A stretch of 64,000 nucleotides of DNA from Plasmodiophora brassicae (taxonomy: Eukaryota). Below the pieces are notes generated by a model that saw only the letters and a program-made list of their open reading frames with translations, did no database searches and was not told the DNA's origin. The position numbers were made by a program, and so were the translations under genes. The stretch's first letter is position 1. Every line of letters starts with the position of its first letter. Of the stretch, positions 1 to 64,000 are shown in pieces. Location: assembly GCA_036867785.1 (NCBI GenBank), contig CP145419.1, positions 558,001 to 622,000 on the forward strand, written 5' to 3'.

Positions 1-1050
1 ATGCGACCAGGCGTCATCGGCGGCGTTCATCATCATCGCCGTCGAATACCGATGCGATTCCGTCAAGCGCACACTGGGCCGGGATCGATGCGCTCTCGCA
101 TGGGTGAGCGCCCCGGGGCTGCCGTTGTAGGCGGGGGCCACCCGCTTGACGCCATGGTTGTTGTGGTTGGACGCGCGGACCCGATGACGCTGCTTGGCGA
201 AGACCTTCAGGTTCCGTTCGCAGAGCGCAATGTCCATCAACCGGCGTCCGCGCCCCCCCGCACACGCACACAGCAGACCGCACCCGGCGGCGACCGACGA
301 ACCGCCTCGTCCCGCACCGGCACCGACTACAGAATGTCGCGGAAGAGCGACTTCAGGCGGCGCGGCCCCCGATCCGGTAACGTGGGCGCTGCGGTCACGC
401 GGGTAGCTCCCAAAATGGGCGGGCGCGACGGTCGGGTGCCCGTTATGGGGCGGGGCGTGCCTGACGCGCGTTCCAGAACAATTCCCGCTGGCGGCAATGT
501 GTGCGGAGGGCTGACACTGCAGGCGCCGAACGTGGCTCGGAAAGCCGAAGGGGGTTGGTGGTGGTGGTGGTGGTGGTGCCGGCCCTGGTCGTACGGGCAG
601 GGAACTCTGCACGCACCCCTGGGCTGAGCAGAGGTCGGGTTTTAGCGCGCGCTGTGACGGGCAGTGCGGGAAAACGACTGCCCGCTGTGTGCTGCCTGCA
701 TGGTCACCTGGGTCCAGAGCGCCAGCCGCGTGTCCCCGTGGCCCCTTCAGCGGATGCAATGTGCAGTCCAGGTTGTTGGCGCCAGGCAGGCAGGCAGGCG
801 CGGGCGGGGCCGAAGTCCGTTGCGGCGGGCGGAGCGCGTTAATGGATGCCAGCGCCGATCGCGCTGATCGAGCTCGTTGATCAAGCCTGTCGGATCGGGT
901 CGGCGTCTCATATGATCCGGCAGGCGTTGCAGGTCGTTGCGGCGCGCGCATCGGCTCGTCTAGCAATCGCGCTGATTCGACGATTGGAAGGTTGCCGACG
1001 AAGACGATAGCGTCGACTGGGGTGCCGCGTGTGCCGCGCTAATCGCTCGA

Positions 1051-2313
1051 GTGTCGAGAGGGAGCCTGCCGGCTGGCGGCAGTAAAGAGGAGGAAGAACG
1101 CGACGACGAGCGATCCCGATGGTACGCGCTAGTTCTATGCGAGACGCTGTTCATCCACCATCGGCCGTTCCGGGTCGGAAGCCTGTCGAGACTCAGAGAC
1201 CTTGCTGCAGCGGCTCTTTCCGATAGCACATGCGTTCGGGAACGTTGCCTGGTTACCTTCAGTAGGGCGTATATGCGCAGGTGATGCATGTCGCCCTAAC
1301 ATCTTTCCAAAGGACGGTGGATGGCCCGTTTTCCTGGTGAGTGGCGATTACAGATTCTGCCCCTGTACGTGAGGAATGCGTTCCATCTGGAGATTCCGGA
1401 GGACCCTAGCGTAGCACGTCGAGAGGCCGTCTCGGACGGTCTGGCGTCTATGGAGGAGGTGTTCCTCGCTAAGGTTGTATGGCTGAAGCTGCGCCGCTGG
1501 TTGCACTTATGCGATGCGACAGACGAGCCGACTGAGCGACGCAGTTCAAGAATTACAAACCTGCTTCGAGATCGTTATTCCTGACATTGGCATGAACCCG
1601 GCGTCAAGTGGCGACCCGATGCTGAGTGCCCTTGCGACTGGTGATGTCGTCGACGAGTTCTCTGACGTCGAGATTCAGGTTTCCAGGTTGGTTACATGCC
1701 CTATGCGCATGATGAAGCTTTAAATTGGTCATCGTCTATTTAGTGACGAGTGGGATGCCAGCGATGCCGACGATTTTGACGAAGACGATTTGCAGTGGCC
1801 AGCGGCTTCATCGACAGGGGCGCCTGCTGTCAACGTTGCGGTTGAGATTTCCAGAGACCTGACCGGTGTGTCTTCATCGCATAATCAAACCGTGTTCGAC
1901 GCCATGCGCGACCTCCAGAAAGAACTCAAAGTTGCCAGGTACACGCGTCTCGCAGATTCTACGATGGCAATTGAAACGGCGCGCCTAGACCGGAGCTTCA
2001 AGGCTGGAAAACGTTGCTTGAGTCAGCAAGAAAGCTTGCGACGTCCGACGAATGGCGCGAACGCCTGTGGTCTCATCGGACGCAGGTCCGCTATGGTGTC
2101 GTGGCGAGCCTGTTGTTGCGAGTGGAGGACGCCATGTGGCAATGCGAAGTCCTTATAGGTCGGCGAAACGACAAGCGCCTTGAGGAGCGACAGGAAACGA
2201 GGCCAACGCCGACGGCGGTTAAACCAATTGTCGCTGCACCCTCGAACAAGCGAAAGACAAAGCCATCGACTGCGAGATCCAGGATAGAAAAGAAGTTCAA
2301 GCCGAAGCGATGA
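1051..2313 (+). CDS. Hypothetical multi-exon protein (boundaries approximate)
   Basis: Chain of same-strand ORFs (1051-1284, 1321-1584, 1514-1723, 1790-2158, 2014-2313) separated by short GT..AG gaps; acidic middle and Lys/Arg-rich C-terminus; no family recognised. Confidence 0.4.
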
Positions 2314-2349
2314 AATAGCAGGGTTAGTTCATTCGTACAATGTAGTACT

Positions 2350-4273
2350 TTAGAATGGCATGGGGGTATCTAGTACAGAAAAACCTGTTGCGACACCACC
2401 TTCGTCAACGCCGAGTGCTTTCGTTCGAACTAAATACCCGGCACATTCGTTTATCAATGGAGCATCCCCATTGCCGCTGCACATGTATGATAAGCATCCG
2501 GCGAACAAGCCCACAGAGCAGATCCGGCCTTACCCTAACCAGACACTGTAAAACCCGACTGCCAAACCGTCAATAACACGCTTTGCAAGAAACGGTTCTA
2601 TGCTCACATTCGCTAACCGAGTTCTGCACCCGCATGTGTTCGTTGTTCTTGATAACTACTGTTGGATACGTGCGGGGCTCAAGTCGCTCCATCAGAACAT
2701 ACTGCTCGAGCTCTTCACGAGATAACTTCTTCAGTTGGGCAACAAGCCCATCGCCGTAGAAGTTGTTCCCACCTGCCATACGGTTACCCTCGATCACGCG
2801 TTCCCAATTTTAAAATGGTTCAACCGACCGCCTTCTCGTTGAGGCTTCAGCACATAACGGCCTGGAGCTTCCAGCGCCTAAAATGAATGTTTAGACGCTC
2901 TGTTCCGGACATGTCTGATGCCAAATACTTTTCGGATAAGTTCATCGACGTCGCGAGAAGGCCCAGAACCTTCAAAGCACCATTGCTGAGCGAAAACATT
3001 GCGTAGAACCTGGCAGTGATCTGGGGCGTCGGGAAAGAACATCTCGAGGCACCCAGGAATGCTAAGAGCCTAGCAAAGGGAGGTCATGGAGGTGACGCAC
3101 ATTCCCAGGATAGTCGTACCTGCTGGACGCGCTTGGTTCCAGCAAGGTGGTGAGCAATCGTCGGACACCTGATGGCAGACGACTGCTCAATCAGCAGACG
3201 AGCAGCCCACTCAGCATCAGATGGGTAATCGCGAGGCGTATATCCAGCGCGGAAGTACGCCACTCCCACTCGAATGTTCTTATCGCTAGTGGGCAAAGGT
3301 GAATTTAACAAGAACGGACAACGTCACCTTTGCTTACAGAAGCAGTGCGAACGTCCGCTCCTCAAGAGAGCCACTCGAACCAATTTCTCCTAGCGTCCGA
3401 CGAACTGATCTTATCCCATGCCTGTAAGCCAGACCCATTAACTGAAAAACGCTGTGCAGGCTTCTATGTCAAATACTTCTCCCAAAGAAGATACTGAAGG
3501 GCCCGTTGGTCTATTGCGTTGCCCTCATCGGGCTGTACGACCAGCATGACGACTGAGCCTGGCAGGCCGCACGCCGCGTTCGCAGCCGCTAGCCCTGCAG
3601 CAATCCTGACGTCCGCCATGTTCTCAGGCAGGCTGATACTCGGAAGCGCTTCCGACATTAGCAATCTGTCGGGCTGAGCATCAGATTCACACAACGATAG
3701 GCACAGGCTGATCTAACCGATGCAATCTCGACAGGCGAGAAGACAAGGCGCCGAACGCGGATGATATCGTGTTCAGTTCGACCTGCTTCATCGTGCCGTT
3801 GTGAAGCATGTAATCGGACCTGTCAATATACAACGCCATCTACTGGGATGGTTTAGAGTCAGCATCCAATAAAAACGTTATCGCTATCGACCTTTTGACG
3901 CAAAGGGCCCGCGTGGACAATGTCGTACACCTCGACAAGCTTCGCGGTGAACTCGTCCATCTTGACAACACTGGCCATCGTCAATATCGATAGTCCTTCA
4001 TGGAAGCGGGCAAATTTACTTTTTCAACGTGTCCTTCAAAAACGTCGGATGATGTTCAATTCGGTGGCAGAGGATGTTGAATAGCGGTGCCAGGTCCCGA
4101 CCACGTTGAAATTCGGACGCGGGCAACGGCACGGGGAACAGCGTTGCCGGCGCCCGCTGCCCCTTCATCTGCAGCCCGAGCACTGACGCATATGCTGCCG
4201 TCTCGGAAAGCCATTCGCCCAGGTTCTCATCTGGCACGACAACCGCCGCGTCGAGCAAGTATGCTGTCAGCAT
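2350..4273 (-). CDS. GSS: Eukaryotic glutathione synthetase, multi-exon (start codon uncertain)
   Basis: Motifs [36 protein letters not shown] and a C-terminal [22 protein letters not shown] ending at the stop at 2350-2352. Confidence 0.93.
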
Positions 4274-4537
4274 GACGATCGTCCTCTGCAGTGAAGTTCC
4301 GACAAAAAGAATGGCGACCCCGCGCTGTACTTTTTTGAGTCTACGGTGATGACGGTTCCGTCTGCACGCCATCCAAACGAACATAAACTTTTCGTATTTC
4401 TGGCTTCACTGGTGGTAGGAGGCCAATGCTTGCCTGTTGACGAACGCCCAGGTCACAAATGTTTAGAAGCGTTAAGATCGATGAACCAGGTACAAGTCAG
4501 CTGGCACGCGCCACCTGTGTTGACACATTGATGATCG

Positions 4538-7500
4538 ATGCCGATCGATACGCGACGTCGTCTGCGACTGGCAGTGGTTGGCGTACTGGCGGTCGTCGAG
4601 GTCACGGCCCGATCCCTGCAGACCCTGCTCGTGCAACCTCTGAAGCATCTGGCCGGCGATCCGGAAATCCATGTCCCTGTCTTTGTGGCATTCGTTGAAT
4701 CGGCGAGCTTCGTTCTGTCCATGGCGGTGTGGTTGACATTCTGTCTGGCGACCAACACCAAAGTTGAAATCAGGAACTGGCGGTACCGCTTGCCTATGTA
4801 CTGCTGCTTAGCGGTACTTGATGGCATGGCCGTCATCACAGCATCAATTGGTCGAAGTCTGCTGCCTGCCATTCCCTTCACGTTGATTGGTGCTCTTTCC
4901 ATGACATTCACTCTCATGCTGCACTCCATCTTCAAGACTAAGCAGGTATCTCTCCGGGCAAGCACCGTGAATTCCATCATTTGACTAGCGCAACAGTTCC
5001 CGATTCACCAGAAGATTGCAGGCTGTTTCACCGTCCTCAGCGTTCTTGCTCTGTTCGTATTCAAAGCGGAGGCTGACGCCGACGCTGATCGATCCACTCA
5101 CCTGCTTGTAATGGGAATAAGCGCGATCAGCGCGTTCTGTGTGGCTGCTGGAGGTTTCCTTTCCCGGACGTTCCTTCGACGGGAACACACTGCCGACACT
5201 ACCGTAAACTTCGATGCGCTGTACCCAGCAATGTCAAAAAAATTATGCAGTGATGTAAGGTTTTGTTTAATTTTTTGCCCGAACATGCGGCGTTTTTTTG
5301 GGTGGGGTGCGAGCTGCAGACTTCCGAGCCGGGCGGAACATTTAAACCATTGCCGCCTCAGGCGTTCGCATCGACCGCGATGCACTCCCGCCAGTCCATA
5401 ACGAACGCCGACAAGCTGGCCATTTTGATGTGCTGGCGCCGCGCATCAGTACAAGGTACATCGTTGCATAACTTCGCCGATGCCAATGGCGTTGCACCCA
5501 GTCAAATCCGACGGTGGAAGAAACTGGAGACGCGCCTAAGTCAATCGCGCCCCGATGCAACAACGATTTCTCGTGGTCGGGCGCCTACGTTCACAGAGCA
5601 AGAAGAAGACGATCTGCTTCGGTGGATCTTTGATAGACGGGACGCAGGGATAGGTACTACCTTCAACTACGCCCGCATTTCGTTGTAGTGGAACTCATAG
5701 AACCTTCGTCTAGGAATATCGTTAAATAGCCTCAAACAGTATGCTTGTGAAATGTTTTCGGGGCTTAAGGAAAAGTCTTCTAGCGCCAAGGAGTCGACGC
5801 TAAGGCGTTTCTTAAAAAGGCATCGTCTAACGACGCGTGTATGCACGCACTCCTCGTCTGTCGGGCCAGAGCAAGAACGGCGTCTGGCGGGAACCTTCAT
5901 GGCTTCCATCGTACCGCGTATTGCCAGCCTCGACAAGAGGCTGATCATCAATATGGATGAGACGGCAGTCTTCTTTGACATGTCTCGAAACCGGACGATC
6001 GATCGTGTCGGCGCGAGGCATGTCAACATGCGCAAGACATCGTCGTCGACGCTCAGGGTCACTGTAGCAGTAGCCGTTACTGCCAGTGGTTCGATTCTTC
6101 GGCCTATGATCATTTTCAAAGGTCAGCCTCAGGGCCGCATCGCGACACGCGAGCTGCCGGAATATCCGCCTGGCAGCGAATACGCGTGCCAGCCGCACGC
6201 TTGGATGGATGGCGCTACTATGCAACAATGGGTTAAGAAGGTATCGCCTTCAGTATGGCACGATCATTGAACTAACAGAGTTTAACAGTGTCTACAACCG
6301 TACATTGCGAGTGTGCCTGTTGAGGCTCAAAGTCCTGTATTGCTTCTGGATTCTTTCCGATGCCACGTTATGGCACCAGTGCTGTTGAGCATCAACAGTA
6401 TTGGCGTCCAGGTGGAGCATGTTCCCAGCCATTGCACCGCACTCGTTCAGCCGATCGACGTGGGTGTCAACCGATCATTTAAGTCACGAATCCGGGATCA
6501 ATGGGAGCATTGGTTACTGGAAAAGCCCATCGGTGACCCGTTGGATCCACCAACACGTCCTCAAGTGGCATCGTGGATAATCCGATCGTTGCAAGAGCTA
6601 TCGCCTGATGTGATCCGAAGGTCATGGCGTAGCCATGATTTTCCCTACTTTACAGATACCGAATAAACAATAGATGGCGTTACAGCAGGATACAACGTGC
6701 CATGCCGCCATGGCGATGCGACCGTCGACGGTCGTACACATTGTCAGAGCGAGAGTACAATTCGACAACTCTTGCAAGTCGGTTGTCGAATCGGTTGGCT
6801 CTCGCAATGTAATGACGGGGCAGGAATCCCACCAAACATTGATCAGAACCGTTCCTCACACGATAAACGGCAATTGCCGTCTCGGTGTTGCCCGCATCTG
6901 GGGATATCATTGTCGTTAAATCGTCGACGAATTAGGGATGACTTACCATTAATGATTTGAACAATACGCAACCGGACAATGCTGTCTGGTTCCAGGACAG
7001 ACCCGCACACGGTGTGCTCTTGACAGCAGCGTCCACGGTTGCCGATCTCGATCCCTACAATCTCAACATGGACGGACGACATCGCCGGTCAGCTGTCGGA
7101 TCGGGACCATGCTGTGGTTGCGACCTTGAAATTCGGGCCTGATATGATGTCGAGCTGACTGGCCCTCGTAGTCGGTGGTCGCAAAAAAGTTCGAAGCCTT
7201 TTTTTGGACAGGGGGGCACAGGATGCGCTAGGCACAGCGCATCGAAGTTTACGGGTAGCAAGCATGACATGCGGCTCGTACTGGAAACCAATGCGATCCA
7301 GTCGTTCCTGGTCTTCGTGATCGTCGTTCCCGTCACTATTGCGTATGCCCCTGGCGAGGCCTGGCCGAGCATGTACAGCCGAATCCAGCTCGCAGGACGG
7401 TTCGCTCCGTTCTTTGCCATTGTGGTTGGAATGTTTCTGGCCCGGCCGCTGGCCCTGTTCAGCACATGCTCGTTGACGGCTATAGCCAGCGGGATCCTGC

Positions 7501-7760
7501 CTCGACTGCTGGGCGGACCACGTCGCGTGATTGTCATCTTGGTGAGCGTCCTGTCTGGCTTGCCCGATGAGCTATCGTTTGGCAATCAAGTTTCGGCTAT
7601 GCTCATGCTGGTGTCCCTTGGCCTCCATCTGTATGCCTCGTTGAGGAAGGTCCCGGTTCTCGGTAACGTGACTACCAAGGGTGCGCCCCTGGAAACGCTG
7701 CCAAGATCCACGAAAGCGAATCCACCATTCAGAAGAGCATCAGCCCTGGCTCATATTTAA
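4538..7760 (+). CDS. Multi-pass DMT-superfamily (CRT-like/SLC35-like) transporter, interrupted by a pogo transposon at TA 5200-5201
   Basis: Hydrophobic exon 4538-4945, intron ~4946-4996, exon 2 to 5201, and a continuation at 7258-7760. Removing the element rejoins ...REHTADT-SKHDMRLVLETNAIQSF in frame. The AVLDG...G..LLP...LI..LS..FT...IF.K...HQKIAGC pattern is DMT/CRT-like. Confidence 0.65.
5380..6666 (+). CDS. pogo transposase (HTH/CENP-B-type DNA-binding domain + DDE_1, DD35D), 3 exons
   Basis: Introns 5654-5713 and 6241-6288 restore one frame; catalytic motifs INMDET, LLLDSFRCH and VQPIDVGVN, with 35 residues between the 2nd and 3rd Asp. Confidence 0.92.
6680..7082 (-). CDS. Transposon-borne 117-aa cargo protein, possibly HIRAN-like, 2 exons
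   Basis: A 49-nt GTAAGT..CAG intron (6898-6946) joins MSSVHVEIVGIEIGNRGRCCQEHTVCG..IVRLRIVQIIN to DAGNTETAIAVY..CLVGFLPRH in frame; the IVG/AIAVY/VGFLPR pattern recalls HIRAN domains. Confidence 0.7.
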
Positions 7761-8753
7761 ATAACAGTCGCGTTGCCAATCCGTCAGCCAGCCGCTGTAT
7801 CTGCAGGAAGCGCGCAGAGGGGTCCCATTAGCGGGGACCGATCTGCGCGCTATTCTAGGATGGCGCGCGGTAAGCAGGCTTCGCTTATCAAAAAAAGCAA
7901 TCAGTTCGTTGCGATCGTGGATCGCGAATGCCACGCGGTGTCACCCCGATGGTGTCATCGTGCCGAAGCGGGCTGTAGAGCGACCGGGGCGTCATATAGG
8001 AAACTAACCATCAATGCCGAAAGGCGAATGGTGGCACGTGCTGACAGACGTCCGATATGCATCCACCACAAATGAAATCGAACGCGGAATTGTCCATGGG
8101 CGGTAGTCGTCCCTGCCGGTGCTGCTTGGGAATCGCTTCTGTAGGAAGGTTACCTTCTCGACGGCTGTTTAAGTCGACCTTTGCGGCTCTGTTTGACTGG
8201 CATTCATCCAGTGGTTTAACTGCGGTCGGTGCTTTTGATTTATTGTCGTAACTCGAAGAGTGCAGACGACCGTAACGCCGGTGCATATCATGGACATGGC
8301 CATCGATCACCAAACGGGTTAAGCATGAGACGTGCGGCCCACGGATAGGCCTCTCGAAGAGCACTGGGTGTGATCTGGGCAGCCGATTTTAGTCAGGACC
8401 ACCCTGTAGCGGAAGCACAGCCTGCCGACGGCGCGCTGGTACCGAGCCGCGACGCCGGGGGCCATAGTTCGTCCGTCTGTTCGGGATTGAGCGATTTTGC
8501 GGTGGCGCCGCAGTTCTGTCGGATCGGGTGGCAGCGTGCGGTGATCCGTGACTCTGATCTGAGGCCGCATTTAGCTCCGTCCGTCCCAGTGAGCTGCGGG
8601 GAACAAACGAGTGGCGGCGTGGTGGTCCGCAGACCGCACTTGAGACTGGTCAAACTTGTAATCAGCGGCACGGCGTTGCGCCACGGCCCCGCGGGGTAGC
8701 CACGTCACACACGGCCCTTGGCGTTTCGCGCCTCTCACCCGCGTCTTGTATCA

Positions 8754-9389
8754 ATGGTCAGTGCGTGTATATCGTCGAAACGCTCAATGCAGGGCCTAAT
8801 AATGCGTGCTCAGCATCCGTTCCGGTCATCGAATCCGGCGGCTGGCGACCCCGTCGATGGGAACTGGCCGCTTGTTGGCTCCGTCTTCACGTACGTGGAA
8901 CACGACACGCCCGTCGTGCCGACAGCGGTACGGCCGCCGAACGTCCCTCCACGGAAACCGTTATCGGAGAGCGAGCGGTCCCTGCTCGTCGAAGGCCACT
9001 GGGTCCCATTTGACAACACGCGCCTTGCCGTCTCGGGCGGGTACCGCCGCTCGCCCTTCCCATCGTCGTCATCGTCATCGGCTCGTAAACCCGACGGTCC
9101 ACAGCCGCCACCGGGTTCCAGGCACTTGGTCGTTGAAGAGCAGTCGTTGTCACTGCGAAAGCAACAGAAGCAGCCTGCGTATTTCTCTAAAGCGCTGCAG
9201 GCGGCGACCAGAGCGAAGGCGGCGTCAAAGAAGTTGAACCTACGGAAGGTGCCGCTTTCGTCGGTCCGGTCGTACAGGGGGCCAAATGGTGACCCCATCG
9301 CGGGCAATTTGCAACCCACGAACCCATCAGTCACCATGATGAACGGGTGTTTGGTGAAGCGACCGATCAACGTGCCGATCAGCACGTAA
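8754..9389 (+). CDS. Hypothetical basic, Pro/Ser-rich protein
   Basis: Open frame 8718-9389 in a gene-sized gap; no recognisable domain. Confidence 0.35.
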   Translation: MVSACISSKRSMQGLIMRAQHPFRSSNPAAGDPVDGNWPLVGSVFTYVEHDTPVVPTAVRPPNVPPRKPLSESERSLLVEGHWVPFDNTRLAVSGGYRRSPFPSSSSSSARKPDGPQPPPGSRHLVVEEQSLSLRKQQKQPAYFSKALQAATRAKAASKKLNLRKVPLSSVRSYRGPNGDPIAGNLQPTNPSVTMMNGCLVKRPINVPIST

Positions 9390-9584
9390 CGAGTAGTCAG
9401 AGTTAGGTCACGAAGAGGATGAACGCGAAGGGGCGGTCTCTCCGTCACTCCCTGCCTGTACCGGCTCCTATCTCCTGATGTGATTGAACTAATATACGGT
9501 ACACAATGTTGTTTCTCTCCATTCAATACGGGATATGCCACAGTGAAGTGGCTGCGTTGTGGTGACTGTATTCGTCTACGTAGT

Positions 9585-10430
9585 TCAGCCACTACCGAAC
9601 TGGGCGATCTTGTTGTTGAAAGCCGTACGAATGAAGTCTGGTTCCGACATGCACTTGCGGATCTCATCGAGCGATTCGAAGCGCTGGCAGTACGCGCTGA
9701 GGCGCGGGAACCGCTTCAGGCACTGGTTATTCAGTGTCGAATACTGCTGCAGCATCTCATAGCACAGGAAATCTACCAACGCGATCAGTGGATGCCTCAT
9801 TGGCTAGCTGGACCGCTGTGGACATACCAGCATAGGTAATGCTCGGCCCACAGATCCAGTCATGCTTCAGGAAGGTTTCGAACCGCTTCAGAATGTTGGG
9901 GATGTTCTCAATTAGCGCGTCCTTGAGATGATGGAACTGTGGATTGTAGCACAGGCCGGTGTACTTGCCGCGCGCGTCAGCAATCTCATTGGCGACCATG
10001 TTAATCATGGCGCGAGCCTTTGGCGTATCACCCGCCAGGCCATGTTTCCTGGCAGCTTATCATGGGCATGCATCTAGGTATACGGCAATGGAATTGGCAG
10101 CATACTCGGCGAGATACAGGATGATGGCCATCGATTGCGTCATGCGAAGATCGCCGTCGATCAGGTACGGCAGATTAGGGAAGTCCAACTGCAGCGTCTC
10201 CTTGACCTTCAGCCATTCGTCACAGGAGAATTCCGGCCCGCTGCCCTGATGGTACCGCACGTCGTCGAACGGCGTCTTGGTGTACTCTTCCGGCAAACCA
10301 TGGGTCAGACTGATGTGCACGGGCACACACGGTTCGACGACGCGTTCGTACTCAGAAGCATGCGGATCGGTTGCGCTAGGCCGCGAATGGCCCAGTAACC
10401 CAGCACGACTCGCTGCGCATCGCCCGTCAT
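9585..10430 (-). CDS. GSTM: Glutathione S-transferase, mu class, multi-exon
   Basis: VLGYWAIRGLAQPIRMLL, LDFPNLPYLIDGDLRMTQSMAI, DFLCYEML and AFNNKIAQFG. Confidence 0.93.
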
Positions 10431-11853
10431 CTCACAGCAGCCGCCAACCTCAAGTGCACGGCCCGCCACCGAAATGAACCAGGCCGATGCGCACGGCGTG
10501 ACGGCGCCCCCCTCCCCCCTGTATTGCATCTACAATATGGCACAGACACGTAGAAACGCACGCGATCCAGGCGATCATGCCCGGTCGTACCCTGCTCGCT
10601 CGATCCAGTCGGCCTTGCCAGATGGCAACGGCGATGGCGTCAAGGTCGCATCGAGATTCAGGACAGTGCTCGTCGTCTTTGGCAAACACGACGGGGCGTC
10701 AGACAACCATTGTAATAGACGTCCATGGAGAAACGTAACGACCGTCTGAGTGCACGACGCATGGAAGCAGGCAACCCGGGCGTTGTTTAAAGGTTGACAA
10801 GCTCATCGCGAACGCCAGTGTCGGGATCCGCATACACCTGGTCGTTTACCGTTGTCGTTAAGTTCGTTTGGAATTGAAGAACGCATCCGTGTTGTCGATA
10901 GCGGCCATACAGGCCCGCGCTACAACGTCAATCTCCCAGAAGACATCGCGATCGTCAGAGCGCAAAGTTGTCGTCGATGGACTAACGATTGGGCAGCTCT
11001 TTTGTCGTTTGATGCACGAACTCCATCATATGCGAATACGCAGCCGAAACGTAGAGACATTGTCAGCCACTAGCTGTTCGTGATGACTCTTCAGGCTCTG
11101 GCGTATTCCTTGTGCGCAGAGAAGTCGTGTGACAGAGCGGCTGCGAACCCTCCAGATACATGGTTGACAAACGTGGTTGGCGTCTGCCACTGTTTACATG
11201 CTCTGCACCAGCCATCCGCCCGAGCCCAGATGGAAGACGCCAGAACCTGAAGACTCATAACGAACAAAAGGGTCGAGCTGGCCATGTCCGACATGCGGTC
11301 AGCCATGTGCCGGCAGCCAGATTGCCAGTACGCGGTAGGGTTTGAGTCCAGCGTGTTCTGCCTGTACCACATGCGCGACATACGAAACAAGTACGCTACA
11401 GCATCAGTGACATGTCGGTCTTACCGAAAGAGGTAGCGGGAGTGTCGAGTACATATTTCTCTGGAATTCGTGCAGCTTCCCGACGAACTTGGGGTAGATC
11501 CTTTGCTCCGCTGGTGCGCGTGACCCGACTGCTTGCTGAATCGTCAGATACTATTAGGCAATAACGATCCCGGAACGGCACCGCAGTGGAGATGCTCGAA
11601 CCCATTGCAGACGGGCGTCACATAAACCCGGAATTGGAGAATAATACCCGTGGCCGAGGCAGGCTCAACACCAGAGGAGACTGCCACGGCCATAAGGCGG
11701 CGACCCGCATGTGAATTGTGAACTGTGCTGAACGTCGCGACGGCTGGCAGGGCTATTTCCGGACCAACAAGCAATGGGCCCCATTCGACGCGCAGACCTT
11801 GGGCTCCCACGGCCCACCACCAGGTCATTGCGATCTCCTGTACTGGGTTGAGG

Positions 11854-13236
11854 ATGCGGTGGCCGGCGTCGTTGCTAGTCTTGCTATGGACTGTTGGATC
11901 GTGCGCCAGCCGTGACGTTGACGACGCTTTGGTGAGTCCGTTGATCTTCGCGGCATTGAACGGGGATGAAAAGGCGATTACCGACTTGCTGATTCTTGGC
12001 GCACCTGTCGACGCCAAGGACAACGAGGCGCTGATCATGGCTTGCACGGCAGGAGCCCGGAATGCCATCAAGGTGCTTGTACAACATAAAGCAGACGTAC
12101 GAGCTCGAGACTGTGAATGCCTGGTCCGGGCCGCAAGCACGCCGCACGTCGATGTCGTCAAGTACCTCGTAGAAGGATTACAGTTGCCGGTATCCGCCCA
12201 GTCTCACGAAGCACTCATTTCAGCCGTCGCGTCCAACCGCCTCGATATCGTTCTGTATCTCATCGACAATGGGGCCGATGTGAACGCACGTAACGGGTTG
12301 CCCTTGCGGGTTGCGTTGAAATCGACTTTGTTATTGAACATTGTTGAGGCGCTCCTGCAGGCGGGTGCTGACCTTAACGAAGAGACGTTGCTCTCGGGTG
12401 TCAAAGACCACAATGCGGACCTGGTCGCTCTCGCGCTTCACCATGGTGTGCCCGGTGGCTGCCGTAATGGCGTAGTCATGGACATCGCGTTTCAAGAGAA
12501 CGAAGCCATCGGGGATATGCTTGTCGATAATGTCGCTCCGACCGTCGTCTGGGGAGACCCGGTGTTCCTTGATAACATCCGATCACCTAACCACGCCATC
12601 CTCATCCGGATCCTGAAGCACAACAAAGTCTCCAGGGATGGTATAATACGGGCCATGGAATCGGCGGTCGCCAACGAAGACTCCGACCTGCTTCGTACGC
12701 TACTGACGAGTATCGAGGAAGGGATTCTGTTCGAAGTGTCCAGCCATGTGGTGCTCTCTGCGAATGACAAGGTGCTGCGCGGTTTGACGGTCAGAGGCCT
12801 CTCCAAGATTCTCTACGACCATCTTCTGGCGACGGTTATCGAGAAGGGCAAGAACGGAGATGCGCCGGAGCTGGTCAAAAGGTTGATCGCCTGTGAATCG
12901 GAACGATCCCCTGCCGAGCGTTGCGTCTCAGCGATACTGTGCTCTATCGACGTCATGCAAATGTTTAACCAAGGCGATGACGACGTTAACGTTGGTGCCC
13001 ATAGGGAGCCATCCGTTGCGGTGAGCCCAGAGCCCAGCGACGTCGATAACACTGAGGGGTCGAGTCAGATGCCATCCGCGACGGTGACTCGTACTCCTGC
13101 GCTAACCCGTCCGCTGCCTTCGCTAAGGGCGTCTTTGGAGCACCTTAGCGGTCATATTGAATTGCCGAAGCATATTGCACGTCGCAACAACCAGGGTCCA
13201 CGCGGCGGCAGCCCACCAGCCAAGAGACCCCGTTGA
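11854..13236 (+). CDS. Secreted ankyrin-repeat protein (effector-like), intronless
   Basis: Signal peptide MRWPASLLVLLWTVGSCAS; ankyrin repeats (PLIFAALNGDEKAITDLLILGAPVDAKD, LYLIDNGADVNARNGLPLRVA); C-terminal PPAKRPR. Confidence 0.85.
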   Translation: MRWPASLLVLLWTVGSCASRDVDDALVSPLIFAALNGDEKAITDLLILGAPVDAKDNEALIMACTAGARNAIKVLVQHKADVRARDCECLVRAASTPHVDVVKYLVEGLQLPVSAQSHEALISAVASNRLDIVLYLIDNGADVNARNGLPLRVALKSTLLLNIVEALLQAGADLNEETLLSGVKDHNADLVALALHHGVPGGCRNGVVMDIAFQENEAIGDMLVDNVAPTVVWGDPVFLDNIRSPNHAILIRILKHNKVSRDGIIRAMESAVANEDSDLLRTLLTSIEEGILFEVSSHVVLSANDKVLRGLTVRGLSKILYDHLLATVIEKGKNGDAPELVKRLIACESERSPAERCVSAILCSIDVMQMFNQGDDDVNVGAHREPSVAVSPEPSDVDNTEGSSQMPSATVTRTPALTRPLPSLRASLEHLSGHIELPKHIARRNNQGPRGGSPPAKRPR

Positions 13237-13990
13237 TACGTCTTAAAACGGTTGCCTGTGTGGCATCACGTGGACACTGTCGGAAGAATTGGACCGATGT
13301 TCAACTGCTGAATTTGCCGATGAATTTCCCGATCACAACAATACAATTCACAATTGTTCCGCGACTCCATAGCTTATGTACGTTGCTAGTTGTCAACGGC
13401 ACGACCGAGGTTGCTGGCAACTTCGACCGTACGTACTGGCGATTCCGTCGTTCTCCAAGTCCCGTTGACGTGCATTCTGGGGACACGCTGCTGGTTTATG
13501 GCTCTGTCTATGAAGGCCAGCGGCGGCGAACCTCGCAGGCATCCCGCCAACAGCTCGCGACCGCAGCATGCACACCTGCCATCAATCCAGGTTTACGAGG
13601 CCTTTGTCAGAAATTGCTCGAATTAAAGAATCGGTCGCCTGAAACCTGGACCGAAAGTGCAAAGCCGAACTAAGTGTTAAGACACCGGAAGCCGTAATCG
13701 AGCAGCTCATGAAAAGTCGTCCGCCAACAGAAGTTGACTGGGGCGTCGGTCAAGCCAACCAGGACCAACCGGGAAATTCAATCGATTCGCTAGACGTCGT
13801 CGACGACGAGGCTCTGCGCACCCTGCCGGTACTGAAGGCGACTAGCGCGCCGATACCTATGTAGGAACTCGAAAACGGGAACACCACCCGCCGGGTGGAT
13901 TGAGACAGGCATGCCCGCCCCGTTGTCATTGCGATAATAACAATACCGACTGACGAACGTGTATTTATCGAAACTTCATAACACCTCTGT

Positions 13991-15292
13991 TCAGGCAGCC
14001 GTCTCCGGCTCCTGCTTGACATCCTGCGCGGCGGCTGCCTCCTCCATCTTCAATTTGAAGAAGTTGTCAACCGCTCCGGGGATCGCCTGGTCAATCTCCA
14101 TGAGCTTGGTCATGATCTCGGCGATCCTCGGGTCCTTCTCGGCCGCCTTCGACAGGAGTGACTCCTCGTCGGTCGTGACCTTGCCGTCTTGCAGCACGTC
14201 CTTGACGTCGTCGATGATGTGGCCGTTCTTACGCATGGCCTCGACGAGCTCGTTCATCAGCTCATCAATCTGGGCGTACGACATAACTTCGGCCTCCTGC
14301 GCGACAATCTTCTCGATGACACCCGGGTGAGCAGTCTGGAACGCGTTCAGACGCTCCAGCTGCGCGATCAGAGCCGGGTTGGTCTCAATCTTCGAGGCAA
14401 TGGACGTCTGCTCCTTGTCATCGATCTCGCCGTCGGCGGCCGCGACCTGCATCTCCTCCGCAAGGCCCTTCTGCTTCTCGACTTCGACGCTGACGCTCTG
14501 CAGGAGCTCTTCACCCTCCGCCAGGACGGCATCGGACTCCTCCTGCTTGATGATTCCCTGGTCGACAGCGGCCGCTTCCTTCTCCTGGATGAACCGTTCG
14601 ATGAGCTCAGGGTCCTGCTCCATGATCTTCTCGATCTCGGCAGCAGCCTCCGGGTTCGCCAAAGCGTCGTTGGCGAGGATGTCGCGCTCGTTCTCGTCGA
14701 GCTTGCCGTCCTCGAGGAACTTCGCCGTCTTCTCAGCGAACGCCGGGTTCGCCGCCAGCTTGCTCGTCAGGCTGTCGAACTTCTCCTTCAGATCCTCGGT
14801 CTGGGCGCCAGCGTACAGGCTGGCGAACGCCTCGAACACACTCTCAACGACATTCGGGTGCTCCTTCTGGAACGCCTGCAAGGCGTCGACCTTGGCGCGC
14901 AGGTCAGGGTACTGCTCAAGCTTCGCGTCCAGGACCTTCTGCTCCTTCTCGTCGATCTCGCCGTCCTCTAGAATGGCGCCCATCAAGCCCTCCATCCCGT
15001 CCTTGCCGTTGACGGCGTTGCCGAGATCTTCAATCAGCGCCTGCGCCTGCTGGATCTCAGCAATCTTCCCCTGCATGGCCGGGTCGGACAGCTGCTTCTC
15101 CAGCGACGCAACGTCGAAGTTGTCGACATCAGGCATCGCCTGCTTCGCGAACACCGGCGCCTGGACGGCGGCGGCATCCTTGCTGGCCATGGTGTTGGAC
15201 ACCAGATCGGTGGCAGGCGCCTCAACGCTAACGCGCGCCATGCCGACGGCGGCCAGCGCCGTGCCAGCGAGAACCTTCAGCGTGAACTTCAT
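13991..15292 (-). CDS. Secreted acidic alpha-helical repeat protein, 433 aa, intronless
   Basis: Signal peptide MKFTLKVLAGTALAAVGMA; strong GC3 codon bias; four internal repeats beginning DGEIDEKE / DGKLDENE / DGEIDDKE / DGKVTTDE. Confidence 0.85.
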   Translation of the reverse strand: MKFTLKVLAGTALAAVGMARVSVEAPATDLVSNTMASKDAAAVQAPVFAKQAMPDVDNFDVASLEKQLSDPAMQGKIAEIQQAQALIEDLGNAVNGKDGMEGLMGAILEDGEIDEKEQKVLDAKLEQYPDLRAKVDALQAFQKEHPNVVESVFEAFASLYAGAQTEDLKEKFDSLTSKLAANPAFAEKTAKFLEDGKLDENERDILANDALANPEAAAEIEKIMEQDPELIERFIQEKEAAAVDQGIIKQEESDAVLAEGEELLQSVSVEVEKQKGLAEEMQVAAADGEIDDKEQTSIASKIETNPALIAQLERLNAFQTAHPGVIEKIVAQEAEVMSYAQIDELMNELVEAMRKNGHIIDDVKDVLQDGKVTTDEESLLSKAAEKDPRIAEIMTKLMEIDQAIPGAVDNFFKLKMEEAAAAQDVKQEPETAA

Positions 15293-15819
15293 GTCGAACG
15301 AGCGGTGTGCGTGCCTGCGTGTGTCTGCGAGTGGGATCGAGCGCGACGTGAGAGCGGACGAAGCGTTTTCGGAATGAAGCTGCACGCAGCGGCCCTCTCG
15401 GACATGGGCCGACCGACCACCAGTGATCCCAAAAATAGCAACGCGGCGCAGCCCATCCTCCCGTGCCCGTCCCGGAAAAAGGGCCGCTTCGCGACCGAAT
15501 CCGAGGTCGGACAGCCACGGAAAGTTCCCTCTAAATCCGGGTCGGAGACTCTTCCTTGACCGCTTGGGAAGGAGGTCAGCGTCGCTTCCCCGAATTTAGC
15601 AAGCAGCCGCGTTGGATTTAGGAATTGGCGACGGCCCGCATCAGTGATTCAAGGCCTATCCAGTGTGGGCCGCAGGAGGGAATGGCCACCGCGCCAGCCG
15701 GTCCCGTCGTGGCCATGAATTGGTTCATGAAAATCGCTTTGGCTTCTGCCGGGCCGACGGACTTTACAAGTGTGTGCCAATAAACAACGCGACCAGCCGG
15801 ATCGTGCCTTTGAAGAAGA

Positions 15820-16907
15820 ATGTTGGGCGCCGCGCTAGCACGACGGGCAACCACCGGGTGTCGCCAGCTGTCGTTGCTATCGTCGGCTGCCGACGGGCCT
15901 GCTGGTGCCTACCTGGATGCGTCGTGGCACATGCCCGGATCGGGCCGGGACGCCCGAGCCGAGTTCACGGCGTGCCGCATTCCCGGGTATTGTATTGTAC
16001 AGCCCCATGAAAACGTACGGGCGATGGTTACGAGGCGGTCGCCTGACCATCGGTTCCCAGGGCAACGTTCTTCGACATCGACGAGATCAGTGATACGACG
16101 AACCCGTTGCCGCATATGCTGCCGAATGCCGGCCAGATGGACGACGCATTGGATTCCGCTGGTGTCGTCGATGACGAGACAGAGATCACTGTATACGACA
16201 ACGCTGGCATGCTGAGCAGTTCCAGGGCGTGGTACACGTTAACCGCATTGGGCGTTGCCAATCCCGTTCGCATACTGGATGGTGGGCTCGCGCTGTGGCG
16301 AGCCCTGGGACGCCCTGTGGAATCCGGCGACGCGTCCGTGCCTGGGAGGCCCAGTGTCGGGAAGCGTTCGCCGTGTCGTCTTCGTCGAGAGCTTGTCCGA
16401 ACCCTGGACGACATGAAGGCGAACCTTGTGACGCGGGAGGCGCAGGTTGTCGACGCGAGGCCGGCGGCGAGGTTTCTGGGACAGCTGAAAGAGCCGCGAC
16501 CTGGACTGTGCTCCGGGCACATCCCTGGATCGCTGAACGTGCCGTGGACCACGATACTCGACAGCAGCAACGGTGCCGCTGTCTTCAAGCCTGCGGAAGG
16601 CATCGCGAAGACGTAAGGCACGCCTGTAGGACCCAGCGTCGGCCGTCCGTCATTGTTACGGGATTCCATACGTAGGTTCGAAGACGCTGGCGTACGGCTG
16701 GACGGCGACAGGGGAATCATCTTGACGTGCGGCAGCGGCGTGACGGCTTCGGTGCTGATGGCCGGACTCGTCGTTGCTGGCGTCGAACTGGAACGGCTTT
16801 CGCTGTACGATGGGTCCTGGTCAGAATGGGTAACCGCCGTCTCTACCGGAAAGGTCACTGGGGACGTCCTAACATCACGGTTGGGTGACAGGGTGACCCG
16901 ACGTTGA
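15820..16907 (+). CDS. MPST: 3-mercaptopyruvate sulfurtransferase/rhodanese with a mitochondrial-type presequence, 3 exons
   Basis: LDASWHMP, PHMLP, RAWYTL, VVDARP..RF, GHIPGS, active-site CGSGVTA and LYDGSWSEW. Confidence 0.93.
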
Positions 16908-17129
16908 GACTGCCGATCATCGATCCTTGCGGCAACGGGTTCTGCTCGTAATCGTGCTGGCAAACGACGGTGAGATGTCATATAAAGGGTCTTGTAAATG
17001 ATTTCGACCAACAGGGTCCCGTTTATTCCGCGAACGTGGTTGAAGGAAAATGGTAGAAGAGGTCTCCAGTGTCGTATGTGTGGCAAGATGACGACGATGA
17101 TGTGGATGGTCATTTGCACGGCCGAATTG

Positions 17130-17698
17130 TCACTCGCCGATCGCCAAGGCCTTCTCGCGGATGAAGGCAGACATGAACGACTTGTTGATCGATTTCTGCT
17201 GGGCGGGCGTTAAGTTCTTGAACCCGGCTATACGTCCCTTGCAATTCGCCGACCCGCACATGCAGTCGAACGGCGACGCCATGTCCCACTCGGTCGTGTT
17301 GTAGTCGAACGTGATCGGCTCGCCCTTCTTGACGTCGCGGATCGTGACGATCTCGACGAGGCCGTAGAAGACGCGCGCCATGCAATTCGGGTCGCAGGAA
17401 TGGTTGCAGAAGATGAGCGGCCCGGAGCAGAGCATGTGCTGGTTGTCATCCAGCTGCAACGTGTACTTGTCCGGTTTCGACTTGACGGCGCCGACTTCCT
17501 CGAAGACGGTCGTGCCCGTCTTCAGCGGACCTGCACACCGCCTGAGCACGCGGTACGCTGCCCGATCCGTGCCGATTACTTACCCTCAGCGACGACGAAC
17601 TTGCCCGAACCATCGTGCTGGAACGTGAACAGAACGGGCTGGCTCTGCTTGCCCTCGATCATGGTGTTCGGCGAGTCAACGATCGCGCTGGACGACAT
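17130..17698 (-). CDS. Small SET + post-SET domain lysine methyltransferase, 2 exons
   Basis: NHSCDPNC, GEPITFDY and post-SET FDCMCGSANCKG; intron 17531-17583 joins the upstream ATG in frame. Confidence 0.88.
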
Positions 17699-18119
17699 GA
17701 CGGCTTCGTTTGGTCTTCAATCGTTAACACGTCCTATAGGTGCCGTTTGCGAATAGAGCGCCCATCCGGCCGCAGGTCAGGCGACACCAGCCAGCATGAC
17801 CGCACAGCTAGACGTGACGGTTAGTAGGGTCGATACGGCGACGGGTTAGACGCGTTCGAGACGTGGCTGCCGTGTGCCTTGAAAACCACTGCTCCAATCC
17901 GAATTCCGAGGTCGGACGACCTGTACCACGTGGCGCTAGTCACACCAGTGCTGCGCGTTCAGTGCCATCAGATCGACTAGGGCCACGAAGCCGATCCGGC
18001 GTCGCCGCCTGCCCGGTGACGACTGAAAAGATGGAGCAATGAGGAGCGCCGGCAGAGAAGAGCGATGAGCGAATGGTTTAATAGTCAAGAACATACGGGG
18101 CAATGGCGATGGCCCGACC

Positions 18120-18935
18120 CGTCATGGTCTTAATCGAGTCCCATCGGTGCCAGAAGCCCGCGCTAGAAAGGTACCCTACACCAGTGGGCGCATCGTCAGC
18201 CTCCAGGGGCTGAACAACAGGAGTGGCCGATACCTTCTTGCGGATCCAGCGGGTCCCCAACGTCCTCCGCGGCAAACCCTCTTGCAACCTGCTCGACGTC
18301 CTCAAGGTCCACAGTGGTAACGGGGCACGGCACATGCGACGGATCGACGCTGGGTTCGACCGTGTTCGGGTCCACCGTCAGCGCCGGTAGTCTGTCGTCG
18401 TACGCCAGGCACGACGCAACGTCCTTGCCGTTCGTCAGTCGGATTTGTTTCGGTAGCCTCCGGACGGTGTCAGCCTCGCCTTCGAACTTGACAACGTAAT
18501 ACCCCTGTCACAGCGTGCCGTTAGGCAAATGGACTCAACGGAATCGCGAATACAGCACGCACGTCTTCGTCGACCCGTTGCAGGACACACGCGTGATACG
18601 ACAGTGCCCACTGCCTCCTCAACCCGCCCCATTCGTTATTCCACAGAGCGAGCGAGAGCGTTTCCGGGCGCGGCGCCGGCGCCGTCGACGGCGTCACGCG
18701 GCGCAGGCGCCCGAGGTCCACGTTCACCTGGCGGAGGTTCTGCGCCAGGTCGCGCAGGACGACGTCCGGGCGCACGCCGACGACCTCGCAGATCGTGACG
18801 ACGGTCGACCCCGACGACGACGTCGCGCTGTATCCGACCAGGTCGCCGGCGACGATCGACATCGAACCACCGCCCGGCGCGCGCAAAACGCGCGGCACGG
18901 CGGCCCCCGTGTCGGCACTCGGGCCGGCCAGACAG
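18120..18935 (-). CDS. Spliced hypothetical exons (Tudor/SH3-like beta-rich), possibly the 3' part of the Zn2Cys6 gene
   Basis: ORF 18521-18898 splices (GTGCGT..GACAG) to GYYVVKFEGE...; a possible 69-nt intron at 18936-19004 links it in frame to the upstream Zn-cluster exon. Confidence 0.4.
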
Positions 18936-19000
18936 CTGACGGTACGGTAGCCAGCAGGGGCAGCTGTCGAGTTTATATGCTATCCGACTGGCACATGGTG

Positions 19001-19639
19001 CTACCCCCATTCGTTGTTCAGGAACCCGTTGCAGAAGTCGATATCGGCGAAGGACCGGGGATGGGCGCTGGCCAGCAGGCCGTTGATGTCGTCGGGGGTC
19101 CCGGGGAACTCGATGGGTGGCAACGGGGGCTGCATGATGTCGTGGAGGAGCAGCGGGTCAGCGGGGGGCACGAAGCCGAATCCGATATCCTCGGGGCAGT
19201 GGTCGTTGTCGCCTAGGCTGCAGCGCCCGATGGTGATGGTGGAATCGTCGCCAACGACGGGTTCCGATTCAATGTTGTCGTTGGCGGATGTTGGCGCGGA
19301 GCCGGGCCAGACGTCATCGGGAGCAAGAAAATCGTCGAATCCATCGTCACGGTTGCCCTGGGCTTCTACCAGGACCTCGTCGCCGTCAGGACCAACGATG
19401 TCGGATTCGACGAGGCAGGGGACGCCTAGATGAATGCAATTTCGGCAGGGGCGCGCTATTGTGCACTGCTTGCCGTCTGCCTTGCACTGGATGCAGTCAG
19501 ATTGGCGAATGCGCTCGATGCATTCCACGCCAGCTGCGACACAGGGATCGCAGGGTTTGGTGTCGGTGCAACCCCTGCGCTGCCGAGCGCAGCGTTCGCA
19601 GGCGACACTCGTGATCACCCTCCTCCTTGGCCGTGTCAT
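19001..19639 (-). CDS. Protein with two Zn2Cys6 (GAL4-like) binuclear cluster motifs and an acidic region
   Basis: ACERCARQRRGCTDTKPCDPCVAAGVEC and DCIQCKADGKQCTIARPCRNCIHLGVPC both fit C-x2-C-x6-C-x5-C-x2-C-x6-C. Confidence 0.75.
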   Translation of the reverse strand: MTRPRRRVITSVACERCARQRRGCTDTKPCDPCVAAGVECIERIRQSDCIQCKADGKQCTIARPCRNCIHLGVPCLVESDIVGPDGDEVLVEAQGNRDDGFDDFLAPDDVWPGSAPTSANDNIESEPVVGDDSTITIGRCSLGDNDHCPEDIGFGFVPPADPLLLHDIMQPPLPPIEFPGTPDDINGLLASAHPRSFADIDFCNGFLNNEWG

Positions 19640-20136
19640 CACACAACCAAGACGTGACAACGATCCACGAACGTAACAGGACCCGAACGGTGATCGGACG
19701 ACAGTGGCAAGATTGTAGAAATTCTCCGACTGTGGAGTTCTCCGAACCGAAATCACTCGGACTGTATTCCCCATCCCAGTGACCTCCCCTATCGGACATC
19801 CATCGTCCGACACGTAGCCTTTGTGGATCCGGAACCCTCGTGCCTCGGGAGCCTCGGAAGCCACATGTACGGAACGACAGGGAATGAACAGGTATTCCGC
19901 CCTCGCTCTACACTGCCTTTTCCCGAGCTCATGACCTGGATGGAGGACGATATAAACCATGCTGTGCTTCCGATGGCGATCAGCACTTTACTGGGGAACC
20001 TGTTTACACACCTAGCGGAAGATTAAACGCCTGGAGAAACGTCAAGGGCCACGACAGTCTCGGATACGAGGACAGACACGCGGGTGGCGGTTCAAGACGT
20101 AGTCGGAGCTTCATGTCATGATTGTAAGCTAATCGA

Positions 20137-20690
20137 TTGATGAGTCGTCGACGTGATGCGCAGCATCCTGAACGAGAGCCGCGACTGGATATTCACAACT
20201 GGCCTTACCTGTGGCCCGTCGTTCAACACGCGATTAACCACACATCCAGCAAGCGACTAACTTGGAAGGCGCCGTTCACTGTAATGGTCGCGAAGCGAAC
20301 CGAAAGCCCTCTGGATCACATTTTGAATCCTGATACGCGCAAGTGGTGCCCGGTTAGCTCGGACAGTGTTGCCAAGCGTAGAGGAGCTGAAGGCTGGTCT
20401 TGACGTTCTACACAAGCAAGTGGGTTACGCCGAAAACAATCAGCATGAGTGGAATCGGAGAGGACATCAGCACCTCGAGGACTCCTTCATCGCTGGTGAC
20501 TGTGTGCTGTGTGCTCGACCTGGTCAAGGTCCAAGACTAAGAGGCAAGCTGATACCGCGTTGTAAAGGCCCGTTTCGTGTGGTGCGCCGCATCAACGAGC
20601 AGGCGCACATCGTACATGATCCGGTTGAAGGCAAGGAGTTCGATTAGACCACACGCAGCGCATCAGACGATATGCAGACTGCTTGACGAC
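20137..20690 (+). mobile_element. Degenerate Ty3/gypsy integrase C-terminal remnant
   Basis: WPYLWPVVQHAINHT...APFTVM, then GDCVL...KLIPRCKGPFRVVRRI (GPY/F motif) and HAARIRRY, broken by a frameshift and a stop. Confidence 0.8.
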
Positions 20691-20853
20691 GTCTCACGGT
20701 CTTCACACAACTAAGACGGGACAGCGATCCACGAAAATAACAGTACCCGAGCGCTGAGATGTATGTAGTGACGAGATCTCTACCAGTGGGCCAGATACAG
20801 AGTCTACACTTTGGCTAGGTGGTTTAGATTGATACTCGCTCGACAAGCGCAAA

Positions 20854-23800
20854 TCATAATGACGACGGCTTAACAGCCCACTTCCGGAAGTCGTTGCGGA
20901 AGAGTGTCAGGTTCTGTGTGAACTTGTCCCGGTTGCGGTTGTCCAAGTTCGGACGAACACCATCCATGAGCCGCTCGAATGCGGCAACAACAGCACCTTG
21001 AAGCTCAGGCGGTTGGGCGAGTATGATTTCCTGCTTGTAAGTGTTGAACGCTTGCTCCATGTTCAATAGAAGACTCAGGACCGGCCTTGACAACGACCAA
21101 TAGTTGGGCGCATTTTCGAATACAATCAGCGACATTAGGAGCCGCAAGAGCTGGACAAGCAAATCGCCACATTTCACCTAGCAAGGAACCGTAAGAACGC
21201 TGGACGACACTGGCATGTACACGCGATACAATTTGCGCGTCGAACTTCTTGTACGCATCAGACTTTGTTGACTTTCTGCTTTCCTTGAAGGCAAACGTAG
21301 CAACGTTATCGACTGCAGACGCTGCAAGAGACGAAACACGTGCGTCGAAATTGGCAATACCATCCGCCATTGACGAAAGCAGGGCATGGAAGCTAGGCAC
21401 CCACGGTTAGTACATGGTTAGAACTGAAAAACGCATTAAACCAACATAGCAGCGTCAAGTTCGACCATGAGGTCTATGTGGTTGCGATACAGGATTTCCA
21501 TCAGGTTGAAGTACTTCGAGGAGATCTTCTTGAAGGCGAGTAGCTCGTTCAACGGGAACAACAGGATCAGTTTAACAACGGTCTGGAACGCCGTCGTAAG
21601 GCTGGGGTCATTATACAAACGAAACACACCTACGACCAGTTACACACTAGGGCGCGCCAAACGCTTGTACCATGACAGACGTACCAAAGTTTGTGTAGTC
21701 ACCCGTAAGGCCGTTATACAGAATGTCCATGCAAAGCCCTATTCCCTTGTACCGATCTTTGTAAATGTCAGTAACGGCATCGGTGCACGCAAGGATGCGA
21801 TTTCCATAGATGGCAATAACTTTGCTTGACTCTTTGAAGAGGATCTGTTAAGTAATGAGCCAACGCAGCCATTACAGAGCGGATACGACCTACGATTCCG
21901 TTTGGTACCGACGGGCTAAACGTGATACGCTGGGTTCGGTTCAGGACGAACTCGGCAGTGAATCGAAGAACAGGAACAGCGCAAGACGGAACATCCCACA
22001 AGCTCTCCAGGAGACGAAGTACCTGCCCGAAATACTTGGGATAAATCCAGTCGAAGACGATATTGTATGCCATCTTGTTGTATGTCGACTGGACAATACC
22101 ACGAAGGTCCCTTGCTAGACCGATCCCGAGGCGCTTGACCTAAAAGCAGTTAGCGAAAACGCAACCACTGCAACGCGTCCGCATACCTCTTCGCTTCGAA
22201 AGTTCGAATGTTGGCTGAGATGCGTAAAACGTGCATCGAACGGCTCCATAAACTGATCGAAGTAGTCGATATTTGGTTCAGAGAACACCATGCGACCCCA
22301 AGTTATGTAAAATTTCGTTCGAAGCTTCGAATTCGCGGGAACGTCGAGGAACGGGAAGACTTCAGCGTTGCCGTGATTAGTCAAGATCGACTTTGCGGCA
22401 TCGATCTGCAGAAGAAGTTTGGCGGTCGTGTAGCCAGAGGACAAGTCATGGAGCAGGGTCAGTGCATCATCACACACGTTCGTTTGACGTGCCCACAGTT
22501 TCAAGGTTGAAACTATTTTCTGCGAACAGCCTGTTAATGCAACCAGCAGAAAGAGCAGACATAGGATACCTGAAGCATAGCTGTTAGGACAGATGCCTGA
22601 TCTGTTGGCGATCCAATTGATTCAGACATTGCTTGGTATATCTGAGGCTGCGGCGAAGGTGAAACAGGATCCAGGATTCGGATACCGCGGGATATTGCCT
22701 CCTGGCCAATGTGAGCCCTAACAACGACGTTAATCGTGTGGAACATTCGCGGCGTAAAACCACATACTTCCTGAACTGCTGGAAGAAGTAGATAATAGCC
22801 AGGTCAATGTAGGGAGTCACAGGCGCCCCAACAGCAACGGACGACGCGACACGAGTTGTAACAGTGTCGAGAATTAGGAACACACGGGCGCTTAGCTGTC
22901 CGTCAATAGTGATCTGATCATCCCGCGACGACATAGTCGTAATATGACCCGAGATCACAGATCCAACAACGTAGATGAGCCAAGCAATCGATGCTGAGAA
23001 TAGACAGCATGTCAGCACAAACCAAAATAGCAGCTGGGACGAAACACCAACCTTCACCAACCGACAAATTCTTCCAAAACTGCTGGTCGGTGATACGTTC
23101 CTGTCGCAGACGTTCGACAGCTTCCCGATATGTTTGCAGGAGGGGATCGAGCCGAGACGAAAGATACGAGAACGTGGCAGGGTAGACGTGCCTACAAAAG
23201 CCATCAAACACCGGGTCACTGCACATAAGTGAAAGTGACGTACCGGCAGAGAGTAGGGATGTAATGAAGTTGCTCAGCAATGGCCGACTCTTCGAAAAAT
23301 GATGCGATGTCATCTTCATCGACAGCGTGGCCTGCGGCTTTCATTCTCGTGTCAATGAAAGCTTGCGTGACCTGAAGCAATATCCGATAAGGGAACGTAC
23401 AGAACAACATGGGTGAAGCCCAACCTGGGGAACAAGTGTGTCCAGAAATGTCGGTAGGTCACCGCGCATGAACGGGATTGATAGTGTCAAACGGGCCCAG
23501 AGAGTCACAAGATAGTGGGTGGCACCACCAACCCATTTCCAGTTATCAAAGCTGGTAACAGTGAAGTTCGCTACGGCGCGAATCCACGGGCCGTATTCGT
23601 CAACCTAGCCACACTTGTCAAGGACCCCCTTCCATACAGCAAGCAAGACAGCGAGGTTACATTGGCGAGATCCTGCAACTGATAGTTCGCCTTCATTGCG
23701 ACAAGCAACCGACAGAAGTGAATGTAGCTCTCTTTATCTGCAAGTACTTGCGAATGGCTAACGATGATTTCCGAAGTTGAAACGCATAAGCACTTCAGGT

Positions 23801-25022
23801 ATCTGGGCGATGATCAGTTACATGAGTGGCCAAAACCCAGACCACACGTACGCTTTTCGTAGTTCCTCAGTTGAAAAGAGCGACCTTCTACAGGATGCAA
23901 GCTGCACAAGAATCTCCATACACTACGGTAGAGTAAGTGGCTTGACATCATGCGACACAGTGAAGCACTAGACCTTGCTGGCAAGCGGCGGCTTGTTCTT
24001 GATTAGAATATCGAAGAATAGCCGAAGAATGGACGAGTCCTCTACAGTGCTCCTCCAGGAGGATGGAATTTGCAAAGAGCCAAATTCTTCGGTAGATTCA
24101 TCGGCGCAGGTCCCAATATAATCAAACGAGAGGCATTTCAACGACAGCGTCAGTGCCTGAAGCATGCATTTCTCGTGGGGCGCCGGTGGTGGGCTCGACG
24201 ATGGAGAAGAGGCGATCAGCTGTTTCAAAGTGTTCAACGAAATCTGAAAGACGTGAAGTAGCGCCTTGTCTCGAAACGATACGGCAGTCTTGCGCTGCTG
24301 AGAAATCGTCTCGCCTGCCACATTGTCTTAGTGACATGATCCATTTGCTAGGAACGCACGGCAACCCTACTTTGAATGGCATGGTTCATCTCGTCAACCA
24401 GCTCGGTAAGCAGCTGTAGCCCAAGAATGCAATGGGAAAGCGAATACTCCAGGAACTTGGCGATGTCCGTAACGATATCTTGGTGAGATGCATGAAGCCA
24501 TCCAAGTTTCGCCATCCGGCAAACGACCTGTGCGAGATGTGTCACTCGAGTACGAAGGACATTCCAAGTAGCCACACACCTGAATTAGAGCAGCAAAGAC
24601 GAACGGAGGCAGATCCTTCTGACAGTTCGTTGCCAACCAGTTCAGCAGATAGTTTCGCATATCAACAGTTTGATCAACAGTAAACGCGTTCCAGAACTGC
24701 GTTATCAGTCTCAGAAGGCTCGAGCCGGCGAGGAGCAGAGCAAACGGTTTCGTCGAGTGGTCCAGGATAAACTGGCACTGGCTAATACATTCGCTATTGG
24801 TCGAAAACGGTGCGAGTGCCGCTTGTGCCTGCCGCCGTTCACCTGCAGGACCACCAGGACTTAAGCAAGACGCACGAACCCAACCCCGGATCACACCAGA
24901 CCGGCATCGCTGGAACTATACAACCGTTCAGCCAGCCCTTCCAGTTGCGCTAGCCTGTCGGCATCCGCCTTATGGTCCGCCAGCCCGGCGCCCGGCGGAC
25001 GCTCGGCGCTGGACTCCATCAT
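20854..25022 (-). CDS. XPO7: Exportin-7 / RanBP16-like karyopherin, many exons
   Basis: RLAQLEGLAERLY, QQRKTAVSFRD..L, CLSFDYIGTCADES.EE...QIPSSWR, LRFTAEFVLNRTQRITF and WSLSRP.L.L, RDKFTQNL. Confidence 0.93.
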
Positions 25023-25184
25023 GACAGCAGCGCCACCTGGCAATCGCGAACTGCAATGGAAAATGTCCGTCGCAATTCCAAACCCGCATGAAGACTGCAG
25101 CAGTTACGTCTACGTCCCACACCCTGTTTGCGCATGTGGCTGAGTCAGGACTACCTACTACACTGGTATTGCCGAGCTGTATTG

Positions 25185-26444
25185 TTACAATTTGCTCCCC
25201 GTGTTTGATGTGCGCGTGCTGCGCCGGCGCTTGGGTTCGGGTGTCAACCCAGATGGTGGCGGAGGATGGGAAGCAGGTGGGACGGCCGGGAGGGGCAAGG
25301 TCGCGGCGTTCATGTGCTTCTGCAGTCGTTTCAGGTCGCGCTCTTCGTCAATCGCTGCTTTACGATCCTTTGCACTGTCGGTACCACATAACGTAAGAAG
25401 GAAACCAAATATCGGCGTGGTACGGGGGGCGTACACGTCGCTTGTGGGGTCACGTAGCAAGTTCCGGCACTGATCTCGCTTGTGCTTCAGTTCCGCATGA
25501 AGCTCGCGACTGCCAGGGCCGACACTGGAAACTTCGTTTGCTAGGTCGTCAATTGCATTCAGAGCTGTTGTCAGCTTCTCGAACTCGGGGTTGCCATCGT
25601 CAAGCTGAACTAGGAACCTATCACACTATCAGCACATATCCGAAACGGATTGGCAGCGACAGACGCGTTGACCTGTCGACGACGTCGCCCAGGTCAAGGT
25701 TACTGGCGGCTCCCCTGACACAAGAGAGGGCGATTTGCGATGGCGGAAACAGAAATATTGCATCCGAAAACATGAGCTGTTCGACGAGCCCGGTCGCACC
25801 GTTCAACAGCGGCTTCGCCTTGTCCTTGTCCAGGTGCTTCAGCTCATTGACGAAGCCCTGAACCGCTCGATACGGCGTGTGAACTTTCAAATGGAAGTTG
25901 ATCCCTTCGATCAGGACATGCTCGTTCTCGACCAGTTGGGATGCTGTCGTCCCCGTCGCGTTAGCCAGGTCGCCAATACGGATGTGTGCCTCCTCTGATT
26001 TCGTGGCCAGAAGTAAAGCTGTCGCCGCAATCACACGAGGCTCTTCGTCCATGACAGTGCGCCCGAGGTAGAACCTCTTGAAGTATACAATTGCAGTGCC
26101 CTGAAACGGAACGACGCCTGTTAAAGACCAAGCCACATCTGCGATAAGGTGCCCGTTACCACAACGGTTGGCGGCAGGCGAAACGTTGCCGCGAATTCTT
26201 GAATACGACGTTCATAATAACGCAGCATTGTCGCCTGCTCGGCGTCAGTCAACTCGTCGGCGTTCGCGTCAGTCATCACCGACGACCGCTCGCTTCGGTA
26301 CTGTTCCAGAGCGGCACGCCGCTTCCTGCACCACACCACATCAATCGGTCGCCTTCGCATCTGCAACCTACTGGCCTACGCGGCTAGTTCGTCGGTCGTG
26401 AATATCCATTGGTTCCGCTGCGTTGACGTCTCGAACAGCGCCAT
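25185..26444 (-). CDS. CCNH: Cyclin H (CAK/TFIIH subunit), multi-exon
   Basis: MALFETSTQRNQWIF, GTAIVYFKRFYL, LLLATKSEE, INFHLKVHTPYRAVQGF and DAIFLFPPSQIAL. Confidence 0.9.
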
Positions 26445-26552
26445 GCCGCACGAATTCGAAGTCCGGGCCCGGCTTTAGCGACATCATTATCAGAGGCATG
26501 GTCGGCAGCAACAGAGGGGTTTAGTAACTGTGGAACGCGATCGAAGCATTTG

Positions 26553-27195
26553 TTAACGTGCAGTTGTAGGCTTCGTGTGACCCTGGGAGGCTTTCGTCGG
26601 CCGCGTCACCAGCTGGTGCTTCTTCTTCGCCCAACGTTGCGCCATGTTGGCCCGCTGGCGAGCCTCCCATTCGTGCTGGTATTGGCCCGTAAGGACGGCG
26701 CCAATGGGCGTCCCGGGACGGCCTTTGGACGATACACCGGCCGCTGCGTTGCTGCTGCTCTTGCGCTCGGTTGCAGTCGGCCGCGCTGTCTGCACTGGGC
26801 TTTTCGCGCCCTTCGTCGCGGTCTTCGCATTGTCCTGTTTGCGGTACTCGGCGACGGTTCTCGATGAGAGCGCGCCGCTCTTGATCGCATCTCGATTCAG
26901 GGTCACGAAATCTCGGCCGGCTTCCGCATGCGACTTCGCCCAGGTCAGATAGCGTTATGCCATCGACCGGCGACGTTACCTTCGGAACATGCGTCTGCCA
27001 GTTGGTAAGCGCCTGCTTGGCGCCGTCGTTGACGATGACCTCCACCTTCCCGAACACATGCGACGGTGGCAGTTTACGCTCGATCTTCCTCGCGGAGCGT
27101 CCCACGCGACTATGCACCAGCAGCGGGTTCGTCCTGAACGACCGCCCGGGCGGCAGGAACTCGTTCGGGTCCGTCTCGTTATCCAGGTTGAACAT
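26553..27195 (-). CDS. CFAP77: CFAP77-like cilia/flagella-associated protein, 2 exons
   Basis: NPLLVHSRVGRS, LPPSHVFG, DGAKQALTNW, GRDFVTLNRDAIKSG, RPGTPIGAVLTGQY and TKASQGH. Confidence 0.8.
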
Positions 27196-27318
27196 GGCGT
27201 CGCTAGACACACCACCGAACGGATTTGGTGGTACGCATGACGATCCCGTCCAGATACAATAGCATCGATCATGGGGCGGGTGCGGCGTTTGCCGTTTCGG
27301 GGCAGCGCGGGATCAAAA

Positions 27319-27866
27319 ATGTTCGTCGTCAGCCGGGTAGTTCGAGGGCGCCGTGCGGTGTGGCGTGCGACCCGCGCCTGTAGCAGTCACAGCGGGGGGC
27401 TACCGCCCGTGTGGACGCCACAAAACATTGACGAAGGCACGTTTCATGGCATTGCGGATGATACGCTGCATGCGATCGACGAGGCGCTCACCGACAGTGA
27501 TGTGCCGCCGAGCGCCATGGATGTGCAACTTACGGTACATGGGCGTCATAGGGGCATTGCTGCTGGGACAATTGATCGACCAATGGCAGGACGGCGTACT
27601 CACCATAGGGTTGACAGACAGCGGGACCTGGGTGCTCAACAAGCAGACTCCAAACAGGCAGCTGTGGCTATCGTCGCCAATCAGGTAGACGGCAAGGGTC
27701 GTTGCTCGTGCAGCTACTGAATACGTACAGCGGTCCGAAACGGTTCGACTACCTGCCGAATTCGAAAGCATGGGCGGACACACGGGACCAACTCAACCTA
27801 GGGGAACTCCTACAACAAGAACTCAGCTCTGCCCTGCACACCGACATCCGTCTCGACTCACTGTAA
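27319..27866 (+). CDS. FXN: Frataxin (CyaY family), 3 exons, mitochondrial-type presequence
   Basis: [43 protein letters not shown]. Confidence 0.93.
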
Positions 27867-28068
27867 ATCGCTACACTGTTCTAGTACATACGCCGGCTAG
27901 TTGTCCACTCGCTCTCTGTCCCAATATCAGCAGCAATACGCTGCGCAACAGACGTTTGCCGTTGCCGATTGCCCCCCAGCTGAGCAGAACAGTCCGTGAC
28001 TGACGGATTTGAGGGGCGCCTCTCGATCAGCGTTGGCAGCGGGGCTGGTCGCCGGGTCCTGCGTGCCG

Positions 28069-31000
28069 ATGTACATCAAGCAGCTGATAATCGAGGGGTT
28101 CAAATCGTACGGTACGAGGACGGTGATCAACGGATGGGATCCGAGTTTTACGGCGATCACGGGCGAGAATGGGAGTGGCAAGGTCGCCCGCAGTGTTAGA
28201 TTCCACGTTTCGCCGACTTAAATCGTTGCTGTCGATAGTCCAACATCCTGGATGCGATTTGCTTTGTACTGGGAATATCGCAACTCGCGCACGTTCGTGC
28301 GAGCAGCCTTCGCGAACTGGTCTACAAACAGGGCCAGGCTGGTGTCACGAAGGCGTCTGTGACAGTCGTGTTCGATAATACGGACAAGGCTAACAGCCCC
28401 ATCGGATACGAGCAGTACCAAGAGCTGACTGTCACGCGTCAAGTTAGTCACGCTTATGTCGGTGCACGCCGCTTTGTGACATTCAAGTTGCGATAGGTGG
28501 TCGTCAACGGGAAAAACAAGTACCTGATCAACGGCCACATGGCCCAGCTGAACAGAGTGCAGAATCTGTTCCACTCCGTGCAACTCAACATCAGCAATCC
28601 GACCTTCCTCGTCATGCAGGGTCGCATCACGAAGGTGCTGAACATGAAGCCTCCCGAAATCCTGGGCCTGTTGGAAGAAGCGGCCGGTACGCGCATGTAC
28701 GAAACGAAGAAGACGGCCGCGCTGAATACAATCGAAAAGAAGGAGCTGAAAGTCGCCGAGATCAACAAGACGCTTTCCGAGGAGATCACACCGCAGCTGG
28801 AGAAGCTCCGTCGAGAATGTGCTCTCTTTCACAAATGGTCGTTCACCGCGAGATACGTAACCGTGTTTGCTGATATCCCCCTCCATCAGGTCTGCCAACG
28901 CGACCGATATCCAACGTCTTGATCGTCGCGCAACTGCCTACCGCTTCGTTCAAGCCGAACAAAGTTTAAACGCGCCGATTGCTGTTGAGTATAAGGTCTG
29001 CGAACCCCAGGGTGCTACAGCCGCAATTGCTTACAGCTTGCAGAATTCCGTTGACGACCTTCACACGAAGGAGGCCGATCTTCGAGCCGAAATCGACTCT
29101 GTATCCAACGAGCTGGCGGTGGCTGAAAACTGTGCCTCTAATGAGGCCAAAAGCGCCATCGACGATCTGCAAGAGGCTGTCGCGTCCGATGCCAAGCTCT
29201 GTGTGCAGTACAAAACCAACGTTGAGGGTCTGGAGAAGACTCTTGCCGAGGAGCAATCGTTACTCGATTCAGTTCGGAACGAGTATGACAACGCCCTAAA
29301 AACCATCGAAGGAGCGAAGGCTTCCGCAGAATCGCTCTTCCAAGAAAGAAGTTCGCTGGACGCCCAGCGTCGTCAGTACGAAGACGCGATTGCGTCAATG
29401 GAAGGTACGCGCACTGGGTCGTTTCTATTACAATGCAGTGTTTAATAGCAGATGGTAGGGCAGGCAATCGGTATCAATATCGGTGATGGCCAGGGCAGTT
29501 CCGCTGCGCAGCTGATGGAGGCCGGTCGCCTGCAGGCAGAAGCGTCTGCAGCTAGAGATCAGGCTCTATTGAAGGTGCATCACCTGCAGAAAACCGTCAA
29601 AGGTCTGTCATACGTTTTCCTCGTGTGATAGAGTGTGACATGTTGCGTTTAGAAAAGCAGAATTCGCTTGCGAAGGCTTCACCCACATTTCATCAACTTC
29701 TACAGGAACGAACAGCTTTGGAGAAGAGGATTGATGCAGATCTGGAAAAGCTGAGGCAATATGACGCCCCTAAGTATGCCGTATACGTTGCCATGGGTGG
29801 TCGGCGTTGATAGTTCCATATAGAATCTCCGAATCGCTTCGGGATGTAGATGGACGGATCACTACATGCCAAGGTGAAGTCGAACTATGGAATGAACGAG
29901 TTGCCCAATTGCGTGCTCAGGTAAATCTGGGGTTCGTGCCCAGCCAAGCTCCCGGTACACACTGACAAGTTTTCCTTTAGGCTGCGAGATTTGATTTCCA
30001 GTTTACATCTCCTTCTGCGAGCTTCGATCGTTCATCTGTAAAGGGACGTGTCGCAAAGCTGATTGCTGTCCGGCAAGATGAGTTCGCTATTGCCCTTGAG
30101 GTTCAAACCATAATTATTCCCTGATAAGGCCTCGTTAATAACGGACTCGCGCCCATTTGGTAGGTTATCGCTGGTGGTCGCCTTTATAACGTCGTGGTCG
30201 ACAATCAGAATACTGGCAAACAGCTCCTGAAGAAAGGGAACTTGACTCAACGGGTCACAGTTATCCCTTTGGCCCAGATCAGACCGACCCAGAAGATTAC
30301 GTCTGAGCTGTTAAAGCGAGCACAGAGAGCTGTTGGGGCAGATAATGTATGGGTTGCAACTTCACTTGTAGATTATCCTCGTGATGTGAGTTACCTGTTC
30401 GTATAACAGTCGAACTGGAATTAACTGGTCTTCAGGTCGAGCCGGCAGTTGAGTTTGTGTTCGGGTCGTCGTTCGTTTGCAGAACGTCTGGTGCTGCGAA
30501 AACAGTAACCTTTGATCCTGCTATCAGACGACGATCTGCGACGCTTGAAGGAGACGTACTAAATCCTGAAGTAAGCTCGGCTGGGAAACCTCTCCTGCGC
30601 TGTCGCTGCTGACACTTTCCCTTTAGGGAACTCTGCGAGGAGGGTCACGCCCCAGTTCGCGGGCCGCCCTCGCTGTTCTGTCGGAATTAGCGAAGGCGAC
30701 TGAATCACGGGACGTCGCCCAGGCTTCCCTTGATGACCTTCGGCAGCAGTATTCGTCACTAAAATCCCAAGGCGATGCAGCGCGTGCATTGCAACTGGCC
30801 ATAGACGGCGCCCAGCAGGATCTGGAAATGTTGAATTCGCGCGTCGAGAAATCGGTAACGTTCGTTGAGGGTTGTCTTTTGTTGAGAATTGCTAACGGCA
30901 CTTACAGGAATGCCATGCACTTCAAGTTGAAGTAGATAATCTTAACGACCACATCAAGATGTTGCAAGAAGAGGCTGCGTTAGCGGAAACGAATGCGGCT

Positions 31001-32550
31001 GCTTATGCGGAAAAGTCCCGCTTGCTCGAAGAATCGGTTAACGCCGCCCGCGACCAGCGTGGCCGCAAGAGCGAGGAGATTGAGAAAAGTATGCGCGCTG
31101 CTAATGACGCTTTGGCCAGTGTGAACGAGAAGCTACGCGACCTGCAGCAGAAGGTAGAACGAATGGGTCTTGCAAGCGCAGGTGAACTCACCCGTTATGC
31201 TCCAATTAGTGCCATCGGGCGGAGCTTGAGATCACTCAGCAGTCCGAGCAGGCCAATGGTTTAATGTCGTCCATTAAGTCAGCAGAAATCAACATGGCCA
31301 AGCTGCGCGACAAGCTGAATTCTGCTGGCCAGCTATACACTGAAGCGCAAACGACGTATGAATCGCGATCTTCTGAACTGGAAGCACAACGTGGCATACT
31401 TCGGGACCGGAACAAAGAGGCTCAGGAACTCGCTAAGAAGCTGGAGAAGCTTCAAAAGAGTCTTAGTGACGTTGAGCTCGAGATCAAGAAGCTCAGTCAC
31501 CAACTGTCGCGCCATCAGAAAGACCAAGACACTGCGAGGCAACGCATCGACGAGTTGCTGAAGGCCCACGCATGGATTAGAGCAGAGAAACACCTCTTCG
31601 GAAAGGCCAACACGCCATATGACTTTGCTTCTCAAAATCCCGAACGCGATGCGGCTCTTCTTGCCGAGAAGAAAGCTGAGCAGGCGCAGATCGAGCGAAA
31701 GCTCAACAAAAAGGTCTTGTCATGATAGTTTTCTGACTCCCTCGACTCAGTTTGCATCCAGGTGGTGGGCATGATGGAGAAAGCCGAACACGAATACCAA
31801 GAGCTGTTGAAGAGAAGGTCGATCGTGTTAGCCGACAAAGCAAAGATTGAGCAGGTCATTGTTGATCTCGACCGGAATAAGAACCAAGTCCTTCAAACCA
31901 TTTGGGACAAGGTACGGATGACAATAGGCGAAGCGCCATGGCCCTAACGACGATTGCTTCTGCATAGGTTAATCGCGATTTCGGTTCCATCTTCTCGATG
32001 TTGCTGCCGGGAGCGTTTGCCAAACTTGAGCCGCCAACCGGAGGCACGGTCCTCGACGGGCTCGAGGTCGGTAATGGTGTGTCCCAGCTAGACGAGCCTG
32101 TCGTATAACCGTCTTCGTCCAGGTTAAAGTTGCGTTTGGAGGCATTTGGAAGGAGAGTTTATCGGAGCTTAGCGGAGGCCAAAGGTCCCTTCTTGCGTTG
32201 TCGCTCATCCTCGCCCTTCTTCTGTACAAACCTGCACCAATGTACATTCTTGATGAAGGTGAACGAATGACTTTGAGTGCGAACGTCCGTCTCTAACGTG
32301 TTGGCGCTCGTAGTTGATGCTGCGTTGGACCTGTCCCATACTCAAAACATTGGGCACATGCTGCGGACCCACTTCTCCAAGTCTCAGTTCATCGTTGTTT
32401 CGCTCAAGGACGGAATGTTCAGTAAGCCACGCTGCGTAGGAGGCTCCATGTAAACGCGCATGCTGAGACGATTTCGCAGACAACGCCAATGTCATTTTCA
32501 GGACGAAATTTGTCGATGGGGTTTCAACGGTCACAATGGCGAAAAGCTAA
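28069..32550 (+). CDS. SMC2: Condensin subunit SMC2, many exons
   Basis: [14 protein letters not shown], Walker [20 protein letters not shown], hinge RVTVIPL, signature [25 protein letters not shown] and [12 protein letters not shown]. Confidence 0.96.
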
Positions 32551-32725
32551 GCCCGGTGGAGAACGGCAAACGTATGTGCACCGTATTCCGGTGGTCAACG
32601 CTCTATTGACGGACTTGGGGTCGTCCGGGAACGATCTGAATATCTAAACGCGATGCTTTTGCTGAACAACTAAATCGCATCCAGTCATCCGGGGATGTAT
32701 TTTGTCACTATAGGAGGAACATTGA

Positions 32726-34179
32726 TCAGTGGTTTTCAGCACGCTTAGCTTCGAGTGCCGCTTCGGTTTCCGCCTTCAGGCCATCGGCCGCCTGCTTGAC
32801 CTTTCCGAGGAGGCCGCCAACGAAGCCCATGGCGGTCTGCGCTGTGCTCGTCTGCTTGACCTGGTTCACAGCCTCCTGGCTTTTCTTCGATGCGACTGCG
32901 GCAGTCTCGGTAATGTGCAACTTGGTGTCTACCTGGGAGGCGGCGCCTTTGACGCTTCTTGAGATGCCCAGCTTCTCGTCCGTCTCGGTGACTGCCTTCG
33001 TTGTGGCATTGATGGCCGACTTTGCTGTCGTCGAAATGCCCATGCGCTCATCCAAGGCCTTCGCTTGGCTAGTCACCTAAAGTCGGGTCAGCGCTCAGAT
33101 TTCTCAGCAGGGCATACAGGGACCACCAAAGTTCCAAACAGGACAGTTGACGCTAGGGCCTTGGCAACTAGCCCGGGATTCTTATTGCTGGGAGACGATG
33201 TCGCAGGAACCGCCCATGACGGAAACACGGATCCTGACTCATAACGAGACAGTACGACGCGATCCACATCAATACCGTCCAGTTTCTTCTGCAGAACGTT
33301 TTCCACCGAACCAGGCGTCTCAAACCTACAGACCACCGTCACTGAGGTCATAGCCCATTTGCAACAAAAGAGCCATACACAGCAAGGGCGGCGATAGTGT
33401 TTCCGCACTGGGCAAACTGGAACGACGATGCAGGTTCACCAGCGCTTTGTTTTAGAGCACTCTGCAAAGAACTCTTGGTGATGCTAGACACGTCTGCATC
33501 AAACCATGAACACACAGTTCATATTTGCCAACGGTGGGGCGTACTGTTGTCGCTTGTAATAGTCACGACAACTGTGTGGTCAGGCGGGAATAGTGGACCC
33601 CCGGTCGTGCGCGGCAGGCTTCGAAAAGCGGTGCTCTCCAAGTGCACCAGCGGCGAGTCGAGAAGGTACAGGAAGAACGATTTCCATTCCATCTACACAC
33701 GACCCATCGTTATGACACGGGTTTCAGCACGGACGAATTTCGGTACCTTGGAGATACGCCCCTGCTCGTTCGCGTCGAGCTGGAGCTCTCGTAGAGCAGC
33801 CTCAACGCACTCGTCGGGGACCACTAGACCCAAACGTCAGTACGATCCTGCAATGGCACGGTTGCTACACGAGACGAACCTGGCTCGCAGTCGAACGCGA
33901 CGCGCAACTCAACGAGGAACCTGGCATTGACACACGTCAGAGCATCCGGTGGACCGCCCTATCGACAGCGGGACACTCTACCTGCGAAGGTCCTCCTGAT
34001 CCCACGTGTCGCTGTTGTTCGACGCCGCCCTGCCGGCGTCGAACATGGCGACGGCGTCGTCCTCGCTGACGGGGCTATCGCGTATCGACCTAATCAACCT
34101 GTACGCCCCCCACCAGTCAGCACCGGCACTCGTTTGACGCACGCCCCAGGACGACGTACTCCACACGCGACGACGCCAT
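32726..34179 (-). CDS. EF-hand + RRM-like + BPA1/Vip1-like helical-tail protein, multi-exon (model approximate)
   Basis: Spliced EF loop DANEQGRISK|MEW; RRM-like TVVVT..A.AVFETPGSVENVL; C-terminal AKALDERMGIS / TDEKLGIS / VDTKLHIT repeats. Confidence 0.55.
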
Positions 34180-34392
34180 GACTTGCCAATGGGGAACGTC
34201 GGACGCTGCGGACACCGTGATGCGCGTAGCACGTGACGCGCGCCCGGTGCCCACATCGACGTCGCCTAAATCCGTCACGCCAGCAAGGTACGACCTCCGT
34301 CGACGTCTGGTGACAACCGAATGCAACGCAGCAGTGTTTATACGTTTGGAAAACTCGCAACAAGATCTGTCGAACGACGGGCAACCGGGTGT

Positions 34393-36909
34393 CTAAATGA
34401 AGTACATCTGCCCGGCGGTGCGGTTCATGACGACGGGCAGGCCGCTGCCCGCCGACACGGTCGACGTGTCGGACGACGATCCCGATTGGTACTCGTACTC
34501 GTCGGCCTTGCTGTGGTAGCGGGCGCGGAAGGCGCACAGGTGCGCGTAGTACGCGGCCGGCACGAGCGACACCGAGCGCGTGCAACGCGCGTACAGGTGG
34601 CACTGGCGGTAGGTCAGATCCTGGAGCAGGTCGGGAGTGAACCCGTTCTCGTCAAAGATGACGTGGTAGTGGGTCGGGCGCGACGTGCCCTGGATGCCGG
34701 CGTGCGCCACGAGGTAGAAGTCGAACTGGCGCGGGTGCGTGATGCTCGTGTCGACGACGGTGCCGGCGGGCACGTTGCCGGACCGGTCCGCCTCGCGCGA
34801 CGCCTGCGGCGGAAGGAAGAAACGAACATGGTGGCGTTTCTGGACAATGACGAACGTGATCTTGGGCGTGTACCCGGACTCGAGCTCGTTGCACGCCTCA
34901 CGAAGCGCATTCAGCTCGTACTTCAGGACGTGGTCGAACTGGCCCTCGGACACACCATCGCGGTAGAACAGGATGCGTTCCGGTTTCTTGCCGCGCGTCG
35001 CCTGGTAGAACCGCTTCAGCAGGTTCATCGCCATGCCCTTCAGGTCCTGGATGATCTCCTGGCGGTTCTTCTGCGCGCGCGTCTCACACTCGTAGCGGAA
35101 CGGGTACGCGTCCATGCTGGCGACGACGGCGGCCAGCGACGGCAGCTTCGAGAACGGGGCCGAATGGGTGACGTCGGCGCCGAACACGATGGCCGGCTTG
35201 CTGAACAGGAAGTCCTGCGACGGGTTCGACTGCAGGATGCAGTTGACACCGCCGATACGGGCGTTGATCTTCAGCAGCAGGTTGCGGGCGTACATCGGGT
35301 CCGCCTTCTGCAGGTGCCTCGACTGCATGCACTGCGACGGCACGTCCAGGACGGTGTCGCAGACGCGCTTGATCTCGCCGTACGCGGACGGGTCGCCGAA
35401 CGGCAGGATGATCAGCAGCAGCTGGCACTGCGCCTTCATCTTCTCCTGGACGTTGTTGACCGCCTTCATCAGGACGTCCTGGTAGTTGGGCGGGCGGCGC
35501 CCCTGCTGCTGGTGCGGGATCACGACGGGGCGCTGGAACGCCACGCCGTGCTCCTTGCCGGCCCCGTTCAGCACGTTCAGGAACCCCATGACCTCGTTCT
35601 CACGGGCGCGCTGCTCCAGGACCAGGACGCCCCAGGCCTTCACCTCGGGCGACGAGAACATGCGGGCGTCACGAGGCTGCCAGACACCGAGGTTCGGGCG
35701 GATCGTCTTCTGGCGCGACGCCTGGTTATACGTCACCGTCGGCGGCTCCAGGACGCGGCCGTCCAGCTGGACCATCTTCGGATCACACTTGATGCCAAAG
35801 TCGGCCAGGGCCGGGTCGGTCCCGTAGCTGCGCTCAGTGACCGCGTTCATGATGTTCTGGACGCGCACGTTCGGCTTGGCGGCCGTCTTCTTGATCATGG
35901 CGGCCGTCTGCGCCGGCGCCAGCTTCTTGGCGATGCGCTCGCCGCCGACCACGTTGCAGACCTCCATCGGCAGGTACGTCGGCTTCTCTTTGCTGCCGAC
36001 GACCAGCAGTGGCAGGTGCGGGTACTGCAACTTGCGCTGGTACCGCTGCTCAAAGTACTCGGCGACGTTCGTGCGACGCAGCTTGCCGTCCTCCTCGACG
36101 TCGAACTGCATCTCGAGGGCGCTCTCCTTGGCGATGTCGCGAATGCGGTACTTGCGCTTCGAGTCGCCGCGATGCGTCACGGAAACCTTCACGCCGGCCA
36201 GCTCGGCGCGAATCGCCGGGCGGTTCGCGTCGCCCACCTGGTCCAGCGGCTTCCTGGTCACCGACTCGACCAGCGTGGCCACCGGCTGGGCGCGATGGAA
36301 ACAGGTGGCGGCCACGTCCAGGTTGACGAGCAGGCGGCCGTGCGCGGGACGAAGCGACTGGTGGTACCCGAACCAGATCTCGGCGCCGGCGTCCAGCGGC
36401 GACGTGTTCCGGCCGGAGAAGAACGACGAGCCGATGGTCGTGCACGTCGAAATCGGCGTCGTGCGAAGGACGACGTCGAGCGCCTGGATGCAATCCTGTG
36501 GGATGTCCAGGTCGGCGCCCTTCAGGAACTCGTGCAGCGTCGCCATGTTGACGACGGCGACGTGCTCGAGCTTAACGGTGAACTTGTCGCGGCGGTCGGG
36601 AACCTCGACGGTCTCGACGCGCGACTGCCACGACATCCGCTTCGGGTAGTACAGGGCGGCCTCGCCGTCGTACGCGGCGGTCAGGCGCCCCTCGAACAGG
36701 TCAGGGACGCTGTCGCGCAGCGTCGCCATGACGACGCGGTTGACGGCCTTGGGCACGGCCGGCGTGATCTGCACGTTGTACATGTGCAGGTCCGCCGACG
36801 GCACGCAGGTCACGTCGAAGAAGTTGGTCAGCAGCGGGATGCGCTTGCCGCGCTGGCCGAAGCCCGGCCGCTTCGGCATGTACGCCGGGTTCGACGTCAC
36901 CACCTGCAT
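34393..36909 (-). CDS. AGO: Argonaute, 838 aa, intronless (copy 1)
   Basis: N, PAZ (YFEQRYQRKLQYPHLP, YLPMEVC), MID and PIWI domains; DEDH tetrad in GADVTH, RQEII, YRDGVSEGQF and YYAHL. Confidence 0.98.
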   Translation of the reverse strand: MQVVTSNPAYMPKRPGFGQRGKRIPLLTNFFDVTCVPSADLHMYNVQITPAVPKAVNRVVMATLRDSVPDLFEGRLTAAYDGEAALYYPKRMSWQSRVETVEVPDRRDKFTVKLEHVAVVNMATLHEFLKGADLDIPQDCIQALDVVLRTTPISTCTTIGSSFFSGRNTSPLDAGAEIWFGYHQSLRPAHGRLLVNLDVAATCFHRAQPVATLVESVTRKPLDQVGDANRPAIRAELAGVKVSVTHRGDSKRKYRIRDIAKESALEMQFDVEEDGKLRRTNVAEYFEQRYQRKLQYPHLPLLVVGSKEKPTYLPMEVCNVVGGERIAKKLAPAQTAAMIKKTAAKPNVRVQNIMNAVTERSYGTDPALADFGIKCDPKMVQLDGRVLEPPTVTYNQASRQKTIRPNLGVWQPRDARMFSSPEVKAWGVLVLEQRARENEVMGFLNVLNGAGKEHGVAFQRPVVIPHQQQGRRPPNYQDVLMKAVNNVQEKMKAQCQLLLIILPFGDPSAYGEIKRVCDTVLDVPSQCMQSRHLQKADPMYARNLLLKINARIGGVNCILQSNPSQDFLFSKPAIVFGADVTHSAPFSKLPSLAAVVASMDAYPFRYECETRAQKNRQEIIQDLKGMAMNLLKRFYQATRGKKPERILFYRDGVSEGQFDHVLKYELNALREACNELESGYTPKITFVIVQKRHHVRFFLPPQASREADRSGNVPAGTVVDTSITHPRQFDFYLVAHAGIQGTSRPTHYHVIFDENGFTPDLLQDLTYRQCHLYARCTRSVSLVPAAYYAHLCAFRARYHSKADEYEYQSGSSSDTSTVSAGSGLPVVMNRTAGQMYFI

Positions 36910-37387
36910 GCTGGCGCTGGTCGTGGCGTCACACGCGCGTACGGGCGCGAACGACGATCTAACACACAATGAGTCACGCGCGCTGGCAGACGACACTTGC
37001 CGTTAGGCCTAGGGCGCAGTCACACACAACGACCCCGAATCGCACAGTCCGTCGACGGCGTGCGTGCGGACTCCGGCAACCGTCAGAAAATGCGCCGCGC
37101 GGCCCCTCCGAGGTGCACTGGCCACTGCCAGAAATACAGGGCCTGAGACTAATCTCTCACGCTTGGGCAGACTACCTATAAGGGGCGGGTCGCCTCCCAA
37201 CGGCCGACCTGATATCCAAGTAGATTCTTCGCTGGCACCAATCAAGCGGCCAGCGGCCTGTGGGTCGTGGACCGCAACCATGGTGCTCCGACACGTACGT
37301 CAGTGCATTTTGGAATACAACAACGGTTGGGTCGGACGCGGACGAACTTGAACGCGAATGCCGCCGCAGGGCGAGTTGGACACGTGT

Positions 37388-39910
37388 CTAGATGAAGTAC
37401 ATCTGCGATCCGGTGCGGCCCATGACGGTCGGGATGCCCGAGCTGGCTGACGCAGACGACGTGTCGGACGACGATCCGGACTGGAACTCGTACTCGTCGG
37501 CCTTGGAATGGAAACGGGCGCGGAATGCCGCCAGGTGCGCGTAGTACGCCGCGGGGACGAGCGACACCGAGCGTGTACAGCGCGCGTACATGTAGCACTG
37601 GCGGTAGGTCAGGTCCTGCAGCAGGTCGGGCGTGAACCCGTTCTCGTCAAAGATGACGTGGTAGTGCGTCGGGCGCGACGTGCCCTGGATGCCGCCGTGC
37701 GCCACGAGGTAGAAGTCGAACTGGCGCGGGTGCACAACGGCCGTGTCGACGACGGTGCCGGCGGGCACGTTGCCGGAGCGGTCCGCTTCGCGTGACGACT
37801 GCGGCGTGCAGAAGAAGCGGGCGTGGTGCCGTTTCTGGACAATGACGAACGTGATCTTGGGCGTGTACCCGGACTCGAGCTCGTTGCAGGCCTCACGAAG
37901 CGCGTTCAGCTCGTACTTCAGGACGTGGTCGAACTGGCCCTCGGACACACCATCGCGGTAGAACAGGATGCGTTCCGGTTTCTTGCCGCGCGTCGCCTGG
38001 TAGAACCGCTTCAGCAGGTTCATCGCCATGCCCTTCAGGTCCTGGATGATCTCCTGGCGGTTCTTCTGCGCGCGCGTCTCACACTCGTAGCGGAACGGGT
38101 ACGCGTCCATGCTGGCGACGACGGCCGCCAGCGACGGCAGCTTCGAGAACGGGGCGGCGTGCGTCACATCAGCGCCGAACACGATGGCCGGCTTGCTGAA
38201 CAGGAACTGCGTCGACGGCGACGAATCCAGGATACTGTTGATGCCACCAACACGGGCGTTGATCTTGAGCAGGATGTTGCGCGCATACATCGGGTCGGCC
38301 TTCTGGACGTGCTTCGACAGCATGCACTGCGACGGGACGTCAATGACCGTGTCACAGACACGCTTGATCTCGCCGTACGCCGACGGGTCCGAGAACGGGA
38401 GAATGATCATCAGCAGCTGGCACTGGCCTTTGGCCTGGTCCTCGACCTGCTTGACGGCCTTCATGATGATGTCCTGGTAGCCGCTCGGGCGCCCACGCGG
38501 GCACGGGATGATGACGGGACGCTGGAACATGATGCCCATGTCCTTCGCGGTGGCGTTCAGCATCTGCAAGAAGTTCATGACCTCGTTCTCACGAGCGCGC
38601 TGCTCGAGAACCAGGACGCCCCAGCGATCGACAGCCGGCGTCGTGTACATGTGCGCGTCCCTGAACTGCCAGGCGCCAAGCTTGGGCACCACGAACTTCT
38701 GCTTGCTGCGCTCCTGGTTGTACGCAATACGAGGTGGGTCGAGAACGCGCCCGTCAATCTGGACCATGCTGGTTTCCACTTTGATGCCAAAGTCAGCTAG
38801 TGCGGGGTCGTTCGGGTAGCTGCGTTCAGCAACCGCCTTGTTGACCGAGTCCAAACGGATGTTCGGCTTGGCGGCCGTCTTCTTGATCATGGCCGCCGTC
38901 TGCGCCGGCGCCAGCTTCTTGGCGATACGTTCGCCAGCGACAATGTCGCAGACTTCCATCGGCAGGCGCGCACCGTTGCTCTTGTTGCCCACAATCAACA
39001 GCGGCAGGTTCGGGTACTTCAGCTTGACCTGGTAACGCTCCTCAAAGTACTGCGCAACGTTCACCTTGCGAAGCTTCCCGTTCTCCTCAATGTCGAACAC
39101 GAACTCCAACGCATTCTGCTTGTCAATGTCGTGCACGCGGTACTTGCGCTTCTGTCCAGCGCGGTGCTTAGCGCAAACCTTCACACCAGCCAGCTCGGCG
39201 CGGATGGCCGTGCGGCTCGACTCGTCGATCTGCTCCAGCGGCTTCCTCGTGACCGATGCAATCAGGTCCGTCACCGCCTGGGCACGATGGAAACAGGTGG
39301 CGGCCACGTCCAGGTTGACGAGCAGGCGGCCGTGCGCGGGACGAAGCGACTGATGGTAACCGAACCAGATCTCCGCGCCAGCGTCCAGCGGCGCCGTGTT
39401 CCGGCCGGAGAAGAACGACGAGCCGATGGTCGTGCACGTCGAAATCGGCGTCGTGCGAAGGACGACATCGAGCGCCTGCACGCAGTCCTGCGGAATGTCG
39501 AGGTCGCCGCCCTTCAGGAATTCGTGCAGCGTCGCCATGTTGACGACGGCAACATGCTCGAGCTTGACGGTGAACTTGTCGCGACGGTCAGGGACATCGA
39601 CAGTCTCGACGCGCGACTGCCAGGACAGCCTCTTCGGGTAGTACATCGTGGCTTCGCCGTCGTAGGCGAACGTCAGGCGCCCCTCGAACAGGTCAGGGAC
39701 GTTGTCGCGCAGCGCCGCCATGACGATACGGTTGACGGCCTTGGGCACGGCCGGCGTGATCTGCACGTTGTACATGTGCAGGTCGGCCGACGGCAGGCAG
39801 GTGACCGCGAAGAAGTTGCTATACAGAGGGATACGGCGGCCACGCGTGCCGGCGCCCTGCCTGACTGGCATGTACGCCGGGCTCGACGTGACCAGCTCCA
39901 TCCCGCTCAT
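37388..39910 (-). CDS. AGO: Argonaute, 840 aa, intronless (copy 2, tandem paralog)
   Basis: Same domain set and intact DEDH tetrad; collinear with copy 1. Confidence 0.98.
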   Translation of the reverse strand: MSGMELVTSSPAYMPVRQGAGTRGRRIPLYSNFFAVTCLPSADLHMYNVQITPAVPKAVNRIVMAALRDNVPDLFEGRLTFAYDGEATMYYPKRLSWQSRVETVDVPDRRDKFTVKLEHVAVVNMATLHEFLKGGDLDIPQDCVQALDVVLRTTPISTCTTIGSSFFSGRNTAPLDAGAEIWFGYHQSLRPAHGRLLVNLDVAATCFHRAQAVTDLIASVTRKPLEQIDESSRTAIRAELAGVKVCAKHRAGQKRKYRVHDIDKQNALEFVFDIEENGKLRKVNVAQYFEERYQVKLKYPNLPLLIVGNKSNGARLPMEVCDIVAGERIAKKLAPAQTAAMIKKTAAKPNIRLDSVNKAVAERSYPNDPALADFGIKVETSMVQIDGRVLDPPRIAYNQERSKQKFVVPKLGAWQFRDAHMYTTPAVDRWGVLVLEQRARENEVMNFLQMLNATAKDMGIMFQRPVIIPCPRGRPSGYQDIIMKAVKQVEDQAKGQCQLLMIILPFSDPSAYGEIKRVCDTVIDVPSQCMLSKHVQKADPMYARNILLKINARVGGINSILDSSPSTQFLFSKPAIVFGADVTHAAPFSKLPSLAAVVASMDAYPFRYECETRAQKNRQEIIQDLKGMAMNLLKRFYQATRGKKPERILFYRDGVSEGQFDHVLKYELNALREACNELESGYTPKITFVIVQKRHHARFFCTPQSSREADRSGNVPAGTVVDTAVVHPRQFDFYLVAHGGIQGTSRPTHYHVIFDENGFTPDLLQDLTYRQCYMYARCTRSVSLVPAAYYAHLAAFRARFHSKADEYEFQSGSSSDTSSASASSGIPTVMGRTGSQMYFI

Positions 39911-40150
39911 GGCGCTGTCGACGCGTCTGCAGCCGCGCCCAGACGCCACAGTCTATCCAAAAAATGACAGCGACCGACGAACGCGGACAGCAGCAATGCG
40001 TCACGCACGCACCCACACAAACTCCGCGGCGATTGACCGAATGCCGGGCGTTATTCGCGTGGAGAGACGGCGTCTCCACAGGGCTTGGCTGCAGCGAGAC
40101 ACGTGTCTGAACCCTGCCACGGGGAGTCGATACAGACACATATGCTGTAA

Positions 40151-42478
<2,328 letters not shown>

Positions 42479-42530
42479 AAGCAAGAAGTAAACTCTCATT
42501 GTGCGGTTCCTTCATCCATAACAAATGCGA

Positions 42531-44155
42531 TCACTGCGGGTGCCGATGCGCACCCAGACGCCATGGCGGGTACTCTGCCTCCGTCAGCTTCTCTGCCGGT
42601 TCAGCGTCTGCCAGGTCCTCATCTTCGTCCAGCGGATCCAGATACTGGTCGATCAGCTGGTTTGCTTCGCGTTGCAGGTCTTCGCGAACGAGCCGCAGGT
42701 CTTCCAGGACCTGCTGGCCGTCATTGTCGCGAAGGGCTTGCACTGCGCCGTTCCCTGGAGCGGAATTCAGGGCGAGTTTGACGAATTTAAACCCGAGCTC
42801 GGCCGCTTCGCCATCCTGAACGCTACGGCCAGTGTAAGTTCATACGCAACAGCGAAGGCACAAGCCGCGTACCGCATGAGGTTCAGGAACTCGTCGAGAA
42901 CTTGGCAATTCCAGATGCGCTCGAAGAAGGGTTGTACACGGGCGAGGTTGTAGAGAGCGAACCCGCACTCCTTCTTGATATCGAACGTCGCCTGGCGGAA
43001 GAGAGTGACGATCTTTGGAACCAGGTCGGCGTTGACCACGGCGACAGCATGGGACGGTGCCCCGCCGCATATGTTTGAAATTGCCCACATCGCCTCCTTG
43101 ATCAGCGCGGGATTCTCGTCGTTCAGTGACTCGCCAAGACGGTTGACGAATCCCTCCTGCTCCAGAAGCGCTTCGCAAAGCTCGTCAGGACCGCTGACGA
43201 CGTTGCCAATGCAACGCAGGGCGGCCAAGCGCGAGTCTTTAACGGATCGTTCGTTCTCCTCATTGGGCTTCAAGCACAGTGTATCGTACAAGATCTGCCC
43301 CAAACCGATGTCAAGCAGGAATGACGAATGCCTGCTGTCGCCCGCCGTCAGATACGTGCATATCCACAGCAATTCGGCAAGAACCTGGGCCATCCAGACA
43401 TCTCATTCCCGAGCCGTCAACCGGAACACCAAACGACCGACCTGTATCCTCCCATTGGCAATCGCTGAGCGGGCAAGGTCGACCAGCACCTTTGGTAGCC
43501 GCGACTCGACGATGGACCGGAGCTCCTCGGGCGGGTTGTGCCCGCGAACCAGATTGCACAGCGCCCAGGCGGCAATGCGCGCCATCTCGACCGATTTGGC
43601 GTTCTGCAATACGGTCAGCATGATATCCAGCGCGCCGAGTTCCCGCAATCGGTGTCGGGTGCCCGGGTTGTCGGCGGCCAGATTCGCGATCGTCCAGGCG
43701 GCAGCTTTCATACCAGGCAACTGGTTCACCAGTCGATGTAGCAGAATCGGGGCGACACCGTCCACGAGAACGACAGCGTCAAAGCCGTGCGCGAGGACGT
43801 TAAGACACCAAAGAGCTTCCTCGGCGATGGCCGCATTAGTCGAGTCCAGCGCGATGATCGAGGTCAGCGCTGGAATGACCTCGGGCGTGGGCGGTTGCTC
43901 TCCCAGCAGGTGCCGCAAGGTCTGCAGCGCGGCCAGGGCCTGTTCCGGTTGCGACAGCGCCGACACGCACTGCTCGATCGTCAGCGGCGACTCGGGCAGG
44001 GCATGGGGGATCGGGCGGGCGCGCTTCGCCGACACCAACTTGGCGCGCGCGTCGCGCCGCAACTCTTCCGTCATCCGCGTCCGCCGCGACCGATTGTGCT
44101 CCGCCGACGCCGTCGGCACCGCCTTCAGCGAACGATGCGTCGCCGGGGCGCTCAT
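42531..44155 (-). CDS. Importin-alpha-like armadillo repeat protein, multi-exon
   Basis: IBB-like RSRRTR..EELRRDAR..KRAR; ARM motifs AAWTIANLAAD, AAWALCNL, ALRCIGNVVSG, KEAMWAISNI and KECGFALYNL. Confidence 0.85.
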
Positions 44156-44634
44156 GGTCGACGATTCGGTGCGTGTCGAGTGTCGACCGACACGTGCAGC
44201 TTCTCGCACTTCGCAGAATCGGCCCAAAAGTCGTCGCCGACCTGCTTTTGCCGCGCACTCCGTCTCGTCCACAGGCGACTTCCACAACAGCAGCGGCCAG
44301 GCGACCAAGACGTCCCAGCCCCCGAGCAGGCACCAGCAGCGACAGGAGCAATTGCTTCTCTGGTGGTGACGGTAACGCCATGTGTTACGACGCTGTTTGC
44401 ATTAGCTGTCGCAAAGGGAGTTGCCCGCATGTTTTCCGCACAGTGGTATATAGGTACTGTACCTCGGTTCGCACACATATACGAGCCGTGAGGCGCTTCC
44501 TCCTCTGGTTGGCTGCGCGTTATTGTGGGTGATCCTTCTGCTTCTCGAAAACACTTTGCTGGCGGCCGTGCAGTTCGCAGCCGCGCCATGTGTGGAAGGT
44601 CCGCGGGCAGTCCGTGGCAAGCGTTGCGGCGATC

Positions 44635-45072
44635 ATGTCGAGGTAGGTGTTGCCTGCCGCGTTGATTGCGCTAGGGCTGACTGGCGGGGTGCTGCCGCGT
44701 AGCCGACCGGAGGATGACAACCAGGAGAGGGAGGAGGATTTCAGCACCGGGCCGCTGTCCGTTCTCCACCATTCGATGGTCAACAACACGCAGGTGCTGA
44801 TCAACCTTCGTAACAACCACAAACTGCTCGGGCGAGTAAAGGCCTTCGATCGCCATTGCAATATGGTTCTGGAACAGGTCGGTGTGTCCTGCGTGCTCCG
44901 TATCGTAAGTATTACTGACAGCACGCTTCCGCAGGTCCACGAGATGTGGACCGAGCACGGCAAGTCGGGCAAGGGCAAGAAATCGGCCCGCGCTGTCAAC
45001 AAGGACCGGTTCATCAGCAAGATGTTCCTCCGGGGCGACTCGGTCATCATCGTCCTGCGCAACGTCGTCTAA
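44635..45072 (+). CDS. SNRPD2: Small nuclear ribonucleoprotein Sm D2, 3 exons
   Basis: [35 protein letters not shown] and [15 protein letters not shown]. Confidence 0.96.
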
Positions 45073-45158
45073 CTGCCGCTTGGTGTATCCTCCAATACAT
45101 AACAAGTGACGGGCCCTACGACTCCTAGGGTCGCATTATTATGACCTTCATTTGAAGG

Positions 45159-46680
45159 TTAAACGGAATAGGTTACGTGCGAGCGTCTTGCACCGATGCC
45201 ATCTGTTATGTCACGATGGCGTCTCCTGACGATGCGCATGGTATCCAGGAGGAACTGGTCGGCTGCGACGCCTCGTTTCGTGACGCATTCGTCGAACAGG
45301 TCCTGGGCTAGATCGTAGCGATTGGCGCGTGCCAAGGCGATCACCATGGACGGGATGGCGAATAGTGGAACTCGCCGCTTCGCAGACTTGTAGGTGAGAC
45401 CATATACGCCCAGAGCTCGTAGCGCGCCACGAACGCAATCCGGGTCCCGGGCGCATGCCAGCGCCAGGATGGAGATAGTGAACGCGTCGAACCCGACCAT
45501 GGAGTTCTGCCAGAGCTCAAAGACGGCGGCCGACGAGCGGTGTGTTTGTACGGCGGCCATCAGCATGATGTTCATCGTGCACGGGTTGATAGAAATCGAC
45601 TTGCATTCCTCGATCAGTCCAACGGAGATGTCGACCCGGCCGGCAATGTTGCATGCCAGGAGGACGTCGTTCAACGTGCGCGTATCGGCCGCACATCGAC
45701 GCAGGCAGTCTCGAAGCGTCTCCGGGTACTCCCACAGGCACTGGACCAGCGTCTTCATCGCCAGTCTGGATATCCACCGGTCGCCGTCCAGAACGTCCTT
45801 TAGCATTTCAACGACGACGTCGTGGCGTCGAGCGGCGGCGGCAGCCGTCAGCACGCGGTCCCAGAAGAGCGGCGGTGAGTCCCTTATGCGATCGACGTCG
45901 ATCGGCAGCCCTCGAGCAAGGTTGCATGCGAGAACGAACGTGAAGATGGCCGGCGAGTCAGAAATGTCGGGTACAGGGCGGGGTCGGATGCTGTCGCAGG
46001 CCTGGCTACTGCGGAACAGCGAATATATCGTGGTTGGATGGGGGCGAACGTTTCGCAGCACCGCCGATGCAACGACGAGCCAGGCGAATCGATGCCTGTG
46101 CGCCACAAGAGCGGCACGCGACAAGGCGTGTACGACGAACGAGCACTTGGGAAGGCGGAACTCGCGGCAGACCACCATGACGTCCGACAAGCGACCTTTC
46201 TTGGCGCACGCTCGCAGCAGGCCATGAATGCTCTCGGTGTCGATACGCCAGCGTGCCTGGTGGGATCAGGTTCAGTCCGGGATGACGGAATCGACATGGC
46301 GCTGGACTTACCCGAGGCAGGTACCGAAGTGACAAGTCGACGTCGCCGGTCTTGCACCCGTAGCGGATGAGCGGGATGGCCGTCACGAACGTCGCGCGTA
46401 TCTCGGCGACGCCCATGGCAGCGTTCAGTGCACCGCACTGCAAATGCAGGTTCATCATAGCAGCGAGGAGGCTGGTCGGCACCAGGTTGCCGGGCGTCTC
46501 GCCGACGACGCGGTCGAAGACGGCGATGCAGGCGCGCGGGTTCTCGTACGCAAACGGCTGGCGCAACGCGAACAACAGGACCGATATGGTCTTCACCGAG
46601 TCCAGCAGCGGCCCACCGGGCCATCGTCGCGGCGCAGGCCCGAACCACGCGTCCAGGCTGAATATCGACGGGAGACGCAT
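45159..46680 (-). CDS. PPR-like alpha-solenoid protein, probably 2 exons
   Basis: Degenerate 35-aa helical repeats (RTLNDVLLAC, CTMNIMLMAA, FTISILALAC, SMVIALARANRYDLAQDLFDEC..GV.AD). Confidence 0.6.
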
Positions 46681-46888
46681 CCGCGCATGGGGGGCGGCTC
46701 CCTATCCCATCGACCTGTTGTCGCGGCGCACTCCGTTGTCCCTGCGCTCAGGCAGCCAAGTCGTCTCGCCGCCATGATTGGCATTTTAGGGGACGAACGC
46801 CAGTGGCATCCGCACCGGCGGAATGGCCTGGAGCCGCAACTGATTCTGCGTCCGCTGTGACGTCGACGACGGTAACGTGTGGGCAGTT

Positions 46889-48249
46889 TTACACATGTCG
46901 TGCCGCGTACGAATCCAGCAGGTTCTCAACGGCGTCTCGAGCCGTCTGGTCAAACATCATCGGCAGTGATCGCCGGACGAGGTTGATGATTTGGCCGTGG
47001 GACAGTTGGAACGCGCGCGCCGCACGAATGTACTCGAGGGTCGACGTCGATCGAAACACGGTCGGGTCGTCCGTGCAGATGCAAACGGGGGCATCGGCGT
47101 CCAGCAACAAATGTTTCAACGGATGGTCATGATACGGGCACAGGCACGGTGCTGGTTTCCCGTTCGGTTCCGTGAACACCTGAACGTGAAATCAGCCCGG
47201 TGCCCGAGGCATACGCGCTGCCATCGCTGACAAGTACATTACACAATGAGCAAATCGGATGGGAGCACGTCCCGCCAGAATGACAGCATCTGCATGCCTG
47301 TTCCGCTGGAAATGTCGCAACGTTCGACGTTAAACAGATTTCCACCGGAATGCGCCTCTCCCTGATACTGGCCATAGTCCTTGGATCGACGTGAAACGCG
47401 TGCCCAAGGCGATCGGGATTGATGGCCAGAATCCTGTGCAGTTCATCGACGTTCCAGTACTCGCCAAAGTGAACTGTTAATGGGTACTCCGCAGGACGCG
47501 TTTGAAGGACATCAAGCAGGCGTTGGAATCGGACGTCATCGTGCTTCGGCGAACAAGGATTGCCACTGAGGTCAACGCCAACTATAAGAGGGTGCTTGAA
47601 CGACTCAAGGAACTGAATGGCGAATCAGAAAACAGTTCAACCAGAGGCGTTCCCGAACCTTGATTGCGTCACGAGCATCGTCGATGCATTTGGACCTGTC
47701 GATACTAATCAAGAATCGGACCGCTATTCCAGACAGGTCGGGGCGCTGCATGCACTCGCTCATCGCTGCTACGACACACCTAACTAAAGATAAGAACGGC
47801 TGCTGCGTACCATGACACGAGAGGAAGGTACTGGATGTAGTCGGCTTTCGAGTGAGTGCCCAAGGCGCGAGGAGTAGAGCGAAGCTCTGCACAAAGATAA
47901 GCGTGCGGAACCTTACTCGCACGTAGCATCGGCGCATACCAAGGTACACGACGTTGTCGGCATGGAAATCTTCAATCGCCTCGATGACAACCCGCCGGAG
48001 TCGTGCCAGGTCGGACACGGTCGCATGAATCAACGGAAACACGGCAAAGGCACCGTCCAAGCCCTGCACGTCACTAACGCTCCTCCCGGCCCACTCCGCG
48101 AGCTACCTGGCCGTCAGTGACCTGCACGCGCCTACGAATAATAATCCGTCACCGACCGTCTCCCTTCGAACGCACCCGTGCAAATGCGCATGCAGCTCGA
48201 CTTTTGGTAACGCTTGACAGAACGTCACCAAGTCACGGCTGCCCGCCAT
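46889..48249 (-). CDS. ADAL: Adenosine deaminase-like protein (ADAL/N6-mAMP deaminase family), multi-exon
   Basis: LPKVELHAHLHG, DFHADNVVYL, GVDLSGNP, TVHFGE, RLGHA, PVEICLTSN and ICTDD. Confidence 0.9.
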
Positions 48250-48419
48250 CTACCTACTGGAGACGTGGACGCGGTGGTGGTGGTGTTGGTGGCGGGTCGA
48301 TTTGCCGGGGCCACATGATTTTTTGCGTGCGGCCGCGACCATCCTTTTTTTGCTGGAAACAGAGCAGTGAGCCCAGTGACGCAGCTGCTGCCAGGAGAGA
48401 GTCCCGCAGTCGAGGCGCG

Positions 48420-49416
48420 ATGAGCGCCAGGTCGGCGTGTGCCTGCAATCATTCGGTTGCGCCCCGTTGTGCTGACAGTGCGGGTACGTAGGTCGTGCCA
48501 TCCGAAGGCAGCGCTGAATGTGTTCCGGGGCGGGAAGTTCTACAAGCAAGTGGCGATCGGCGCCAGCGACAGCATGACGTTCGGCAGGGACGAGTTCAAG
48601 TGCGATCACGTCCTGGTGCATCCGTCGGCGTCGGATATCCACGCAATGTTCACGCACGATGAGCACGGCCATCTGCAATTGATCGATCTGGGTAGGCGAA
48701 CGGGCTGGGTCGATTTGTCGAACGACGTGGGTTGATTGTGAATCAGGCTCCGAGCACGGGACATCGGTTGGCGACGAACGGCTGCCTGCGAATAGCCCTC
48801 GGACCCTTGCCGACGGTGACGTGATCAAGTTTGGCGAGTCGACCCGGAAATATGTCCTTTCGTTAGAAGGGAATTTGCCCGAGAAGCCAGGCCGACCGTC
48901 GGATCTAGCGTAAGAACTGTCGTCTGATTCACACCAAGCCCTGTAACCGAACGCATCGGACAGCAGGGAGTCGTCGTCGAACGGCAACGCGAAGAAGCGC
49001 AGACGAGAGCCTGATGAGAGTCCCCCGGAGCAGATTCGCGCCAGCCATATCCTTGTGAAGCATGTGGGCTCTAGAAACCCGTCGTCGTGGCGTGAGAAGG
49101 ATATCACGCGTTCCGAGGACGACGCGCTCCGTGCAATAACATCGTTTCGGAAGGCGATCGTCTCGGGTGACAGAACATTCGAGGACATAGCGAGATCGGA
49201 GAGTGACTGTTCCAGCCACTCCAGAAGCGGTTAGCATGGTCGCGTCCTGGTCGCGTTGCTCGATAGTCTGACACATTATCAGGTGATTTGGGTAAATTCG
49301 CGAAAGGGAAGATGCAAAAAGCCTTCGAAGAAGTCGCATTCTCGCTGAAGATCAGCGAGCTCAGCGGTCCCGTATTCACTAACTCTGGCATCCACCTGAT
49401 CAAGAGAACAGGATAA
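48420..49416 (+). CDS. FHA-domain + parvulin peptidyl-prolyl isomerase (Pin1-type catalytic domain), multi-exon
   Basis: [36 protein letters not shown]. PPIase: [45 protein letters not shown]. Confidence 0.9.
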
Positions 49417-49721
49417 GTACATTGCCGTATTGGTTCACGCCAGTCCGTTCTCACTGTACCCATGGTGGAACGCTGTGAAACGGCCAGACAGAACGAGATG
49501 TCGTTCTTCAAAGGTCGTGCGTGTAGGTTTTACGCTGCTGGGAAGCGCGGCGTATTACCAATGCGAGCTCGTCCGCACTGGCAGTAGATATGCTGGGTGA
49601 ACGATGGCATTTTAACGGCCTTCCTGTTTGTCTGCCTAAATCTTATGTGTACCTACCAGCAACAACGAGGTGCTCTTCACCACGTAATAGAGTAGCGACG
49701 ATGATGATACTGTGCAGGCCT

Positions 49722-51178
49722 TTATTTGAGGGTATCCCCCGTTGCTAGCGTGGGCAGTGCCAGTGTCCTGGGGTCGTACATGGAGTCGCCCGTTGTGAGA
49801 GTCGTCACCTTCAGGTAGTTGGGCGCAGGCCACTGCTCCCTATTGTTCACGTGGCGGTGGGCATGTGCCATCCGGGTCTGGCGCTTCGGCCGCAGCGCGA
49901 TGCATAGCAAGCACAGCATGAACAGGCTGCATCCTACAATGACGATAATCGTGAACCGGCTGGAATATGCACCTGCCGCGGTGGACGCTGCTGCCGATAC
50001 TGGCGCCAGCTTTGTCGTAGGGAAGCGAGGCTGCGATGCTAAACGGGCCCGAGAGCCCCCGGTTGTGGACACGGCTTGCGGTGGCTTGGATTGGGCGTTT
50101 GGTGCTCTCATGACAGATGCTCGTGCTCGTGGACCTGGTGCGCTCGCCGTCCTACGGGAGATGTGGCTAGGCGCGCGCGACCGTGCTCGGCTGCCCGAAA
50201 TGGTTCTTTCAGGCGTGCTTCTGGGTGCCGGGCGCTCACCGGCCCAAGAGGTGGACAAAACCAACGCGTCGTTGGGTGCCCCGTAATGGGTCGATCTGCC
50301 ATGACGAGGCACGGTCGCTAACGTTGAACGACCGGAGCTGGTGGTTGGTCGACGCGTCTGTCCTCTTCGGGTCTGCCTGGCAGGGTTCGGGACAGCAGCA
50401 GGCGTCGTGCACAGGCCATTGACGCATACGGGATACGAAGACGGGCACGTCCCTTGTGTGCACGACGAGTTTGTCGGCGAAGCAGTATACGGGCTAGCGT
50501 TCGAGGTGTAGTCGTCGAACCTGACGAATTTAACGGAAGGGCTTCAGTTTGCCGCTGTAAACGCCAGCGAATCGTCACGTTGACCGACATGCAGACGTAA
50601 ACGTCCTGTGAATACTGAGGCAAGCACGCCGCCGCCGCCTGCTCGCCGCACCCGACGCTGGTCGCGGCATCATTGACGATCACGTTCCAGTCGTTGTCGC
50701 ATGCACCTGGCCCGTGCAAGCACGAACAGGCCAGGGCGCCTGCGACGATCTTGCACTGCCACTGGAGCCTCTACGAGTGCCAGGCCCCGGTCAGCACATA
50801 CGTTCGGACCCGGGCCTGACCATTGGCGCGCCCGACCTGAACCAGGAAGTTGCCTTCAATGACGTCAAGGATACCCTGCGACCCATAGCTAGGGTACTCG
50901 GCGTCGCCGATGTAATTCGAGCATCCGGCACACGTCGGGTTGGACCGGAAACCGCCATTGCATTGCGTCGATGCATAACGTGCCGCTGAAGCAGCCAGGC
51001 TGGCGTTCCATTGCAGCTGGACCATCCTGCTGGCGGTCGGAACGACTCTGGAACGGACGCTGTTCAGCAGGCGCAGGATCTGCTCCTGCGTGACGCCGTC
51101 GATGAACGCCGTCGAGACGACCGGCAAGAGGACGAACGACAGGATCAGGTGCGCGTGGATAGCATTCGTCTTCTTCAT
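49722..51178 (-). CDS. Receptor-like CAP (SCP/PR-1) protein, copy A (divergent cytoplasmic tail)
   Basis: Signal peptide MKKTNAIHAHLILSFVLLPVVSTA; LNSVRSRVVPTASRMVQLQWNASLA; VGCG; CTQGTCPSSYPVCVNGLC; TM FTIIVIVGCSLFMLCLLCIAL. Confidence 0.85.
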
Positions 51179-51314
51179 CCCATCGACAGCGGGCTCGACT
51201 GGAGATAGTACGGTTGGGTCGTTTGGAAATCCCGCACATTGGTAGAATCTAGGCGCACGAATGTATGCAGATGTAGGTGCCGAGGGATCCGGCTTTGCTG
51301 AGAACTGGTGCCCA

Positions 51315-52990
51315 TTAGATGCTGGCGCCATAGAGGGAGCCGCAATCCGACGTAGACGAGGTCATGGCGCCCTGATTGAACTTGTCCCTGGCGACGCCCC
51401 GTGCCTGGAGCCTGCGAATCGATTTCGGGATCGGTAGTGGCCCACGTCCACGCTCTGGTTCGGATGCCGACGTCGAGGGGGGCACCGCTGCGGGAACCAC
51501 TGGCACTGATTGTGTCCCAAACAGCGGGGAACCGGACGGAGGAGGCGCTGAGACTACGCCGGTCTGCCATTTGTCACTCGGGTACTGAAGGTCGACGGCA
51601 GGAGCCTGAAGCACATGCTGCTTCGATTTTCGTATGCATATCGCAATGCCCGCCATGCAAGTCAACGCGATCGTCCCCAGGACGACCACGGCCGTCACTG
51701 ATACGCTGGCCAGGATGGACAGTTGAGAGGCAGGTGCACCCCCCTGGGCAGCAGCTGAACCTTTGATGCTAGGCTTCAGCCTATTCAGCCACGACGTCGG
51801 CCTGATCAACGTCTGTGAACGTCGCTCAACCTGGCCCGTCATCCGCGGCCGTATGGAAGCTGACGGGAACCTTGACCGCGGCCGTATTGAAGCTGACGGG
51901 AACCTTGACCCTGGTCGTATCGAATCTGACGGGAACCTTGTCGCCACGACTGCATGAGTTGATCCCATCTTGCTCGGCGATGGCCTGTGCACGGACGGCG
52001 TTCGGGCGTACCCAGCTGCGGCAAGAGGCGTTCTGGGCGTTGTCGTTAGACGGGTCCTGGTTGAACGACGTTGGGTTTGCCTCTTCGACGTGGGTACCGC
52101 CTTGGAAACCCTGGAGGATGTCGTGCGGTCCACCCGGGTAAACGGTATGGCTTTCTGTTGTATCCTCGGGGCACTGTGCGTTGTCGTCTGGTCACGCTTC
52201 ACGGGTGGACTCCTCCTGGTGGTCGGCGGCATCTGCGACGTTGGCGGTGGCGACGACGTGCATAAACCGTTGACGCAGAACGGGTATGACGTTGGGCAGG
52301 TGCCCTGTGTACACGAAGCGTTCGTCGCTGACGGCGTGTAAGGGTGCGCATTCGACGTCCACCCGTTGAAGCTTTGCAGAACGTGCACGTGATGAGGTTC
52401 CATGGGCATACACTGCTAGACGCATTGCTTACATGCAAATGTAAATGTCAAACTGGCCGTTGCAAGCGCTTGCTGATTGTTCCCCGCAGCCCACCGCGGT
52501 AGCCCCATCGTTAACGATCGCGTTCCAGTCGCCGTAACAGGAACCTTTGCTGCACGTGCAGGTCAACGTCGCATCCGTCTTCGTACACGACCATGTCGCT
52601 CTCTGCACCTTTGTAGCTCAGCGCTGGGACGTCCGCCACCATCCACCTGGAACGTACCTCGGGGAGGAACACGCCAGTGATGGCGTCGAGGATCCCGTGC
52701 GTCCCGTACGACGGGTTCTCGGCGTCACCCATCCAGTTCATGCAGTCGGGGCAGCTGGGCCCACCGCCGCCCATGTGGCCCGAGCACTGTGTGGTGGCGT
52801 AACTGGCAGCGACCGACGCCAACTTCGCATCCCAGGTCAGCGCCACCATTTGCGCTGCCGTCGGCACGACGCTCGCCCGAACGCTGTTCAGCAGGTCGAG
52901 GACCTGCTGCGGCGTGACACCGTCGATCAGCGCCTCGTATCGGGCAACCAACAGCGTTGCTGTGCCCAGCAGTATCCATGGCGTCCACAT
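51315..52990 (-). CDS. Receptor-like CAP protein, copy B
   Basis: Signal peptide, CAP exons, CTQGTCPTSYPFCVNGLC, S/T/R stalk, TM, and tail PKSIRRLQARGVARDKFNQGAMT. Confidence 0.88.
51844..51940. repeat. 33-bp coding tandem repeat x3 (RFPSASIRPRS) in the copy B stalk
   Basis: cgcggccgta(t)ggaagctgacgggaaccttgac-type units at 51844, 51877 and 51910. Confidence 0.9.
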
Positions 52991-53152
52991 ATTTTCACGG
53001 GCCGGCTAGACCTCGGTGTACCCTGTTCGATCCGGTATCTTGCGAACGATCGTCTACAGTCAGCAATGGTTCCGAGAGACAGTTGTTCGAGTCGCGGGTC
53101 GCCGCTGTTCGTTCACACGTTAGGTTAGGCCTAGGGTTTATGTGCCTGCAGA

Positions 53153-54771
53153 CTAGAACATCGTGTCGCCATCCGATACTGTCATGGTCATGGCGCCTTG
53201 GTTGAACTTATCCTTCGCGATGCCCCGTTTCTGCAGCCTGCGAATCGACTTGGGCACTGCCGCCGCCGAGGGATAGCCACTGGGTGACTCCGATTGGGAC
53301 GATGCCGGCTCCTCAGGTGCCGTTGGATTCAGTAACGCCGGGTGCATCGGCACAGGCGCCACAGGAGCGGCGAGTGACCCACCCGGCAGTGATGGAGGGA
53401 TGGACATAGGACTGCCCCGCCAATCACCGGTCAGGTAGTGGTGTTGCACAGCGGGAACGAACGTAGTTCCATGCTTGGCCTGCTTCCGCATGCAGATTGT
53501 CGTAATGGTGGCTGTGCAGCAGGCCAGCGCAACCGCCCCGATGATGTACAGGACGGTGTTAGAGATGCCGGCAACGATAGAGTAGTTTGAAGCAGAGGCG
53601 GCTCTCACCTCAGCACCTGCGCTTGGTGAATGTGCCTTTGACGACGCTCTCGAGCTGAGCACCTGCCCCGTTGTGGATATCGGCTGCGACACATGAGCGT
53701 TGCCCTGGCTGGTCACAAGAGGCCCTACAAGCACGGCCGACAATCACTACGATTGTCCATCAGTTCCGATTCCGGCTTACTCCTCAACGTTGTCGGCATG
53801 GTCGACTTTGGCGCACCCGGGCGGCTCGACGATGCCACGTGTACCGGGTTCAGTACGGAGCCGTCCGTACGTTTCCTGGACGTGGAACCGTTGACCCCCC
53901 TGGTCGTCTTCTTTGTCACAGGAGCATGTGCTGAGGTCTGCTGCGCTGCTATGCGTCGCGATGTCGTCTTCTGCGCAGCCGGAACACCTTTGGTGGTCTT
54001 ATGCGACACGCGACCACCCAGCGTGGTCGTCTTTGTCACCGGTTTCGTGCATAAACCGTTGACGCAGAGCGGATAAGCCAGCGGGCAGGTGCCTTGCGTA
54101 CACGACGAATTCGTCACGGATGGTGTGTACGGATGCGCATCCGACGTCCACCCATTGTATCTTCGTGAGCACCGTGAATCGTCGAGACGAAACGCAAGCA
54201 CTGAGTACTCCTTACGCGCAGACGTAGATGTTGTACTTCCAGCCGCAAGCCGCTGCCGATTTGTCCCCACATCCAACGGCCGTCGCCGCATCGTTGACGA
54301 CGGTGTTCCAGTCATCCCAGCACGGCATTTGAGGGCAGGTACACGTTAACGTGGAACCTGACTGTGTGCACGGCCACTGCGATTTCTGCATCGCACGGTT
54401 CACGTTCGTCTGCGGCTCGTACGGTGCGACGTACGTACCGCGGCGATAAAGTTGCCGGCGATGACGTCGAGGATCCCGTGCGACCCGTACGAGGGCAGCT
54501 CTGCGTCTGCTGTCCAGCTGACACAGTTGGGGCAGCTGGGTCCCTGGCCGCTGAACTGAGCCGAGCACTGTGTGGCCGCGTAACTGGCAGCGGCGGCCGC
54601 AAGCGTGTCGTCCCACTCCAGTTTGACCATGTGCGCCGCTGTCGGAACGACGTTGGCACGCGCGCTGTTCAATAGGTCGACGATCTGCTGCGGGGTGACA
54701 CCAGCGATCAGCGCCTCTAGTCGCACAGCCAGCAGCGTTGCTGTCGCCAGCACCGCCCATGCCGACCGCAT
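53153..54771 (-). CDS. Receptor-like CAP protein, copy C
   Basis: MRSAWAVLATATLLAVRLEA; CAP; Cys module; an extra 56-nt intron (53725-53780) restores the frame; TM; PKSIRRLQKRGIAKDKFNQGAMT. Confidence 0.88.
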
Positions 54772-54968
54772 GCTCTCGAGGTCGCCGCCGCTCAGATTCT
54801 TCAACGCTGAGCGGCGATCCACTTGGATATCGTCCATCCACGACCGTACGTACCCCCTGACGTCCGCATTGGGACACAGCCAGTAATGCTGCGGCACCCA
54901 GCAACAACTCGGTCGTCGAATACATATATTGTATCGCGTTGATAAGCACGGGAACGATGAACTAGCCG

Positions 54969-56773
54969 TCACGGTTCAGTAACTGACGACTGCCACGTGT
55001 CCGTCTCGGATGTGGTAAGTGTCATGGCGCGTTGGTTGAACTTATCCCTGGCCATGCCGCGTGCCTGCATCCGGCGGATCGATTTCGGCACCATGGAGGA
55101 CCTGTGCGATTCGGCCACTGGGTGTCCGACGGCTGAGGGCTGACGTTGCGCCGGTAAGACGACCGCGGCAGGCGCCACGGGAGCAGTTATTGTCACAAAC
55201 GGCGGTGGCGGGGCAGCGGGCATCGGCTCGTTCCTCCACACAAGTTCCACCTGCTTGGTCGGCTTCAGGATGCATATCGCAATGGTTGCCAAGCAGACCA
55301 CAACGACAGCTCCAGTAATAAACAGGACCGTGTGCGAGATGCCTTCGAAGGCTGACGTTTGCTGGGCGGTGGCTCTCCCCTGATCCGCTGGCGCGCCTTT
55401 GAAGCTCGTCTTCGGCGCATTCAAGTCCAGAGTCAGCCGAGCCGTTGCCCTCGGCTGATGTAGAATACGGGTCTGCGTCTTCGTCCACGACGCTACCATC
55501 CCTGTCAGTAAACACCCAGGTTTCGAATGGGCCCGTTGACTCCAGCGTACCCTTGTGCACCGTCGTGACCATCCCTGGACGTCCTGAGGAGGATGGTTTC
55601 CTTGTCCCCGACGCTTTCTCATTCAGAGAATGCTGATTCGTTGTTCTCGAAACTGGAAGGGCCCGGGTCTGACTGATCTTCTTCCATGACCCTACCAGTG
55701 GCGTAGTCAGCGCCGTTCAGAGCCCACTCATGGCTTCTCCGATGTCCATGTCCCATTGGATACGTTGACTCCAACTTACTTGTTATAGACCGACGTTCAG
55801 TCGTGGCCATCGGTTTGTGTCTGGAGGTGGGGCGCCTCGTTGCGAACCCGATCAGCGGTTCTGTGGTCCTGGGACGGTTCGTCCGCCCCTTGGAAGTTGG
55901 CCGTAAGACGGTACGCGTAGTGGCACTCTGCGTCACACGATGGTGTTCGCTTGATGGTCGTTTGTGCTTTCGCGCGAACTTTCATGGACGTTACCTGAGT
56001 GGTCGGCTGCTTTGTGCACAGGCCGTTGGCACAGAACGGATACGCCGACGGACAGGTGCTCTGCGTGCACGATGAGTTCGTCGTTGATGGGGTGTATGGG
56101 TGCGCGTCCGTTGTGTGCCCGTTAAACCTACAACGCACAACAGGTCTTGGGTAACATAGATGAGGAGGTGATCATCCCAGTTGCCTACGCGCAGACGTAG
56201 ACGTTGTACGGTCCTTTGCAAGCGGTGGATGTTTGCTCTCCACATCCCACCTCTGTCGCCGCATCATTGACAAGCGTGGTCCAGTCGCCATAGCATGGGC
56301 GGCTGATGCAGGTGCACGTTAACGATCCAGCCGATTGCGTGCACGACCACTTCGCTTTCTGTACAGACGTTCAGGATACGGTACATGGGTTACCGCCGTT
56401 GGCAATCAGGACGATGGACAGTGCCACATACCTCGGCGACGAAATTCCTCGTGATAATATCGAGGATCCCATGGGTTCCAAACGACGGTGTCTCCGCATC
56501 CGCTATCCAATCGAGGCAATTGGTGCAGTTGGGCCCTGGATCGGTAAACACGCCCGAACACTGCGTAGCAGCGTATCTGGCAGCGGCGACCGCCAATGTC
56601 TCATTCCATTGCAGTTGCACCATTTTCGTCGCCGATGGCACGACGCTGGCGCGGGCGCTGTTCATCAGGTTAACGACCTGCTGCGCAGTGACGCCGGCGA
56701 TCAGCGCCTCCAGCCGGGCGGCCAGCAATGCTGCCGCTGTCAGAGCCATCCATGTCGCCCGCGTACCCACCAT
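54969..56773 (-). CDS. Receptor-like CAP protein, copy D
   Basis: Signal peptide, CAP, Cys module; stalk frame restored by predicted introns 55928-55994, 55692-55779 and 55502-55550; TM; PKSIRRMQARGMARDKFNQRAMT. Confidence 0.8.
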
Positions 56774-56899
56774 ATCGTCGCTTGACGAGATATTTATACT
56801 GCGACCCCCGGGTCGCCAGCTGATTCCAATTCGCCCCATTATGGTTAATGTGACGCATTCCTTATCCCATGATTCACCTCATCGTGCATCTCGATGGTG

Positions 56900-58388
56900 A
56901 AGTCCTTCGCGGGGTTCGAGGTTGTTTATTCCGGACAGTCCTCACACCACCGACTCTTTCGACGCACGATCGGCCCAGAACATAGCTGGCCGACCTTGGG
57001 GTTCGGGGAGAAGCGACGCGCATTCTGTCTCACGATCCTCTTGCCGTACCCCTCCTGTGCCATGCGCTCGGCGACTTCCCACGCTGACCGTAACCGCCGT
57101 TGCAGACCCCGCAGGAACTCGCGATACGACCGATCGATCCGCTTGTCTGGCAGTCGAACGTCGTACTCCAGCGGGCCTCGTAGATCCCACCCGAACTCTA
57201 GGTAATGGGGCGTCCCGGCGTCGTCGTCTCCACGGTCGGCGCGCCACTCGACTTCCGCTTCGGGCATTCGAACCGGAAGTGTTGAGCACCGTCGCATCCC
57301 GGGCAGCGCTCTTGGGCTCGGGCCTTCTGGCATTTCGTCCAAGAATGCCCCGTGCTCCGACACGTCCGACACCTGCCGGCTGCACCGACGACCGCCTTCT
57401 TCGTCGGCTTGGCGTCGTCAGCGTTGCGTTCCTCGTAGAGGCATTCGCGTATGAACGAGATCTTCTCCCGGTAGGTCCGCCGCGTCTCCAGGTGCTCCCA
57501 GAGCATGTGGGTGGTCACGAGCTTGCCGCGCACCTGCGCGTTGAGCGACGCGAGATAGATGTCGTAGATCTCGCCGTCGTGTGCGCGATCCGGATCGTTC
57601 TCCCGGTACTCGTTCAGCGCCGTCTCGAGCCGAGGCAGGAAGGCCGTCAGGGTCTCGCCATCCCTCTGCTTGAGGGATTTGGCCGCCAACCCCCACGAGC
57701 CCCGCGTCCGCGCCTCTTTCTTGCCCAGGAGTTTGTCCCGCGACCCGGTCGGAAACAGCCACGTCGACGCTCCGACGTGCGCCCGCAGAGCCGGATGCAT
57801 GCCCTTGGACAGGACATAGTTTTCCTGGTCTTCCCGGCTCGCGTCCCGGCGTCGAACCAGCGGCATGGCCCCGTTGAGCCAGGTCTTGACCGCCTCCCGA
57901 TCTTTCCAGGGGTCTTTCGTGCACTCCTTAAGGTCGATCTTGACCGGTGCCCGGAGCCGCTCGTCGTACCCCCGATCGCCCACCGGCGCCTCACTAGCCA
58001 GCTCGCCGCTGCTGCATCGCACGCGTGCCACCGGCCTGTGCATCGCTGCGATCTGGGTCCTTGCCGCCCGCAGCTCCTCCTTCAGGCCGGCGACGTCTGC
58101 CTCCAGCCGAGCCCTAGCAGTGTCTGCTGGCGCCGAGTTCTCCCGGCCCACTGGAGCTCGGCTTGCCTCTTGCACCGCCATCTGCTCCCTGGCCACGTCC
58201 TGCTCCTTGGCTGCGAGGACCATCGCCCTGACGTCGTCCATATCCAGTCTGAGCGTCGCGATCTCTCCTCTCTGCTGGATCCGCTCCTCGTCCTGGACCT
58301 TCATGTGCGCGATGATCGACCTCAGCATGGGACGCAACTCGTCCAAGTCCTCCGCCTTGACCGTGATCGCCGCATCGTCCGCCGGCAT
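56900..58388 (-). mobile_element. Internally deleted LTR-retrotransposon (Ty3/gypsy-like): intact gag ORF 57198-58388 followed by an integrase C-terminal remnant
   Basis: Coiled coil, LKQRDGETLTAFLPRL, and two CCHC knuckles CRTCRSTGHSWTKC and CPGCDGAQHFRFEC; downstream GWDLRGPLE...LRSAWEVAER...PKVGQL is typical of gypsy integrase tails; no RT/RNase H. Confidence 0.8.
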
Positions 58389-58649
58389 GATTCAACCCGA
58401 TACTACAAGCGATTGTGTGCTGCTGAACACGAGCCAATTCAGACTCCACACCGACGTATAGTATGTATGACACATCCGGCGCGATCTCGACGCCGTGACT
58501 GGGTGGTACTCGCCACCGAACAGCAATCGCTGGGCCTCTCCGGCCGCTGGTACTGCTTCATGACTCTGACAGGGGCGTCCGTCCAATTGCCCGCCACAAC
58601 TGCTGGATAGACTTGCTGATCTCGGTCCAGCGGTTTTGCATCGCTTCTT

Positions 58650-58960
58650 GGCACATAGCCGTCTCCCCAGCCGTGGCCTTCAACTTCAGGAAGACATCGC
58701 CGGATCAGGTGGGCGACCTGGCTTCGTTCCCCGGAAATGGATCCTCGGAGATGATGATGATCCACGCGCGTACAATCGCTGGATCCTCCCCTCCTCTATT
58801 CATTTGCCATCGCGTCCCGTGAACCGTTCGCGCTCGACGCCGATGGCATCCATATACTACACCTAGTACAGGACTCGCGGCGTGAAGCTCTCCTTGTCAA
58901 ACGGCATATGCTTCCAGCTTCCACTGTCCAGATGTCGTTAAGGTTTCTTCAGCTGATCAT
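58650..58960 (-). mobile_element. Degenerate Ty1/copia-like protease fragment
   Basis: Minus-strand HLDSGSWKHMPFDKESF matches the copia W.LDSG.S.HM...K..F motif; surrounded by stop codons. Confidence 0.55.
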
Positions 58961-59053
58961 GCGACATCGCCAGCCTCCAGGGCAGTGCTGAAACTCTTCA
59001 TCGGACTGGAGCTTCAAGTTGTTCTACCCGATAAGCGATAGGAGCCGATAAAC

Positions 59054-60603
59054 TTATAGCTGTACCGTGTGATCAGGTTCCGACACGCTCATCGTCATGG
59101 CGCCTTGGTTAAACTTGTCCCTCGCAACTCCACGTAGCAGGAGTCGGCGAATGGCTTTCGGCATACGTGCATCTGGTCTCCCTGGGTCCTGCACAGCAGC
59201 CGACGTTTGCAAGTCCGCCTGCATCGGTACATGGTGAGGCGCAACAGGTGCGGTTAGTGGCCCTGGACGCACAGGTGCGGGATTACGGTCCTGGCGAAGG
59301 GCTTTGGAGTTGTGCAGCACTCCACGTTGCACTGTGATGCGCTTGCGGATCCACACTACAGTGATGGCCGTGCAGACGACAGCGATGGACCCGATGGCGA
59401 ACAAGGCCGTATTGGAAATGTCGCCAAAGATCACCGACCCGGCCGCAGATGCGCTGTCCAGGACACCACCCGCGCCTTTCGAGCTGCTCGTCCTCGTCTT
59501 CGGAGTCGACAATGCTTTGCCAGCGGTGGACCTGGGAACTGACGTGTGGCGGGGATGGCTTGCCAGGTCCGGCTTGGCCACCGACGTAGACGGCTCGACT
59601 GGCAGTACTGCCGATTCTCTCTTGACACTCGTCAGAGGCCAATCATGTACAATCGAAGTTCGAGATATGGGACGTCGCCGCGTCGTGTTTCCTCGGGTAC
59701 GTCGGCCTGTTGTAGGGCGGTTCGTTTGTCTCGTCAAGGATGATACCCTGGCTAGCGTGGATGTCCTCCGGGGTACCAGCGGCGCTGCTGAAACAGACGA
59801 CCTGATCCTCTGGGTCGTCGAGGCGCGCAGCGCTGTCGTCTGTGTCGCGAGGGTGTACATCGTGGTCACCCGCTGCGCTGTGCATAAACCGTTGACGCAA
59901 TAGGGATGTGCTGATGGACAGGTGCCCAGCGTGCACGACGAGTTCGTCACCGACGGCGTGTAAGGACTTGTGTACGACGAGAACCCATTGAACCTTTCAT
60001 CATCACAGTCAGACTGATCTGTCGGCACGCACGATACAGTGTGTGCCTACACGCAGACGAAGATGTTGTACGACCAGCCACAGGCGCTGGCAGACTGATC
60101 CCCGCATCCGACCGCCGTCGTGCCATCGTTGAGAAACACGCTCCATTCATCGTTGCATTGGTATCTGCAGCTGCACATCAACGTGCTGCCTGATTGTTTG
60201 CAGGTCCAGCTTGTCCTCTGTTGCACGTGTTTACCCTAACCCTCAGTACAGGTCTAGTTCAGGAACGCACCTCGTTGAGGAGATCGGTGATGCCATCGAG
60301 GATTCCACGCGTGGAGGCCGACGGCAAGGATGCTTTACCGACCCAGCTCATGCAGTGTGGGCATTGCGGCCCTGCACCGCTGAAGGCGCCCGAGCACTGT
60401 GTGGCGGCATAGCTGGCAGCAGCGGCCGCCATGCTCGCATCCCATTCTAGTTTCACCATCTTCGCCGCCGTGGGGACGACGCTGGCGCGGGCGCTGTTTA
60501 TCAGTTCGAGGACCTGCTGCGGCGTAACGCCAGCGATCAACGCCTCCAATCGAGCAGCCATCAACAACGTGACCGCCCCCAGAGTGGCCCATGCGATCCC
60601 CAT
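59054..60603 (-). CDS. Receptor-like CAP protein, copy E
   Basis: MGIAWATLGAVTLLMAARLEA; CAP; CTLGTCPSAHPYCVNGLC; stalk; TM; PKAIRRLLLRGVARDKFNQGAMT. Confidence 0.88.
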
Positions 60604-60885
60604 TGCGAAAGACGTCGTCCACTTACCTGGATATTTGCTGACGGCGCCCGATCAGACTGTACAAACGCACCAGTTCAACTATCATGCTGCACTCGTACCA
60701 GGAACGACAGCAATGTCCCGTACGTGGATACGTCCTCAGTCGTCCACACGAGGCCAAAGTTATCCGGCATTTGCTTGAAGGAATCGTGCAGGTCACCCGT
60801 CATCATCTTCAAGGAATGCAACTAATTTGGCTAGGACGAACTGGTTCAGGCCTTTGGTGCGGCCATCAACTCATGTGATCTTAAA

Positions 60886-62452
60886 TTATGCATCCGATTC
60901 AGACGGGTCGCTAACCGTCCTGGCACCTTGGTTGAACTTGTCCCTGGCGACGCCTCGTGCCTGTAACCTGCGCACCGCCTTTGGCATCGCATTGAAGGGG
61001 TCATGGGCAGGCGGATCCGCCGGACGTGTGTCGCCAGTGAACGCGCTTTGTCCAACCGACTGTACAGAAGACGTGGCCAGAGGATCAGTCGGCCAGTTGA
61101 TGAATTCTGGGATCGCTCGTGCGGAGAGCTCCTGCTGGTTCCGTCTGCGAATGAGCAACGCCAGGGCGGCCATGCAAACTACAGCGACCGATCCGACCAC
61201 GAACAAGGTCGTGTCTGACACGTCGCTGAAGAGGGACGGCGATCGTGGAGCAGATGCGCTTCTCGTGTCAGCACCTGGACCTTTTGAACTGCTCCGCTTC
61301 GACCGTGGCGTCGTTACTGCCATCCCCGTGCCCAGGCTTGTCACGAACGACCGTACTGAACCTTGTCTAACCGGCTCGAGTGAACGCGTTGATACCCCGC
61401 TAGAGTTTGCCAAGAGCCGAGGCGTCGTTGTCAATCGCGAGCGGGGCCGCATCGTAGACGTTCTCCTTTTCACGTGCCCTGTTGCTGGACGGCTCGTTCG
61501 CTTCCTTAAGGATGGCACGTTGGCACGCTGCAGCGTGGCCCTTAACGTCGTCACAGACGTACGCCTCTTCGTCAACTGCTTCACAGACGTACGCCTCTTT
61601 GTCAACTGCTTCACAGACGTCCGCCTCTTCGTCAACTGCTTCACAGACGTACGCTTGGTCCTCATCTTCGTCACAGACGTACGCCTGGTCGTGAACTGCG
61701 TCGCTGGTCGACGCGTACACAAACTGTTGACACAGGACGGATACGCCGACGGGCAGGTGCCCTGCGTGCACGACGAGTTCGTCGCCGACAACGTGTACGG
61801 GTGGGCGTATGACGAGAACCCATTGAACCTTCCAAGTCGGCATCAGTCGTCGTCGCTGAGGAGCACTGGCAGACGACCCGGTCCTTACGCGCAGACGTAG
61901 ATGTTGTACGACCCGCCGCACGTGCTGGCTAACAGCTCGCCGCACCCAACCGTCGTCGCTCCATCGTTCAGGATGACTTTCCAGTTGTCGTAACAATGGT
62001 ACGACGAGCACTTGCAGGACAGCGTCGTGCCAGATTGTGTGCACGACCACTGCGCTTTCTGACACCCGATCATTCGGATGACGCTGGCCGACCGGCGGAT
62101 AGGTCGCGTGCGTACGTACCTCTCCCATCAGGTCGTTGATGCTGTCGAGCATCCCGTGCGTCGTCGCCGATGGGTACATGCCCTCGCCGATCCAGTTCGC
62201 GCAATCGGGGCACTGGGGACCCTGCCCGTCGAAGTTCGCCGCACACTGTGTGGCCGCGTACCTGGCCGCGGCCGCCGCCAGCGTATCGTTCCAGGTCAGC
62301 CGCACCATCTGCGCCGCTGTCGGCACGACGTTGCCGCGAATGCTGTTCAGCAGGTCGACGACCTGCTGCGGCGTCACGCCGTCAATCAGCGCTTGCAACG
62401 GGCCGGTTAGTACAGCTGTCGCCAGCAGCACCACGACCCATGCCAGGCGCAT
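60886..62452 (-). CDS. Receptor-like CAP protein, copy F
   Basis: MRLAWVVVLLATAVLTGPLQA; CAP; CTQGTCPSAYPSCVNSLC; repeat stalk; TM; PKAVRRLQARGVARDKFNQGART. Confidence 0.88.
61551..61700. repeat. 30-bp coding tandem repeat x5 (RRTSVKQLTK) in the copy F stalk
   Basis: tcacagacgtacgcctcttcgtcaactgct units at 61551, 61581 and 61611, with diverged units at 61641 and 61671. Confidence 0.92.
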
Positions 62453-62699
62453 GAGATTCCAGAGGTCGCCGCCGCCTACGAGGATATTTGCTGACGACCC
62501 CGATCGATTCGCGAAATCATACAGTGACGTTTGCCACGTGCCCGGGTTGGGCGTGCACCTTCTTGACCTACACTGATTCACGGACACACTCCTCAAGAGA
62601 GCAACCTGTAGGAGGGGGTGGCGAGCCGGCGACAAGCGCACGGCCAGGTCTATCGTCCGACGACTACCTAGAACGACGATACAGCGCCTTCCTACAGCC

Positions 62700-63264
62700 C
62701 GACTTCGTATATAGATGCGGCCCGGCTCCAGGTTCCGCTGCGCTTGCCATAGCTTCCTGACCGAACTTGTCGTTGGCGAATGACTTGCGAACGCCCGTCC
62801 CTGTAACGTCACACTTGTGGTAAGACGGTCCCCTGTGCTAGATCATCACTGAACTCTGGCAAGGCGCACCCTGCCTAAATGGCTGTGCTGGACCTGGAGA
62901 TGGATTTGCGAGCGACCGAGTGGGGGCGGCGATAGGCTGGCCTCCGGCCCCCCCAGATGGCGTCCGAATTCGAATCTTACGGCACCTCGGCATCGGCGAT
63001 CCAGCTGACGCAACCTGGGCAGCTGGGTCCTGGCCCGGCCAAGAAGTCTGCCGAGCACTTTGTCGAGGCGTAGCTGGCCGCCGCGGCCGCCAGCGTCTCG
63101 TTCCATTCCAGTTTCACCATTTTCGCTGCCGTCGGCACCACGCCCGCCCGGGCCCTGTTCATCAGATCGACAACCTGCTGTGGCGTAACGCCATCGATCA
63201 GGGCCTCCATTGGGGAAGCCAGCATCAGCAGTGCTGAAACCAGCAATGCCCATGCCGGCGACAT
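62700..63264 (-). pseudogene. Internally deleted CAP-receptor pseudogene, copy G
   Basis: Intact signal peptide and N-half of the CAP domain ending at a premature TAA (62977-62979); ~200 nt later a tail remnant FANDKFGQEAMA (~62745-62780); exon 2, Cys module, stalk and TM are missing. Confidence 0.75.
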
Positions 63265-63380
63265 ATATTCCTGGTCAGGCTGTCGGATAGATATTTCTTT
63301 CTCGCGACCCACACGGTCGTACCTAAACAGTACGCATGACGTGCGCGGGCGTTCCAGGCAAACTCTTCACGATTCATTGG

Positions 63381-64000
63381 TCAATTCAGCTCTGGTTCGG
63401 TCATGCCCACGAACGTCGCTCCCCGGCCGAACTCCTCCCTGGCGACGTACCGAGCCTGTGCGTTGCGAATCGCTTTCGGCAGAGGCGCCTGCCGATAGGG
63501 CGGGCTAGACGCGGCGTCGGAGTCGTGCTCGGATAGTATATCGACCGTTGGCCCCAACGGCGGGCCTGACAACGATGGGCTGTGAAACACGGGCCCCGTA
63601 CCCAACCCGATGGGTGCACCCCGCCAGGTGAGCGTATCGACGCCGTTCCGCATTGCAGGACCCCGATCCACCTGCCTGGCCAGCCTGCAATTCCACACGA
63701 CCGCCGCGACGATCGCTGAGGTGACCGCGGCGGCCCCGATCACGTACAGAAGCCCGTCCGCGAGACCGCCTCCGACGAGGGACGCTCCGGGGGCCGACGT
63801 GCCCCCCAGGTCCACAGGCGCGCCTCTGGAACTCGTCCACGTGGCACCGGATGCGCTTCTGGAACTCGTCCTCGCGGAACTCATCCTCGCTGTTGTCGGC
63901 ATCGCGTATTGTGTGCTGGCCTGGCTGGTCGCCTGCGTCGACGAAGCCACCGTGCTCCTCAGGGGCGTCGGCACCGACGTCGGCATCGGGTCGACGTGTG
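63381..64000 (-). CDS. Receptor-like CAP family protein, copy H (3' part only; runs off the window)
   Basis: S/T stalk, TM GLLYVIGAAAVTSAIVAAVVW, and tail PKAIRNAQARYVAREEFGRGAT. Confidence 0.8.
   Translation of the reverse strand, partial: HVDPMPTSVPTPLRSTVASSTQATSQASTQYAMPTTARMSSARTSSRSASGATWTSSRGAPVDLGGTSAPGASLVGGGLADGLLYVIGAAAVTSAIVAAVVWNCRLARQVDRGPAMRNGVDTLTWRGAPIGLGTGPVFHSPSLSGPPLGPTVDILSEHDSDAASSPPYRQAPLPKAIRNAQARYVAREEFGRGATFVGMTEPELN

Follow-up and report, generated by a model that had tools for sequence, protein, structure and literature searches.

Organization of the locus

The analyzed window is a stretch of 64,000 nucleotides of contig CP145419.1 of Plasmodiophora brassicae. Eight related units lie on its minus strand between positions 49722 and 64000, all of them head to tail (Table 1), in agreement with the original prediction of an array of at least eight. 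Motif scans yielded seven CAP N-terminal starts, six exon-2 cores, six hinge modules and six tail motifs, and the same scans of the rest of the window gave no further family motifs except for one chance match to a four-letter pattern. A Gag-like ORF was also observed within the array.

Table 1. Units of the array, with positions in the window.
Unit	Positions	Strand	Product length	Exons	Description
A	63381..64000	-			partial; 3' exon only: stalk, membrane helix, tail with diverged motif
B	62977..63264	-	95 codons		stump: start codon, ~93 codons of exon 1, stop
C	60886..62452	-	481 aa	62452-62120, 62058-61889, 61828-60886	
D	59054..60603	-	479 aa	60603-60271, 60217-60051, 59993-59054	
E, CAP part	55797..56749	-	272 aa	56749-56432, 56358-56189, 56127-55797	
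E'	54969..55622	-			membrane-helix and tail ORF of unit E; stops separate it from the CAP ORF
F	53153..54771	-	484 aa	54771-54439, 54385-54216, 54160-53781, 53724-53153	
G	51315..52990	-	521 aa	52990-52658, 52608-52433, 52371-51315	
H	49722..51178	-	440 aa	51178-50837, 50770-50589, 50520-49722	

Of the six complete copies, one pseudogene and one partial copy initially claimed, the partial one (A) and a stump (B) were found, but the complete copies number five (C, D, F, G and H), unit E being disrupted. The ORF of unit A runs open into the end of the window, with the CAP exons beyond it; its hydrophobic peak is 2.38, and its tail motif is at 63476. The similarity of unit B (public ORF piece P0008) to the other units stops at codon ~93, according to both tblastn and blastn, and exon 2, the hinge, the stalk and the anchor are all absent. 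In unit E the frame changes within the stalk. Its CAP part consists of a signal-like N-terminus, the CAP domain, the hinge and a 72-aa stalk remnant followed by a stop, the anchor and tail are out of frame with it, and no intron of the family type bridges the two ORFs; the tail motif in E' is still conserved despite this separation. A public model, P0014, treats E' as a separate gene.

The two common introns were recovered as claimed, at the same codon positions in 6/6 CAP-bearing units (intron 1 in phase 0, intron 2 in phase 2), with lengths of 49-73 nt and GT..AG ends. Unit F requires a third intron in the stalk (56 nt, GTAAGC..TGTAG), and both splice donors of unit H are unusual (GTCGG). 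Repeats occur in the stalks of unit C (30 nt, five times, 61551-61699) and unit G (33 nt, three times, 51843-51940). The spliced models of D, F and E coincide letter for letter with public proteins P0001 (PBRA_004931), P0002 and P0004, respectively.

CAP domain and hinge

The full-length proteins of units D and F match the Pfam CAP profile (PF00188; curated cut-off 21.1 bits) over all its positions, 1-117 of 117, with 36.1 bits (E=1.3e-8) and 34.2 bits, respectively; single exons reach 21-24.5 bits only. Consistent with this, the ESM Atlas model of residues 23-206 of P0001 superimposes on four CAP clusters (GLIPR1-like, CRISP3, CLEC18A and CRISPLD2) with TM 0.78-0.80 over 166-168 residues, the models being predicted on both sides of the comparison.

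The CAP domain and the hinge together contain 14 Cys in all six CAP-bearing units. The CAP cavity is described as carrying a His/Glu/His/Glu tetrad that binds divalent cations (PMC4921858). In the array both tetrad histidines are missing: none of the five family rows of alignment A1 (0/5) has His at either His column, where canonical matches have it, while the Glu positions are partly kept. Of the six spliced models, that of G alone carries a His, and this one is shifted by a single position from the first His column. The loss of the tetrad does not disqualify these domains as CAP, since SmVAL4, which also lacks it, is described as still binding sterol (PMC4921858). In the array proteins, the place of the Pry1-type sterol-binding loop is taken by a conserved stretch that is rich in Cys and contains one Trp. 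The Pry1-type loop is an aromatic-rich caveolin-binding motif, and its replacement by a Cys-rich one weakens the idea of sterol binding.

The Cys module that follows the CAP domain is not new: it aligns with the hinges of natrin, triflin, stecrisp and pseudechetoxin and is a four-Cys hinge of the CRISP type. It is present in 6/6 CAP-bearing units, and also in 15 of 20 distant CAP matches. The array variant has the first two Cys four residues apart instead of two, and contains a conserved N-x-S sequon.

Stalk, anchor and cytosolic tail

The hinge is followed by a stalk of 144-186 aa, rich in Ser and Thr (27-34%) and in Arg and Lys (15-25%) and poor in Asp and Glu (1-4%), with a net charge of +19 to +39. 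Stalks of different copies share 17-35% identity, and this part of the protein is free to vary. In C, D, F, G and H the stalk leads into a single, strongly hydrophobic segment of 19 residues (Kyte-Doolittle 2.07-3.06) with Arg/Lys after it, and N-termini are signal-like in five of six units, being above the hydrophobicity threshold in all but G; all signal-peptide and topology calls here are those of a hydropathy scan.

The predicted cytosolic tails are 54-110 aa long. Units A, C, D, E', F and G share a basic motif of 24 residues, located 31-38 residues before the C-terminus. When C, D, E', F and G are compared pairwise (ten pairs), 17-20 of 24 motif residues are identical and pN/pS is 0.15-0.31, which indicates purifying selection. 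The motif is only weakly amphipathic (hydrophobic moment 0.16-0.35); neither Pfam nor the Atlas gave a match to it, and Pfam gave none to the tails at E up to 10. Unit H has its own tail, without the motif. The single architecture proposed for the family (signal-like N-terminus, CAP, Cys module, basic Ser/Thr stalk, helix and tail) is supported, with the exceptions of the H tail and the additional intron of F.

A paralogue with REJ and GPS domains

A head of the same type is found in P0005, a 1245-aa P. brassicae "PKD/REJ-like domain-containing protein" encoded on another contig. Its signal peptide, CAP domain and hinge are identical to those of unit F in 160 of 206 residues (78%), the likeness ending exactly at the hinge, and P0005 nests within the array clade with 100/100 support. 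After the hinge, the stalk, single helix and tail motif of the array proteins are replaced by a short Thr/Arg stretch, REJ (E=1.3e-11), GPS (E=1.7e-6) and seven hydrophobic segments, this fusion being present in a single public gene model. REJ and GPS are absent from P0001 and P0002 in the Pfam search, and were found only in P0005, outside the window. The occurrence of the array-type head on such a scaffold suggests that it is used as an outward-facing module. A full-text literature search yielded no paper pairing a CAP head with a REJ-GPS-seven-helix protein.

Comparison with known CAP proteins

Membrane-held CAP heads are already known in GLIPR1, Pry3, MpPR1h, GrVAP1, HaVAP1/2 and plant PR-1 receptor kinases, so the architecture as a whole is not, as had been suggested, undescribed. 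Mammalian GLIPR1 is reported to consist of a signal peptide, a CAP domain and a C-terminal transmembrane domain, and its paralogues of the RTVP-1 cluster are likewise clustered, the anchor being present in some and absent in others (PMC2880257). The array proteins have the same order of elements according to the hydropathy scan (a likeness of architecture only), and GLIPR1-like protein 1 is the nearest predicted-structure cluster (TM 0.79). In sequence, the head does not appear to be nearer to GLIPR1 (3q2r, phmmer E=0.092) than to CRISPs such as natrin (0.0035). The juxtamembrane region of GLIPR1 is short, and its tail is very short. A long basic stalk and a tail motif are not described for GLIPR1 in the available text of PMC2880257.

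CRISPs (natrin, triflin, stecrisp) are the best sequence matches of solved structure (profile E=2.9e-5 to 1.4e-3), and their four-Cys hinge after the CAP domain aligns with that of the array. Unlike CRISPs, the array proteins are predicted to be membrane-anchored rather than soluble, and additional Cys bring the total in the head to 14; in P0001 and P0002, CAP is the sole Pfam match at E up to 1, and no ion-channel-regulator (Crisp) domain was found.

Yeast Pry3, described as a signal sequence, a CAP domain, a long Ser/Thr-rich region and a GPI anchor, holds its head at the cell surface, and the membrane-proximal head affects cell-cell fusion in mating (PMC7340583). The array proteins resemble it in the Ser/Thr-rich region following a CAP head, which is predicted to lie at the surface; however, Pry3 is attached to the wall through its GPI anchor and lacks a cytosolic tail, whereas the array proteins have a predicted helix and 54-110 cytosolic residues. 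Their C-termini do not conform to a GPI-anchor signal, given the length of sequence beyond the hydrophobic segment. Moreover, in comparison with Pry3 the array stalk is strongly basic, and the tetrad histidines are missing.

In plant-pathogen systems, MpPR1h of Moniliophthora perniciosa, GrVAP1 and HaVAP1/2 are tabled as having a transmembrane domain, and plant PR-1 receptor kinases are cited in the same paper (PMC10189770); this likeness to the array is given by table flags and not by the position of the segment. No kinase match was found in P0001 and P0002 with Pfam. As for gene order, Lucilia cuprina has 16 CAP genes in a 53-kb tandem array of head-to-tail paralogues with a common three-exon structure, similar to the one described here, but their products are of ~250 aa, and the word "transmembrane" is absent from the main text of that paper (PMC7694928).

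Three features are undescribed in the searched literature: the strongly basic stalk, the 24-residue cytosolic motif, and the presence of the same head on a REJ-GPS-seven-helix protein. The CAP field thus gains a membrane-anchored lineage without tetrad histidines and a CAP head on a REJ-GPS-seven-helix scaffold. In the clubroot literature searched, there is no mention of the array family.

Possible function

We consider it likely (probability about 0.6) that the intact genes encode type I membrane proteins forming a diversified surface display or adhesion set, with a binding head and a conserved tail motif. Judging from the sequences, surface display of a candidate binding head is the most likely role. 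The signal peptide would route the protein into the secretory pathway, where the disulfide-rich head would fold, and the stalk, probably O-glycosylated, would keep the head away from the pathogen surface. With both tetrad histidines missing, the head most likely binds lipid or protein rather than performing metal-dependent chemistry. The positive charge of the stalk may add affinity for negatively charged surfaces, and the tail motif most likely docks with one and the same cytosolic partner, either to sort the protein or to relay occupancy. Differences between the copies lie mainly in the stalk and in surface residues, as expected for such a set. Having lost its anchor, unit E would give a soluble secreted protein. 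P. brassicae plasmodia live in the host cytoplasm, where a disulfide-rich ectodomain would face a reducing compartment, and therefore surface display would suit only free stages. To our knowledge, root-hair recognition and attachment and cell fusion in P. brassicae are poorly understood, and a family of predicted surface CAP proteins that share a conserved inner motif provides candidates for localization and binding studies in zoospores, cysts and plasmodia.

A more specific possibility, to which we assign a rather low likelihood, is close to the original idea of receptors or adhesins that might sense host lipids or mediate zoospore attachment. In this reading the proteins are true signaling receptors, in which a ligand (a host lipid, a sterol or a protein of a partner cell) binds the CAP head and a signal passes via the single helix to the tail motif, recruiting a cytosolic transducer. 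The purifying selection on the motif agrees with this, as do the same head on the receptor-type scaffold of P0005 and the plant PR-1 heads known on receptor kinases (PMC10189770). However, the tail has no kinase or other recognizable signaling domain, unit H lacks the motif, both ligand and partner are hypothetical, and short basic motifs are just as characteristic of sorting signals.

A broader and more doubtful idea is that plasmodiophorids use signal peptide, CAP domain and hinge together as an interchangeable module for sensing, carried both by single-pass proteins that have a cytosolic docking motif of their own and by a REJ-GPS-seven-helix receptor of the adhesion-GPCR type, which together might provide CAP-based recognition of host surfaces or of partner cells in zoospore or gamete fusion. 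CRISP/GLIPR1L1 and REJ proteins act in animal fertilization, and such a module, if real, would parallel their roles.

It is also improbable, though conceivable, that the array proteins are pro-forms of secreted CAP effectors, the anchor serving only for routing and cleavage at dibasic sites in the stalk shedding a soluble head that acts on the host. There are 3-14 dibasic pairs per stalk, but chance alone predicts such pairs at 15-25% Arg and Lys, and processing of the stalk is hypothetical. Shedding has been proposed for GLIPR1 (PMC2880257), and the effector candidates reported for P. brassicae include soluble CAP proteins (PMC9530463). Moreover, unit E encodes a naturally anchor-less form of 272 aa, whose head retains a low dN/dS of 0.17-0.28 (4/5 E pairs with computable dS). 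Against this, a disposable anchor would not be expected to keep its cytosolic motif under purifying selection.

Linkage of head and anchor

The display reading presumes that head and anchor belong to one protein, and it is very unlikely that they are separate genes, with the single-pass architecture being a gene-model artefact. A single uninterrupted exon-3 ORF of C, D, G and H encodes everything from the last CAP strand through hinge and stalk to the helix and tail, which rules out separate genes for head and anchor in these units; with F included, five units keep the order from head to tail in frame. Whole-gene annotations exist for D and F. Some public models and ORF calls do split C (P0003, P0011), E (P0004, P0014) and G (P0007, P0028), and GC-rich DNA readily gives long ORFs, for instance antisense ORFs of 373 and 569 codons. 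Third-position GC is 58-65% in the stalk frame versus 70-85% in the head, and does not single out the stalk reading frame. However, P0003 (292 aa, unit C) departs from the frame within the hinge and drops its last, invariant Cys, and P0006, P0007, P0008, P0010, P0011 and P0028 are only unspliced ORF calls that run into introns or begin inside exon 3. Such disagreement among public models of this locus matters for effector catalogues.

Age, selection and distribution

The divergence of the units was compared by domain. In contrast to the variable stalk, the head has dN/dS of 0.14-0.29 (12 of 15 pairs with computable dS), indicating purifying selection. Synonymous sites between paralogues are at or near saturation, and the array consists of old tandem paralogues. 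Together with the stump (B) and the disrupted copy (E), this accords with the birth-and-death evolution suggested earlier. The stump, the disruption, the poor splice donors and different tail of H and the Gag-like ORF could also be taken as signs that the array is mostly decaying, a set of non-functional relics of an old expansion, but this is hardly credible given the low dN/dS of the head and the five units that, despite such synonymous divergence, remain open throughout and retain both intron positions and every one of the 14 Cys.

The predicted narrow distribution of the family was borne out by an exhaustive search of 1.84 billion representatives, where the close matches, apart from one additional piece of unassigned origin (P0009), all belonged to P. 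brassicae models or to ORF fragments of the window itself.

Array organization and gene models

A query made from the last exon of unit D matched PBRA_004931 from P. brassicae (479 aa) at 100% identity, and hence the window is DNA of this zoosporic rhizarian, the agent of clubroot; a second match was a P. brassicae protein named 'SCP domain-containing protein'. The G+C content of the window is 50-65% in 2-kb bins.

As traced through stop-to-stop ORFs, translation in three frames and scans for motifs, the array comprises eight related minus-strand units arranged head to tail, denoted A to H from the window end towards lower coordinates. Motif scans of the window yielded seven CAP N-terminal starts, six exon-2 cores, six hinge modules and six tail motifs. 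The original prediction counted six complete copies; complete copies are indeed present, but there are five of them, C, D, F, G and H (481, 479, 484, 521 and 440 aa, respectively), as unit E is broken. Unit B is reduced to the first part of exon 1, about 93 codons, and unit A runs off the end of the window. The spacers between units are 117-283 bp long, with the exception of the D-E spacer (2305 bp).

The two intron positions predicted to be common to the complete copies were recovered at the same codon and phase in all six CAP-bearing units: intron 1 (phase 0) follows an identical codon, and intron 2 (phase 2) splits the codon after a conserved Tyr/Phe-Val/Ile-Cys. All 12 of these introns have GT..AG ends and are 49-73 nt long, consistent with the average P. 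brassicae intron of 60 bp stated in a passage of PMC4471660. Unit F requires a third intron (56 nt, GTAAGC..TGTAG) within the stalk. The spliced models of D, F and E coincide letter for letter with the public proteins P0001, P0002 and P0004.

Units B, C, D and E have in common an element, GTCG.CAG..AAATATC, a possible core promoter or initiator, located some 30-45 nt ahead of their start codons. Its copies in C and D differ very little, and even the stump B has retained it upstream.

Coordinates of the array, its broken unit and neighbouring features in the window
Feature	Position	Strand	Remarks
Array, units A-H	49722-64000	-	
Unit E, CAP part	55797-56749	-	
Unit E, membrane-helix and tail ORF (E')	54969-55622	-	
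Gag-like-looking ORF in the D-E spacer	57198-58391	-	397 codons
ORF opposite the Gag-like ORF	56901-58610	+	569 codons; no Pfam match
ORF opposite unit C	60779-61900	+	373 codons
ORF just downstream of unit H	48947-49234	+	by eye, resembles a Pin1/parvulin-type prolyl isomerase
DEAH-box helicase	40151-42475	+	
Two adjacent full-length Argonaute genes	34396-37002, 37391-39952	-	each ArgoN, PAZ, Mid, Piwi; Piwi E ~1e-99
Cilia/flagella-associated protein 77 homologue	26524-27312	-	fits zoosporic organism
Ankyrin-repeat protein	11722-13233	+	
DDE_1 transposase family fragment	5701-6267	+	E=3.3e-6

CAP head and hinge

The proposed CAP identity of the head was borne out by both profile and predicted structure. 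Single exons match the Pfam CAP profile weakly; full-length models score 36.1 and 34.2 bits (cut-off 21.1) and cover the whole profile. The ESM Atlas model of residues 23-206 of P0001 (the unit D protein) matched four clusters, GLIPR1-like protein 1, CRISP3, CLEC18A and CRISPLD2, with TM 0.78-0.80 over 166-168 residues, both sides of the comparison being predicted models. The best sequence matches among solved structures are snake-venom CRISPs (natrin profile, E=2.9e-5).

The cysteine module CxxxxCPxxxPxCxNGLC, on the other hand, is not new: it aligns to the CRISP hinge, and since a hinge of the same kind follows CAP in 15 of 20 distant CAP matches, the module is a known CAP appendage. It differs from the CRISP-type hinge in the distance between the first two Cys (four residues in the array, two in the CRISP type). 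In all six units the head and hinge together contain 14 Cys, with an N-x-S sequon at the hinge start.

The cation-binding tetrad of CAP proteins includes two histidines, as described in a passage of PMC4921858, where a CAP protein without the tetrad is still able to bind sterol. In the alignment, canonical matches have His in the two corresponding columns, while none of the five array-family rows has His at either.

Stalk, membrane helix and tail

In the five intact genes the hinge is followed by a stalk of 144-186 aa, consisting of 27-34% Ser+Thr, 15-25% Arg+Lys and 1-4% Asp+Glu, with the net charge of +19 to +39. Tandem repeats were observed within the stalks of C (30-nt, five times) and G (33-nt, three times). 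Each of the five contains one strongly hydrophobic 19-residue segment (2.07-3.06), succeeded by Arg/Lys and 54-110 further residues, by which a type I topology would be expected; the N-terminus of G is below the hydrophobicity threshold used.

A basic 24-residue motif, 31-38 residues from the C-terminus, is common to A, C, D, E' (the membrane-helix and tail ORF of unit E), F and G, and the motif scan found it neither in H nor elsewhere in the window. None of the four tails compared with Pfam matched a family at E up to 10, and the motif had no usable feature match in the ESM Atlas, where all structure rows were below TM 0.4. A calmodulin-binding IQ motif was considered and rejected, the basic and Gly spacing being off the canonical consensus and Pfam being blank.

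One gene or two, and the state of the array

In units C, D, G and H, a single unbroken exon encodes everything from the last CAP strand through hinge and stalk to the helix and tail, which places the head and the anchor on one ORF there. Some public entries split array genes, as if the CAP part and the anchor part were separate genes, but judged by the sequence these splits are not tenable; P0006, P0007, P0008, P0010, P0011 and P0028 are unspliced ORF calls from the window. P0003, the public model for C, was rejected as a better model of this unit, as it departs from the frame within the hinge, with loss of an invariant Cys. The stalk frame is not singled out by third-position GC.

Unit E stops in the CAP frame after 272 codons, and its membrane-helix and tail ORF lies behind several stops, with stalk-like sequence between the two in other frames. 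On paper, 23 single-intron and 196 two-intron GT..AG solutions rescue the frame. None of these has a family-type donor, and the single-intron solutions require 234-399 nt, compared to 49-73 nt for family introns; rescue by splicing was therefore not adopted in the model. By its sequence, unit E would be a truncated gene for a soluble form or else a gene in decay.

Decay of the array as a whole would be in line with the stump B and, on one of its readings, unit E; on the other side are the five intact genes and the substitution data. The heads with hinges are 52.5-65.8% identical pairwise, with dN/dS 0.14-0.29 in the 12 of 15 pairs with computable dS (about 0.9-2.3), three pairs being saturated. 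In the tail motif, 17-20 of 24 residues are identical among C, D, E', F and G (pN/pS 0.15-0.31), and 10-14 of 24 between A and the others (pN/pS 0.56-1.15). The stalks are 17-35% identical, in an unreliable alignment. Taken together, these values indicate old duplicates in which the head and the tail motif are constrained and the stalk is free.

Relatives of the array

The exhaustive phmmer search of 1.84 billion representatives (E up to 0.001) yielded 33 matches: three P. brassicae models, seven pieces of the window, P0009, 20 distant CAP proteins (about 25-36% identity), one short fragment and one low-complexity sequence. No close relative from another organism was found among these representatives, a collection that may lack other plasmodiophorids.

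P0005, a P. brassicae protein of 1245 aa encoded on another contig and named 'PKD/REJ-like domain-containing protein [Plasmodiophora brassicae]' at NCBI, contains CAP (E=9.8e-9), REJ (E=1.3e-11) and GPS (E=1.7e-6) domains, with seven hydrophobic segments after them. Residues 1-206 share 78% identity with unit F, and the similarity ends exactly at the hinge end. In the tree P0005 falls inside the array clade (support 100/100), whose internal order is supported only for G+H (91/92). The pattern suggests that the array and a receptor-type gene have exchanged modules, as far as the single public gene model of P0005 is correct. A full-text search found no paper in which CAP or SCP domain terms occur together with the REJ domain, the three papers listed having none of those terms, and nothing relevant was among the top ten matches for P. 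brassicae with REJ or GPCR.

P0009 (161 aa), an exon-1-like piece outside the window, is 54% identical to D, reads into the intron at the family position and has retained His in the first column of the tetrad. It could represent the missing head of unit A or a further paralogue.

Possible role and known systems

The original prediction was largely right in its observation of the array and partly right in its interpretation. In particular, the architecture had been considered undescribed, while membrane-held CAP proteins are already in print. Passages of PMC2880257 describe a GLIPR1 gene cluster, members of which occur with and without an anchor. The review PMC10189770 marks MpPR1h, GrVAP1 and HaVAP1/2 in a table as having a transmembrane domain and cites PR-1 receptor kinases. 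Pry3, as presented in sections of PMC7340583, consists of a signal sequence, CAP, a Ser/Thr-rich region of more than 600 aa and a GPI anchor, and mating is inhibited by its surface-proximal head. CAP tandem arrays are known as well (a passage in PMC7694928). For P. brassicae, passages of PMC4471660 and PMC9530463 name no more than a secreted PR-1-like protein and some small effector candidates of the 'cysteine-rich secretory protein family'. Searches under the array gene identifiers, and with CAP terms and Plasmodiophora, returned nothing on the array, and no passage on the family was found in papers on the P. brassicae genome and its telomere-to-telomere assembly or in reviews.

Functions are inferred here from sequence and predicted structure. 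Most likely, the array proteins display a binding, non-catalytic CAP head at the surface on an extended, probably glycosylated basic stalk, and the tail motif would serve a cytosolic partner common to the proteins that carry it. Capture of lipids is attractive, because P. brassicae is without fatty acid synthase (a passage in PMC4471660), but the Pry1-type aromatic loop is not kept in the array heads. The proteins might instead be true signalling receptors, for which P0005 and the PR-1 receptor kinases offer parallels, the blank Pfam result for the tails standing on the other side. They might also be shed pro-effectors, a role to be compared with the secreted candidates named for this species; against it may be set the tail motif, constrained beyond the membrane helix.

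Neighbouring features

The ORF in the 2.3-kb D-E spacer looks Gag-like, with two C-x2-C-x4-H-x4-C zinc knuckles near its C-terminus. Pfam hints only weakly at a zinc knuckle (E=0.06) and at PNMA (E=0.16), and a search for direct or inverted repeats on its flanks found none. No Rfam family and no tRNA were found in 49000-64000. The two antisense ORFs, opposite this ORF and opposite unit C, probably arise because the sequence is rich in GC and carries repeats.

What the first reader, a model, noticed from the sequence alone, without database searches (positions are those of the whole stretch)
51363..63482. Strongly conserved ~23-aa cytoplasmic tail motif PK[SA][IV]RRLQARGVARDKFNQGAMT
Seen: the stalks and juxtamembrane regions are barely alignable, yet this motif is nearly invariant in copies B (~51363-51432), C (~53188-53255), D (~55022-55090), E (~59096-59163) and F (~60922-60985). 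It is diverged in H (PKAIRNAQARYVAREEFGRGAT) and survives as a remnant in pseudogene G. It follows a Pro-rich linker and precedes an S/T/acidic end. Inference: it is a docking site for a shared intracellular partner. It could form a basic amphipathic helix with a loose, shortened resemblance to IQ (calmodulin-binding) motifs. I do not recognise it as a named domain.
Basis: partly seen in the sequence, partly recalled or inferred. Interest (0 to 1): 0.75.

Follow-up and report, generated by a model that had tools for sequence, protein, structure and literature searches.

The report
Shared cytoplasmic tail motif, clubroot parasite
A short, strongly conserved sequence ends the inner tail of a tandem family of membrane-anchored CAP/SCP proteins of the clubroot parasite Plasmodiophora brassicae and also ends unrelated surface proteins of the same organism, so it is probably a common address or docking tag whose reader is unknown.

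Summary
Six minus-strand genes (B, C, D, E, F, H) carry PK[SA][IV]RR[LM]Q.RG[VIM]A[RK]DKFNQGAMT. It lies 9-16 residues before the stop. Pseudogene G keeps a remnant and copy A lacks it.

The genes belong to Plasmodiophora brassicae. Each encodes a signal peptide, a CAP/SCP domain, a Cys-rich module, an S/T/R/K stalk, one TM helix and a Pro-rich tail.

Among B-F the motif has pS 0.56, like the rest of the gene, but pN 0.11. That indicates purifying selection, not recent gene conversion.

The new finding is that the core (basic run, [AV][RKV]DKFNQGA[MH]T, then an S/T-acidic end) also terminates six other P. brassicae single-pass proteins. Their ectodomains are unrelated: LRR, LRR plus SUEL lectin, and glycoamylase-like. 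No credible match came from any other organism, from Pfam or from the PDB.

The docking-site idea is therefore supported indirectly. The IQ/amphipathic-helix idea is not: the IQ consensus fits 0 of 12 tails, the hydrophobic moment is no better than shuffles, and the IQ-like half is specific to the SCP family.

Best reading: a lineage-specific cytosolic short linear motif read by one common factor, most likely a trafficking adaptor. I found no published description.

The parts
51315..52990 (-). Copy B. A 3-exon gene (52990-52658, 52602-52433, 52371-51315) encoding 519 aa: signal peptide, CAP/SCP, Cys module, stalk, TM, tail. Motif at 51360-51428.
   Evidence: Gene model. The motif codons are listed. 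P0001, a 295-aa public prediction, is its C-terminal part.
53153..54771 (-). Copy C. A 4-exon gene (54771-54439, 54385-54216, 54160-53781, 53724-53153) encoding 484 aa. Motif at 53186-53254.
   Evidence: My model is identical to P0016, 'SCP domain-containing protein [Plasmodiophora brassicae]'. Pfam CAP PF00188: E 5.1e-8, 34.2 bits against a cut-off of 21.1, profile positions 1-117 of 117.
54969..56749 (-). Copy D. A tentative 6-exon model of 480 aa. Motif at 55020-55088.
   Evidence: One search gives an intact ORF with GTA[ACT]G/GTAGG donors and AG acceptors. The stalk introns are not unique: one search found 3636 open paths. Public annotation splits the gene into P0022 (N-terminal part) and P0002 (C-terminal part).
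59054..60603 (-). Copy E. A 3-exon gene encoding 479 aa. Motif at 59093-59161.
   Evidence: My model is identical to P0017, PBRA_004931.
60886..62452 (-). Copy F. A 3-exon gene encoding 481 aa, with KRRTSVKQLT repeats in the stalk. Motif at 60916-60984.
   Evidence: P0003 is its C-terminal part and P0023 an alternative public N-terminal model.
63381..63998 (-). Copy H, C-terminal part only; its N-terminus lies beyond the window end. It holds stalk, TM, tail and a diverged motif (PKAIRNAQARYVAREEFGRGATF) at 63411-63479.
   Evidence: P0004 corresponds to it.
62730..63264 (-). Copy G, a truncated pseudogene. CAP exon 1 (63264-62980) ends in a stop after ...AEVP. The rest is degenerate, with a motif remnant ANDKFGQEAMASAAEP at about 62730-62777 in another frame.
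   Evidence: Profile hit E 0.022.
49722..51178 (-). Copy A. A 3-exon gene encoding 440 aa with the same ectodomain, stalk and TM, but a 56-aa tail WITHOUT the motif. It is a natural motif-less paralogue.
   Evidence: One search shows no motif match at E<=0.1 in this gene.
57201..58391 (-). Gag-like ORF with two CCHC knuckles, lying between copies E and D. It is not part of the family. It explains the gap in the array.
   Evidence: sequence. No Pfam family at E<=1e-3.

Best explanation
The motif is a cytosolic, C-terminal short linear motif. It has three parts: a basic run (RR/R.R), the core [AV][RKV]DKFNQGA[MH]T, and an S/T-rich acidic end 8-17 residues long.

It terminates a Plasmodiophora brassicae-specific set of type I single-pass membrane proteins. 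These proteins are modular: a variable ligand-binding or enzymatic ectodomain (CAP/SCP, LRR, LRR plus SUEL lectin, or glycoamylase-like), an S/T-rich stalk, one TM helix, a disordered Pro-rich linker of about 50-100 residues, and then the motif.

Shown here:
- the anatomy;
- the cytoplasmic side of the motif;
- purifying selection on the peptide, not on the DNA;
- reuse of the core on four ectodomain types.

Inferred:
- One common cytosolic factor reads the tag.
- My preferred mechanism is adaptor-mediated trafficking or retention, that is, an address label that brings these proteins to, or keeps them at, one membrane such as the parasite surface or a secretory compartment.
- The neighbouring S/T-acidic cluster would act as a phospho-regulated (CK2-type) modulator.

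I put about 0.6 on 'functional docking/sorting motif read by a shared partner'. I put about 0.35 on sorting specifically.
For: 1. Six window copies score E 1e-19 to 1e-23 against the motif profile, plus one remnant.

2. Nei-Gojobori estimates among B-F:
- motif: pS 0.56 (0.43-0.71), pN 0.11, pN/pS 0.20;
- CAP domain: pN/pS 0.42;
- stalk: pN/pS 0.83;
- linker: pN/pS 0.78;
- pS is 0.54-0.76 in every region.
The copies are therefore old, and only the amino acids of the motif are held.

3. Exhaustive profile scan of 1.84e9 representative proteins. It gave 11 hits at E<=1e-3.
- Four are window copies.
- Two are other P. brassicae proteins: P0007, which clusters at 90% identity with the C-terminal part of the 634-aa LRR protein P0012, and P0010, part of the 885-aa glycoamylase-like P0014.
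- Four inspected hits are internal-repeat proteins matched on part of the profile.
- One (P0006) was not inspected.

4. Word-indexed profile search of 5.8e9 proteins. It gave 12 hits at E<=1.
- Seven carry a P. brassicae name, three are the window's own proteins, and two cluster with named P. brassicae proteins.
- New hits were P0018 (LRR), P0020 and P0021 (LRR plus SUEL lectin), and the fragment P0019.
- Each of these ends in ...RR.[VE]ARDKFNQGAMT followed by an S/T-acidic tail.

5. The ectodomain families were verified with Pfam.

6. Tail anatomy over the 12 tails.
- 3-5 K/R in the 12 residues before the core.
- 0-1 K/R and 0-3 D/E after it.
- 11 of 12 tails hold at least one [ST]xx[DE] site.
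- The core ends 8-17 residues from the C-terminus.

7. Topology.
- One strong TM segment in each of the 11 proteins examined.
- In all 11, there are more K/R after the TM than before it.
- Tails are 76-123 aa in the 10 motif-bearing proteins.

8. Outside the motif, tails of different families are not significantly similar. The best cross-family BLASTP hit is E 5e-4, and the rest are >= 0.05, in a 12-sequence database. The motif is thus an island of constraint.
Against: - No partner was identified or tested.
- The motif matches no sorting signal that I can name.
- Whether it acts in sorting, signalling or anchoring is not discriminated by any result here.
- The N-terminal hydrophobic leader was detected by my crude hydropathy scan in only 7 of 11 proteins. 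It was missed in B, P0012, P0014 and P0020, some of which are probably N-terminally misannotated. For those, topology rests on the positive-inside rule and the domain type.
- An ectodomain with 14 Cys would sit in reducing host cytosol if the protein is on intracellular plasmodia. The relevant life stage or membrane is therefore unknown.
- Copy H tolerates many changes in the core.
- Copy A does without the motif.
- The absence of hits outside P. brassicae depends on which phytomyxid proteomes the databases hold. I could not verify that.
Confidence: 0.6

Rival explanations
1. Signalling or cytoskeletal coupling. The proteins are receptor-like or adhesin-like sensors. The tail motif recruits a common signal transducer or cortical anchor, such as a kinase, a GEF or an actin linker, rather than a trafficking adaptor.
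For: LRR, lectin and CAP ectodomains are typical ligand binders. The design of head, S/T stalk, TM and short tail resembles fungal Wsc/Mid2 sensors and apicomplexan TRAP-family adhesins (recalled, not tested). The evidence for constraint and reuse is the same as for the best explanation.
Against: One carrier has a glycoamylase-like hydrolase ectodomain, which is not an obvious receptor. The tail holds no catalytic or known adaptor-binding module. A Trp near the C-terminus, as in TRAP tails, is present in only 3 of 12 tails.
Confidence: 0.22
2. E3-ligase recruitment. The motif is the P. brassicae counterpart of the MEGF8/ATRN 'MASRPFA' motif or the plant GDU1 motif. It recruits the MGRN1/LOG2-type RING ligase and turns these proteins into receptor-like ubiquitin-ligase adaptors.
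For: Passages of Kong et al., bioRxiv 10.1101/2020.05.25.113944. They propose that MGRN1-family ligases bind conserved cytoplasmic motifs of single-pass TM proteins across eukaryotes. Their tree file lists a P. brassicae MGRN1 homologue (CEO98225.1).
Against: There is no sequence likeness. MASRPFA is absent, and the 'MA+small' signature is absent. The Met of GAMT is replaced in 4 of 12 tails by R, H or T. In their description the animal motif lies shortly after the TM helix; here the motif lies about 60-110 residues after the TM, at the C-terminus.
Confidence: 0.08
3. Calmodulin/centrin-binding IQ-like basic amphipathic helix.
For: The SCP copies read LQ.RG..R..F, which looks like a compressed IQ motif. 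AlphaFold puts a helix on KSIRRLQA, or on the whole motif at pLDDT 61-66.
Against: The IQ consensus [FILV]Qxxx[RK]Gxxx[RK]xx[FILVWY] matches 0 of 12 tails. A loose form matches 1 of 12. The hydrophobic moment is not above shuffles in any of the 6 copies. Pfam gave 0 of 6 tails at E<=10. The LQ.RG half is missing from the LRR, lectin and glycoamylase carriers, which conserve only ARDKFNQGAMT.
Confidence: 0.03
4. No function of its own. The identity would reflect recent duplication or gene conversion, or a constraint on the nucleic acid.
For: The genes form a tandem array, where conversion is common.
Against: Synonymous divergence inside the motif (pS 0.43-0.71 among B-F) is as high as elsewhere in the genes, while pN is 0.08-0.15. 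The same core also sits on genes on other contigs with unrelated ectodomains.
Confidence: 0.02

Closest known systems
MEGF8/Attractin 'MASRPFA' tails and the plant GDU1 tail motif, which recruit MGRN1/LOG2 RING ligases (Kong et al., bioRxiv 10.1101/2020.05.25.113944; passages read)
   Same: A short, highly conserved cytoplasmic peptide shared by several single-pass membrane proteins, set in an otherwise poorly conserved tail, and acting as the docking site for one cytosolic partner.
   Different: The sequence is unrelated. Here the motif is at the extreme C-terminus rather than near the membrane. The carriers have four unrelated ectodomain types. The partner is unknown.
Acidic-cluster/CK2 sorting signals of furin, CI-MPR and sortilin tails (recalled from general knowledge)
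   Same: A C-terminal S/T-rich acidic stretch with [ST]xx[DE] sites in 11 of 12 tails, on type I membrane proteins.
   Different: The most conserved part here is the preceding DKFNQGAMT core and basic run, which those signals lack. There is no dileucine or YxxPhi. The acidic stretch itself is variable.
Invariant cytoplasmic tails of protist surface-protein families: Giardia VSP CRGKA, apicomplexan TRAP/MIC2 tails, Trichomonas BspA-like LRR proteins (recalled)
   Same: Lineage-specific tail signatures shared by many surface proteins of a parasite. Three carriers hit the BspA-type LRR model PF13306.
   Different: The sequence differs. Here the tag crosses ectodomain families. None of the defining residues of those tails (CRGKA, penultimate Trp) is conserved.
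IQ calmodulin-binding motif (consensus recalled)
   Same: A basic segment with Q, RG, R and an aromatic residue in the SCP copies.
   Different: The spacing is wrong (0 of 12 match). It is not amphipathic. The IQ-like half is not the part shared between families.
CAP/SCP/PR-1 superfamily proteins of pathogens (Pfam PF00188). An SCP-domain fold cluster is reported in the P. brassicae secretome by eLife 2025;14:RP105185 (one passage read).
   Same: The ectodomain of the window genes is a CAP domain.
   Different: From recall, CAP proteins are mostly soluble secreted proteins. These are membrane-anchored with a conserved cytoplasmic tail. At least one P. brassicae secretome pipeline discards proteins with a TM helix outside the signal peptide (Front Microbiol 2021;12:742268, passage read), so this family would be dropped by it.

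Membership tests
CAP/SCP/PR-1 (Pfam PF00188), ectodomain of the carriers | Profile match above the curated cut-off over the whole domain | tested here: met
   P0016 (= copy C): E 5.1e-8, 34.2 bits against a cut-off of 21.1, profile positions 1-117 of 117. Exon 1 of C alone: 27.5 bits. The fold was not confirmed: the AlphaFold model has mean pLDDT 42, so no fold search was run.
Type I single-pass membrane protein with cytoplasmic C-terminus | N-terminal leader, one TM helix, positive-inside charge bias, and Cys/glycosylation sites on the N-terminal side | tested here: met
   There is one strong TM segment (Kyte-Doolittle 2.0-3.4) in 11 of 11 proteins. K/R in the 15 residues after the TM exceed those before it in 11 of 11. 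In copies A-F all 14 Cys lie before the TM. A leader was detected in 7 of 11. No dedicated topology predictor was available.
IQ calmodulin-binding motif | [FILV]Qxxx[RK]Gxxx[RK]xx[FILVWY] spacing on an amphipathic helix | tested here: not met
   Regex matched 0 of 12 tails. The hydrophobic moment was not above shuffles in 6 of 6 copies. No Pfam hit in 0 of 6 tails at E<=10.
MEGF8/ATRN/GDU1-type MGRN1-recruiting tail motif | MASRPFA or 'MA+small' signature | tested here: not met
   The signature is absent from all 12 tails in the alignment.
MEGF8/ATRN/GDU1-type MGRN1-recruiting tail motif | Binding to the MGRN1-family RING ligase | not testable with these tools
   The P. brassicae MGRN1 homologue is named only in a paper.
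Acidic-cluster (CK2-type) sorting signal | S/T followed by an acidic residue at +3 within an acidic C-terminal stretch | tested here: met
   At least one [ST]xx[DE] site in 11 of 12 tails; the exception is P0012. Phosphorylation and adaptor binding were not tested.
Tail-anchored proteins | A single TM within about 30 residues of the C-terminus and no signal peptide | tested here: not met
   76-123 residues follow the TM in the motif-bearing proteins, and N-terminal leaders are present.
Any named domain or solved structure covering the motif | A significant profile match | tested here: not met
   Pfam: 0 of 6 tails. PDB: one hit at E 0.11 (FNQGAGT in an arterivirus nucleocapsid), taken as chance. 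ESM Atlas: no usable hit.

The most novel reading that the evidence does not exclude
DKFNQGAMT is a previously unknown, phytomyxid-specific 'zip code' with a dedicated, still unidentified reader. It would mark the whole repertoire of host-facing or environment-facing type I surface proteins (CAP, LRR, lectin, glycan hydrolase) for one membrane domain or secretory organelle. The motif could then be used to list that surface proteome from sequence alone and to fish out the sorting machinery of an uncultivable parasite.
Probability: 0.3. Interest if true: 0.75.

Novelty: new variant of a known kind. Interest (0 to 1): 0.55.

Why it matters
P. brassicae cannot be cultured or transformed, and its cell biology at the host interface is almost unknown. 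At least one published secretome pipeline discards proteins with a transmembrane helix outside the signal peptide (passage). This family, and the other carriers of the tag, would be dropped by such a screen.

A 9-residue core under strong purifying selection ends at least 12 type I membrane proteins with four unrelated ectodomain types. It gives three things:
- a sequence-only way to list a coherent class of surface proteins;
- a concrete bait, a roughly 30-residue peptide, for finding the cytosolic machinery that handles them;
- a natural control, since paralogue A lacks the tag.

It also adds a case from Rhizaria to the few known examples of tail motifs shared across ectodomain families.

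Tried and rejected
- Gene conversion or recent duplication. Rejected by pS 0.43-0.71 inside the motif.

- Nucleotide-level element. Rejected by the same data.

- IQ motif or amphipathic helix. Rejected.

- Known domain. Pfam on 6 tails gave nothing. The PDB profile search gave one chance hit at E 0.11. The ESM Atlas search on the tail gave nothing usable.

- First word search with B's tail at near lengths. It found only B's own fragment, 1 hit among 4 candidates. That reflected the length window, not absence. The 'longer' search with alignment A2 found the others.

- Homologues of the whole SCP protein outside P. brassicae. None: 4 hits at E<=1e-3 among 7999 scored candidates, all from P. brassicae.

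- AlphaFold on the tail alone (mean pLDDT 66) and on full-length copy C with an 8-row alignment (mean pLDDT 42). Confidence was too low to decide helix versus extended, or to run a fold search, so no fold search was run.

- Homology of the whole TM-tail cassette between families. Only one modest hit, D against P0020 at E 5e-4 in a 12-sequence database, and it may be compositional. Left open.

- Copy D stalk introns. 3636 open splice paths exist. I chose the path with the best donors, so that part of the model is tentative.

- Literature.
  - 'DKFNQGA' searched anywhere: 0 papers.
  - Six locus or accession ids: 0 papers.
  - P. brassicae plus 'cytoplasmic tail': 7 papers, 5 listed, none on this by title or abstract start.
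  - P. brassicae plus 'SCP': 25 papers, 15 listed. I read passages of two of them.
  - 'SCP-like', 'CAP superfamily' and 'SCP domain' with Plasmodiophora: nothing on the tail.
  - The 12 supplements of the eLife paper that are held as text contain none of the six ids.

- Not checked.
  - Genome contigs holds bacteria and archaea only and was not used.
  - DNA of the carriers outside the window was not available. Their exon structure and their dS could therefore not be examined.
  - I could not verify whether Spongospora or Polymyxa proteomes are in the searched databases.

Full report
**What is in the window**

The region 49.7-64.0 kb holds a minus-strand tandem array of eight paralogues. They are labelled A to H from low to high coordinates.

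- The DNA is eukaryotic: GC is about 0.6 and the GT-AG introns are tiny, 49-88 nt.
- I built spliced models for A, B, C, E and F and a tentative one for D.
- Models C and E are letter-for-letter identical to two public proteins. These are P0016, 'SCP domain-containing protein [Plasmodiophora brassicae]', and P0017, PBRA_004931.
- A cluster look-up names the organism. The window therefore comes from the clubroot parasite P. brassicae.

Each intact protein is 440-519 aa and has the following parts, in order:

- an N-terminal hydrophobic leader;
- a CAP/SCP/PR-1 domain (Pfam PF00188, E 5.1e-8, whole profile);
- a Cys-rich module, FNGWTS.AHPYTPS.TNSSCTQGTCP..YP.CVNGLCT;
- a basic S/T-rich stalk;
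- one TM helix;
- a Pro-rich tail.

G is a truncated pseudogene. H runs off the window. A gag-like ORF separates D and E.

**The observation**

- A profile of the tails was run over all 2255 six-frame pieces of the window. It finds these six at E 1e-19 to 1e-23.
- The G remnant (ANDKFGQEAMASAAEP) follows at E 0.022. Nothing else scores below 0.16.
- Among B-F, 14 of 23 positions are invariant.
- Mean pairwise identity is 0.81 in the motif. It is 0.25 in the stalk, 0.25 in the linker, 0.39 in the TM segment, 0.60 in the CAP domain and 0.75 in the Cys module.
- Copy A has the same ectodomain and TM but a 56-residue tail without the motif.

**Selection or conversion**

Nei-Gojobori counts over the ten pairs among B-F give these values:

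| Region | pS | pN | pN/pS |
|---|---|---|---|
| Motif | 0.56 (0.43-0.71) | 0.11 (0.08-0.15) | 0.20 |
| CAP domain | 0.56 | 0.24 | 0.42 |
| Stalk | 0.68 | 0.56 | 0.83 |
| Linker | 0.66 | 0.52 | 0.78 |

- Synonymous sites in the motif are as diverged as anywhere else in the genes.
- The copies are therefore old, and the peptide, not the DNA, is what is kept.

**Topology**

A hydropathy scan finds one strong TM segment in each of 11 proteins examined.

- In copies A-F, 3-5 K/R follow the TM within 15 residues, against 0-1 before it.
- All 14 Cys and the NxS/T sites lie on the N-terminal side.
- This places the tail in the cytoplasm.
- The N-terminal leader was picked up in only 7 of 11 proteins by this crude method. 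No dedicated predictor was available.

**Does the motif occur on other ectodomains? Yes**

A profile of the six tails (A1) was scored against 1.84e9 representative proteins. It gave 11 hits at E<=1e-3:

- Four are the window's own copies.
- Two are other proteins: P0007 and P0010.
- Four are internal-repeat proteins matched on a fragment of the profile. I inspected them and dismissed them.
- One (P0006) I did not inspect.

P0007 clusters at 90% identity with the C-terminal part of a 634-aa LRR protein (P0012, SPQ98973.1). P0010 is part of an 885-aa glycoamylase-like protein (P0014, PBRA_008132; Pfam PF10091, E 1e-48).

A word-indexed profile search with the enlarged alignment A2, over longer proteins, gave 12 hits at E<=1 among 3558 candidates. 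Seven carry a P. brassicae name, three are the window's own proteins, and two cluster with named P. brassicae proteins. New hits were:

- P0018 (PBRA_008082, LRR);
- P0020 (PBRA_008417) and P0021, both LRR plus SUEL lectin;
- the fragment P0019.

Pfam confirmed the ectodomains. Their C-termini read as follows:

- ...RHQRRQVARDKFNQGAMTVSMSSDED
- ...RPRRAEARDKFNQGAMTTMSTTSESEPEAL
- ...RPRRVEARDKFNQGAMTSQSDSEWQTL
- ...MRYRRDVAVDKFNQGAMTMSTSESDCD
- ...ARGGVARDKFNQGAHTTTSS...

So the part shared by all families is a basic run, the core [AV][RKV]DKFNQGA[MH]T, and an S/T-acidic end.

- The N-terminal half PK[SA][IV]RRLQ belongs to the SCP family. P0012 has a partial version.
- Outside the motif, tails of different families are not significantly alike. 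The best hit is E 5e-4 and the rest are >= 0.05 in a 12-sequence database.
- A search with the whole copy C found only P. brassicae SCP proteins: 4 hits among 7999 scored candidates.
- In total, at least 12 genes and four ectodomain types carry the tag.
- No organism other than P. brassicae gave a credible hit. I could not verify whether other phytomyxid proteomes are in the databases.

**What the motif is not**

- Pfam: 0 of 6 tails at E<=10.
- PDB: one chance hit at E 0.11.
- ESM Atlas: nothing usable.
- IQ consensus: 0 of 12 tails. A loose form matches 1 of 12.
- Helical hydrophobic moment of the 16-residue segment: not above its own shuffles in any of the six copies.
- AlphaFold gives a short helix (KSIRRLQA) in the isolated tail at mean pLDDT 66. 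In the full-length model it gives a helix over the whole motif at pLDDT 61-66, within a model of mean pLDDT 42. I treat this as inconclusive.

**Anatomy of the tag over the 12 tails**

- 3-5 K/R and 0-1 D/E in the 12 residues before the core.
- 0-1 K/R, 0-3 D/E and 1-9 S/T after the core.
- At least one [ST]xx[DE] site in 11 of 12 tails.
- The core ends 8-17 residues from the C-terminus.
- Tails are 76-123 residues long, and the linkers hold 9-22% Pro.
- This is the typical picture of a short linear motif in a disordered tail.

**Most likely mechanism**

A common cytosolic factor reads the tag. I favour an address or retention function through a trafficking adaptor. There are four reasons:

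- The carriers include a hydrolase-type ectodomain as well as binders.
- The tag sits at the extreme C-terminus, next to a CK2-type acidic S/T cluster.
- The tails hold no signalling module.
- A paralogue exists without the tag.

This step is inference. No partner was tested.

Three rivals remain:

- Coupling to a signal transducer or the cell cortex.
- Recruitment of the MGRN1-type RING ligase. The idea comes from passages of Kong et al., who list a P. brassicae MGRN1 homologue. They propose that this ligase family binds conserved tail motifs of single-pass proteins across eukaryotes. The sequences, however, are unlike.
- The IQ/calmodulin idea, which is now weak.

**Novelty**

I found no description of the motif in the literature searches.

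- At least one secretome pipeline for this parasite removes TM proteins.
- The kind of feature, a tail motif shared by surface proteins, is known from other systems.
- The sequence, its use across four ectodomain families and the lineage are new.

Noticed in passing
window 34393-37002 and 37388-39952, minus strand: Two tandem, single-exon Argonaute paralogues. Each has the ArgoN, L1, PAZ, L2, Mid and Piwi domains, with Piwi at E about 1e-99. A DEAH-box helicase with HA2 and OB-fold domains lies next to them at 40151-42478 (+).
   Followed up: partly
window 57201-58391, minus strand: A gag-like ORF with two CCHC zinc knuckles is inserted between copies E and D of the array. It has no Pfam family at E<=1e-3. 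It is probably a retroelement remnant.
   Followed up: partly
window 54969-56749 (copy D) and 60886-62452 (copy F): Public gene models split these two genes. D is split into P0022 and P0002. F is represented by P0023, which has an aberrant C-end, and by P0003. Spliced models give intact 480-aa and 481-aa proteins colinear with C and E. D's stalk introns remain ambiguous.
   Followed up: partly
window about 61400-61700 (F stalk) and about 51650-51800 (B stalk), minus strand: The stalks are S/T plus R/K rich, with many dibasic sites and short tandem peptide repeats: KRRTSVKQLT about four times in F, and SIRPRSRFPSA about three times in B. Dibasic sites could allow Kex2-like shedding of the CAP head. 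This is an idea only.
   Followed up: no
tails of C, D, E, F and H in the window, and of P0019 and P0020: There are weaker shared tail elements besides the motif. One is W[RQP]xxP about 10-25 residues after the TM. The other is [LI][TA][AT]PVAP. They hint that the whole TM-tail cassette may share ancestry between families. D against P0020 gives E 5e-4 in a 12-sequence database.
   Followed up: partly
window 11722-13236 (+) and 13991-15595 (-): An ankyrin-repeat protein with an N-terminal hydrophobic leader (Ank_2, E 4e-27). Next to it lies an acidic repeat protein with a leader and no confident family. A passage of the eLife paper describes ankyrin-repeat proteins as a common feature of the P. 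brassicae secretome.
   Followed up: no
window 19001-19987 (-) and 26521-27312 (-): An ORF with two Zn(2)Cys(6)-like cysteine patterns. Its Pfam Zn_clus score is 20.6 bits, just under the 21.0 cut-off. Separately, there is a CFAP77-like flagellar protein fragment at E 1.8e-8.
   Followed up: no
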